Source: Thermoplasmata archaeon
GTDB taxonomy: Archaea; Thermoplasmatota; Thermoplasmata; Lutacidiplasmatales; UBA184
Direction of reading: 5' to 3'
Length of the DNA stretch: 34,422 bases
Assembly: GCA_021828665.1 (NCBI GenBank)
Contig: JAJZDH010000003.1
Location: 1-34,422 of the forward strand
The notes under the pieces are model-generated. The model worked only from the letters and a program-made list of their open reading frames with translations, did no database searches and was not told the DNA's origin. Each line of letters starts with the position of its first letter. Within the stretch, counting starts at the first letter, position 1. Shown here piece after piece: positions 1-34,422 of the stretch. Both the position numbers and the translations under genes were made by a program.

Positions 1-29
1 TCGGCCAGGAGGAAATGCACAAGCTTCAC
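1..29 (-). CDS. Partial CDS (5' end only, MKLVHFLLA...), running off the window; start resembles archaeal Nep1/EMG1-type rRNA methyltransferases
   Basis: GTG at 29, with a TTATA box on the minus strand at about 68-72. Only 9 codons are visible, so the family guess is weak. Confidence 0.3.
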
Positions 30-67
30 GGTCGTCTTCCGTCCAGCTCCCCGGGAGACGGACCGGA

Positions 68-742
68 CTATAACGGTGCCCCGGCGCGGCCCGGTGGGGA
101 GAAGGTGAGCAGGAGCCCGGCTCCGAGCGGCTCCGCCGTCACCGGGCCCGCGGGGATCGTGGCCGCCGCGTCCGGGCATTCCGGCCCGCCGAGGAGCGGG
201 GGCGCCGTATGGCCGCCGATGAGCCAGGGGGCGATGTACACCGTGGCCCGGTCCACGAGACCGGCCCGGAAGAAGGAGCTCAGGACCTCCGCGCCGCCCT
301 CCACCAGGATCTGGCGGAACCCGCGGTCGGCGAGATCCCCGAGGAGCCCCTCGAGGTCCACCCGCCCCGTCCCGCCCCGGTACCGCTCGATCCCCTCCGG
401 GAACCGGCGCGGGCAGTCGGCGGCGGTGGCGAGGAGGGTGGGCGCCGAGCCGTCGAGCACGCGGGCCCCCTCGGGCGTCCGGCCGCGGGAATCGAGCACG
501 ATCCGGTAGGGCGCCCGGCCCCCGGTCTCCCCGAGAAGCTCCCAGTGGACCCGGAGCGACGGGTCATCGGCCAGCACCGTGCCGACGCCCACCACCACGC
601 CGTCCGAGGCGGCGCGGATCCGCATGACCCGGATCAGGTCCTCCGGGCCGGAGAGGCGGGCCCGCGCCCCGCCCGCGTAGGCCAGCCGACCGTCGAGGGA
701 AACGGCGCAATTCACGAGGACGCGGGGTCGGCGGCCGTTCAC
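68..742 (-). CDS. 2,5-diamino-6-(ribosylamino)-4(3H)-pyrimidinone 5'-phosphate reductase (Rib7/ArfC, RibD C-terminal domain), about 224 aa
   Basis: C-terminal part of track ORF 68..2239: RPRVLVNCAVSLDG, VGVGTVLADDPSL, RIVLDSRGRTP, ILVEGG. The GTG start at 742 overlaps the upstream stop (GTGA). Confidence 0.9.
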   Translation of the reverse strand: MNGRRPRVLVNCAVSLDGRLAYAGGARARLSGPEDLIRVMRIRAASDGVVVGVGTVLADDPSLRVHWELLGETGGRAPYRIVLDSRGRTPEGARVLDGSAPTLLATAADCPRRFPEGIERYRGGTGRVDLEGLLGDLADRGFRQILVEGGAEVLSSFFRAGLVDRATVYIAPWLIGGHTAPPLLGGPECPDAAATIPAGPVTAEPLGAGLLLTFSPPGRAGAPL

Positions 743-2256
743 GGGGGAGCCGCCTGGGCGGCCCTCGCCCACGCCGCCCGGAGCTCCTCGGCGGGGAACC
801 CGGCCCGCGCCAGCTCCGCGACATTGGTGGCCACGTTGGCGAGCGCCCCCTGGTGGGCGGCCCGGAGGAGCGCGAGCGCCGTCGTCCGGTCGCTCTCGAG
901 GGCCGGCTTGACCCGGGCCCGGTGCTCCTCGAGGAGCCGGCCGACCGCCGTCGCCTCCACGGCGACGGCGAGCGGCACCTCGGCGGCGGCCCGGAGCGCG
1001 GCCCCCCAGGCGGCCCGCGCCGCCGGGTCCTCCGGGGAGGCCCGGAGCGCCCGCCGGGCGGCCCCGACCGCTTCGAAGCTCCGGGCATCGGCCCCGATCC
1101 GGTCGAGGCAGCGGTCCCGGGCGGCCCGGAGCTCGGCCCGGACCGGGAGCTCGGCCCCCGGGTCCTGGGAGGCGGACTCCGAGTAGGCGAGCGCCATCGC
1201 CCCGAGGGAGGCCCCCAGCGCGGCGGCGAGCGCCGCGGCGCTCCCCCCGCCCGGCGTGGGGGTCCGATCCGACAGGCGGTGCGCGAACTCCGTCACGGTG
1301 AGCCCCGCGAGATCGGTGGCGGGTCCCGCCACCGGCGGCGACGCCGCCACCGCCCCCGCCCGGGCCAACTGCCGTTCGAGGAGGTTCTTCCGGTCGAACC
1401 CGTTGAGCTGCAGGTAGTGCTCGGCGGCGTCGAGGAGCGCCTCCTCCGGCACCAGCCCCACGATCTCGGTCTCCGCCACCTCCGCCCCGTACCGGCGGGC
1501 CTCCGCGCGGACCATCTCGAGGACCCGGTGGATCGGCGTGCGGCGGTAGTCGGTGAGGTTCAGGGAGACCTGGGCCCGGCCCCGTCCGGCGATCTCGAGC
1601 CCGAGCGCCTTCACCTCGGCGAGGCCGCCGTCGCGGGCCCGGACGGCGTGGGCGATCCGGCGGGCCACCTGGCCGTCGGAGGTGGTCAGGTTCGCGTTGT
1701 ACGCGATGAGGACCGGCCGGGCACCGATGGCGACGATGCCCGCGGTCGGATGGACGGCCGCCCCGCCGACGTCCGGACGGCGCGCGGGATCGAGCGCCAC
1801 CGCCTCGCGGATCGCCTCGAACCCTCCGGCCCGGAGGACGCCCAGGTCGCGGTGATCCGGGCGTTCGGCGGCGTCGGCGTAGAGGTACACCGGCACCTGG
1901 AGCTCGCTCCAGACCCGGGCGGCCAGCCTCCGGGCGAGCGCCACTGCCTCCTCCCGGGTCGCCTCCCCCAGCGGCACGAACGGGACCACGTCGGCCGCGC
2001 CCATCCGCGGGTGCGCCCCCCGGTGCCGCGTGAGGTCGACCTCCCGGACCGCGACCGCGATCATGCCGAACACCGCCTCGAGGAGCTCCGGCCCCGTCCC
2101 GGCGAGGCTCACCACGGAACGGTGGTGGTCGGCGTTCGCCTCGACATCGAGGACGACGACCCCCGGCCGGTTCCGGGCCGGCGCCACGATCCGTTCGATC
2201 CGGGCGGCATCGCGGCCCTCCGAGAAGTTCGGGACGCATTCGAACCAGGTCGTCAT
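739..2256 (-). CDS. ftcD: Bifunctional glutamate formiminotransferase / formiminotetrahydrofolate cyclodeaminase (FTCD), about 505 aa
   Basis: MTTWFECVPNFSEGRD, DHHRSV, HRGAHPRMGAADVVPFVP, GARPVLIAYN, then the cyclodeaminase motif PTPGGGSAAAL and NVATN. ATGA overlap with the fen stop. Confidence 0.93.
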   Translation of the reverse strand: MTTWFECVPNFSEGRDAARIERIVAPARNRPGVVVLDVEANADHHRSVVSLAGTGPELLEAVFGMIAVAVREVDLTRHRGAHPRMGAADVVPFVPLGEATREEAVALARRLAARVWSELQVPVYLYADAAERPDHRDLGVLRAGGFEAIREAVALDPARRPDVGGAAVHPTAGIVAIGARPVLIAYNANLTTSDGQVARRIAHAVRARDGGLAEVKALGLEIAGRGRAQVSLNLTDYRRTPIHRVLEMVRAEARRYGAEVAETEIVGLVPEEALLDAAEHYLQLNGFDRKNLLERQLARAGAVAASPPVAGPATDLAGLTVTEFAHRLSDRTPTPGGGSAAALAAALGASLGAMALAYSESASQDPGAELPVRAELRAARDRCLDRIGADARSFEAVGAARRALRASPEDPAARAAWGAALRAAAEVPLAVAVEATAVGRLLEEHRARVKPALESDRTTALALLRAAHQGALANVATNVAELARAGFPAEELRAAWARAAQAAPP

Positions 2257-3296
2257 GGGGCGGTCTCCTCGAACCGGTCCAGCCGGGATTGATGGCCGGC
2301 GGCGGGGAGCGGCGCGGGCGGGTGCGATCGGCGGCTCCGGCCCCGATCGGCCCGGGCGAGAGCGAGGTCCACCCGTTCCCTCGAGAAGCCGTGCCGCTCC
2401 ACCAGGAGCTCCCGGACCCGTTCCGGATCGGTCGGCCCGAACACGGGAGGCTCCGCCGGCACGATCTGGGGGTGGCGGAAGAGCTCGGCGACCGCCTCGG
2501 CCTCCGCTCGATCGAGCCCCGCCCGGCGGACGGTGGCCTCCCAGCCCAGGTGCTCGCGGACCAGTCGGAGCGCCCGTTTCGGCCCGAATCCGGCGGCTCC
2601 GTCGTTGTAATCGGTCCCGATGAGGATCCCCATTAGGATGAGTTCCTCCCCGTCGATCCCGAGATCGACCAGGAGGTCCGCCCGGTCGATGACCTGGGCG
2701 GCGGCTGTCCCCGGACCCCGGCCCCGCGCCGCGAGGCCCCGCACCAGGCGGGGGGTGCCGAAGAGGAGGCTGTCGTAGTCCTCCGAGGCGCTCGCCCAGA
2801 CCGTTCCGGCCGCCGCCAGCGCGGCCGCCTGGGCCTCCCCCTCCGAGGGGGCCTCGAGGTACGGCACCCCGAGGGCGTCGAGGAGCCGTTCGCCCTCCTG
2901 GACCATCTCCCGGGTCAGCCGGGAGGTGGCCGCCGCCTTCCGGCGCGCCCGCTCGAGGTCCCCCGCGTCGAGCGCCTCCTTCCATTCGGCCTCGGCCCGC
3001 TCCTTGGCCCGGAACCGACCGCTGAGGGTGCCGCTCTTGCGGTCGGGAGGCGCCCCGTCGAAGACCCAGTAGAGCCGGACCCCTTCGGCGAGGAGCGACG
3101 TGGTGCGGTACAGGAGTCCGATGAGGTGGGTCGTCACCCGACCTTCGGGGTCCGTGAACAGCTGCCCGTCGCGCTGCCGGATGGTGGCGAGGAACTGGTA
3201 GAGGGCATTGTAGCCATCCACGGCGAGCGTCCGACCGGCGAGCTGATCCCACGGGAGCTCCCTCGGGTGGACCAGGTCCCGGAGCGGAAGCCCCAC
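2253..3296 (-). CDS. fen: Flap endonuclease 1
   Basis: AVDGYNALYQFLATIRQRDG, VFDG, APSEGEAQAA, SEDYDSLLFG, GTDYN, and a C-terminal PCNA-interaction box QSRLDRF. Confidence 0.97.
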   Translation of the reverse strand: MGLPLRDLVHPRELPWDQLAGRTLAVDGYNALYQFLATIRQRDGQLFTDPEGRVTTHLIGLLYRTTSLLAEGVRLYWVFDGAPPDRKSGTLSGRFRAKERAEAEWKEALDAGDLERARRKAAATSRLTREMVQEGERLLDALGVPYLEAPSEGEAQAAALAAAGTVWASASEDYDSLLFGTPRLVRGLAARGRGPGTAAAQVIDRADLLVDLGIDGEELILMGILIGTDYNDGAAGFGPKRALRLVREHLGWEATVRRAGLDRAEAEAVAELFRHPQIVPAEPPVFGPTDPERVRELLVERHGFSRERVDLALARADRGRSRRSHPPAPLPAAGHQSRLDRFEETAP

Positions 3297-3315
3297 GTCG
3301 GCACGGAGCGGATGA

Positions 3316-3405
3316 GAGTACTTGGGGCTTTGGCCGCCCGCTCCGGGATGGGGCGTCGGGCCACCGACGGCCCGGGACCGGACCGGCCGGGGCCTTTAGG
3401 TACTC
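3316..3405. promoter_or_regulatory. Divergent core promoters for fen (CCAAGTACTC, minus strand, 3316-3325) and PAC2 (TTAGGTACTC, plus strand, 3396-3405)
   Basis: These are the main AT-rich patches in the spacer. Each lies 19 nt before its start codon. Confidence 0.5.
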
Positions 3406-3424
3406 GTGGGGCGTGGGCCCGCCG

Positions 3425-4237
3425 ATGACGAGCCGGTTCGAGTGGGTCGACGATGCCGGGGTGGCCGCGGTCGCCCCCGGCGGTGTGGTGCTGAGCTGTT
3501 TCCCGAGCGCCGGCCTCGCGGCCACGGTGGCGGCCCATTACATGGTCCAGGTCCTGGGCCTGCCCCGGATCGGCCGGCTGGATTCCGACGACGCCTTGCC
3601 GCTCGCCATCGTCCAGGCCGGTCAGGCCCAGCCCCCGATCCGGGTCTACGGCAAGGGGGCGATCACGCTCGTCGTGAGCGAGTTCCCTCCCATCCCCTCC
3701 TCCGCCCGGTCCATCGCCGAGGCCATCCTGGACGGCGTGGCGCGTCGGCGGGCCCGGTTCGTGCTGGCCGTCGACGGCGTGGTCTCCCCACCCTCCGCCG
3801 GCGAGGAAGGGGCCGCTCCGGAGGCGGCGGTCGAGCGGTCGCCCGAAACTTCCCCGGAGGGCTCCCTCTGGGCGATCAGCGCGCAGGAGGATCCGGAGTT
3901 CACGTCGATGTTCGAGCGGGCCCGGGCCCGGCGCCCGGCGGACGGCGTGATCGGCGGAGTCTCCGGCATGCTGCTGCTCCGGGGCCAGGCCCGGGGGATC
4001 CGGACCGCCACCCTGCTCGCCAATGCCCGGGCCGGCGACGGGGTTCCCGATCACCGGGCGGCGGCGGCGCTGATCGAGGCGATCGACCGGATCCTGCCGG
4101 AGGTGAAGATCGACACCCGCCCGCTCCTCTCTCAGGCCGAGGCGATCGAACGGGCGCTCCGGGCGGCCATGAAATCCCATGCGGGGGAACCCACGGGCCG
4201 ACCGTCCCTCGACGATTCCCGGTCCATCTACCAGTAG
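3425..4237 (+). CDS. Proteasome assembly chaperone (PAC2/PbaA-PbaB) family protein
   Basis: FPSAGLAATVAAHYM, PPIRVY, VSEFP, GVIGGVSGMLL, PDHRAAAALI, IDTRPLLSQAEAIE, and a C-terminal IYQ resembling an HbYX tail. Alternative start is GTG 3413. Confidence 0.88.
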   Translation: MTSRFEWVDDAGVAAVAPGGVVLSCFPSAGLAATVAAHYMVQVLGLPRIGRLDSDDALPLAIVQAGQAQPPIRVYGKGAITLVVSEFPPIPSSARSIAEAILDGVARRRARFVLAVDGVVSPPSAGEEGAAPEAAVERSPETSPEGSLWAISAQEDPEFTSMFERARARRPADGVIGGVSGMLLLRGQARGIRTATLLANARAGDGVPDHRAAAALIEAIDRILPEVKIDTRPLLSQAEAIERALRAAMKSHAGEPTGRPSLDDSRSIYQ

Positions 4238-4428
4238 GGGTGGGGAGCCCGCGCCGGCCGCGGGGTGAGGCTCCTCCGACCCCCCTCCCGCGAACGAAGG
4301 TGCGCCCCGGTGGCCGACCTCCCTCCCCCCGCCCCCGCCGGGAACCTCCTCTCGATGGGGACCCGACGACGCTCCCGCACCCGGCCCCTCGGCGGGGCCG
4401 CGGCCGGGTCGGCGGCCCGGAACCCGAC

Positions 4429-4617
4429 CTATTCGCTGCTCTCGGCCGTGGGTTGGAACGACTCCCGGTAGCTCAGGAGGTAGAGAAGCCCCACGATCAT
4501 GACCGAGATCAGTACCAGGATGGCAATCGGGTTGAGGGAGAAATAGACGGTGGTGACGGCCATCAGCACCGCGGGGAGCGCCACCGTGAGGAGAAGGGTG
4601 ATGACCCGACCGTCCAT
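4429..4617 (-). CDS. Small (62 aa) two-TM membrane protein of unknown function
   Basis: Hydrophobic, relatively AT-rich ORF, unlike the shadow frames. A TAAGTA box lies about 20 nt upstream of the ATG. Confidence 0.75.
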   Translation of the reverse strand: MDGRVITLLLTVALPAVLMAVTTVYFSLNPIAILVLISVMIVGLLYLLSYRESFQPTAESSE

Positions 4618-4775
4618 CGGGAGCCCGACCGGTCCGCCCCTACTTAGGGATTGGGGGAGCGGCGGAGCGAGGCGGCGGCCGGAGGCGCCCCCCCCGATCC
4701 GGAAACACCCCCTCCGGAGGCGCCCCGCTCCTCGTCGTTATACCGCCGGGGCGGCTCGCCGGCGCGGGGGGCCCC

Positions 4776-5549
4776 GTGGGGCGGCAGGGTGCATCGGTGA
4801 GGAAAACCGGAGCCGGTCGCGGGAGGGTCCGCCGCTCCCGTGCGACCACGCCCGGCGGCCCGGAGGGGCCCGCCGTCCTTCCCGAGATCCCTCTCGTGGA
4901 GATCGACGTGGACCCGGGCCCCGCTTCCCATTGGATCCGGGAGGTGACGGAACGGTGGCCGCTCGGCGTCCGGATCGATATCTGTCGGCCGACCGGCGTG
5001 GGCGGCGCCGACCTCCTCCAGGTGGTCGAGCTCCGCGGTGACCCCGGGGCGCTCGGCGAAGCGGAACGGTTCCTCCGCCACCGCCCGGAGCTGCGGGCCC
5101 TCACGGTGGCCTCGCCCTCGCCGGCGCGCCGCTTCCTCCGCGTGGTCACCCAACTGCCCGATCTCTGCCGCCGGGTCTTCGAGATCGGGGCCATCTGCGG
5201 GAGCTGCCGGTTTGTCGCTCCACCTCCGTCGGCCGACCCTCGGGAGCGGTGGACCCTCGTGGTGCCGCGGAATGCCGTCGCCCTCCGGGCGGCCGTAAGC
5301 CCCCGCTCCGGCCCGGGCCGGTCGCCGCTCCCCGTCCTCCGGGTGCGCCGGTTCGTACCCCCGAGGACCCTCACGCCCCGGCAGGCGGCGGCGCTGGAGA
5401 CCGCCTACCGGCTCGGGTTCTACGCCTTCCCCCGACGGAGCAATCTGAAGGAGGTGGCCCGGATCCTCGGGGTGAGCCGGTCGACCACGGCCGAACTGCT
5501 CCGCAGGGCCGAGAACAAGATGCTCGCCCATTCCATCGCGGACCCCTGA
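4776..5549 (+). CDS. Bacterio-opsin activator (Bat, HTH_10)-type transcription regulator
   Basis: C-terminal LTPRQAAALETAYRLGFYAFPRRSNLKEVARILGVSRSTTAELLRRAENK. TTATA at 4738-4742. The start is uncertain. Confidence 0.85.
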   Translation: MGRQGASVRKTGAGRGRVRRSRATTPGGPEGPAVLPEIPLVEIDVDPGPASHWIREVTERWPLGVRIDICRPTGVGGADLLQVVELRGDPGALGEAERFLRHRPELRALTVASPSPARRFLRVVTQLPDLCRRVFEIGAICGSCRFVAPPPSADPRERWTLVVPRNAVALRAAVSPRSGPGRSPLPVLRVRRFVPPRTLTPRQAAALETAYRLGFYAFPRRSNLKEVARILGVSRSTTAELLRRAENKMLAHSIADP

Positions 5550-5591
5550 GGCCGATCCCGCATCCCGGGAGCCGGTCCGCGCCCGGAGCGC

Positions 5592-6377
5592 TCACCCGAG
5601 ACGGGGGGTTCCCTTCCGACCGAAGGCGGCGACCGCCTTCGCGTTCTCGGGGCTGCCCCGGAGCGGATCCGCGAGGTCGAGCTCGAGGGCGAGCCCGTCG
5701 GCCAGGCTCAGGTCGAGGCCCCGGCGGACCGATTCGCGGGCGGTCCGTACGGCGCGCGGCGGGAGCTCGGCGATCCGTGCGGCGACCGCGCCGGCCTCCG
5801 CGCGCAGCCGTTCGAGGGGAACGATCCGGTTGATGAGTCCGAGCTCGTAGGCGCGGGCCGCGGAGATCGGTGCGCCGGTGAGCATCATCTCGAGCGCCAC
5901 GTTCGGCGGGAGGGCCCGGGGGAGCCGTTGGGTCCCGCCTTGGCCGGGGATGATGCCCCATCGCACCTCCGGCAGCCCGAACGTCGCGTTCGGGCTGGCC
6001 CATCGGAGATCGCAGGCGAGCGCGAGTTCGAGGCCGAGCCCGAGGCAGAGGCCGTTGATGGCGGCCACGACCGGCTTTCCCGGGTCGAAGTTGCGGGTGA
6101 GCCCGCCGAGGCCCGGTTCCCGCTGCCAGCGGGAGCGCCGTTCTCCCGGACGACCTTCCGCATAGAAATCGTCGAGCCGCTTCAAGTCGATCCCGGCCGA
6201 GAACGCCTTGGAGCCGGCCCCATCGAGGAGCCCTACCCGGAGACGGTCGTCGTCCCGGAGCCGGATCCAGGCGCGGACAAGGTCCGCGTGCATCTCGGGG
6301 TCGATGGCGTTCAGGCGCTCCGGCCGTTCCAGCGTCACGCAGAGCACGCCGCCCCGGGCCCGCACGCCGATCGGCAT
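5592..6377 (-). CDS. Enoyl-CoA hydratase/crotonase family protein, about 261 aa
   Basis: LERPERLNAI, AFSAGIDL, KPVVAAINGLCLGLGLELALACD, FGLPEVRWGIIPGQGGTQRLPR, with both catalytic Glu present. An ATTAAG box lies upstream of ATG 6377. Confidence 0.92.
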   Translation of the reverse strand: MPIGVRARGGVLCVTLERPERLNAIDPEMHADLVRAWIRLRDDDRLRVGLLDGAGSKAFSAGIDLKRLDDFYAEGRPGERRSRWQREPGLGGLTRNFDPGKPVVAAINGLCLGLGLELALACDLRWASPNATFGLPEVRWGIIPGQGGTQRLPRALPPNVALEMMLTGAPISAARAYELGLINRIVPLERLRAEAGAVAARIAELPPRAVRTARESVRRGLDLSLADGLALELDLADPLRGSPENAKAVAAFGRKGTPRLG

Positions 6378-6600
6378 CCCGCGGCCGACCGGCCCCGGCT
6401 TAATGGGATTATCGGCGGGGAGCTCCGCGGCGGGTGCCGCCGCGAGGGGGTCGCGAGGCGCCGCTCCGTTCCCGCTCCGAACGGAGTTCCCGTCGCCCTC
6501 CCCGCTGCCGGCACCCCCTCCCGACGCCGCCGGACCGCCGCGGGGGCCCCTCCCGTGCGGGGAGAAGGGTTCATGAGCGCCCCCGGGTCCCCTCCCCTCC

Positions 6601-9600
6601 ATGGGGGCTTCCCGAACCGCCCGGGGCGCTCCCGGCCGCTCGAGGACCCGGCCCGATCGCCCGCGGAGGCGCGCCGCGGTGCCGTGGACCATCGCCGTGG
6701 TCGTGGGGATGCTCGTTTCGGGTCTCGGCGTGGCCGCCGGTTCCGGTCCCGGGGCGGCGACGGCGAGCTCCGGGTCGCCGGCCGACCGCCCGGTGGCCGT
6801 CGGCCACCGCGACGCCACAACGCCCGCGGTCCCGGGTCCCACCGGCCGTACCCCGATCGACCCGCCCGGACCCCTCGCCCCGGGACGGTCGGTTTCGGCC
6901 TCCGCGACGACCGGAACCACGGGGGTCCCACCGGCCCGCTTCTCCTCGATCCGCATGGGTTCCTTCCATCTCCCCGGCCCGCACCCCCAGTCCTGGGGCG
7001 ACTCGGCGGTGCCGCCCGGGGCCCCGTTCGCGGTCGGCCCGGTGCCGTCCGCTCCGGCCGGGGGCCCGGCTGCGAGCGCATCGGAGAACAGCTCGGTGTT
7101 CTGGAGCGGCCACTGCGCGGGTCTCTATCCGGCCACGGGAAATGCGACGTACTACGACGGTTGCGTCGGCCACGACGAGCCCGGCATTCAGTTCTACTCC
7201 CCCGTTCCCGGGAGCGCGGGGAACATCACCTGGAACGTCACCCTGCCCGTGGACGTAGGCCCCTCCCAGAACCAGTCGAACCTGTACGTCGCGGTGTGGT
7301 TCGGGATGACCCTGAGCGACCCGCTCGCCTGGCTGGACCAGTGCTTCCTGGAATTGCAGCTGTACCCCGACTCCTCGTGGAGCGTTCCCGCCGTCTCCGG
7401 CGAATGGATCGGCGCCGCCGTCGCCTGGCAGATCGAGGCGGCCACCGGCTACGAGGATCCGTGCTACTACTCGCCCCTCTACCTCCACGGCCTCCCGACC
7501 GACGGGTACTTCAACATGACCGGCGGCGACCAGCTCACGGTGGCGATGTCGGGCTGGGAGAACGACCCGTGGGGGGAGAACATCTCCCTGATCGACCGGA
7601 CCCAGCACACCACCTCGAACCTCACCCTGGTCGACCCCTACTCGAACCTCCCGCTCGATCCGGCGTATTCCACCAACAGCTACGAGAACGGGCTCCAGTG
7701 GACGCCGGGCGGCGAGTACCCCAGCGTCTTCGCCTTCGAGACCGGCCACGGGCGCAACCCCGCCTACCCGACGAATACCACCTTCAACTACTGCGCGCCC
7801 GGTCCCCCTCCCGCGACGGCGGCGAATCCCGACGTGCCGTGCCCGAGCTACGATCCGGGAAGCTGGTCGAACGACACCGCCCAACCGTGGAGGATCGAGG
7901 TCCCCACCTTCGGCACGGGGACCCGCACGGCACCGGCCGCCCAGGTCTCCTTCTCGCAGGACCTCGGTGGGATCGACCTCGATGCCGGCGCGCCGGGCTG
8001 CCCCGGAAATCTCGGCAGCGCCTACTGCAGCTATCCGTGGTACAGCTACTCCTGCGCGACCCACTCCTTCCAGTTCGGGGCCACCGACTATCCGGGGGTC
8101 TCGGAGGACTTTGGAAAATACCTGGAGTTCGCCACCTCCGCCGAATCGAACGATCTCGGGTTCGGGTACTATCCGCCCACCAACTTCACCATCCCCACCT
8201 GCGGGGCCGCCTCCGCTTCCGTGAACCTTTCGATCGGCGGGCCGTCGGGAGGTTCCGTCTACTTCCTGTCGCACGATTACGGTTCGGCCGCCGTCATCTC
8301 CGGCCTCGCCCCGGGAGCGTACTCCCTGGACGCTCTCGCTTCCGGCGCCGTGGGGTTCGACCGGTGGGCGGTGACCGGGGCGCTCGCCGTCGGCTCCCCC
8401 ACCGCGGCGTGGACCACCCTCTGGGTGAACGGGAGCGGCAACCTCTCCGCCTCGTTCCAATCCTCGCCGCCCGCGACCGTCGCGGTGACCTTCGACGACT
8501 GGGGGGCGGCGGGCTCGGTCGCGGTGCTGCCGAGCTACCTCCGGATCACCGCCGGGGCCGCCCTCGCCACGGCGGCGAACGGGAGTTCCGTGGCGCTCGT
8601 CCCGCAGATCTACGGGCTCCTCGCCGATGCGCCGCCCGGGTACAACTTCACGCACTGGGCGGTGAACGGCTCGGGAGCGGTCATCGCCGCGAGCGGGCTG
8701 CCGACGAGCTGGCTGCTGGTGGACGGCGCCGCGGCGCGGGTGACCGTCACCGCCTGGTACGCCGCGTCGTCGACGTTCGATTCGATCACGGTCGCCGTCT
8801 CCGGAAACGGGACCGTGAACCTCTCCGGCTCCTCGGGGAGCAGCTTCTCCGAGACGCTCCGCGTGGGCAGCTACCCCGTGGTGGCCGATCCCGGACCCGG
8901 CTGGTCCTTCCAGGGGTGGTACGCCGGAGGGAGCGCCGCGATCCCGGACAACGGGCCGTCGAGCAACCTCACGCTGGAGAACGGCAGTTCGTACCTCTAC
9001 GCCTATTTCGGGGAGCTGCCGGTCGCGGTCCTCCTGGAGGTGGCCCCGGCCGCCGGGGGGACCGTCTCGGTGATCCCGGGCTCGTTCGATGGGAACAACA
9101 CCACCCTCGAACTCCCCGTCGGGACGACCTCGGTGGGCGTGCGGGTCGCCACGGGCTACCGGTTCCTGGGATGGACCGTGAACCAGTCGGGTGCGGGGTG
9201 GGTCGAGAGCCCCGGGGCGGCCGTCTCGAACTTCGTCGTGAATCGGACGGTCCGTCTCACCGCCGATCTCGTGGCCGCGCCGCTCGTCACCGTCTCCTTC
9301 CGGGCCGATCCTCCGGCCGGCGGGTCGATCGAGTTCAACTTCCGCACCTACGGCAACGGCAGCCAGAACACGACCGCCAACGGCTCCTACGCCCTCGCGT
9401 TCGCCCCGTCGCCGGGGTATTCCGAGGTCGGGGTCGGAGCCTCCGGTCCGCTCTCCGTCGGGTCGGGCGTCCTCCAGATCTCGGGAGGCGGCGGGGTGCT
9501 GACGGTGGACTTCCAGGCCATCCCGCCGGTGCCGGTCGCCGTGACCTTCGTCTCCGAGCCCGTGGGAGCCATGTTCGCCCGGATCCAGGGCACCGCCGTG

Positions 9601-10959
9601 ACCTCCGGCGACACCCGGTGGATCCTGCCGGGAACGTATTCGCTGGCGGTGACGACCGCCGCGGCGGACACGTTCGCCTTCTGGACCACGGCGGGCGGGG
9701 TCGGGGTGACCCCGGGCGGTCCCAGCGCCACCCTTTCCGTTTCGGGAGGGGGCACGATCTATGCGATCGGCGCCCCGTTCGTGGTGCGCAACGTCTCGGT
9801 GGCCCCGGCCGTGGTCGACGTGGGCCGGCCGATCCTCCTCGGGGCGGTCGCGACGGGGGCGGGGCCGTTCGCGTACGCGTGGTCCGGGGTCCCCGGCGGG
9901 TGTCCGACCGGCCCCCTCCGTTCCGGTGGAGTCTCCTGCACGCCGACGGTCCCGGGTACCTACGCCGTCCGGCTCACGGTCACCGATACGGAAGGGGCCT
10001 CCCTCGGCCTCGGCCCGTTCGGACTCACCGTCACGCCGCTTCCCCAGATCCAGCTCTTCTCGGCGAGCCCGTCGGCGTTCACCTTGGGCGTTTCCACGCT
10101 CCTCTCGGTCGTGACGGCGAACCCGCCCGGCGGGGTCCCTCCGCTCACCTTCGAGTATCCGGCGTTGCCGTCGGGGTGCGCCCCCGCGGACACCGCGGTG
10201 CTCGTCTGCACCCCCGACCGGGCCGGGAATTCCACGGTGACGGCCCGGGTGGTCGACGCCTCGGGCGCGGCTTCCGAGGCGAACCTCACGCTCGCCGTCG
10301 CCCCGCTTCCCCAGATTTCGTCGTTCGCCGCCTCCCGCCTGACGGTGACCGAGGGGGCGGTCACGAACCTCTCCGTCGCGTGGACCGGGGGGACGGGACC
10401 GTTGGGATGGGTCTACACCGACCTTCCGACCGGGTGCGTCTCGGAGGACGGGCCGCGCCTCGCCTGTTCTCCGAACGGCGCGGGGACCTTCTCGCCGACG
10501 GTCCGCGTCACCGACGCCGACGGCTTCGTGGCCGTCGCGACCCTTTCGCCCCTGGTGGTGAACCCGCCGCCGTCGATCCAATCGTTCGCGGCGAACCCGG
10601 ACCGGATCCCCCTCGGAAACACCACCGAGCTCACCGTCGCCGCCTCGGGAGGAACGGGGAACCTGAGCTACCGGTACACCGGTCTTCCCGGAGGATGCGG
10701 CCCGTCCGTCTCCCCGGCGCTCGCGTGCCGGCCCGCCGCGACGGGGAATTTCACCATCGGGGTGACCGTCACCGACGCCGACGGGATCGAGGCGGTCGCG
10801 TCGGTCCTCCTCGCCGTGACGACCCCCGTCCCGGCCTCCCCGACCCATGGCGGCGCCCCGGGCACCCCGTCGTGGGAGTGGGCGCTCCTGGGGGTCGCCG
10901 GGGTGGCGGCGCTCGCCGTCGGGATCGTGGTCGGGCTCCGGCGCCGCCGGGTCGCGTGA
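6601..10959 (+). CDS. Large membrane-anchored surface glycoprotein: signal/TM segment, Cys-rich beta domain, B-repeat-like modules, 4 Ig/PKD-like repeats, C-terminal TM
   Basis: Basic-then-hydrophobic N-region (RRRAAVPWTIAVVVGMLVSGL), about 30 N-x-S/T sequons, repeated LPxGC-x9-CxP motifs, and the C-terminal anchor WALLGVAGVAALAVGIVVGL-RRRR. Confidence 0.88.
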   Translation: MGASRTARGAPGRSRTRPDRPRRRAAVPWTIAVVVGMLVSGLGVAAGSGPGAATASSGSPADRPVAVGHRDATTPAVPGPTGRTPIDPPGPLAPGRSVSASATTGTTGVPPARFSSIRMGSFHLPGPHPQSWGDSAVPPGAPFAVGPVPSAPAGGPAASASENSSVFWSGHCAGLYPATGNATYYDGCVGHDEPGIQFYSPVPGSAGNITWNVTLPVDVGPSQNQSNLYVAVWFGMTLSDPLAWLDQCFLELQLYPDSSWSVPAVSGEWIGAAVAWQIEAATGYEDPCYYSPLYLHGLPTDGYFNMTGGDQLTVAMSGWENDPWGENISLIDRTQHTTSNLTLVDPYSNLPLDPAYSTNSYENGLQWTPGGEYPSVFAFETGHGRNPAYPTNTTFNYCAPGPPPATAANPDVPCPSYDPGSWSNDTAQPWRIEVPTFGTGTRTAPAAQVSFSQDLGGIDLDAGAPGCPGNLGSAYCSYPWYSYSCATHSFQFGATDYPGVSEDFGKYLEFATSAESNDLGFGYYPPTNFTIPTCGAASASVNLSIGGPSGGSVYFLSHDYGSAAVISGLAPGAYSLDALASGAVGFDRWAVTGALAVGSPTAAWTTLWVNGSGNLSASFQSSPPATVAVTFDDWGAAGSVAVLPSYLRITAGAALATAANGSSVALVPQIYGLLADAPPGYNFTHWAVNGSGAVIAASGLPTSWLLVDGAAARVTVTAWYAASSTFDSITVAVSGNGTVNLSGSSGSSFSETLRVGSYPVVADPGPGWSFQGWYAGGSAAIPDNGPSSNLTLENGSSYLYAYFGELPVAVLLEVAPAAGGTVSVIPGSFDGNNTTLELPVGTTSVGVRVATGYRFLGWTVNQSGAGWVESPGAAVSNFVVNRTVRLTADLVAAPLVTVSFRADPPAGGSIEFNFRTYGNGSQNTTANGSYALAFAPSPGYSEVGVGASGPLSVGSGVLQISGGGGVLTVDFQAIPPVPVAVTFVSEPVGAMFARIQGTAVTSGDTRWILPGTYSLAVTTAAADTFAFWTTAGGVGVTPGGPSATLSVSGGGTIYAIGAPFVVRNVSVAPAVVDVGRPILLGAVATGAGPFAYAWSGVPGGCPTGPLRSGGVSCTPTVPGTYAVRLTVTDTEGASLGLGPFGLTVTPLPQIQLFSASPSAFTLGVSTLLSVVTANPPGGVPPLTFEYPALPSGCAPADTAVLVCTPDRAGNSTVTARVVDASGAASEANLTLAVAPLPQISSFAASRLTVTEGAVTNLSVAWTGGTGPLGWVYTDLPTGCVSEDGPRLACSPNGAGTFSPTVRVTDADGFVAVATLSPLVVNPPPSIQSFAANPDRIPLGNTTELTVAASGGTGNLSYRYTGLPGGCGPSVSPALACRPAATGNFTIGVTVTDADGIEAVASVLLAVTTPVPASPTHGGAPGTPSWEWALLGVAGVAALAVGIVVGLRRRRVA
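9778..10818 (+). repeat. Four tandem Ig/PKD-like protein repeats of about 85 aa, each with an internal Cys pair
   Basis: YAWSGVPGGC..VSCTP..VTD; FEYPALPSGC..LVCTP..VVD; WVYTDLPTGC..LACSP..VTD; YRYTGLPGGC..LACRP..VTD. Confidence 0.85.
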
Positions 10960-10993
10960 CCTCGGCCCCGGGACCGGCCGCCCGGGCGGGACC

Positions 10994-11009
10994 GCCGCCG
11001 TTCGGCGGC
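10994..11009. terminator. GC hairpin between convergent genes (possible terminator or processing signal)
   Basis: GCCGCCG-TT-CGGCGGC inverted repeat, with no U-tract. Confidence 0.25.
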
Positions 11010-11049
11010 CGGCCCCGTGGCCGCCGATCGGTCCGCCCCCCGGGGACGG

Positions 11050-12072
11050 CTACGGAACGACGACCGTCCGGAAGCCGAGGCCCTGCCGGAGCCGCTCGGC
11101 CGCGCGACCGATCTCCTCGAGGGGCACGCGCCCGGTCACGACCGGCCCGAGCTCGATCCGTCCCGAGCGCACGAGCTCCACGACCCGCCGGTAGTCGGCG
11201 GGGCGGCATCCGAGCGAGCCCACGACGGTGTATTCGTGGAACATGACCCGGGGGGCGGGCAGGACCGCCGGCGCGGAGGAGTAGCCGAGGAGGCAAAGGC
11301 GCCCGCCGCGGCGCAGCAGGGAGAAGGCCATCTCGATCGTTTTCGGATGGCCCACCGCCTCGACGACCACGTCGGCCCCGTCGTGCCAGATCCGCCGGAG
11401 TTCCCGGGCCGGGTCCCCGGTCCGGGAGGGATTCACCGTCGCGGCGGCCCCGAGACGCCCCGCGACCTCGAGTTTCGCATCGCTCAAGTCGATGGCCACC
11501 ACCTCCGCGCCGGCCCGGTACGCGAACTGGACCACGTTGATGCCGACGCCGCCGCATCCGAGGACGGCGACCCGTTCGCCGGCCCGGACCTGCGCCCGGT
11601 GGACCACGGCGTGGTAGGGGGTGGTGAGCGCGTCGGAGATGACGGCGGCGAGCACCGGGTCGATCTCCCCGGGCAGGGCGACCAGGTCTTTCGCCGGCAC
11701 CACCACCATCTCCGCGAATCCCCCGTCCACGTGGTTGCCGACCATCTTCATCCCGGGGCAGATGTTCTCCCGCCCCGTCCGGCAAAAGTCGCATCGGCCG
11801 CAGGGGAGCACCGCCGGTACCAGCACCCGGTCGCCGGGGGCGACCCCCTCGACGCCGGGTCCCAGCGCATCGATCCGGCCCGAGATCTCGTGGCCGAGGA
11901 TGATCGGCGGCGGTTTCGCGGTGGCCACCCCGTGGTCCAGGTAGTGGAGATCGGTGTGGCAGAATCCGCAGGCGAGGACGGTCACCCGCACCTCGCCGGG
12001 ACCGGGTTCGGGCCGCCCGACCTCCTCCACCTGGAGACCCCGGGCCGGATCCCGGAGCACCGCCGCCCGCAC
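11050..12072 (-). CDS. had: 6-hydroxycyclohex-1-ene-1-carbonyl-CoA dehydrogenase (Zn-dependent MDR; Had/BzdX-like), about 340 aa
   Basis: CGFCHTDLHYLDHGVAT..PIILGHEISG, PAVLPCGRCDFC..GRENIC, SDALTTPYHAV, GCGGVG, GSLGC. GGAGGT lies before GTG 12072, and the gene is adjacent to the BCR genes. Confidence 0.8.
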   Translation of the reverse strand: MRAAVLRDPARGLQVEEVGRPEPGPGEVRVTVLACGFCHTDLHYLDHGVATAKPPPIILGHEISGRIDALGPGVEGVAPGDRVLVPAVLPCGRCDFCRTGRENICPGMKMVGNHVDGGFAEMVVVPAKDLVALPGEIDPVLAAVISDALTTPYHAVVHRAQVRAGERVAVLGCGGVGINVVQFAYRAGAEVVAIDLSDAKLEVAGRLGAAATVNPSRTGDPARELRRIWHDGADVVVEAVGHPKTIEMAFSLLRRGGRLCLLGYSSAPAVLPAPRVMFHEYTVVGSLGCRPADYRRVVELVRSGRIELGPVVTGRVPLEEIGRAAERLRQGLGFRTVVVP

Positions 12073-12680
12073 GATCGGTTCAACCTCCCCCGACGGAGCC
12101 GACCGGTGCCGGTCCGGGGAAGGGACGGCCGTTCCGTCCGTGGGGGAGGGGGCCCGGCGCCCGTCGGGGGCCCCCGGCGGGGGTCGGCGGCGCCCCAGCC
12201 GGCGGGCGTCCCGGCGCTCCCTCCCGACGCCGCGCGCCGGCGGCCGGACCCGGACCGCACGGGGACCGGCGCCCGGCCGGGAACCCTGGTGGGAGGATCT
12301 CCCGGCGGCCCCCCGCGATCCCGGGCGGCCACCTGCCGGGAACGCCCTCCGCCGCGGATCGGCCCGGGACGGCTCCGCGGAGGGGACCGGTCGCCCGTTC
12401 CCCGAAGGGAATCGACGCTCCGGGCCGGAGGCACCGGAGAGGGTGGGTCGTCCGAAGAGCCCCCCGGTCCGGGAGGTCCGGAGCTCGTCGACCGGCGGGC
12501 CCCCGGAAGTGGGCCGCGGACGGACGGGACGCCTCCGCCCTGCCGGAGGTCCCGGCGGGGCCGTGACGTCGCCGCCTATCGGACCCGGGATCCGGACGGC
12601 CCCCTCGGGCGTCGGGGTCCCGGGAACCGCCCCGTTCCCCCCCGCCCATCGGGCCCGCCTCCCGCACCGCTCCTCCGGGC

Positions 12681-13925
12681 TCAGGCGAACAGGATCGACT
12701 CGACGAAGGTCTCGAGCTGGAGACGGGACTGGTCGAGCGCCGAGGACCGTTCCTCGAACTCGAGGTGAAGGGACGGGATCTTCTCCCGGTCCAGGGCGGC
12801 CCGGTACAGGACGATGTCCTCGAGCGCCGGCTCGCAGAATTTCGCGGTCAGGAAGAGGACCGCCTGCGCCCCGGCCGCCGCGACCCTTCCGAGGATGGCC
12901 TCCCCCTTCGTCGTGGGGGTGGCCCGGACACCGATGTCCAGGGGGCTCTCGACGTAGGCGCGGGCGAGGTTCTCGAGCGGATCGCCGGTCGGGTCGACCG
13001 CCGGGTGCCACCGGTAAAGCTGCAGGAGCTCGTCGTCGACGACGTAGCAGCCCACCTGCTCGAGGAGATCGAGGAGATCGAGGGTCGGCTGCTCGCAGAA
13101 CGAACCCACGAGCAGCACCCGGACGGAGTCCTTGGGACGGGGCACCCGGTCCTCGACCGCGGCGCGCATCCGGCGCAGGAGCTCGAGGTGCACCTCGCGC
13201 GGGAGGAGCCCTCCCAGCCGCCGGACCAGGTACGACTCCGTGAGGGAGATCCGGGACGGGTCCCGCCGCTTGATCTCGGTCCAACGGGCGATCTCCGCCC
13301 GCTGCCGGTTGAACAGCTCGATGGAATCGGCCAACCGGTCGGGCCGGTACGGGGAGCCGCCGGCCGATTCCAGGACGCGGAGGAGGCGGCGGTACTCGGC
13401 GACCAGGAACGGCACGGTCGCCGCCGACCGGAAATTCTGGGGGAGGTGGAGCATGTGGGTGGCGGCGCCGGGCACCGCCCGGGGAAAGATCCCCTCCAGA
13501 TTGCGGCTGACGTCGCAGATGTACGGGAAGACGAACGCCCGGAACGGGGCGAGGCGGCCGGTCAGACCCATTTCGAGGGTGGACTTGCTGATGGAGCAGA
13601 GGAAGGATCCCAGCGCCGCGTCCGCGTGGCTGATCTCGATGGTCTCCCCGCCCCCGTGGAGCGCCACGGGCAGCATCCCCATCGCATGGATCAGTTCCTG
13701 CGGGGTGTAGACGGGGAAGCATCCGACGGCCGACCGGCCGGACCGGTTCCAGGCCCGCACGGTGGGCCAGGTCGCGTCGGCTAGGACGGCCCGGGCGAGC
13801 CGGTCGACGGCTTCGAGGGATGGGGCCCGGGCGAACTCTTCGAAGGAGTCGCTCACCTCGAGGGGCGGGGCGCCCTCGGGATCGGCGGCGGCGGCGGCCC
13901 CTTCGGAGGAGGCGCGGACGGCCAT
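12681..13925 (-). CDS. bcrC: Benzoyl-CoA reductase subunit C (BcrC/BzdN; 2-hydroxyacyl-CoA dehydratase family)
   Basis: VGCFPVYTPQELIHAMGMLP..GGG, SFLCSISKSTLEMGLTGRL, FPYICDVSRNL, LPQNF, GSFCEQP, KFCEPAL, QLETFVESI. Confidence 0.85.
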   Translation of the reverse strand: MAVRASSEGAAAAADPEGAPPLEVSDSFEEFARAPSLEAVDRLARAVLADATWPTVRAWNRSGRSAVGCFPVYTPQELIHAMGMLPVALHGGGETIEISHADAALGSFLCSISKSTLEMGLTGRLAPFRAFVFPYICDVSRNLEGIFPRAVPGAATHMLHLPQNFRSAATVPFLVAEYRRLLRVLESAGGSPYRPDRLADSIELFNRQRAEIARWTEIKRRDPSRISLTESYLVRRLGGLLPREVHLELLRRMRAAVEDRVPRPKDSVRVLLVGSFCEQPTLDLLDLLEQVGCYVVDDELLQLYRWHPAVDPTGDPLENLARAYVESPLDIGVRATPTTKGEAILGRVAAAGAQAVLFLTAKFCEPALEDIVLYRAALDREKIPSLHLEFEERSSALDQSRLQLETFVESILFA

Positions 13926-13928
13926 GCC

Positions 13929-14747
13929 TCACCCCTCGACCGCGAGGACCGCGGGGGGCCGACCGCCGAGCTTCTCGAGCCGCGCGTGGCCCAGGATCGC
14001 CGCCCCGAGCGCGGCGGCGTGGTGGGCGCGGGGGTCGGCGACGACCGGCACCCCCGCCGTCCGGGAGAGCGCCTCGACCATGGCCTCGCTGTGGACCAGG
14101 CCGCCGACGAGCGCGACCTCCGGTTGGATTCCCGCATGACGCATCAGGATGTACGCCCGCTGCGCCAGCGACAGGAAGACCCCCATCAGGATGTCGGGGA
14201 GCGGGACCTCCTCGGCCACGCTGTTGATGATCTCCGTCTCGGCCAGGACGGCGCAGACGCTGGAGATCATCTTCGGGTGGGCCGCGGCGAGCGCCTTCGG
14301 CGCCATCTCCTCGAGCGGGACCTGGAGGTACTTCGCGCACCGGTCCACGAACCGGCCCGCCCCGGCGGCGCACTTCTCGTTCATCTTGAACCGGACGACC
14401 CGGCCGGACTCCGAGATGGACATCGCCCGGGAGGACTGGCTGCCGATGTCGACCACATGCCGGGTCCCGGGGTGGAGGAAGGCGGCGCCGCGGGCCGAGG
14501 CGGTGATATCGCTCACCTGCAGGTGGCGGTCGGGGTAGGCGTAGCGGGCCCCGCCGGTCGTGCAGAGGTAGTCGACCTCCCCCGGCAGCAGGTTGGCCTC
14601 CTCGACCATCGTTTCGAGGATCTTCCGGCCGGCCGCGACGGGGTTGCCCCGGGTCGGCAGGAGGGCGGTGGCGAGGATGCGGCGGCCCTCCTCGAGGAGG
14701 ACCCCTTTGGTGGAGCCGGAACCAAGGTCGAGGCCACCCGAGATCAT
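13929..14747 (-). CDS. bcrD: Benzoyl-CoA reductase ATPase subunit D (BcrD/BzdP; BadF/BadG/BcrA/BcrD family), about 272 aa
   Basis: GLDLGSGSTK, TTGG, VDIGSQ, FKMNEKCAAGAG, ISSVCAVLAETEIIN. ATGA overlap with the upstream gene. Confidence 0.82.
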   Translation of the reverse strand: MISGGLDLGSGSTKGVLLEEGRRILATALLPTRGNPVAAGRKILETMVEEANLLPGEVDYLCTTGGARYAYPDRHLQVSDITASARGAAFLHPGTRHVVDIGSQSSRAMSISESGRVVRFKMNEKCAAGAGRFVDRCAKYLQVPLEEMAPKALAAAHPKMISSVCAVLAETEIINSVAEEVPLPDILMGVFLSLAQRAYILMRHAGIQPEVALVGGLVHSEAMVEALSRTAGVPVVADPRAHHAAALGAAILGHARLEKLGGRPPAVLAVEG

Positions 14748-15532
14748 GCGGAGATCCCCTCCGTCCGCTCGCGGCCGTGGAGCGCCGCCCCGATCGCCCC
14801 CACGTACTGCGAGAGCGGGCTCACGTTGACCGGGAGCGCGAGACGCCGCTCCAGGGTCCGGACCATCCCCCCGTTCCGGGAGACGCCCCCCGTGAAGGTG
14901 ACCTCGGGCTCCACGCCGACCCGTTGCAGGAGCGAGAGCGAGCGGCCGACGATGCCGCCGTACAGGCCGGCGAGGATATCCGGCGGCTCCTTGCCCCGGG
15001 CCACGTAGGAGGCCACCTCGGACTCCGCGAAGACCGTGCAGGTGTTCGTCACCTTCACGGGGTGCCGGGCCCCCTCGGCGAGGGCCCCGATCTCGCTCAC
15101 ATCGAAACCGAGGGCGCCCGCGCACACATCGAGGAACCGGCCGGTCCCGGCGGCGCACTTGTCGTTCATCGCGAAATCCACCACCTCCCCGCGGGGGTCC
15201 ACCTTGATTGCCTTCGTGTCCTGGCCGCCGATGTCGAGGACGACCCGCGTGCCGGGGAAGAGGAAGTGGGCTCCCTTGGCGTGGCATCCGATCTCGGTCA
15301 CGGTGAACCGGCCGAAGGCGACCTTGAACCGGCCGTAGCCGGTCCCGGTGACCACCGCCACCTCGTGGCGTTCCCGGCCGGCCTCGGCCAGCGCCTGCGC
15401 CAGCGCCCGCTCGGCGTCCTTCACCAGTTCGACGCCGACGGGGGCCAGCGACTTGCCGACGATCCGGTCTCCCTCGAGGAGCACGCATTTCGCCGTCGTG
15501 GACCCGATGTCCACGCCCGCCACGAGCGTCAC
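14744..15532 (-). CDS. bcrA: Benzoyl-CoA reductase ATPase subunit A, short BzdQ/HgdC-like form, about 262 aa
   Basis: AGVDIGSTTAK, TGYGR, TEIGCH, LDIGGQDTK, MNDKCAAGTGRFL, CTVFAESE, TGGV. GTGA overlap with the upstream gene. Confidence 0.82.
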   Translation of the reverse strand: MTLVAGVDIGSTTAKCVLLEGDRIVGKSLAPVGVELVKDAERALAQALAEAGRERHEVAVVTGTGYGRFKVAFGRFTVTEIGCHAKGAHFLFPGTRVVLDIGGQDTKAIKVDPRGEVVDFAMNDKCAAGTGRFLDVCAGALGFDVSEIGALAEGARHPVKVTNTCTVFAESEVASYVARGKEPPDILAGLYGGIVGRSLSLLQRVGVEPEVTFTGGVSRNGGMVRTLERRLALPVNVSPLSQYVGAIGAALHGRERTEGISA

Positions 15533-16809
15533 GGTGCCCCCCGCAGGGGTTCCGCCGCGCCCCCCCGGCGCCGATCGAGCGACTCGAAGAACGCATCCAT
15601 CCGGTTCTTGATCTGGGCGGGGGCGAAGTACCGTGGATCCTCGTGATCCGACTCGATGTAGAGCGTGGGGATCCCGAGGTCGTGGATCAGCCGGTCCCGC
15701 AGGTCGCCCTGGCCGGCGGTGAACGACCGGCAGGACTTGATGCCGTGGATGAGCACGGCATCGGCGGCGAACTCCCGGACGTACTCCTCGATGAGCTTGC
15801 GTCGCAGCGGCCACGACTGGTTCACGTACGCCCCGAGGGCGTATTCGGCGATGCTCTCGAGCGGGCGGGCCGGGTCGTGGAGGAACCCGCGGTCGAAGAG
15901 GCCGCCCACCTTCGGATAGGTGGCGGCCACCGACACCGCGCCCCACTTCCGGAAGAAGTCCCAGAAGGTCCGGTAGTTCGGGTACGGCGGCACCCCCTCG
16001 ACGACGAGGCGGACCTTCTCCTCCGGCACGGGGTAGGCGCCGGACCGGACCCGCTCGTCGACCTCGGCGTTCAACGTCGCGTAGAACCGGGCGGCCTCCT
16101 CGGTCCCGCGCAGGACATTGATGGGGAACATGTGGAACACGGCCTCGAAGTAGGCTTCGATGGGCGAGGGACGGCGCGCGCCGGAGGCCAGGTACCGGAC
16201 CCACCCCTCCTCGGCGGCCCGGGAGTGGGCCAGGGTGCGCCGCAACGACGCCGGGTCGAACCGCCGATCGGAGGCCTTCTCCAGGAAGGCGATGAATTCG
16301 TTCAGCTGGGCGACGATGTACCCGAGGTCCTCGGTGGGGGGCCGCTCGTCCCGGAGGTACGGGACGTCCAAGAGGAAGAGCGGGCAGCCGAACTTCTCGG
16401 CCAGCGCCTCCCACCACTTCACGTAGACGTAGCAGCCGGAGAAGCTGCAGACGAGGAGGTCGGGCGGCGGGATCCGGCCGAACGGCGTCTGGCCGCCGAG
16501 CTGCTGGAGCCCGAGATCGTTCTTGACGTATCCGCACACGTCGAGGCCGTACCCCTGCGCCTCGGCCTGGAGGATGTTGGGGAGCGAGACATGCTTGATG
16601 GCGCAGTTCAGGGCGACGATCTCGGGGAAGACCACCTCGTAGCCGAACGAACGGACGATCTCCGTGAGGTTGCCGCCCACCAGCATGTAGGCGACCGGCC
16701 GCTTCGCTCCCCCGGCCGTGGCGAGATCGGCGTAGTAGGCCTCGATCATCTCGCGTTGCCGGTCCCGCGCGGAGACCAGGAAGGAGGGCTCCTCGGTGGA
16801 TGCGCCCAT
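15529..16809 (-). CDS. bcrB: Benzoyl-CoA reductase subunit B (BcrB/BzdO), about 426 aa
   Basis: GNLTEI, FPEIVAL, DVCGYVKND, IPPPDLL, GCYVYVKWWEAL, VEGVPP, YPKVGG, IKSCRSF, ESDHEDPRYFAPAQIKNRMDAFFE. Confidence 0.86.
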   Translation of the reverse strand: MGASTEEPSFLVSARDRQREMIEAYYADLATAGGAKRPVAYMLVGGNLTEIVRSFGYEVVFPEIVALNCAIKHVSLPNILQAEAQGYGLDVCGYVKNDLGLQQLGGQTPFGRIPPPDLLVCSFSGCYVYVKWWEALAEKFGCPLFLLDVPYLRDERPPTEDLGYIVAQLNEFIAFLEKASDRRFDPASLRRTLAHSRAAEEGWVRYLASGARRPSPIEAYFEAVFHMFPINVLRGTEEAARFYATLNAEVDERVRSGAYPVPEEKVRLVVEGVPPYPNYRTFWDFFRKWGAVSVAATYPKVGGLFDRGFLHDPARPLESIAEYALGAYVNQSWPLRRKLIEEYVREFAADAVLIHGIKSCRSFTAGQGDLRDRLIHDLGIPTLYIESDHEDPRYFAPAQIKNRMDAFFESLDRRRGGAAEPLRGAP

Positions 16810-16829
16810 CGATCCCCCCCTCGCCGGGA

Positions 16830-17960
16830 CTACGGTGGCGGGGCCGGTCCCGCTCCGGCTCCGTCGGACAACGGGGCGCCGCACCGGCCGCAGTAGCGGA
16901 ACAGTTCGGGGAGTCCGGTCTCCCCGCACCGGCCGCAGGACCGGAGCGGGGCGCCGTGGAGGAAGTCGGCCTCCCCGCCCCGCGCGAGAGCGCGTCGCAA
17001 CTCGGCGACCCGGGCCGGTCGCTTGTCGACGAAGGCGTGCATCCCATCGAACGGTTCGGCGGTGGCGAAGTGGAGGGCGAGCCATTCCTGGGCATGCCCG
17101 ACCGTCTGGTTCCAGGCGAACTCCTTCCAGAAGTTGGCCTGCGCCTTCGTGTACCGGAGGCACTCCGGATACATCCCGAGCAGTCTCTGGGCGAGGGCAT
17201 CGACCGCCTCGTCGAGCCGCCCCAGGTCGATCCGGTACCCCCGCTCCTCCTTCTGCGCCCAGCCGATCTCCTCGGCCGTCGGCGCCGCCACCCACTCTCC
17301 GTTGCACACCACCGAGGGGACCACGGAGTTGACGAGCCCCCACTCCGCGGCCCGGGCGGCCGGGACCCGTTCGTTCGTCATCAGCATCGAGCGCGCCCTC
17401 CGGTCCCCGACGGCGAGCGGCAGCCACTGGGTCGCCCCGCCCGCGGCGACCGAACCGACCCCCACGCCGACCTGCCCGAGGTAGATGTGCGCGGCGGCGA
17501 TGGAGAGGTCGCAGGCGAGGTGGAGCTCGTTGCCCCCGCCGACGGCGATCCCGTTGAGGCGGGCGATCACCGGCTTGCCGCAGCGCAGGATGGACTCGAC
17601 CGCCTCGCGGAAGACGGCCATGTACTTCCAGTAGTCGTGGGGACGCTCGAGGAAGCGGCTCGCGTACTCCTTCACATCCCCACCGGTGCAGAACGCCCGG
17701 GAGCCCGCGCCCGTGAGGACGATCACCCCGATCCGATCGTCGCGAGAGGCGTTCCCCATCGCCCGGGTGAGTTCCCGGAGGGTGGCGGTGCTGTAGGCGT
17801 TGTGCGCCTCCAGTCGTTGGAGCGTGATCCGGACCACCGATTCGGACCGCTCGTACCGGAGGTCGAGGTATCCCCCGGATTCGTCCGCCACCGGGGAGAT
17901 CGGGTCGGGGCGGGCGGAGCCCAGGGCGGCGGAGCCGTTCGCGCGCGCCCGGACCGACAC
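16830..17960 (-). CDS. oah: 6-oxocyclohex-1-ene-1-carbonyl-CoA hydrolase (Oah/BamA/BzdY-like crotonase) with a C-terminal CxxC-x12-CxxC extension
   Basis: NAYST, AFCTGGDVKEYA, KPVIARLNGIAVGGGNEL, GSVAAGGATQWLP, IDLGRLDEAV, YPECLRYTK, AWNQ..WLALH. Start is GTG 17960 or GTG 17891. Confidence 0.8.
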   Translation of the reverse strand: MSVRARANGSAALGSARPDPISPVADESGGYLDLRYERSESVVRITLQRLEAHNAYSTATLRELTRAMGNASRDDRIGVIVLTGAGSRAFCTGGDVKEYASRFLERPHDYWKYMAVFREAVESILRCGKPVIARLNGIAVGGGNELHLACDLSIAAAHIYLGQVGVGVGSVAAGGATQWLPLAVGDRRARSMLMTNERVPAARAAEWGLVNSVVPSVVCNGEWVAAPTAEEIGWAQKEERGYRIDLGRLDEAVDALAQRLLGMYPECLRYTKAQANFWKEFAWNQTVGHAQEWLALHFATAEPFDGMHAFVDKRPARVAELRRALARGGEADFLHGAPLRSCGRCGETGLPELFRYCGRCGAPLSDGAGAGPAPPP

Positions 17961-18541
17961 CGCTTCCGCCCCGGGAGGCCATCGGGTCCGGTTCGGAAAA
18001 TCGTTCGCCCTGACCGGTGCGGGACCGGCGGGCCGGGCGATCGCCCCGGTCGGTGCGGCCGCTCCCGGCCCCCGAGGGATTCCGGCGGCCCCGCGGGCGT
18101 CGGCTCGCCGCCTCTTCCGACGGCTCCGCGCTCCGCCACCGGTCGCCCGCGGAGCCCGCGGCGCGCGGAGCGGTCGGTCGGATGCCTTCTCGCTCCGGGC
18201 GATCGCCCCCTCCTCGGGCCCTCGCCGACCGTACCGGTACGGGAAGGCGCGAGGATCCCCTCCGCGGGCGCCTCGTCCCCCGATCGCCCGTGGCGGTCGT
18301 CGGGCCCCCCATCGCCCCCCCCCGCGGGCCCCCGGACCGTCGGAGCACCACGGAACGGAACGATCCGGAGCGCCTCCCCCGGGCGTCGCCATCGTCCCCC
18401 CTCCCCTTGACGGACGTCGGCCGGGCCGGCACGCCGAACCCAAGGTCCGCCGTCCGAAGGGACCCCCCGTGGCCGGGGTTCGGGGTCGGGCGGAGGAACG
18501 GCGGCTTGGGCCGGCAAGCTCCAAGTACTCGGAGGGCGGAG

Positions 18542-19438
18542 ATGGCGGCACCGATGGAGCCCCTCCCGCCGCGGCCGCTCGCATCGTCGGTGCCGGGGCC
18601 GCGGGAACTGCTCGAGATCGCCCGGAAGGCCGCCCGGGCCGGCGGTCGTCGGACTCTCGAATATTTCGGGGGGCGGCTCCCGGCGGAGACGAAGTCCGAC
18701 GGCTCCCCGGTGACCCGGGCGGACCGGGCGTCGGAGGCGGCGATCCGGGCCGTCCTCCGGCGGGAGCGTCCCCACGACGGCGTCACCGGCGAGGAAGGAG
18801 GGGTGCGGCCGGGACGCTCCCCGGTCCACTGGATCGTGGACCCGATCGACGGGACGAAGTCGTTCGTCCACGGGGTGCCGCTGTACTCCGTGCTCGTGGC
18901 GGCGGAGGTGGACGGGGAGCCCACCGTGGGCGTCATCCACATGCCCGCCCTCGGCGAGACGGTCGCGGCGGCCCGGGGCCTCGGATGCCGCTGGAACGGC
19001 CGGGCCGCTCACGTGTCGCGAACGGAGCGGCTCTCCGAGGCGACCGTCCTCACCACCTCGGTCCGGGGGTTGGAGGCCCGGGGGGTGCCGTTTCGACGCC
19101 TCGCCCACCGCTCGCGGTGGCAGCGGGGGTGGGGCGACGGCTACGGGTACGCGCTCGTCGCCACCGGACGGGCCGATGCGATGATCGATTCCGCGGTCCA
19201 GATCTGGGACGCGGCGCCGCTCCTTCCCATCCTCGCGGAGGCCGGCGGACGGTTTTCCGATTGGACCGGGCGGGCCTCGATCCGGGGCCCGGACGCCGTG
19301 GGGACGAACGGGCTCCTCCACGAAGAGATGCTCCGCCTGCTCGGGCGCGAGCGCCTTCCCCCGTCGGGGCGGACCCGGGCCCACCCCGCTCCGGGCGGCC
19401 CGCGCCGGCGGGGCCGGACCGATCGGCCTCCCCGGTGA
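18542..19438 (+). CDS. hisN: Histidinol-phosphate phosphatase, inositol monophosphatase family
   Basis: ETKSDGSPVTRADRASE, GEEGG, WIVDPIDGTKSFVHGVPLY, RGWGDGYGYALVATGRAD, WDAAP. It lies next to a his operon whose HisB lacks a phosphatase domain. Alternative ATG at 18554. Confidence 0.85.
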   Translation: MAAPMEPLPPRPLASSVPGPRELLEIARKAARAGGRRTLEYFGGRLPAETKSDGSPVTRADRASEAAIRAVLRRERPHDGVTGEEGGVRPGRSPVHWIVDPIDGTKSFVHGVPLYSVLVAAEVDGEPTVGVIHMPALGETVAAARGLGCRWNGRAAHVSRTERLSEATVLTTSVRGLEARGVPFRRLAHRSRWQRGWGDGYGYALVATGRADAMIDSAVQIWDAAPLLPILAEAGGRFSDWTGRASIRGPDAVGTNGLLHEEMLRLLGRERLPPSGRTRAHPAPGGPRRRGRTDRPPR

Positions 19439-19510
19439 GGAGGCCCCCGGCCGCTTCCCGTCGTCCCGGTCCCGGTCTCCCCGGCGGGGTCGCCGGCCGG
19501 AGTTCGGATT

Positions 19511-20218
19511 CTAGGCGCCCGGCGCCGTCGATCCGCCGGCCGGATCCGGCGGGGCGGAGCCTCCTCCGGGGGCGGCCGGATCCCCGGTGGCGGGCCGCCG
19601 CCGACGGAGTTCCCGAAGGACCTCGTCGAAGGAGACCCCGCGGGCCTCCAGGAGGACCAGCGTGTGGAAGAGGAGGTCGGCGGCTTCCCACGCGATGGGA
19701 GCCCGGTCCGAACCCTCGGCTGCCAGGATGAGCTCGATCGCCTCCTCCCCCACCTTCCGGCGCAGCCGCGCCGGATCCCGGAGCAGTCCGGCCACATAGG
19801 ATCCGTCGGGGGCCCGCCGGGCCCGGTCCGCGACCACCGCTCGGAGCTCCTCGAGGATCGCATACGGGGGTTCGGGGCCGGGAAAGCAGCTTCCGGCCCC
19901 GGTGTGGCAGGCCGGCCCGAGCGGAAGCACCCGGGCGAGCAGCGCGTCCCGGTCGCAGTCCCATTGGAGGTCGACGACCCGCTGCACGTTCCCGGAACTC
20001 TCCCCCTTGTGCCAGAGCGCCCGCCGCGACCGCGACCAGAAGTGCATCTCCCCGGTCTCCCGGGTCCGCTCCAGGCTCTCGTCCGAGGCGTACGCGAGCA
20101 TGAGGACCTGGCCGGTCTCTGCATGCTGGACCACGACCGGAACGAGGCGCGGTCCCGTCCCCCCGGCCCCGCCCGGGGCGGCCCGGTCGGATCCGCCATC
20201 GGCCGGCTCCTCCGTCAT
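19511..20218 (-). CDS. hisIE: Bifunctional phosphoribosyl-AMP cyclohydrolase / phosphoribosyl-ATP diphosphatase
   Basis: [49 protein letters not shown], then [19 protein letters not shown]. Confidence 0.93.
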
Positions 20219-20985
20219 CCGGCCTCCTCCGAGCGCACCGGGAGGCGGTGCGCCCGCAGGTAGGACTTGATCGAGGGAATCGAGACGGCGCCGTCGTGGA
20301 GCCGGGAGGCGAGCAACGCCGCGTCGGCCAGTCCCTCCCCGAAGAGCCGTCCCATGTCCTCGAACGCCCCGAACCCTCCCGACGCGATCAGGGGCCGCTC
20401 GAGCACCCCCCGCAGCGCCCGGTAGAGGGCCCGGTCGTACCCCGCCTGCGTTCCGTCGGCGTCGATGCTCGTCACCAGGAACTCGCCGGCGCCGGCCGTC
20501 TGCCCCGCCGCGGCCCAGGCCACCACCGAGGTTCCGGTCCGCTCGCGCCCGCCGCGGAGCGCCACCTCCCACCCGTCGGCCGTCCGCGCGGCGTCGATGG
20601 CGAGGACGGCGCACTGCGTCCCGTACTGGGCCGCCGTCTCGGTGAGGAGCCCGGGGCGGCGGAACGCGGCCGTGTTCATCGCCACCTTGTCGGCGCCGTG
20701 GCCGAGGAGGTCGCCGACCTCCTGGAGGCTCCGCACGCCGCCGCCCACCGTCAGCGGGACGGAGAGCGCTCCGGCCACGTCCCGGACCACGCCGAGGTCC
20801 GGCCCCCGTCCCCGAACGGAGGCCTCGATGTCCAGGAGCACGAGCTCATCGGCCCCCTCGGCCTCGTACCGGACGGCGGCCGCGACGGGATCGCCCGCGT
20901 CCCGGAGATCCTCGAACCGGACCCCCTTGACGACCCGTCCGTCCCGGAGGTCGAGGCAGGGGATGATCCGGAGCGCGACCATCAC
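20215..20985 (-). CDS. hisF: Imidazole glycerol phosphate synthase, cyclase subunit
   Basis: [51 protein letters not shown]. Start is GTG 20985 or ATG 20982. Confidence 0.96.
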
Positions 20986-21542
20986 CGGAGCTCCTCCCAG
21001 GCGACCTGGCCCTTCGTGGAGAGTTCCCGGGCCGCCGGCGCGGTCGCCCGGTCGAAGGCGAGGCCGAACGCCTTGAAGGTGGCCTCGAGGAGGTGGTGCG
21101 CCTCGCCCGGCCGGATCGTCCTCTGGTGGAGGGAGAACGGGGCTTCGAGGACCAGCGACCGGAGGAGGTGTTCCCCGAGGTTGTCGGCCGGGAGGTCGGC
21201 GCGGTAGTACGGCCGATCGACCAGGTCGAGGACGACCTGGACGAGCACCTCGTCCATCGGCACCGTCGCCTCGCCGAACCGGGCGATCCCGCGCTCGGGA
21301 ATCGCCCGGCGCAGCGCCCGGCCCAGCGCGAGGGCGCTGTCCTCGGCCACGTGGTGGGGATCGTCGCCGCGGGTGCGGAGCCGGATATCGGTGCCCGAGT
21401 ACCGGGCGAAGGCCCCCAGCAGGTGGACCAGGAAGCCGTCCGGGTGCTCCCAGTCGAGCCGTCCCCGGGCGTGGAGCCGGACCGAGACCTCGACCCGGGT
21501 CTCCCGCGTCGTGCGCCGGAGCCGTGCCGCCGGGCCGGTCAT
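20982..21542 (-). CDS. hisB: Imidazoleglycerol-phosphate dehydratase (monofunctional)
   Basis: RTTRET, HHVAED, VPMDE, HHLLEATFKAFG, STKG. Confidence 0.93.
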   Translation of the reverse strand: MTGPAARLRRTTRETRVEVSVRLHARGRLDWEHPDGFLVHLLGAFARYSGTDIRLRTRGDDPHHVAEDSALALGRALRRAIPERGIARFGEATVPMDEVLVQVVLDLVDRPYYRADLPADNLGEHLLRSLVLEAPFSLHQRTIRPGEAHHLLEATFKAFGLAFDRATAPAARELSTKGQVAWEELR

Positions 21543-22246
21543 CGGACCGCCTCCCGGAGCCGATCCGGGCCCGGTCCCTCGCGGTAGAGGGCGAGGCCGA
21601 CCACCGCCGCGTCGAACCCGGCCGCGGCGAGGGTCCGGAGATCCTCCGGCCCGGCGACCCCCCCCGCCGCGATCCGCTCGTGCCGGCAGCGGGCCACCAT
21701 CTCTCCCAGCGGATCGCCGACGCCCTCCATCCGGCCCTCGGCGACGGTATTCGTGAAGAGGACCCCTCCCAGGGGCAGGTCGTTCGCGGTCCTCACGATC
21801 TCCCCGAGCGGCACGGCCAGGGACTCGGTCCGGCCCGCGAGGAGCGCCCGCCGGTCCCGGTGGTCGATCCCGAGGAGGATCCGTCCGGGGTGGCGCCGGG
21901 CCATCGCGACGAGCCACGGGGGATCCCGGAGGGCGCGCGTGGAGACGATGGCCCGGGAAGCCCCGGCCGCGAGGAGCTCGCCGATCCGATCCGTATCCCG
22001 GAGACCACCGCCCACCTGGACCGGCACCTCCACGCTGCGGAGGATGCGGAGGAGGAGCTCCCGGTTGTCCCCCCGGCCCAGGGCCGCGTTGAGGTCCACC
22101 ACCTGGAGCCGCCGCGCGCCCCGGTCCGCCCACGCCCGGGCGGTGGCGACCGCATCCTCGGCCACGGTCGTGAGCTGTTCCGGCGGACCGCCCCGCAGGA
22201 ACCCCACCCGGCCATCCCAGAGGTCGAGGGAAGGGATCACGATCAT
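21539..22246 (-). CDS. hisA: ProFAR isomerase
   Basis: MIVIPSLDL, VVDLNAA, VQVGGGLR, LGID, FTN..EG, AAGGV, VGLALY. Confidence 0.92.
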   Translation of the reverse strand: MIVIPSLDLWDGRVGFLRGGPPEQLTTVAEDAVATARAWADRGARRLQVVDLNAALGRGDNRELLLRILRSVEVPVQVGGGLRDTDRIGELLAAGASRAIVSTRALRDPPWLVAMARRHPGRILLGIDHRDRRALLAGRTESLAVPLGEIVRTANDLPLGGVLFTNTVAEGRMEGVGDPLGEMVARCRHERIAAGGVAGPEDLRTLAAAGFDAAVVGLALYREGPGPDRLREAVR

Positions 22247-22860
22247 CCGGCTACCCCCTCCGCCCACTCGAGGAAGGCGGCCAGGAAGGCGGCCCCCGCC
22301 CGTCCGCTCCGCTCCGGGTGGAACTGCACCCCGACCACGGATCCGGCGCGGACGACCGCGGCGAACTCGATCCCATGGAAGGAGGTCGCCACCGTCCCCG
22401 CCGTTCCGGCGGGCAGGGCGTAGGAATGGGCGTAGTACATCTCGGGATCGACCGTCGGCCCGCCGAGCCCGAGCAGCATGGGATCGGGGGTCCGCCGGAG
22501 CGGCGACCAGCCCATGTGCGGCAGGAGCGGTCCGGGGAGACGGACCACCTCGCCGCGGAGGAGCCCCAGACCCTGCCCCGGTCCCTCCTCGCTCGCCCCC
22601 GCCAGGACCTGGAGGCCGGCGCAGATCCCCAGGAGCGGCGTTCCCGCGCGCACCCGCCGCACGAGCTCGGCCCGGAGCGGCTCCACCCCCCGCGCGATCG
22701 CCGGGAAGGAGGCGACCCCGGGGAGGACGAGGATCCCGGCCCCGGCGATCGCCTCCGGGTCCCGGGAGATCCTCGGCGGGCGTCCCAGCCGTTCGAACGA
22801 CCGGGCCAGGCTGAAGAGATTGCCGGTCCCGGTGTCGACGATGAGGATCGGCCCCTTCAT
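22243..22860 (-). CDS. hisH: Imidazole glycerol phosphate synthase, glutaminase subunit
   Basis: GNLFS, LPGV, LGICAGLQ, PHMGW, YYAHSY, QFHPERSG. Confidence 0.95.
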   Translation of the reverse strand: MKGPILIVDTGTGNLFSLARSFERLGRPPRISRDPEAIAGAGILVLPGVASFPAIARGVEPLRAELVRRVRAGTPLLGICAGLQVLAGASEEGPGQGLGLLRGEVVRLPGPLLPHMGWSPLRRTPDPMLLGLGGPTVDPEMYYAHSYALPAGTAGTVATSFHGIEFAAVVRAGSVVGVQFHPERSGRAGAAFLAAFLEWAEGVAG

Positions 22861-23861
22861 GCGCCCACCTCCGCGAGCGCCCCGAGGCAGCGGGCGATCT
22901 GCTCCGGGGAGCCGACGGTGATGCGGAGGCAGCCGCCGGCGGCGCCGCCGGGATAGTCGATCCGGCGCACCCAGATCCCCCGCCGTCCGAGCTCCCGGTG
23001 GATCCGGACGGCCTCCGGCGACGGACCGATCAGGAGGAAGTTCGCCTGCGAGGGCCACACCTTCCAGCCGAGACCGGCGAGGCCCCGGGCCAGCGTCCGC
23101 CGGCCCGCCCGCGCCCGGGCCACCGTCCGGGTCACGAAGCGGTCGTCGGCGAGGGCGGAGAGGGCCGCCCGGATCGAGAAGGAGGAGACGGAGAACGGCG
23201 GCCGGGCCGCCCGCAGCCGCTGGACGATCTCCGGGGCCCCGACGGCATACCCGACCCGGATCCCGGGCAATCCGTAGGCCTTCGAGAAGGTGCGGACGAC
23301 GACGACATTCGGCTGGGCGCGGGCGAGCGGCAGGAGGTCCTGCCCGGCGAACTGGTGGTAGGCCTCGTCCAGGACCACCGGACGCGGGGAGGAGGCCGCG
23401 AGCGCCCGGTAGGCCGCGGCCGGATAGGCGGTGCCGGTCGGATTGTTCGGGCTCGCGAGCAGATAGACGGAGGCATCGGCCCGCCGCAGCGCCGCCCGGG
23501 GGAGCTCCTTCGCCTCCGGCACCGGAACGGTCGCCCCGCCGTGGGCGGCGAGGAATCGGGCGTACATCGCAAAGGTCGGGTTTAGGGTGGCCGCCCGGCC
23601 CCCGTACGGGACCAGCGTGCGGACCGCAAGCCCGAGGATCTCGTCCGAACCGTGGCCGACGACGATCCATTCGGCCGGGACCCCGAGCTTCCGGGCCAGG
23701 GCCTCGACCAGCTCGGTCGCCTCCGGGTCCGGATAGGCGGCCAGGTCCGGGGGCGAGCTGCCCTCCCACGCCCGCCGGAGCGCCTCGAGATTGAGCTCGG
23801 GCACGGTGTTGAGGTCCAGCCGGTCCACGGCGTTCGTCCCGTCGGCCTCCCCCGGCCTCAT
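22857..23861 (-). CDS. hisC: Histidinol-phosphate aminotransferase
   Basis: YPDP, GSDE, PTFAMY, SPNNPTG, DEAY, RTFSKAYGLPGIRVG (PLP Lys), SQANF, LRITVG. Confidence 0.94.
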   Translation of the reverse strand: MRPGEADGTNAVDRLDLNTVPELNLEALRRAWEGSSPPDLAAYPDPEATELVEALARKLGVPAEWIVVGHGSDEILGLAVRTLVPYGGRAATLNPTFAMYARFLAAHGGATVPVPEAKELPRAALRRADASVYLLASPNNPTGTAYPAAAYRALAASSPRPVVLDEAYHQFAGQDLLPLARAQPNVVVVRTFSKAYGLPGIRVGYAVGAPEIVQRLRAARPPFSVSSFSIRAALSALADDRFVTRTVARARAGRRTLARGLAGLGWKVWPSQANFLLIGPSPEAVRIHRELGRRGIWVRRIDYPGGAAGGCLRITVGSPEQIARCLGALAEVGA

Positions 23862-25177
23862 AGGGCGCTCCGTGGGGGAGCCACCGAACGGATCGCGATG
23901 GCGGCGGCATGGGCCCCGAACCCCTCGGCGGTTGCGATCCGGAGCGCCGGGCGGGCGAGGGACGAAAGATCCCCGCGGGCGATCTCGAGGTAGCTCACCG
24001 GCTTCTGGAAGTCCCGGACCCCCAGCGCTCCGTACGCCACCGCCGCCCCGGCCGTCGGGAGGATGTGGTTGGTGCCGGCGCCGTAATCCCCGAACGGGAC
24101 GGCGCTGAACGGCCCGAGGAAGACGCATCCCGCATTCTGCACCCGGCGGAGGAGCGCCCGGGGCCGGCGGACCCCGAGGACGAGGTGCTCGGGGGCCAGC
24201 TCGTTGGCGAGCTCGATCCCCTGCGCCCGGGAGAGGTTCCGGACCATCCAGCCGTGCCGGCGGAGGGAACGGAGGATCGGGACCCGCCGATCGGCCCCGG
24301 CCACCGCCGCCCCGAGCGCCTGCGCGACTTCCGCCGCGGGCCGGTCGTCGAGGAGGATGAGGCCGGCGGCGGAGTCCTCCCCGTGCTCGGCTTGCGCCAC
24401 GAGCTCGGCGGCCACGAACCGGGTCGGAAAGCGGGCGTCCGCCAGCACCACCACCTCGCTCGGGCCGGCGGGGGCATCGGTGCCGACGCGATCGGCGACC
24501 TGCCGCTTCGCCTCCGTGACGTAGGCGTTCCCCGGCCCCACGATCCGATCGACGGCCCGGACCGAGGCGGTGCCGTACGCGAGCGCGCCCACCGCCTGCG
24601 CGCCGCCGGCCACCAGAAGCTCGGTGGCCCCGGCGAGGTGGGCCGCCGCAAGGACGGCATCGGAGGGAAGACCGCCCCCCCGCGCGGCCGGGGAGGCGAT
24701 CACGATCTCCGGGACCCCGGCGATCCGGGCCGGCAGGACCCCCATGAGCACGGTGGAGGGATAGCCGCGGGGTCCACCGGGCACGTAGACCCCCACCCGA
24801 CGGAGAGGGCGGAGCACCTGCCCGGCCCGCGAGCCGGAGGCGCCGATCCGGATCTCGTAGGATCGGCCACGCTGCGGGGCATGGAACCGGGCGATCCGGT
24901 CGCGGGCCGCGATCAGCGCGGCCCGGAGCGGTTCCGGGATCCGACGGGCGGCGGCGGCGAAGGCGCGCGGCCCGAGGAGGAGACGGTCCGGGGCCCGCCC
25001 CTCGAACCGGCGGGCGTAGTCGGCCAGCGCCTCGTCCCCGCGCCGTTCGACGCCGGCCAAGATCTCCGCGACCCGTCGGGCGGCTTCCCGGCGGGACGGA
25101 CGGAACGCCCGGAGCTCCCGGGCGATCTCGGGAATCTCCCGGTCCCGGCCGTCCACCTCCCGGATCCACGCCCTCAC
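23858..25177 (-). CDS. hisD: Histidinol dehydrogenase
   Basis: VGVYVPGG..YPSTVLM, GGAQAVGALAYG, GPGNAYVTEAK, PAGPSE, QAEH, APEHL, GDYGAGTNHILPT. Confidence 0.96.
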   Translation of the reverse strand: MRAWIREVDGRDREIPEIARELRAFRPSRREAARRVAEILAGVERRGDEALADYARRFEGRAPDRLLLGPRAFAAAARRIPEPLRAALIAARDRIARFHAPQRGRSYEIRIGASGSRAGQVLRPLRRVGVYVPGGPRGYPSTVLMGVLPARIAGVPEIVIASPAARGGGLPSDAVLAAAHLAGATELLVAGGAQAVGALAYGTASVRAVDRIVGPGNAYVTEAKRQVADRVGTDAPAGPSEVVVLADARFPTRFVAAELVAQAEHGEDSAAGLILLDDRPAAEVAQALGAAVAGADRRVPILRSLRRHGWMVRNLSRAQGIELANELAPEHLVLGVRRPRALLRRVQNAGCVFLGPFSAVPFGDYGAGTNHILPTAGAAVAYGALGVRDFQKPVSYLEIARGDLSSLARPALRIATAEGFGAHAAAIAIRSVAPPRSAL

Positions 25178-26040
25178 GGGATCACCCGCTGCAGCGGAAG
25201 GACCATGATGGCCCGGGCCCCCGCCCGCCGGAGCCGGCCGAGGAGGCGGTCGAGACCCTCCTCGGGGATCACGGCCTGGAGGGCGACCTCCGGCCCGCCG
25301 CCCACGAGCTCGGCGACGGTGGGTGCGTCCGAGGGATGGAGCCAGCCCGAGATCTCCGAGATCCGGTCCCGGGGGATCCGGGCCACGAGGCAGCGGCGGC
25401 CCTCCGCCGCGACCACGCTCCGGAGCGCGATCTCGATCTCCCGCAGCCGTTCCGTCCCGGCCCCCGGACGCGAACTCCCGGCCGGGCCGATGAGGACCGC
25501 CTGGGATTCGAGGATGGACCCCAACAGCTTGAGCTCGTTGTCCCGCAGGGTGCGGCCGGTCTCCACGAGATCCGCGATGAACTCCGCCGCCCCGATCCGG
25601 GGCGCCACTTCCACGGCGCCCCGGGTGGGAACGATCTCGATCTGGCGACCCAGGCTCCGGAAGTACTGGCGGACCAGGCGGGGGTAGGAGGTGGCCACCC
25701 GCGCCCCGGGAGGGATCTCCTCGGGCCGGTCCACGACGTGCCCGGAGGCGGCCGCCAACGAGAGGCGGCAATAGCCGAACGGGAGCGCCATCCGTTCCCG
25801 CACGCGCGCATCGCCCTCCCGGACGATGTCGCGCCCGGTGATCCCGAGGTCCACGGAGCCCCGGGCAACATACTCGGGGATGTCCCAGGGACTGGCGTAG
25901 TGGATCTCGTACCGTTCGGGGGAGCGGTGGTCGCTCAGCCGCCGCCCGTCGGCGTCGGGGGGCGGAAAGCCCCCCACGGCCCGGAGGAGCCGGTCGGCCG
26001 GCTCGGCGAGCCGCCCCTTGTTCGGGATCGCGAGCCGTAC
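25174..26040 (-). CDS. hisG: ATP phosphoribosyltransferase, long form with C-terminal regulatory domain; start codon unresolved
   Basis: DIPEYV..G..DLGITGRD, VATSYP, GAVEVAP, IADLVETGRTL, PTVAEL, GARAI. The conserved N-terminus VRLAIPNKGRL lies at 26040-26008, in frame but upstream of the first canonical start (GTG 25977). Confidence 0.93.
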   Translation of the reverse strand, partial: VRLAIPNKGRLAEPADRLLRAVGGFPPPDADGRRLSDHRSPERYEIHYASPWDIPEYVARGSVDLGITGRDIVREGDARVRERMALPFGYCRLSLAAASGHVVDRPEEIPPGARVATSYPRLVRQYFRSLGRQIEIVPTRGAVEVAPRIGAAEFIADLVETGRTLRDNELKLLGSILESQAVLIGPAGSSRPGAGTERLREIEIALRSVVAAEGRRCLVARIPRDRISEISGWLHPSDAPTVAELVGGGPEVALQAVIPEEGLDRLLGRLRRAGARAIMVLPLQRVIP

Positions 26041-26116
26041 CGGCCCGGACCGCCGCCCGCGCGGAGTTCGGGTGGATCGGGGGGGGACGCGGCGGACCGT
26101 CGCGGGACCGGTCGCT

Positions 26117-26191
26117 TCAGAAATTCGGAATGCAGCCGACCTGCGACGTCGCGGCGTGAACGCAATCCCACGCTACGACCTCGGCTGCCAT
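26117..26191 (-). CDS. Candidate his-operon leader peptide, MAAEVVAWDCVHAATSQVGCIPNF (24 aa)
   Basis: First ATG after the TTATAT box, 26 nt downstream of it, which is the typical near-leaderless position. The stop TGA sits in the sequence AAT TTC TGA A. Confidence 0.5.
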   Translation of the reverse strand: MAAEVVAWDCVHAATSQVGCIPNF

Positions 26192-26217
26192 CGCGTTCGG
26201 GGGGGAAAACCCGGGGC

Positions 26218-26223
26218 ATATAA
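26218..26223 (-). promoter_or_regulatory. TATA box of the his operon
   Basis: TTATAT within AATCGTTATATG, the strongest AT-rich patch upstream of hisG. Confidence 0.7.
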
Positions 26224-26372
26224 CGATTGGCAGGGAGGCGGCCCCCCGGAGGGTCTCTCACCTCCGGAACCCTCACTGCCGACGGGGAGAGGGAGGCGAG
26301 GTCCTCCGCTTCAAGGGCCCCGGCGCCGGATCGCCCGCGCCGGCTGCCGCCGCCGGGGGCCGTGCGCCGGGA

Positions 26373-27191
26373 TTACCGGTCGCCCCCCCGATGGGGCCGG
26401 TCGCCCGGTCCACGGGGCGGGCGCCGCACCCAGCTTCCGGGAGCGCTCCCTGGTCTTCCGGCGCTCCGGTCGCCGCTCCATGCCGCCGGTTGCGGATCGG
26501 TCGGGGAGGTACGCTCCGCCGCCGGCACGGTGAGGTAGGGCAGGAGGGAGAGGAGGATCCGATTCTCCGCCTTGCGCAGGAGCGACTGGAACCCGGGCCG
26601 GGAGATCCCGAGCCTTCTCCCGAGGGCCTCCGTGGTGATGCTCCGGGGAATGCGGTAGTATCCCTGGTCGATCGCCGCCATCAGCGCCGCGCGCTGCTTG
26701 ACGGTCAGCCCGTCGAGGAGCCCCGCCACCGGCACGAGCAGGGACCGGTCGAAGGGAAGGGTCGAAATCGGGTGGGTGCCCACCCGAACGATCCGGACCT
26801 CCGCGGGCAGGCGGTCGAAGGTGGCGGCGGAGAACTCCCTGCCGGAGACCAGGAACTGGTAGGTCTCCCCTTCCGGCGCGTAGGTCGACGGTCCCAGGTG
26901 GAGTCCGCCGTCGGCCTCCGCCACCGGAATGACCCGGCCGGAGCGGCAGCAGGCGCACTCCGGAAAACGGAGCATCGCCGCCGAATGGTCCTCCTCGAGG
27001 AAGACCACGGAACCCCCCACCGCTTCGTACGCGGCGATCGCCGCCCGGAGCTCCGCTGGGTCCGGACCCCCGAGTTCGAGCGTGGCCTGGCGGCCCCGGT
27101 GGCAGAGATGCGCGACCCTCACGGAGCTCCCGGCCGGAAGGGGGCCCGCGAACGGACACGGATGCCGTACGGTCAGGGTGACCAAGTTCAC
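26373..27191 (-). CDS. Bat (HTH_10)-type transcription regulator with a Cys/His-rich N-terminal domain
   Basis: LTVKQRAALMAAIDQGYYRIPRSITTEALGRRLGISRPGFQSLLRKAENR. The N-terminal part has HPCPF, HLCH and CACC. Confidence 0.87.
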   Translation of the reverse strand: MNLVTLTVRHPCPFAGPLPAGSSVRVAHLCHRGRQATLELGGPDPAELRAAIAAYEAVGGSVVFLEEDHSAAMLRFPECACCRSGRVIPVAEADGGLHLGPSTYAPEGETYQFLVSGREFSAATFDRLPAEVRIVRVGTHPISTLPFDRSLLVPVAGLLDGLTVKQRAALMAAIDQGYYRIPRSITTEALGRRLGISRPGFQSLLRKAENRILLSLLPYLTVPAAERTSPTDPQPAAWSGDRSAGRPGSAPGSWVRRPPRGPGDRPHRGGDR

Positions 27192-27250
27192 GGCTTTCGG
27201 TCCCTCCGACGGCGGAACCGCCCCCGGCGGCAGAGATCGGGGGTTACTAC

Positions 27251-27282
27251 ATTACCGTAATATATGGCACCTAGGTTTGCCC
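27251..27282. promoter_or_regulatory. Divergent promoter with TATA box (TAATATAT) flanked by two inverted repeats
   Basis: ATTAC-C-GTAAT (27251-27261) and ACCTAGGT within GGCACCTAGGTTTGCC. Confidence 0.55.
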
Positions 27283-27287
27283 GTCCG

Positions 27288-27791
27288 ATGCCCCGACCTC
27301 CCCGTCGCCCCCCCTCCCCCGCCCGCGGGTCGCGGCCCCGACCCCGGGACGACCCGCTCGACGGGGGGCCGCTCGCCCCGTACAAGGCGAACTATCGCGG
27401 CCTGCTCGCGGAGGTGCGGGCGCTCCTGGCACCGCGGGAGCTCCTCCTCTCCGATGCCCGCGCGCTCCGGCTCGCGGGGCGGGGCCCGACCAGTCCGACG
27501 GCGATCGCGCTGGCGCTCGACATCTCGCCCGCCTCGGCGACCGAGCTCATCGACCGCCTCGAGCGGCGGGGCCTTCTCCGCCGTTCCACCGACCGGACCG
27601 ACCGGCGGGCGGTCGTGGTTTCGCTGACCCCCTCCGGATCGCGCGCGAACCGCTGGGCCGCCGAGCGGGTGCGCCGGTTGGCCCGGGCCATCTCCCGGGA
27701 GCTGGGGCCGGAGGGGTGCGCGGCGGTCGACCACGCCTCCGGACTGGTCGCGGCCGCGCTCCAAACGTGCCGGGCCCGGCGGCTCCGGTGA
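27288..27791 (+). CDS. MarR-family transcription regulator
   Basis: SPTAIALALDISPASATELIDRLERRGLLRR..DRTDRRAVVVSLTPSG. ATG 27288 lies about 22 nt after the TATA box, whereas the track start at 27264 overlaps the box. Confidence 0.9.
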   Translation: MPRPPRRPPSPARGSRPRPRDDPLDGGPLAPYKANYRGLLAEVRALLAPRELLLSDARALRLAGRGPTSPTAIALALDISPASATELIDRLERRGLLRRSTDRTDRRAVVVSLTPSGSRANRWAAERVRRLARAISRELGPEGCAAVDHASGLVAAALQTCRARRLR

Positions 27792-27816
27792 GCAGCGGGG
27801 GAGAGGAGGAGCCCGT

Positions 27817-29646
27817 ATGGTCGCGTACAAGTGGACGGTGCTGTCGAACACCACGCTCGGTTCCCTCCTCGCCTCCCTCGACGGTACGATCGTCCTCATC
27901 TCCCTGCCGGTCATCTTCAAGGGACTCGGCGTCGATCCGTTCGCTCCCTCCAACTTTCCGATCCTCATCTGGCTCCTCCTGGGGTACGGCGTCGTCACGG
28001 CCACGCTCCTCGTCACCGTCGGGCGGCTCTCGGACATGTGGGGCCGGGCTCGGATGTACAACCTCGGATTCGCCGTCTTCTCGACCGGTTCGATCCTGCT
28101 GTTCGTCGAGCCGTTCTCCGGCAGCCCCGGCGCGTGGGCGCTCGTGGGGTTCCGACTTGTCCAGGCGGTGGGATCGGCGTTCCTCCTCGCCAACTCCGCC
28201 GCCCTCCTGACCGATGCGTTCCCGGCCGCCGAACGCGGCAAGGCGATGGGGATCAACCAGATCGCCTTCATCGGAGGCTCCCTCGTGGGCCTGGTCGTGG
28301 GCGGGATCCTGGCCGGCATCCCGGACCTCCACGTCGCCGGCCTTGTGCTGCCGACCTGGAGGCTCATCTTCCTCGTGAGCGTGCCGGTGGGGGTGGCGGG
28401 AACCCTGTGGGCCTACGCCCGCCTCCACGAGATCTCGATCCGGCGGATCGGGCAGAGGATCGATTTCCTCGGCAACGGGACCTTCGCGGTCGGCCTGACC
28501 CTGCTCCTCGTCTCGGTGACGTACGGGTTGCTCCCCTACGGCAGCTCCCGGACCGGCTGGTCGGATCCGTTCGTCCTCGCCGGGCTTGCCGCCGGCGGGA
28601 TGCTGCTCGTCGGCTTCCTCTTCCTGGAATCCCGGGTGGCCGACCCGATGTTCCGGCTCGAGCTGTTCCGGGTCCGATCGTTCGCCACCGGCAACATCGC
28701 CTCCCTCCTCGGTTCCATCGCCCGGGGGGGGATGATGCTCCTCCTGGTCCTCTGGTTCCAGGGGATCTGGCTGCCGTTGCACGGTTACTCCTTCGCCTCG
28801 GTCCCGCTCTGGGCCGGGATCGCCCTCATGCCGATGATCGCGGGATTCCTCGTGGCGGGTCCGCTGAGCGGCTGGCTGTCCGACCGGCACGGACCCCGGA
28901 TCCTGGCCACCCTGGGGCTCTCCCTGGCCTCGGGGACCTTCTTCGCCCTCGCGCTCCTGCCCATCGATTTCCCCTACTGGCAGATGGGTGTCCTCCTCTT
29001 CCTCCAGGGCAGCGGGATGGGGATGTTCGCGGCCCCCAACGCCGCCGCCGTGATGAACTCGGTGCCGCCGGAGAACCGGGGCGCCGCCTCGGGCATGCTC
29101 GCCACGCTCCAGAACTCCGGTCAGCAGGTGTCGATGGCGATCTTCTTCACCATCGTGATCGTGGCCCTCTCGGGGGACCTCGCCGGATCGGCCGGCCAGG
29201 CGCTCGCGGCCATCCCCATCACGGGGCCGGACCAGGGGATCCTGGCCGGCGCCATCTCGTCGAACCCGACCGGAGCGCTTTTCGGGGCGTTCCTCGGGGA
29301 GAATCCGATGGGCGGGATCCTTCCGGCCGTCGCCGCCGCCCCCGGCTGGCAGCCGCTCGGCGCGTCCGCGATGGGGGCGCTCCTGGCCCCCCGATTCTTT
29401 GCGTCGGCGGTGGCGCCGGCCTTCGGGGCGGCGCTCTCCGACGCCTTCGTCTTTGCCGGGATCGTCACCGCCTCGGGGGCGGTGATCTCGGCGCTGCGGG
29501 GGGGGCGGTTCGTCTACGGGGAACGCCGGCGCGAGGGGCCCCACGCGCCGACCGTGGGGTCCGGAGCGACCCCTCCCGCAACGCGGCGGCTCCCGCCGCC
29601 CGCCCTCGACGTCCAACCGCGGGACGGCCGCGGCGATCTTCGGTGA
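27817..29646 (+). CDS. MFS transporter, DHA2/EmrB-QacA-like efflux protein
   Basis: YKWTVLSNTTLG, GRLSDMWGR (motif A), FRLVQAVG, WRLIFLVSVP, GWLSDRHG, and many TM segments. Confidence 0.93.
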   Translation: MVAYKWTVLSNTTLGSLLASLDGTIVLISLPVIFKGLGVDPFAPSNFPILIWLLLGYGVVTATLLVTVGRLSDMWGRARMYNLGFAVFSTGSILLFVEPFSGSPGAWALVGFRLVQAVGSAFLLANSAALLTDAFPAAERGKAMGINQIAFIGGSLVGLVVGGILAGIPDLHVAGLVLPTWRLIFLVSVPVGVAGTLWAYARLHEISIRRIGQRIDFLGNGTFAVGLTLLLVSVTYGLLPYGSSRTGWSDPFVLAGLAAGGMLLVGFLFLESRVADPMFRLELFRVRSFATGNIASLLGSIARGGMMLLLVLWFQGIWLPLHGYSFASVPLWAGIALMPMIAGFLVAGPLSGWLSDRHGPRILATLGLSLASGTFFALALLPIDFPYWQMGVLLFLQGSGMGMFAAPNAAAVMNSVPPENRGAASGMLATLQNSGQQVSMAIFFTIVIVALSGDLAGSAGQALAAIPITGPDQGILAGAISSNPTGALFGAFLGENPMGGILPAVAAAPGWQPLGASAMGALLAPRFFASAVAPAFGAALSDAFVFAGIVTASGAVISALRGGRFVYGERRREGPHAPTVGSGATPPATRRLPPPALDVQPRDGRGDLR

Positions 29647-29829
29647 TCCGTCCCGTCGATCCCCCGGGGGCGGCGCCGGCCGCCGTGGTCCGGTCGGGGG
29701 GTGCGACCCCGGGGACCGGCACCGCCGCTCCGGCGGCGGCGACGTCCGCCCGCCTCCGGTCCGTGCCGACGACGCGGGGCCCGCCCCGTCGGCGATCTGG
29801 AGCGCGGGGGCGGGTTCCGGCCCTCGCCG

Positions 29830-31281
29830 TCATGGCCGGCGAGGGGGGGCGGCGCCCGAGGGCGACGCCGGGACCGGGCGATCCGACCCGCGGTGGCGGC
29901 TCGCCGAGAGCGCCCCGGCCGCGAGGAGGACGAGCGCCATGACGTAGAAGACCGACCGCACCGCCGCAAGGAAGGCCGCCGAGACGGAACCGATGAGCCC
30001 CCCGGTGCCCGTGAAGACCTCGAAGGCGACCTCGCGCGGCACCGCCAGCGAGGCCACCGTGATCACGAGCACGTAGCTTCCGATCGTCCCGGAGTTCGTG
30101 AGCGTCCGCAGGAGACCCGAGACCGCGCCGTAGTGCTCGGGCGGAACGTCGTGCATCACCGCCTTGTTGTTCGAGGGCCAGAAGAGCGCCCCGCCGATGC
30201 CGGTGACGAGGGAGATGAGTGCGATGAGGACGTAGGAGGTGTCCGCCCGGAGCTGGGCGTACAGCAGGACGCCCCCCAGCATGAACGCGATGCCGAGGGT
30301 GGCGAACCGGGCCGCCCCGTACCGGTCGGCCCACCGTCCCGCGAGGGGCGCGAGCCCCGAGGAGAGGATGTAGCCGGGGATCAGGAGGAGCGCGGCATCG
30401 AGCGGCGAGAGGCCGCGGATCCCCTGGAGGTACATGATCAGGACGAAGACCACGGAGAGGTAGCCGAGGCTCTGGAGGAACGAGGCGAGGAGGGACCGGG
30501 AGAGGAGGCGCGACCGGAACAGCCCCAGCGCGAGCGTCGGTTGCGGAGTCCTCCGTTCCCACCAGACGAACGGCCCCACCAGCCCGGCCCCCAGCGCCAC
30601 GAGGGCCAGGTTCTCCGCCGACGGACCGGAGGAGGCGAAATCCGTCGTGCCGTAGACCAGGAGCGCGAGGAGCGTCCCGAGCAGCAGCATGCCGACCGGA
30701 TCCAGGTGGGCTTTGATCCGGTGCCCGACCCCCAGGACCCGGTACCCGATCCCCACCGCGACGAGGCCGATGGGAACGTTGATGAAGAAGATGTACCGCC
30801 AGCCGAAGAAGGTCGTCAGGACCCCACCGAGCACGATCCCGAGGGTCGCGCCCACGTTCCATCCCATCGTGGTGAAGCCGAAGGCGCGGCCCCGGACCGA
30901 CGGAGGGAAGTGATCGGCCAGGATCGCCGTCCCCGTCGCCACCATGAAGGCGCCGCCGACCGCCTGGACCCCCCGGAACGCCACTAGGCTCGTGGCGGTC
31001 GGGGCCAATCCGCACAGCGCCGACCCGACGGTGAAGACCACGAACCCCAGGTTGTACACTCGTCCGTGGCCGAGGAGGTCGCTGATCCGGCCGGCCTGGG
31101 TGGTCAATACGGAGACCACGAGGAGGTAGATCAGGATCGTCCACAGGACCGTCGTGAGCGGCGCGGAAAGGCTCCCCGCGATGGTGGGAAAGGCGAGGAG
31201 GACGATGGTCGTGTCGACGCTGGCCATGAGCGTCCCCAGTACCACGACGAAGAGGACCCACCGCGACGGTCCGGGGGGCAC
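29830..31281 (-). CDS. MFS transporter, DHA2-like
   Basis: MASVDTTIVLLAFP, GRISDLLG, FRGVQAVGG, GWRYIFFINVPIG, GRWADRYG. Confidence 0.93.
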   Translation of the reverse strand: MPPGPSRWVLFVVVLGTLMASVDTTIVLLAFPTIAGSLSAPLTTVLWTILIYLLVVSVLTTQAGRISDLLGHGRVYNLGFVVFTVGSALCGLAPTATSLVAFRGVQAVGGAFMVATGTAILADHFPPSVRGRAFGFTTMGWNVGATLGIVLGGVLTTFFGWRYIFFINVPIGLVAVGIGYRVLGVGHRIKAHLDPVGMLLLGTLLALLVYGTTDFASSGPSAENLALVALGAGLVGPFVWWERRTPQPTLALGLFRSRLLSRSLLASFLQSLGYLSVVFVLIMYLQGIRGLSPLDAALLLIPGYILSSGLAPLAGRWADRYGAARFATLGIAFMLGGVLLYAQLRADTSYVLIALISLVTGIGGALFWPSNNKAVMHDVPPEHYGAVSGLLRTLTNSGTIGSYVLVITVASLAVPREVAFEVFTGTGGLIGSVSAAFLAAVRSVFYVMALVLLAAGALSASRHRGSDRPVPASPSGAAPPRRP

Positions 31282-31676
31282 GACGGGCTCACCGTTCCGC
31301 CTTAGACCCCGTCGGATTCAAAAGGGGTGCGCCGCCGCGCGCCGTTCCCGCCGCCGCCCCGTCGGGCCGGGAGCGCCGACGCCGCCAGCGCGGCCGGGCG
31401 GCCCCCCGGGGCCTCCCCTCGCCTACCCCGCACCGACCGCCCCCGGGTGGGTCGCAGCCCAAATACCGGTGGGGTTTCGGGGAGCCGGGAATCCCCGATG
31501 CCGACGACGTCACCGGTCCGGAGCGGCCCGAGTCGGGGTCCGGCCCGAGGCCGGGGGCGCGGACGCCGGTGGACCACCGGAAGGGCTCCCCGTTCCCCGA
31601 ACGGTCCGATCGGCCCCCGAGGGGCCACCGCGTCGGGGACCCCTTGCGGGCCGGCCGCACGGGAACGGAGGATCCT

Positions 31677-32060
31677 TTGACGCGGGGGATCGAGGTCGCC
31701 ATCCATCTGACACCGGGACCGAACGATACCGACGCGATCGCCGGGGCCCTCGGCAACTTGGCCGCCTATCGGTTGGGTCGGCAGCGCGGCGAGACGCTAC
31801 AGTGGCAGATCCTCAAGGTGATGGAATCGGACGGCAAGCACTTCTACCGGCTCCTGATGCGGCACCCGGAGCGGAGGCTCGACCTCGGCATTCACGCGGC
31901 TCTCGGCCGGACCCTCGAGGAGCTTTCGGCGAACTCCCCCGACGCGCTGCGGGAGGCGCTCCGGGCCGCCGAAGCCGAGGGGCTGCGGCCGGTCCCGCTC
32001 CGGACGATCCGGTACGCGGTCGATTTCTGGCGGGACGATTTCTGGAACTGGATCGGCTGA
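31677..32060 (+). CDS. Hypothetical protein, about 127 aa, with an aromatic/acidic C-terminus (VDFWRDDFWNWIG)
   Basis: Protein-like composition from LTRGIEVAIHL onward. GGAGG lies 5 nt before the TTG at 31677. Confidence 0.75.
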   Translation: MTRGIEVAIHLTPGPNDTDAIAGALGNLAAYRLGRQRGETLQWQILKVMESDGKHFYRLLMRHPERRLDLGIHAALGRTLEELSANSPDALREALRAAEAEGLRPVPLRTIRYAVDFWRDDFWNWIG

Positions 32061-32108
32061 ACGCCGTCCGCTCCACCGGGCGTCGGGACCCCTCCCTGTC
32101 CGAGCCGC

Positions 32109-34133
32109 CTACCAGACGCCGACGCCGGGCCCGACGTCGTCGGGGGCCCCGCCGCCCGATGGCGGGGGGAACGCCTTGCGGAACGCCGGATGCTGCGCGA
32201 CCGGGACCGATCCCCGGTACCGGGCCGGGGCGTGAGGGTCGATGGTGAGGCGGCGGCGTGCTTCCGGCTCCCGGATCGTCAGCCGCCAGCACTGCGCCCA
32301 GGAGAGGAAGAACCGCTGCTCGGCGGAGAACCCGTCGACCGACCGCCGAGCGGCAGGCTCCCGCTCCAGACGGCGTTCCAGCGCCTCGAAGGCGAGCTTC
32401 ACGCCGCCCAGATCGGCGATGTTCTCCCCCAGGGTGAGCTCGCCGTTCACCCGGGTCCCCGGCACCCCCTCGAGCGCCCCGTAGAGGTCCACGACCCGGC
32501 GGGCCCGTTCCTCGAACTTGCGGAGGTCCTCGGCGGTCCACCACTCCCGGAGATTCCCCTCGGCATCGTACTTGCGGCCCTGGTCGTCGTAGCCGTGGGT
32601 GATCTCGTGGCCGATGACCCCTCCGATCCCCCCGTAGTTCACCGCATCGTCCATCTCGAGGTCGAAGAACGGCGGTTGGAGGATCCCCGCCGGGAAGACG
32701 ATCTCGTTCTGGGTCGGGGAGAAGTAGGCGTTGACCGTCGGCGGGGTCATGAGCCACTCGGTCCGGTCGACCGCGGAGCCGATCCGGGTCAGCTGCCGGC
32801 GGGTCTCGAAGGCCGCGGATTCGAAGATGTTCGCGAGGTAGCCGTCGGGGGTGAGCGGGATCGCCGAATAGTCCCGGAACCGGTCGGGGTGGCCGATCTT
32901 GGCCGAGAACCGATCGAACTTGGCGAGAGCGATCCGGCGGGTCCCCTCGGTCATCCAGTCAAGCTGGGCGAGCCGCTCCCGGAAGACCGCCCGCAGGTCG
33001 TCGAGGAGGAGCCCCATGCGCCGCCGGGCCTCCGCGGGGAAATGACGCTCGACGTACAGCCGGCCCAACGCCTCCCCGATCCGGGCGTCCAGGACCATGC
33101 CGGCCCGTTTCCAGCGCGGTTCCGGCTCCCGTTGGCCGAGCAGCACCCGGTGGAAGAAGTCGAAGTCCTCCGACTCGACCGCCGCCGTCAGGAACGGGGC
33201 GGCCGCATGGAGGAGGTGCCAGCGCAGGTACGCGATGGAATCGTCCAGCGGCCGTTCCCGGAGCAGTCGGTCCGCGGCGGCGAAGAACTCCGGTTGGCCG
33301 AGGACGAGGTACTCCGGTTCCCGGGCCCCGAGGTCGGCGAGGTACTGCTTCACGGCAAGGGTGGGCAGCTCGCCGTCCAGCTCCGGGGGGCTCTTCCGGT
33401 GGTAGTTCCTCTCCTCGTCCCGCAGTTCGGTCCGGCTGCGGCTCGACCGGGCCAGTTCCGTCTCCACCGCCAGGACGCGGTCCGCGTCCGCCCGGGCGGC
33501 CTCCACCGATTCCCCGCCGAGACGGAACATCCGTCCGAGGTGGGCGCCGTAGGCGGCGCGCATCTCCTCGAACAACGGGGCCAGGTAATACTCCCGGTCC
33601 GGGAGCGAAAGGCCGCCCTGATCGAAGTACAGCGCATACCGGCCGCTATCCCGCTTGTCGGGTGCCGAGTAGGCATCGAAGAGGCCGGAGATGCCGATCG
33701 CATGAAGCTCGGCGAGGCGGTGGACCAGGTCGCCGGTTCGGGAAGTCCCCCCGATCCGGTCCCAGAGGGGGGCGATGGGGCGGAGACCCTTCTCCTCGAT
33801 CCGGGCGGTGTCCATCGCAGAGGCGAAGAAGAGGCCCACCTGCCGCTGCGCCTCCGAGGTGCCCGACGGGGAGGTCCGGGCCGCCTCTTCCATGATTGCC
33901 CGGAGAAGCTCGAAATTCCGGTCCGACAGTTCGGTGAACGCCCCCCGCAGGGACTTGTCGGCCGGCACCGGATGGTCCCGGAGCCAGCCGCCCACCGCGT
34001 ACTGGTAGAAATCCCGTCGGGGATCCTGCGTCCGATCCATGTAGGCGACGGAGAAGCGGGGAACCTCCGCCGCACCGGCCCCCGGCACCCCGTCCGCCGC
34101 CGATTCCCGATGGTGCATCCGTCGGACACCCAT
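32109..34133 (-). CDS. M13-family (neprilysin/PepO-like) zinc metallopeptidase, no signal peptide
   Basis: DFYQYAVGGW, VNAYFSPTQNEIVFPAGILQPPFF, NYGGIGGVIGHEITHGYDDQG (HExxH), GENIADLGG, DPHAP. Confidence 0.96.
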   Translation of the reverse strand: MGVRRMHHRESAADGVPGAGAAEVPRFSVAYMDRTQDPRRDFYQYAVGGWLRDHPVPADKSLRGAFTELSDRNFELLRAIMEEAARTSPSGTSEAQRQVGLFFASAMDTARIEEKGLRPIAPLWDRIGGTSRTGDLVHRLAELHAIGISGLFDAYSAPDKRDSGRYALYFDQGGLSLPDREYYLAPLFEEMRAAYGAHLGRMFRLGGESVEAARADADRVLAVETELARSSRSRTELRDEERNYHRKSPPELDGELPTLAVKQYLADLGAREPEYLVLGQPEFFAAADRLLRERPLDDSIAYLRWHLLHAAAPFLTAAVESEDFDFFHRVLLGQREPEPRWKRAGMVLDARIGEALGRLYVERHFPAEARRRMGLLLDDLRAVFRERLAQLDWMTEGTRRIALAKFDRFSAKIGHPDRFRDYSAIPLTPDGYLANIFESAAFETRRQLTRIGSAVDRTEWLMTPPTVNAYFSPTQNEIVFPAGILQPPFFDLEMDDAVNYGGIGGVIGHEITHGYDDQGRKYDAEGNLREWWTAEDLRKFEERARRVVDLYGALEGVPGTRVNGELTLGENIADLGGVKLAFEALERRLEREPAARRSVDGFSAEQRFFLSWAQCWRLTIREPEARRRLTIDPHAPARYRGSVPVAQHPAFRKAFPPPSGGGAPDDVGPGVGVW

Positions 34134-34373
34134 ACCGGACCCGCCGGGCGCAGCCGTGGGCCCGACAATACCTTTTCCCGGCCCCTTGCGGAGTCGGTCG
34201 CCGGCGCTCCGTGCGGGAGGGGGCGTTCCGGGCGGGCCCTCCCCCAGTGGGGGGGTGGGGCACGGCTTCGTCTTCGCCGGGGGCCTTCCGGAGCCTCGCC
34301 GGGGTCGTCTGCCGGAACGCGATCCGGGCGGACGCCGGCGGTGCTCGGGGGATCCCGGGCGGGGGAAGGAACG

Positions 34374-34422
34374 ATGTTGCGCGAGACGGTGTTCGCCGTG
34401 GGCGGCATCCTGCTCCTCACCA
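34374..34422 (+). CDS. Partial CDS (5' end, MLRETVFAVGGILLLT...), probably a membrane or secreted protein
   Basis: ATG after a purine-rich GGGGAAGG, with a hydrophobic start. It runs off the window. Confidence 0.5.
   Translation, partial: MLRETVFAVGGILLLT

Follow-up and report, generated by a model that had tools for sequence, protein, structure and literature searches.

A probable class I-type aryl-CoA reductase cassette with an empty dch-like slot in a Thermoplasmata archaeon

Aryl-CoA reductases of class I and the 2-hydroxyacyl-CoA dehydratases of amino-acid fermentation share a superfamily (Pfam HGD-D and BcrAD_BadFG). A gene cluster with these domains in a Thermoplasmata archaeon from mine-drainage or soil samples raises the question whether it encodes a true reductase, of which type, and whether its host degrades aromatics anaerobically. 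The cluster lies in a 34,422-bp stretch of DNA (contig JAJZDH010000003.1), referred to here as the window. We propose, with a probability of roughly three in four, that the cluster is functional and encodes an ATP-dependent reductase of class I type for aryl-CoA, most likely benzoyl-CoA, together with two of the three ring-opening enzymes, and that it represents an archaeal subtype akin to the BCR type of Thauera and the methylbenzoyl (MBR) type.

Gene content and integrity of the locus

Six co-oriented minus-strand genes occupy positions 11050-17960. In transcription order they are an oah-like crotonase, the first gene of the operon (16830-17960, 376 aa, Pfam ECH_1 7e-47), a bcrB-like catalytic subunit, B (15529-16809, 426 aa, HGD-D 1e-58), a short form of the bcrA-like ATPase subunit, A (14744-15532, 262 aa, BcrAD_BadFG 4e-63), a bcrD-like second ATPase subunit, D (13929-14747, 272 aa, BcrAD_BadFG 5e-45), a bcrC-like second subunit of the catalytic module, C (12681-13925, 414 aa, HGD-D 7e-63), and a had-like zinc alcohol dehydrogenase (11050-12072, 340 aa, ADH_N and ADH_zinc_N ~1e-30). 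One minus-strand frame per gene was picked out by codon-position GC (GC3 0.9-0.99 vs GC2 0.4-0.55), and together with the Pfam matches this confirmed the gene set described in a sequence-only reading. The DNA has 72.5% GC and also yields numerous further long ORFs, which are spurious. With the start codons chosen here, on which the junction lengths depend, oah and B are separated by 20 nt, B/A and A/D each overlap by 4 nt, and D and C are 3 nt apart, in agreement with the overlapping or abutting reductase junctions noted before. C and had are separated by 608 nt, a gap absent from that earlier description.

The Thermoplasmata-like host proposed previously was borne out by archaeal genes in the window (FEN1/XPG, PAC2 and two HTH_10 regulators) and by the nearest B homologues (71-86% identity), which are labelled Thermoplasmata or Euryarchaeota archaeon in their source records. 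No AMP-ligase or ferredoxin motif was found in the window, again as had been stated. The contig is not chimeric, since the same arrangement was observed in independent assemblies of two other studies. Contigs of other samples span 10500-14202 (X2 record 9, 13.2 kb; X3 record 17, 12.6 kb) and 16601-18600 (X2 record 16; X3 record 23), all of them differ from the window at few positions only, and the 608-bp spacer is also seen in them.

The gene order was compared with close loci, i.e., the other loci with a B subunit at least 70% identical (n = 20). All 20 share the order oah-B-A-D-C, and hence the arrangement is more than chance; had follows bcrC in all 16 that extend that far. The linkage of had-like and oah-like genes to the reductase, which the earlier reading had relied on, is conserved well beyond the window's lineage: of 71 loci at greater distance, 21 have matches of both kinds beside the reductase genes, including ones from Acidobacteriota, Bacteroidota, Ktedonobacteria, Planctomycetota and Caldarchaeum.

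Reductase subunits and their phylogenetic place

For each cassette gene the top NCBIfam family was the corresponding model of the Thauera-type pathway (Thauera aromatica BcrCBAD with Dch, Had and Oah; TIGR02259-02263, TIGR03189, TIGR03200 and TIGR03201). All six proteins fall under the equivalog cut-offs, which are 486.55 for BcrB (TIGR02260), 421 for BcrC (TIGR02263), 313 for BcrD, 338.65 for TIGR03201 and 464 for TIGR03200. B scored 341 bits on TIGR02260 versus 153 for HadB and 101 for BzdO, and its best match in the PDB was MbdO (220 bits), followed by HadB (134) and BzdO (105). C scored 252 bits on TIGR02263 versus 173 for HadC, 113 for the double-cubane model and 79 for BzdN, with MbdN (235 bits) ahead of HadC (166) and BzdN (92) among the structures. 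A matched the activase domain TIGR00241 with 266 bits and BcrA with 182 bits, covering only positions 211-429 of the 432-position BcrA model, and its best structures were MbdQ (274 bits), HadI (213) and HgdC (211). D scored 145 bits on BcrD and matched MbdP (178 bits) above MbdQ (168) and HadI (165). Both ATPases retain the pair of Cys and the nucleotide-binding motifs of MbdQ, MbdP and HadI.

The had-like protein matched TIGR03201 (dearomat_had) best, with 238 bits, and then Tdh (200). The oah-like protein matched TIGR03200 (dearomat_oah) with 198 bits, then MenB (150) and BadI (137). The alignment of this last protein to the Oah model lies mainly in the model's N-terminal half (best at positions 40-224 of 360), and the protein ends in a CxxC...CxxC zinc-ribbon-like tail common to archaeal and bacterial relatives. 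At locus L060, a window-type oah-like gene (encoding a crotonase 56% identical to the window's) lies on one stretch with an above-cut-off BcrB and an above-cut-off Had.

B is presumed to be the substrate-binding subunit with the active-site [4Fe-4S] cluster, and C is presumed to be the carrier of an electron-transfer cluster. In an alignment of 21 sequences, Cys92, Cys126 and Cys360 of B are conserved without exception. The first two align with Cys95 and Cys128 of BzdO and the third with Cys380, which are the cluster residues named in PMC11971306. BzdO His131, a proposed acid/base residue, corresponds to Tyr129 in the window's B and to Phe in MbdO; because the His is replaced in MbdO too, Tyr129 counts only against Bzd-type chemistry.

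Could the cluster encode a 2-hydroxyacyl-CoA dehydratase and its activator for amino-acid fermentation? Several database records give homologues that name, HadB and HadC rank second among the models, and the (R)-2-hydroxyisocaproyl-CoA dehydratase HadBC with HadI (PDB 3o3m, 4eht), which has the same fold family and the same three-Cys cluster site, is the second-best match for B, C and A. However, reductase models and structures outscore those of dehydratases for all four subunits, and the window has two distinct ATPase genes whereas HadI is a single activator gene. In both B trees (47 rows each, "quick" search, SH-aLRT support only, with long-branch warnings), B was placed on the reductase side of the split from HadB-like dehydratases with an SH-aLRT of 100. 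The conserved neighbours are also different, being had-like, oah-like and dch-like genes, and neither a CoA-transferase nor a 2-hydroxyacid dehydrogenase was found within the window. A dehydratase is hence highly improbable, and the earlier view of a true reductase holds, including in the phylogenetic comparison with dehydratase references that it had suggested, which was run for B.

Among the reductases, B lies within an archaeal subclade, outside the clade of canonical above-cut-off BcrB sequences. Its sister group consists of Asgard proteins (~60% identity), and betaproteobacterial loci with 34-37% identity to B, probably of the MBR type, form a separate clade. To our knowledge, no member of the archaeal B clade has been assayed, and a literature search on this clade returned genome-based predictions only. 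The earlier label "class I BCR" therefore stands as to the kind of enzyme, but neither the canonical Thauera type nor the Bzd type fits. The window shares with the Thauera type the four subunits (two HGD-D and two BcrAD_BadFG), a Had of Zn-ADH type and a ring hydrolase of crotonase type. It differs in the order B-A-D-C (the Thauera order is reportedly C-B-A-D, which was seen in bacterial loci), in an A subunit that lacks about the first 200 positions of the BcrA model, in the Cys-rich tail and mainly N-terminal match of the oah-like protein, in a cassette without dch and ferredoxin genes, and in the sub-cut-off scores and separate B clade. The Bzd type (BzdNOPQ of Aromatoleum, PDB 8s02; PMC11971306) has the same superfamily, an ATP-dependent two-module design and a three-Cys [4Fe-4S] cluster in the substrate subunit, but similarity is weak (BzdO 101, BzdN 79 and BzdQ 161 bits vs cut-offs of 380-454) and His131 is not conserved. 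In BzdN, six Cys bind an [8Fe-9S] double cubane, and six Cys in comparable regions of C are candidate equivalents. The Ferroglobus placidus enzyme is also of the Bzd type. That F. placidus has benzoyl-CoA reductase genes is stated in PMC6500515.

Among solved structures, all four subunits come closest to the 3-methylbenzoyl-CoA reductase MbdONQP (PDB 9g87, 9gai, 9gal and 9gba; deposited names); a literature search found no paper on these entries. Subunit sizes are also nearer to Mbd (A 262 and MbdQ 269 aa, D 272 and MbdP 273, B 426 and MbdO 445, C 414 and MbdN 388), and the BcrA model has 432 positions. With the separate B clade, the sub-cut-off scores and the failure to find a benzoate-CoA ligase in the genome, these features would suit the same machinery acting on methyl-, hydroxy- or halo-benzoyl-CoA or another aryl- or alicyclic-CoA, as in MBR-type enzymes, in which case the catabolic route served by the cassette would be a different or a narrower one. 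We consider this possible but rather unlikely. The matches of B and C to Mbd are moderate (220 and 235 bits), and B is nearer to canonical BcrB than to MbdO: it matches P0131 and P0130, cluster representatives with BcrB equivalog scores of 815 and 630 bits, at 44-47% identity and 346-350 bits. The best matches of the had-like and oah-like proteins are models of the benzoyl-CoA pathway. Substrate range is not assignable from sequence alone.

The empty dch-like slot

In 15 of 16 close relatives a dch-like crotonase lies between bcrC and had; among the close loci, only L036 has an empty slot as the window does. The presence in the window of a 608-bp non-coding spacer in this slot (12073-12680, 81.6% GC, no coding periodicity) is a new observation. 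ORFs in the spacer had no family match, no similarity to the relatives' dch-like gene was found at the protein or DNA level, and there was no Rfam match. The spacer sequence is unique in the genome and its folding energy is ordinary (z = 0.19). Genome-wide, the best matches to the relatives' dch-like gene were generic crotonases (30-38% identity), and no match to the Dch equivalog model exceeded 95 bits (cut-off 292.5).

A generic enoyl-CoA hydratase gene (5592-6377, minus strand, ECH_1) may substitute for the missing dch. Its best NCBIfam models are EchA19 and DpgD-like (~210 bits, under their cut-offs). In 14 close loci an orthologue with 57-76% identity adjoins the cassette at its oah end, and gene calls put it directly upstream of oah and divergent in L035, L103, L036 and L037. 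In these relatives the crotonase belongs to the cassette, and no close locus covering both sides was without both this orthologue and the dch-like gene. The HTH_10 regulator at 4797-5549 (plus strand, Pfam HTH_10 3e-18) likewise has orthologues (64-70% identity) flanking the cassette in L035 and L103, and at other loci the cassette is flanked by more distantly related HTH_10 genes. Relative to L035 and L103, the window shows an inversion of the cassette with respect to the neighbouring HTH_10 and ECH genes, and a large PKD-repeat gene separates the cassette from these.

Loss of the dch-like gene and the inversion could indicate that the cassette of this genome is a pathway remnant, unable to support growth on aromatics any more and on its way to being lost. 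The patchy occurrence of the reductase (one of seven other same-genus genomes, 14 of 24 in the family) and the failure to find a dedicated ligase in the genome are consistent with this. We regard it as improbable, because the six ORFs are intact with strong codon-position bias, the catalytic cysteines are retained, the linked crotonase is still nearby, and the same allele recurs with few differences across several samples. The cassette is also under purifying selection: pairwise comparisons of its eight genes with L103 and L035 all gave dN/dS values of 0.10-0.25, although these values average over the entire path to the relatives.

Predicted pathway and genome context

In the functional cassette that we favour, reduced ferredoxin would donate electrons to a [4Fe-4S] cluster bound between A and D, the two distinct ATPase subunits, and ATP hydrolysis would drive them on to the B/C module. 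The aromatic ring would be reduced to a cyclic dienoyl-CoA at the three-cysteine [4Fe-4S] cluster of B. Since the dedicated dch-like gene is missing, the diene would be hydrated by the cassette-linked crotonase or by another one. The had-like dehydrogenase would then oxidise the product, and the oah-like crotonase would cleave the ring to 3-hydroxypimelyl-CoA, which would enter beta-oxidation.

The genome (97.8% complete) has two POR_N genes for 2-oxoacid:ferredoxin oxidoreductase, a small 2x[4Fe-4S] ferredoxin-like ORF on contig C99 and six acyl-CoA dehydrogenase matches. The first two had been named as partners to search for; the third such partner, benzoate-CoA ligase, was not found, as none of the three AMP-ligases in the genome (235, 182 and 222 bits) reached the family cut-off of 375. 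One of them is an acetate ligase and the other two are candidates. Of 24 genomes of the same family, all 24 have one of these two and 21 have the other; they are core to the family with or without the cassette, and no ligase co-varies with it. A heme-copper oxidase is encoded (COX1, 484 bits) and no molybdopterin oxidoreductase was found in the genome, and therefore an anaerobic respiratory lifestyle is not evident. These results, together with the sub-cut-off scores and the missing dch-like gene, mean that the earlier statement that the organism "probably degrades aromatics anaerobically" was not established; we infer only that it may do so.

Class I bcr genes in Thermoplasmata metagenome-assembled genomes have already been published (2019, 2022). 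PMC6472368 (2019), PMC8163825 (2021) and PMC9239135 (2022) describe such sets in Thermoplasmata/Thermoplasmatota and Asgard genomes, with the same kind of prediction, the same archaeal groups and linked oah, dch and had. In contrast to the window, the order is C-B-A-D at L041, a Thermoplasmatota locus from the South China Sea that falls in another clade, and the window's genome differs from the published sets in its mine-drainage or soil origin and its oxidase. The predicted reductase function is well supported, and the cassette, divergent here and without one usual downstream gene, is of a kind known from related uncultured archaea.

Gene arrangement and integrity of the contig

The genome (1.62 Mb in 176 contigs, 97.8% complete, 72.5% GC) had no detected contamination, and the window is one entire contig of it (C10, 34,422 bp). 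Since long ORFs occur in all frames at 72.5% GC, coding frames in the window were chosen by codon-position GC, and between 11050 and 17960 each gene had one minus-strand frame with a GC3 of 0.9-0.99 against a GC2 of 0.4-0.55. Read on the minus strand, the coordinates and gene order proposed by the sequence-only reading were exact. An oah-like gene (17960-16830, 376 aa, Pfam ECH_1) is followed by the four reductase genes, bcrB-like (16809-15529, 426 aa, HGD-D), bcrA-like (15532-14744, 262 aa, BcrAD_BadFG), bcrD-like (14747-13929, 272 aa, BcrAD_BadFG) and bcrC-like (13925-12681, 414 aa, HGD-D), and by a had-like gene (12072-11050, 340 aa, Zn-ADH). The B/A and A/D junctions are 4-nt overlaps, the gaps are 3 nt at D/C and 20 nt at oah/B, and bcrC and had are 608 bp apart. 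By Pfam, the four consecutive reductase genes encode two HGD-D catalytic subunits and two different BcrAD_BadFG ATPase subunits.

The archaeal setting described earlier also held, the neighbors being archaeal or housekeeping genes (FEN1, PAC2, two HTH_10, the his operon, MFS transporters and an M13 peptidase). Ordinary archaeal housekeeping genes occupy 68-4237 (a RibD_C reductase, a fused formiminotransferase-cyclodeaminase with FTCD_N, FTCD and FTCD_C, FEN1 and the PAC2 proteasome-assembly chaperone), and a complete his operon (hisG, hisD, hisC, hisH, hisA, hisB, hisF, hisIE) lies at 19511-25977 on the minus strand. A hisN-type histidinol-phosphatase gene (18506-19438, plus strand; TIGR02067 255 bits, cut-off 275) is divergent and directly upstream of the cassette. 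The plus-strand ORF at 6601/6955-10959, of 1,334-1,452 aa depending on the start chosen, contains PKD and InlB B-repeat (Flg_new_2) domains and probably encodes a surface protein. It sits between the cassette-linked crotonase gene and had, a place where L035 and L103, the closest relatives, have nothing.

Chimerism had been raised as a concern, and the contig proved sound. Parts of the stretch were present in 19 public runs from nine studies, the best holders being mine-drainage and soil metagenomes. Two regions were bridged, with a handful of single-base differences, by contigs of three runs other than the likely source; the first extends from the PKD gene through had, the spacer and bcrC into bcrD, and the second covers the bcrB 5' end, oah and hisN. 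Short joints (sides of about 20 nt, from other contigs) were left out of this evidence. The B tree was in step with the genome family, B being 73-83% identical to its counterparts in same-family genomes, and GC was uniform along the contig. Because of the bridging contigs, the family-consistent B and the uniform GC, chimerism is excluded for practical purposes.

Relationship to known aryl-CoA reductases

The step that commits aromatic compounds to anaerobic breakdown, costly in ATP, is catalyzed by class I ring reductases, whose biochemistry is known mainly from a few Betaproteobacteria and also from Ferroglobus. We propose, with a probability of roughly 75% and on the basis of sequence comparisons, that the cassette encodes an ATP-dependent aryl-CoA reductase with ring-cleavage enzymes, for which benzoyl-CoA is the likeliest substrate. 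By the definition of class I benzoyl-CoA reductase (BCR), the enzyme is predicted to reduce benzoyl-CoA to cyclohexa-1,5-diene-1-carbonyl-CoA in a reaction that depends on ATP and ferredoxin.

The best NCBIfam model of each of the six genes was a benzoyl-CoA pathway model, with every score under its equivalog cut-off: 341 bits for B (BcrB, 486.55), 252 for C (BcrC, 421.15), 182 for A (BcrA, 578), 145 for D (BcrD, 312.85), 238 for the had-like protein (Had, 338.65) and 198 for the oah-like protein (Oah, 464.45). The A subunit scored 266 bits on a generic activase domain. Dehydratase models ranked second (HadB 153 and HadC 173 bits). Models of the Bzd type ranked third, with scores below their equivalog cut-offs (BzdN 79 against 453.8, BzdO 101 against 448.6 and BzdQ 161 against 380.2 bits). 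Among solved structures, the 3-methylbenzoyl-CoA reductase MbdONQP was the top match of all four subunits (MbdO 220, MbdN 235, MbdQ 274 and MbdP 178 bits), outscoring HadBC/HadI and BzdNO. Its subunit sizes agree with those in the window, where the short alpha subunit has no counterpart to the N-terminal part of the 432-position BcrA model. Our literature search, confounded in part by unrelated 'MBDO' acronyms, found no paper on the MbdONQP structures. With a methylated substrate assigned to the closest structure and benzoyl-CoA pathway models ranking first for the linked had-like and oah-like genes, the same machinery working physiologically on another aryl-CoA is an unlikely but credible reading.

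The C-terminus of the oah-like protein (16830-16990) carries a conserved CxxCG...CGxCG zinc-ribbon-like motif. The same tail was observed in archaeal and bacterial oah-like crotonases (loci L035, L103, L037, L025, L043, L060 and L042).

In a study of BzdNO (PMC11971306), the ligands of the water-bearing [4Fe-4S] cluster of BzdO are Cys95, Cys128 and Cys380, and the neighboring Glu65 and His131 are proposed acid/base (proton-donor) residues. Cys92, Cys126 and Cys360 of the window B align with the three cysteine ligands and were invariant in all 21 aligned relatives. At the position aligned with His131, the window B has Tyr129 and MbdO has Phe. A Pro-Glu pair of the window B that includes Glu63 was at least 90% conserved, and the BzdO alignment stopped short of Glu65. 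In the two ATPases, the Cys residues of 'NDKCAAGTG'/'NEKCAAGAG' and of 'TCTVFAESE'/'VCAVLAETE' align with Cys in MbdQ, MbdP and HadI, and from the HgdC literature we take these two positions to bind the bridging cluster. Both ATPases retain most of the nucleotide-binding motifs of MbdQ, MbdP and HadI, the second phosphate motif of D being degenerate (DIGSQS). The cluster features are common to dehydratases too, and therefore they are evidence of an intact enzyme and not of its chemistry.

A search of 1.84 billion cluster representatives with B returned 225 proteins at E <= 1e-30, and 80 full-length representatives were scanned against NCBIfam. Of these, P0131 (44% identical to the window B, 815 bits) and P0130 (47%, 630 bits) passed the BcrB cut-off; BcrB was the best model of nine others, at sub-cut-off scores, and most of the remainder were HadB-like. 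Two trees were built, both of the B subunit by 'quick' searches on chosen subsets and with long-branch warnings; for C, A and D, the ranking of model and PDB scores was used. The first tree held 47 rows chosen from about 270 proteins, and 29 BcrB-like rows were split from 18 HadB-like rows with an SH-aLRT of 100, the window B being on the reductase side. The second (47 rows; 33 rows drawn from the 92 loci and 13 proteins, with five HadB-like rows as the outgroup) placed the window B in a 10-row clade (support 99) with Thermoplasmata and Heimdall-, Hod-, Kari- and Thorarchaeal proteins. This clade was sister (96) to a 4-row clade of Caldarchaeum, Methanomassiliicoccales and another type present in same-family genomes, with a B 44% identical to that of the window. 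The above-cut-off BcrB proteins, including those of L060 (636 bits) and L067 (680 bits), formed clades separate from the window B. Further separate clades united betaproteobacterial with Ktedonobacteria sequences and Bacteroidota with Acidobacteria and Planctomycetota sequences, and a small one, likewise separate, contained the South China Sea Thermoplasmatota bin L041.

The dehydratase models in second rank raise the reading of the cassette as a 2-hydroxyacyl-CoA dehydratase. A single activator gene is the mark of such systems, whereas two ATPase genes are present here; in both trees the window B was on the opposite side of the SH-aLRT 100 split from HadB-like proteins, and neither CoA-transferase nor 2-hydroxyacid dehydrogenase genes were found in the window. 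We consider a dehydratase highly improbable. The grouping of B and the two ATPase genes agree with the claim of the sequence-only reading that this is a true reductase, with the qualification that B falls outside the above-cut-off BcrB clade.

BcrB-like genes 45-52% identical to that of the window were observed in many soil and groundwater bacterial genomes, spread over many phyla (L042-L113; more than 600 matching stretches). Hosts among the matches listed included Acidobacteriota, Chitinophagales/Bacteroidota, Ktedonobacteria, Rokubacteria/Methylomirabilota, Binatia and Planctomycetota, several of which are usually regarded as aerobes.

Conservation of the cassette and the interval between bcrC and had

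The comparison covered 92 loci, of which 79 were named records and 13 came from genomes of relatives. Twenty were window-type loci, with a B at least 70% identical to that of the window (L037 duplicates L029, and the two were counted once). The oah-B-A-D-C order was kept in 20 of 20 as far as the contigs extend, and had follows bcrC in all 16 that span the bcrC-had interval. The order was B-A-D-C in all window-type and four sister-clade loci and C-B-A-D in the other bacterial and archaeal loci compared. In the 71 more distant loci, among the matches listed and within the fetched stretch, both had-like and oah-like genes occurred in 21, had only in 4, oah only in 7 and neither in 39. At L067, Had and Oah adjoin an above-cut-off BcrB; Oah passes its cut-off (488 against 464 bits), and Had, on a partial stretch, is just under (335 against 338.65). 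L060 combines an above-cut-off BcrB and Had on one stretch with a window-type oah-like gene, whose product is 56% identical to that of the window, scores 203 bits and ends in the same Cys-rich tail. The link of had and oah to the reductase genes, on which the earlier reading had relied, is thus conserved, and its recurrence argues more strongly than anything else that a cyclic dienoyl-CoA is made and processed by these enzymes.

In the flanks of six relatives' cassettes (38 proteins), the genes were housekeeping ones unrelated to the cassette, and neither a ligase nor a ferredoxin was among them. The reductase was present in 14 of 24 same-family genomes and in one of seven other same-genus genomes. 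The cassette behaves like a unit complete in itself, with a patchy distribution.

A second cassette type was observed in same-family genomes (L032-L034; G015:C26, G010:C37 and G020:C64), with the B-A-D-C order and a B only 44% identical; dch- and had-like genes lie alongside on the opposite strand in the two loci reaching that side, and genome G015 carries both types. In two loci of one genus (L025:6332-8262 and L028:6138-8077), U32-family peptidase-like and hemerythrin genes replace the divergent crotonase upstream of oah, and L025 also has a chorismate mutase gene at that position.

A 255-aa crotonase is encoded between bcrC and had in 15 of the 16 window-type loci spanning the interval, and Dch (dienoyl-CoA hydratase) was its first or second NCBIfam match in the two relatives tested (131-144 bits, cut-off 292.5). 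This dch-like gene is missing only from L036, where the gap is 75 bp, and from the window. The genome's top match to the Dch model scored 95 bits against 292.5, so that with the sub-cut-off had-like and oah-like proteins the Dch/Had/Oah set is not all present or above cut-offs.

In the window the interval is a 608-bp spacer (12073-12680) of 81.6% GC without coding periodicity, and its ORFs had no family matches. As a decayed dch gene it was rejected: in tblastn, the dch-like proteins of three relatives matched only the contig's oah-like and ECH genes and generic crotonases elsewhere, and the only blastn alignments were at the end of bcrC and at the start of had, leaving no protein or DNA similarity to the dch-like gene. 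A repeat or mobile element was rejected after a genome search gave only weak GC-rich matches, and a structured RNA was rejected after Rfam found no match in the whole window and the folding energy resembled that of shuffles.

Directly upstream of oah in L035 and L103 are a gene for an HTH_10 regulator and a divergent one for a crotonase. They are orthologous (64-76% identity) to the window genes at 4797-5549 and 5592-6377 (minus strand for the latter), relative to which the cassette in the window is inverted, with the PKD/InlB-repeat gene intervening. Among 15 loci covering both sides, the window included, both crotonases were present in 10, the dch-like one only in 3, the divergent one only in 2 (L036 and the window) and neither in none. 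This pattern is consistent with partial redundancy, the 15 loci being few and related. The dch-like gene is missing here, and pairwise dN/dS for all eight cassette genes against L103 and L035 was 0.10-0.25; that the cassette is a decaying remnant in this genome seems improbable.

Substrate activation, respiration and biological meaning

For the predicted aryl-CoA reductase, partners were sought across the genome with a selection of families. Three AMP-forming ligases were found, and their scores on the benzoate-CoA ligase family (cut-off 375 bits) were 235 for a FadD-like ligase, 182 for an acetate-CoA ligase and 222 for a PRK06155-like ligase. The FadD-like and PRK06155-like ligases were rejected as cassette-specific CoA ligases since they do not co-vary with the cassette, occurring in 24 and 21 of 24 same-family genomes against 14 for the reductase. 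The genome also encodes one family-III CoA-transferase and gave six acyl-CoA dehydrogenase matches. Of the partners named by the sequence-only reading, no benzoate-CoA ligase was recognized in the genome, while two 2-oxoacid:ferredoxin oxidoreductase alpha-type genes and a small 2x[4Fe-4S] ferredoxin-like ORF (on contig C99) were present.

A heme-copper oxidase subunit I (484 bits) is encoded at 7975-9336 of contig C51, and the organism is probably able to respire oxygen. No Pfam Molybdopterin (PF00384) enzyme was found in the 97.8%-complete genome, and nitrate- or DMSO-type anaerobic respiration is not evident. Such a profile is unusual for the host of an ATP-dependent, oxygen-sensitive ring reductase. 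With the dch-like gene and a recognizable ligase missing and an oxidase present, the earlier suggestion that the organism probably degrades aromatics anaerobically was not established.

The B-A-D-C order was seen in these Thermoplasmata and in loci from Caldarchaeum, Methanomassiliicoccales and the second same-family type, and Asgard proteins are the sister group of the window's. Tentatively, the B-A-D-C enzymes could be a distinct ATP-dependent ring-reductase subtype of oxygen-respiring or microaerobic archaea without evident anaerobic respiration, with substrate and product routing unlike the textbook benzoyl-CoA pathway; here, hydration by a non-Dch crotonase would follow activation by a non-canonical CoA ligase or transferase.

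According to the accessible parts of earlier reports, class I bcr genes accompanied by oah, dch and had occur in Thermoplasmata and Bathyarchaeota metagenome-assembled genomes (2019, PMC6472368), in 'Ca. Yaplasmales' Thermoplasmatota (2022, PMC9239135) and in Asgard archaea (PMC8163825, bioRxiv 10.1101/763623), and the cultured archaeon Ferroglobus placidus has benzoate-catabolic genes including benzoyl-CoA reductase (PMC6500515). Because of the 2019, 2022 and Asgard reports, the cassette is a further, well-preserved case of known gene sets. Compared with those accessible parts, the present analysis adds the placement in a distinct archaeal B-A-D-C subclade, the MBR-like subunit format of the archaeal enzyme, the empty dch slot, and the poor fit of an oxygen-sensitive type of enzyme to a host that has an oxidase and lacks a recognizable substrate-activating ligase.

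The genes are genuine and resemble reductase genes, but in this genome the pathway is not complete, and therefore the presence of bcr alone is insufficient for a metabolic claim; for annotation, the cassette is a caution that bcr genes may occur without the complete pathway in one genome. In a high-GC Thermoplasmata family of mine drainage and soil, an enzyme set related to the known ones but distinct from them is stably inherited, and it has sister forms in Asgard archaea. If active, it would widen the range of organisms and habitats in which benzoyl-CoA-type compounds are dearomatized beyond what the cultured models suggest, including oxygen-respiring hosts.

Follow-up and report, generated by a model that had tools for sequence, protein, structure and literature searches.

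A conserved upstream reading frame with an open +1 frame before hisG in Thermoplasmata, and its possible role as a histidine-sensing frameshift leader

The histidine (his) operon of a Thermoplasmata archaeon, contained in a 34,422-nucleotide stretch of DNA that was analysed as a whole (the window), is preceded by a short upstream open reading frame (uORF) whose conservation among relatives marks it as a genuine leader of this archaeal operon. In our estimation the arguments are evenly balanced as to whether this uORF senses histidine by means of a +1 ribosomal frameshift. Our specific proposal, advanced tentatively, is that Thermoplasmata may sense histidine starvation by programmed +1 frameshifting at a single "hungry" His codon (NUU-CAY) in the leader; the shifted ribosome would carry translation to the hisG start, and in two lineages, including that of the window, HisG would be an obligate trans-frame fusion without a start of its own.

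The hisG product of the window is 46–48% identical to the HisG of family f27. Pfam places both a HisG catalytic domain (PF01634, E 1.2e-44) and a C-terminal regulatory domain (PF08029 HisG_C, E 5.6e-10) in it, as in the long form of the enzyme. The features of the gene and of the operon behind it are the following:

26173–26175, minus strand: TAG closing the +1 (hisG) frame upstream, 14 nt before the leader His codon; the same GTAG is found in loci L006 and L013
26049–26054, minus strand: GGCGGT, resembling a Shine–Dalgarno (SD) sequence, 8 nt before GTA 26040; may be chance at 74% GC
26038–26040, minus strand: GTA codon (Val), first residue of the VRLAIPNKGR strand; not a canonical start
25174–26040, minus strand: hisG, long-form ATP phosphoribosyltransferase (Pfam HisG and HisG_C), 288 aa from the conserved strand to TGA
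25975–25977, minus strand: GTG, first canonical in-frame start of hisG, 21 codons too late
19511–25179, minus strand: hisD, hisC, hisH, hisA, hisB, hisF and hisIE, tightly packed (Pfam)

Upstream, the hisG frame translates as ...SGP-VRLAIPNKGRLAEPADRLLRAV, and the ordinary start codon directly before the first strand (M-x-x-[VIL]R[IT]A[IV]PNKGR) is absent in the window. Neither the ORF listing nor a reading of the frame revealed an ATG, GTG or TTG between TAG 26175 and GTG 25977, so that an ORF finder begins the hisG ORF at GTG 25977; a start there would cost HisG its first strand and its KGR motif. The near-cognate codons in this frame are ATT 26166, ATT 26124, ACG 26100 and GTA 26040. A preliminary description of this DNA had reported the missing start, the frame open up to the TAG and these same four near-cognate codons, and we found all of them as described. 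Hand estimates from base composition (genome GC 74%) put the chance of 65 codons without a start-type codon at ~0.14 and that of 44 codons without a stop at ~0.5, and neither the missing start codon nor the open 44-codon stretch is remarkable alone. What, on alignment with other HisG sequences, is not chance is the presence of 21 conserved N-terminal residues upstream of the first usable start. These residues include the PNKGR motif, which is invariant in the eight HisG sequences of alignment A1, window HisG among them; the same alignment has 59 invariant columns.

Since contigs from other studies carry the window sequence without an indel, an assembly error was excluded at the consensus level. 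Contigs X2 and X4 (of equal length and depth, and perhaps one data set) cover 25800–26400 with one substitution (26070 G>C) and no indel, record 8 of X12 covers 26014–26186 with only that same substitution, and X11 covers 26090–26345 with five substitutions, all upstream of the uORF. GTA 26040 is also present in the X2, X4 and X12 contigs. The preliminary description had called for a check of 26000–26230 for an indel, and with none in any of these contigs the start-less hisG stands.

We considered the possibility that hisG had merely lost its start codon and that the operon was on its way to being lost, which we think very unlikely. The gene is patchily distributed (7 of 180 genomes of family f1 and 7 of 44 of family f27), a dead gene stays open for long at 74% GC, and GTA could be a mutated GTG. 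However, all eight his genes are intact, with strong Pfam matches over the operon (Histidinol_dh, E 2e-128; Aminotran_1_2; GATase; His_biosynth, twice; IGPD; PRA-CH + PRA-PH), and window HisG keeps the invariant columns of A1, so the operon looks functional. The hisG stop shares bases with a GTG in the hisD frame (GTGA). In addition, the leader and spacer described below are unchanged in the variant contig that has the five substitutions just upstream.

The promoter, the leader and the sequence between leader and hisG are laid out as follows:

26218–26223, minus strand: TATA box TTATAT within atCGTTATATgc, 26 nt before the leader ATG 26191
26117–26191, minus strand: leader uORF, translated as MAAEVVAWDCVHAATSQVGCIPNF, 24 codons plus TGA (ATG at 26191, TGA at 26119–26117)
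26156–26161, minus strand: candidate +1 shift site GTT-CAC, leader codons 11–12, with GTT (Val) at 26161–26159 and the His codon CAC at 26158–26156
26041–26172, minus strand: open +1-frame stretch of 44 codons from leader to hisG, with no stop and no ATG, GTG or TTG
26041–26116, minus strand: spacer proper, 76 nt

The hisG frame is +1 relative to the uORF. The TATA box and the ATG-opened uORF of 24 codons in this relation to hisG had been noted before, and their positions were confirmed. Because the TATA box lies only 26 nt before the leader ATG, the transcript should be leaderless or nearly so. The core AUCGUUAUA is found at an equal distance from the ATG in three relatives of family f27, and the TATA box is intact in X11 in spite of the nearby substitutions. 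The window leader is homologous to the f27 leaders (for example MQAVVAAWGCVHAAQAQVDCSSGSA) and to that of L006, and a search for a second copy in the genome found none. It is rich in codons that are rare in the genome (GTA, 1.3%, and GTT, 2.2% of Val; ATT, 1.8% of Ile). Third-position GC in the window spacer, counted by hand over 25–29 codons, is 72% for the hisG frame and 89% for the uORF frame, but the stretch is too short for these values to carry weight.

For comparison we collected 100 Thermoplasmata hisG 5' regions, all from MAGs, in which leaders were detected by regex and then by a motif-free detector that brought in f10 and the f1-g5/g3 variants. An ATG-started uORF of 13–27 codons precedes hisG in 62 of these 100 loci, distributed over five families (f6, 41/41; f27, 7/7; f26, 3/3; f10, 5/5; f1, 6/7). 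Closer relatives were sought in metagenome contigs, where only a single distant match (36% identity) was found. The ATG is conserved in all 62 leaders, and a His codon is invariant among them (CAC in 38, CAT in 24), preceded by CTT in 50, GTT in 6, ATT in 1, TAC in 4 and TGC in 1. The stop codon varies (TGA, TAG or TAA), and in the 13-codon leaders it comes only two codons past the His codon. Each leader has one His codon, except that of L006, which has two, and there are no His-codon runs; a leader of the bacterial type was therefore not supported.

In 61 of the 62 leader loci the +1 frame runs without a stop from the His codon as far as the hisG start region, and there it either comes to within 13 nt of the first conserved codon of hisG or fuses to the gene; the exception, L040, has two +1-frame stops in its spacer. 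Conservation of the +1 register, which the preliminary description had put forward as a check, was thus borne out. From the His codon to the end of the open frame is 87–150 nt (56 loci measured). Over 55 loci, the spacers have 56 internal stops in the 0 frame, 2 in the +1 frame and 66 in the +2 frame, and 24, 2 and 29, respectively, in 24 representatives (binomial P 8e-8); the shuffle probabilities for the open +1 frame have a product of 10^-11.3. For the f1 loci, which are rich in GC, chance alone would be expected to leave the +1 frame open (P 0.6–0.9); this counts against a frameshift, and the statistical weight comes from f6, f26 and f10. For 17 of the 62 leaders, the +1 frame begins just 11–26 nt ahead of the His codon, and the overlap of uORF and +1 ORF common to every locus is confined to -11 to +8 nt around it. 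As at a programmed +1 site, there are two overlapping ORFs, and the downstream one lies in the +1 frame and is conserved across lineages.

Spacer length also appears constrained: the uORF is in frame with hisG in 20 of 28 genus-by-length classes (P 4e-5), and consequently the +1 ORF ends at the NTGA of the hisG start codon. This is the usual arrangement, with the +1 frame closed by a TGA overlapping the start, and the hisG start has the form NTGA in 46 of the 62 leader loci. It has this form in 15 of 23 loci without a leader as well, so the overlap itself is ancestral rather than designed. Readthrough of the leader stop was considered, since the uORF is usually in frame with hisG, and was rejected because of the 56 further stops in the 0 frame of the spacers.

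In the window and L006, and in no other locus, the +1 ORF is in frame with hisG. A canonical hisG start is missing from only three of the 62 leader loci, namely these two and L055, which has CTG. Loss of the start thus coincides with fusion of the +1 ORF to hisG (Fisher P 5e-4; with L055 included among the start-less loci, 1.6e-3). L006 also bears on whether the window gene has simply decayed: it is in the same state, without a start and with the +1 ORF in frame, although its HisG is only 45% identical. At that identity the state either evolved on two occasions, each time in step with the frame (P 5e-4), or was kept over a long divergence, and both argue against mere loss of a start codon.

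From this conserved architecture, which is observed, we infer the frameshift, its site and its dependence on histidine; the conserved candidate site is NUU-CAY, at leader codons 11–12. Transcription would begin ~25 nt past the TATA box, and the leader would be translated from ATG 26191. When His-tRNA is plentiful, the single His codon would be decoded and the ribosome would terminate at the leader stop, yielding no HisG. When His-tRNA is scarce, the ribosome would wait with its A site empty on CAC and its peptidyl-tRNA on the preceding NUU codon (GUU in the window, CUU in most relatives), until the peptidyl-tRNA slips one base onto UUC. By standard pairing rules, tRNA-Leu(GAG) on CUU would pair equally well in the 0 and +1 frames; at GTT-CAC, the slip would place UUC in the P site and ACG in the A site. 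(Genes for tRNA-Leu GAG and tRNA-Val GAC are both present in this genome.) The spacer would then be translated in the +1 frame. In most lineages the +1 ORF would end at the TGA overlapping the hisG start, leading to termination–reinitiation on hisG and keeping the spacer translated. In the window and L006, fused as they are, HisG would arise only as a trans-frame product (...WDCV-TPRR...SGP-VRLAIPNKGR), and by this mechanism its own start codon would not be needed.

The potential for re-pairing differs among the leaders: it is full with tRNA-Leu GAG where CTT precedes the His codon (50/62), two of three pairs with GTT or ATT (7/62), and none with TAC or TGC (5/62). The window P-site codon GUU has a first-position mismatch on UUC, and the potential to re-pair is absent altogether from L006 (CAU-CAC, or UGC-CAU) and from four f1 loci (UAC-CAU). 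These cases count against the frameshift reading, as does the single sensor codon, which is unusual among amino-acid leaders.

A shift at a different place, the leader stop UUC-UGA-A, or else re-initiation at the AUU overlapping that stop, had been proposed in the preliminary description. Such +1 sites at stop codons, for example those of prfB and antizyme, are well established, and in the window the register is right. However, the last sense codon and the stop vary freely (GGG-TGA, GCG-TGA, GGG-TAG, CGG-TAA and others), the stop context is not conserved in any relative, UUC re-pairs poorly on UCU, a shift there has no link to histidine supply, and the AUU is absent in L006, the other start-less locus. 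We consider this version extremely improbable. What survives of the earlier reading is the conserved leader and its meaningful +1 relation to hisG; the UUC-UGA site and the AUU re-initiation do not.

The +1 ORF may also be a small ORF in its own right, initiated or re-initiated at a codon of its own, and a leader ribosome stalled at the His codon would only mask or unmask that start; hisG would then respond through coupling or RBS occlusion. Candidate starts are an NTG lying 11 nt upstream of the His codon and the ATG within C-ATG-C. An NTG at -11 (TTG in 31, ATG in 11, CTG in 10) or an ATG at +1 is present in the +1 frame of 59 of the 62 loci, and independent initiation of the +1 ORF is possible, on this evidence, in most lineages. 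Furthermore, the codon at -12 ends in T in all 52 of 52 non-Trp NTG cases, despite the existence of C-ending synonyms, and in f27 an SD-like GGGGU lies 7 nt before the candidate ATG. On the other hand, 11 of the 62 +1 ORFs have no canonical start codon at all, 10 loci have only CTG at -11, and in f6 no SD precedes the -11 codon. Under positive coupling the logic would be inverted, in that completion of the leader in His-rich cells would turn hisG on. The window and L006 have no NTG whatever and could make no HisG in this way, yet their hisG is intact and in frame with the +1 ORF. To accommodate the window, it would have to be a derived or decaying copy that has lost its internal start (ATG to ACG). 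Overall, we find a self-initiating +1 ORF unlikely.

Classical attenuation by stalling was weighed as well. A pause at the single His codon would remodel the leader RNA or keep the transcript from ending early at a U-tract downstream, the open +1 frame would be a by-product, and HisG of the window would be initiated at GTA 26040 with the aid of GGCGGT. The f6 leaders have a hairpin that begins at the His codon and spans the stop (mean z -1.98, with 28 of 37 below -1.5), and its arms differ by genus (CGGG/CCCG, CAUGCG/CGCAUG, GCGUG/CACGC and CGGAU/AUCCG). By eye there is also an apparent outer helix in f6, in which CUCGAGGCGC before the uORF faces GCGCC..CGAG after it, followed by a U-run. However, the hairpin appears only when sequences are folded singly and its register differs among genera (alignment A2), the RNAalifold consensus of the f6 leaders is weak (-5.98) and recovers neither the outer helix nor the hairpin, and no hairpin was seen in f1, f27 or f10. 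The window leader folds no better than its shuffles (z +0.63). Masking of the hisG RBS was looked for as well; the mean unpaired probability of the RBS in leader loci (0.34) did not differ clearly from that in 22 leaderless controls (0.41).

As for initiation at GTA, the GGCGGT is at the right distance, and L058 has GTA where its relatives start with GTG, while L055 has CTG. GTA is not, to our knowledge, an established start codon, however, and L006 has neither GTA nor any other near-cognate of GTG at the equivalent place. Attenuation also leaves unexplained the scarcity of +1-frame stops (2 against 56 and 66), the spacers in multiples of three and the link between start loss and fusion. We judge this explanation to be unlikely.

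In bacteria, the control of amino-acid operons by leader peptides is textbook knowledge; our literature searches found no description of it in Archaea. Nor did these searches or Rfam reveal an archaeal equivalent of the hisG leader, in agreement with the preliminary description. A 2021 review lists a single cellular frameshift for Archaea, a -1 shift in fucA1 (PMC8211752), and the natural role of "hungry codon" frameshifting is treated as unclear in a 2016 review (PMC5009743). If the histidine-sensing frameshift is real, no leader that senses an amino acid would have been described in Archaea before it, nor any cellular +1 recoding event in that domain, and it would be the first case in any domain of starved-codon frameshifting as the sensor of a biosynthetic operon. 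The precise dual-frame design shared by 62 loci of five families opens a long-standing idea, the productive use of "hungry codon" frameshifting, to direct test. In such genomes hisG will be truncated or missed by gene callers, and the leader will never be called, which biases auxotrophy predictions for uncultured Thermoplasmata.

Among known systems, bacterial hisL (Rfam His_leader) likewise has a short ORF with end-product codons before hisG, in which ribosome pausing reports charged tRNA. The bacterial leaders, of which L121 and L149 are examples, have runs of His codons and terminator/antiterminator hairpins, whereas their archaeal counterpart contains a single His codon (two in L006), has no Rfam match and possesses a conserved second reading frame. 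No match to His_leader (RF00514) appeared in the window at E ≤ 10, nor in the loci of eight relatives at E ≤ 0.1; among other Rfam families, the window had only a chance match to mir-877 (E 0.7) and the eight relatives' loci had none. Frameshifting inside the leader ORF of an amino-acid operon is described for E. coli pheL, where it is regarded as incidental, with no part in control (PMC5009743). The pheL site, CCC_UGA, lies at the end of the leader, unlike the NUU-CAY candidate.

The +1 site of prfB is CUU_UGA_C. The Ty1, ABP140 and EST3 sites read CUU_AGG_C; at the Ty1 site a slow A-site codon drives 40% +1 shifting with CUU in the P site, and at all three the peptidyl-tRNA-Leu re-pairs on the overlapping UUN codon (PMC5009743). 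Most hisG leaders resemble the Ty1 site in having CUU as the P-site codon. In Ty1, ABP140, EST3 and prfB, however, the ribosome is slowed by a stop or a rare Arg codon and makes a fixed-ratio or autoregulated product, whereas in the hisG leader the slow codon would encode the end product of the operon itself, and 5 of the 62 sites lack NUU.

Termination–reinitiation coupling at ATGA overlaps has been described in archaea (PMC6728339), and the NTGA hisG starts, at which the +1 ORF can end, are similar. The upstream partner, however, is no gene in itself; it is a frame that can be entered only from inside the leader, and in the window the two are fused without overlap. Ketolides induce a frameshift in the ermC leader by which ribosomes enter the spacer, and ermC is switched on (PMC5009743). 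As proposed for hisG, ermCL is a short sensor ORF in which some ribosomes change frame, translate the spacer and activate the downstream gene (PMC5009743). The ermCL system is bacterial and triggered by an antibiotic, and it unfolds a structure that hides the RBS. For the hisG leader, in which RBS masking is not evident, the trigger would instead be a shortage of His-tRNA at one codon, and the new frame is conserved as an ORF that ends on hisG or is fused to it.

The window corresponds to contig C10; the genome it belongs to is 1.62 Mb in size, 97.8% complete and about 74% GC. Its hisG region contains the following features:

26223–26218, minus strand: TATA box TTATAT, 26 nt ahead of the ATG of an upstream open reading frame (uORF)
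26191 (ATG) to 26119–26117 (TGA), minus strand: uORF encoding MAAEVVAWDCVHAATSQVGCIPNF, with hisG in its +1 frame
from GTA 26040, minus strand: conserved strand of hisG (Pfam HisG and HisG_C)
19511–26040, minus strand: his operon hisG-D-C-H-A-B-F-IE, complete and tightly packed

The conserved first strand of HisG, VRLAIPNKGRL, begins at GTA 26040. Its frame is closed upstream by a TAG at 26175–26173, and the first in-frame ATG, GTG or TTG is GTG 25977, 21 codons into the protein. The preliminary description had located this gene end and its near-cognate codons correctly throughout, and had placed hisG correctly in the +1 register of the leader. The eight his genes of the operon have strong Pfam matches, and a GTG in the reading frame of hisD shares bases with the hisG stop (GTGA). 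Immediately upstream of the his promoter, and on the same strand, is a gene for an HTH_10 (bacterio-opsin-activator-type) regulator (26373–27191, minus strand), with a divergent MarR-family gene (27264–27791, plus strand) farther out; the operon might also be under transcriptional control by either of them.

An assembly error had been considered as a source of the missing start codon. The window was compared with contigs from Logan assemblies of DNA runs (mine drainage, soil and sediment metagenomes). Contigs from sets X2 and X4, which have equal length and depth and may represent one data set, differed over 25800–26400 by one substitution (26070 G>C) and zero indels. The same single change was found over 26014–26186 in X12, from a different study; the substitution, given as on the plus strand, lies in the spacer between uORF and hisG, converts a +1-frame CGA to GGA, and creates neither stop nor start. 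The five substitutions in the X11 contig (26090–26345) all fall before the uORF, on its upstream side. These comparisons confirm, at the consensus level, the GTA codon, the uORF and the length of the spacer between them; with no indel in the contigs, the observation is not an artefact.

We then compared 100 hisG 5' regions from the class Thermoplasmata, 62 of which had an ATG-started uORF of 13–27 codons behind a TATA-like box, bearing out the earlier claim of a leader. By family (f), the leader was distributed as follows:

f6: 41 of 41 loci, with peptides such as MAKDEVVFDCLHG, MARSLTVFGSLHA and MATSRVVYGSLHA
f27: 7 of 7 loci, for example MQAVVAAWGCVHAAQAQVDCSSGSA
f10: 5 of 5 loci, for example MAKIPVYGLLHPEMV
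f26: 3 of 3 loci, for example MSANDATLSGCLHS
f1, the family of the window: 6 of 7 loci, for example MAAEAVAGCYHLAIR and MQPDRVVWDCHHLPTPPTGCAGTCIDR

A single His codon is invariant in all 62 leaders (CAC in 38, CAT in 24), and the stop occupies a fixed place while its identity varies between TGA, TAG and TAA, which together argue for translation of the uORF. No such leader turned up in f8 (0/14), f28 (0/6), f31 (0/4), f33 (0/2), f35 (0/1), f17 (0/5), f15 (0/1) or f20 (0/3), nor at locus L005 from the window's own genus. In family f11, L007 (genome G038) has an unrelated uORF of its own, MVESAIVSSMAGGQHHN, which contains two neighbouring His codons and lies 52 nt before a hisG with a normal ATG; hisG there occupies the +1 frame of this uORF, which may be an independent leader. 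As a control, a motif-free leader detector gave 0/23 matches in the leader-less families f8 (10 of 14 loci), f28, f31, f33 and f35. Among the 80 named loci, 71 were scored and 17 of these matched: 12 leader-bearing Thermoplasmata, plus five of the other 59, two of the five being classical bacterial His-run leaders. Bacterial-type his leaders with His-codon runs (…SAHHHPHHWVH and …CPHHPAHHHG…) were seen upstream of long-form hisG in L121 (a Neomarinimicrobiota MAG) and L149 (a Planctomycetota MAG).

The distance from uORF stop to hisG ranged from 57 to 159 nt, and in 20 of the 28 genus-by-length classes it was divisible by 3 (P = 4e-5). Readthrough of the leader stop fails to explain this spacing, since the 0 frame (that of the uORF) holds 56 further stops in the spacers of 55 loci. 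The same spacers hold only two stops in the +1 frame (both in L040) and 66 in the +2 frame; for 24 representatives, the counts were 24/2/29 (0/+1/+2; binomial P = 8e-8). In all leader loci but one (61 of 62), the +1 frame stays open from the His codon to the hisG start region. The shuffle probabilities have a product of 10^-11.3, the statistical weight coming from f6, f26 and f10; in the GC-rich f1, an open +1 frame is expected by chance. On these sequence comparisons, the multiple-of-3 spacing is explained by a second reading frame, and the 62 loci establish a conserved dual-frame leader. The +1 ORF ends as follows:

38 loci: TGA overlapping a start codon (NTGA) three codons ahead of the conserved strand
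10 loci: 2 nt ahead of the conserved strand
11 loci: elsewhere, from 13 nt before to 7 nt after the conserved strand
1 locus (L040): 26 nt ahead of the conserved strand
2 loci (the window and L006): continues in frame into hisG

The best-supported mechanism, for which we judge the chances to be even, is a starvation-induced frameshift in the leader. When His is plentiful, the leader would be translated through to its stop; when it is scarce, the ribosome would wait at CAY, shift +1 and translate the spacer. In most lineages, the shifted ribosome would terminate on the hisG start; termination–reinitiation coupling at ATGA overlaps is described in archaea (PMC6728339). In the window, it would read directly into HisG. 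On the view that termination in archaea acts on untranslated RNA, translation of the spacer may also shield the transcript from premature termination. In f6 leaders, a 4–7 bp hairpin covers the stretch that holds the His codon and the stop (mean z −1.98), with arm sequences that differ by genus. By eye, an apparent enclosing helix pairs CUCGAGGCGC, immediately 5' of the leader ATG, with GCGCC..CGAG 25–35 nt after the leader stop (CUCGAGGGAU/AUUUCUCGAG in genus g31), followed by a U-run (e.g., L017:1317-1420 and L034:1311-1414). Counting against a frameshift, NTGA at the hisG start is also common without a leader (15/23 loci), RBS masking of hisG was not evident, and the window leader showed no fold signal.

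The +1 frame opens merely 11–14 nt before the His codon in several loci (TAG at −14 in the window, L006 and L013), and in 13-codon leaders the 0-frame stop lies 6 nt past it, so that the only overlap common to all loci spans roughly six codons, with the His codon in the middle. The preliminary description had proposed a shift at the leader stop (UUC-UGA-A) or re-initiation at the overlapping AUU, neither of which gained support. The codon ahead of the His codon is CTT in 50/62 loci, GTT in 6/62 and ATT in 1/62; in the window's genome GTT is rare, at 2.2% of Val codons. The resulting CUU-CAY-G matches in form the Ty1 site CUU_AGG_C, where peptidyl-tRNA-Leu can re-pair on UUN when a slow codon occupies the A site (PMC5009743). 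By standard pairing rules, tRNA-Leu(GAG), whose gene is present in the window's genome, should pair equally well with CUU and UUC. Re-pairing at the window's GUU would involve one mismatch, and the five loci in which UAC or UGC precedes the His codon have no re-pairing available. ARAGORN identified 33 tRNA genes in the whole of genome G000, none of them for tRNA-His, probably because the MAG is incomplete or an intron-containing gene was missed.

Across the 62 loci, the leader codons that span −12 to −1 relative to the His codon almost always have T in third position, even at 70–74% GC (TTT/TAT/TCT, GAT/GGT, CTT/GTT). This points to nucleotide-level selection, unexplained by the peptide alone. 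These T residues create a +1-frame NTG at −11 in 52/62 loci, and it is possible that the +1 frame is entered by its own start codon, without a frameshift, as NTG at −11 or ATG at +1 is present in 59/62 loci. However, 11 loci lack a canonical start in the +1 ORF, the window and L006 lack any NTG, and under positive coupling the logic would be inverted. The starvation-induced frameshift is readily testable.

The window and L006 are the only leader loci without a start-type codon for hisG, and also the only in-frame +1 fusions (Fisher P = 5e-4, or 1.6e-3 with L055 counted as start-less). L055 (G172) has CTG (CTGA) at its relatives' hisG start position, and L058 (G078) has GTA where other f10 loci start with GTG, with a TTG further on. 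Non-canonical hisG start codons may be tolerated where the +1 ORF delivers ribosomes. For this window alone, HisG may instead initiate at the GTA, which an SD-like GGCGGT precedes by 8 nt. The HisG proteins of the window and L006 are only 45% identical, which means that the fused, start-less state arose twice or was kept long; each of the two argues against a dying gene, as do eight downstream his genes with strong Pfam matches.

Distribution of hisG in the class is patchy: 163/401 sampled genomes have it, with 45/46 in f6 and 48/48 in f8 in that sample, and the gene occurs in 7/180 genomes of f1 and 7/44 of f27. The hisG-bearing relatives are Thermoplasmata, 'Methanomassiliicoccales' and UBA10834 MAGs. 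HisG of f27 is closest to that of the window (46–48% identity), while a genus-mate, G003, has a HisG of 39% identity and no leader. That HisG, promoter and leader are all nearest to f27 suggests lateral transfer, in which the his operon and its leader would have moved together.

A literature search (supplements aside) found no description of this element. For Archaea, a 2021 review gives one cellular −1 frameshift, with +1 cases merely suggested (PMC8211752). Bacterial His leaders differ from the archaeal leader, which has no His-codon run and matched no Rfam family. The frameshift in pheL, formerly the leading candidate for a leader of this kind that responds to an amino acid, was judged incidental (PMC5009743). 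Closest in logic to the proposed frameshift is the ermC leader, in which a ketolide causes ribosomes to change frame and carry on through the spacer, turning on ermC (PMC5009743).
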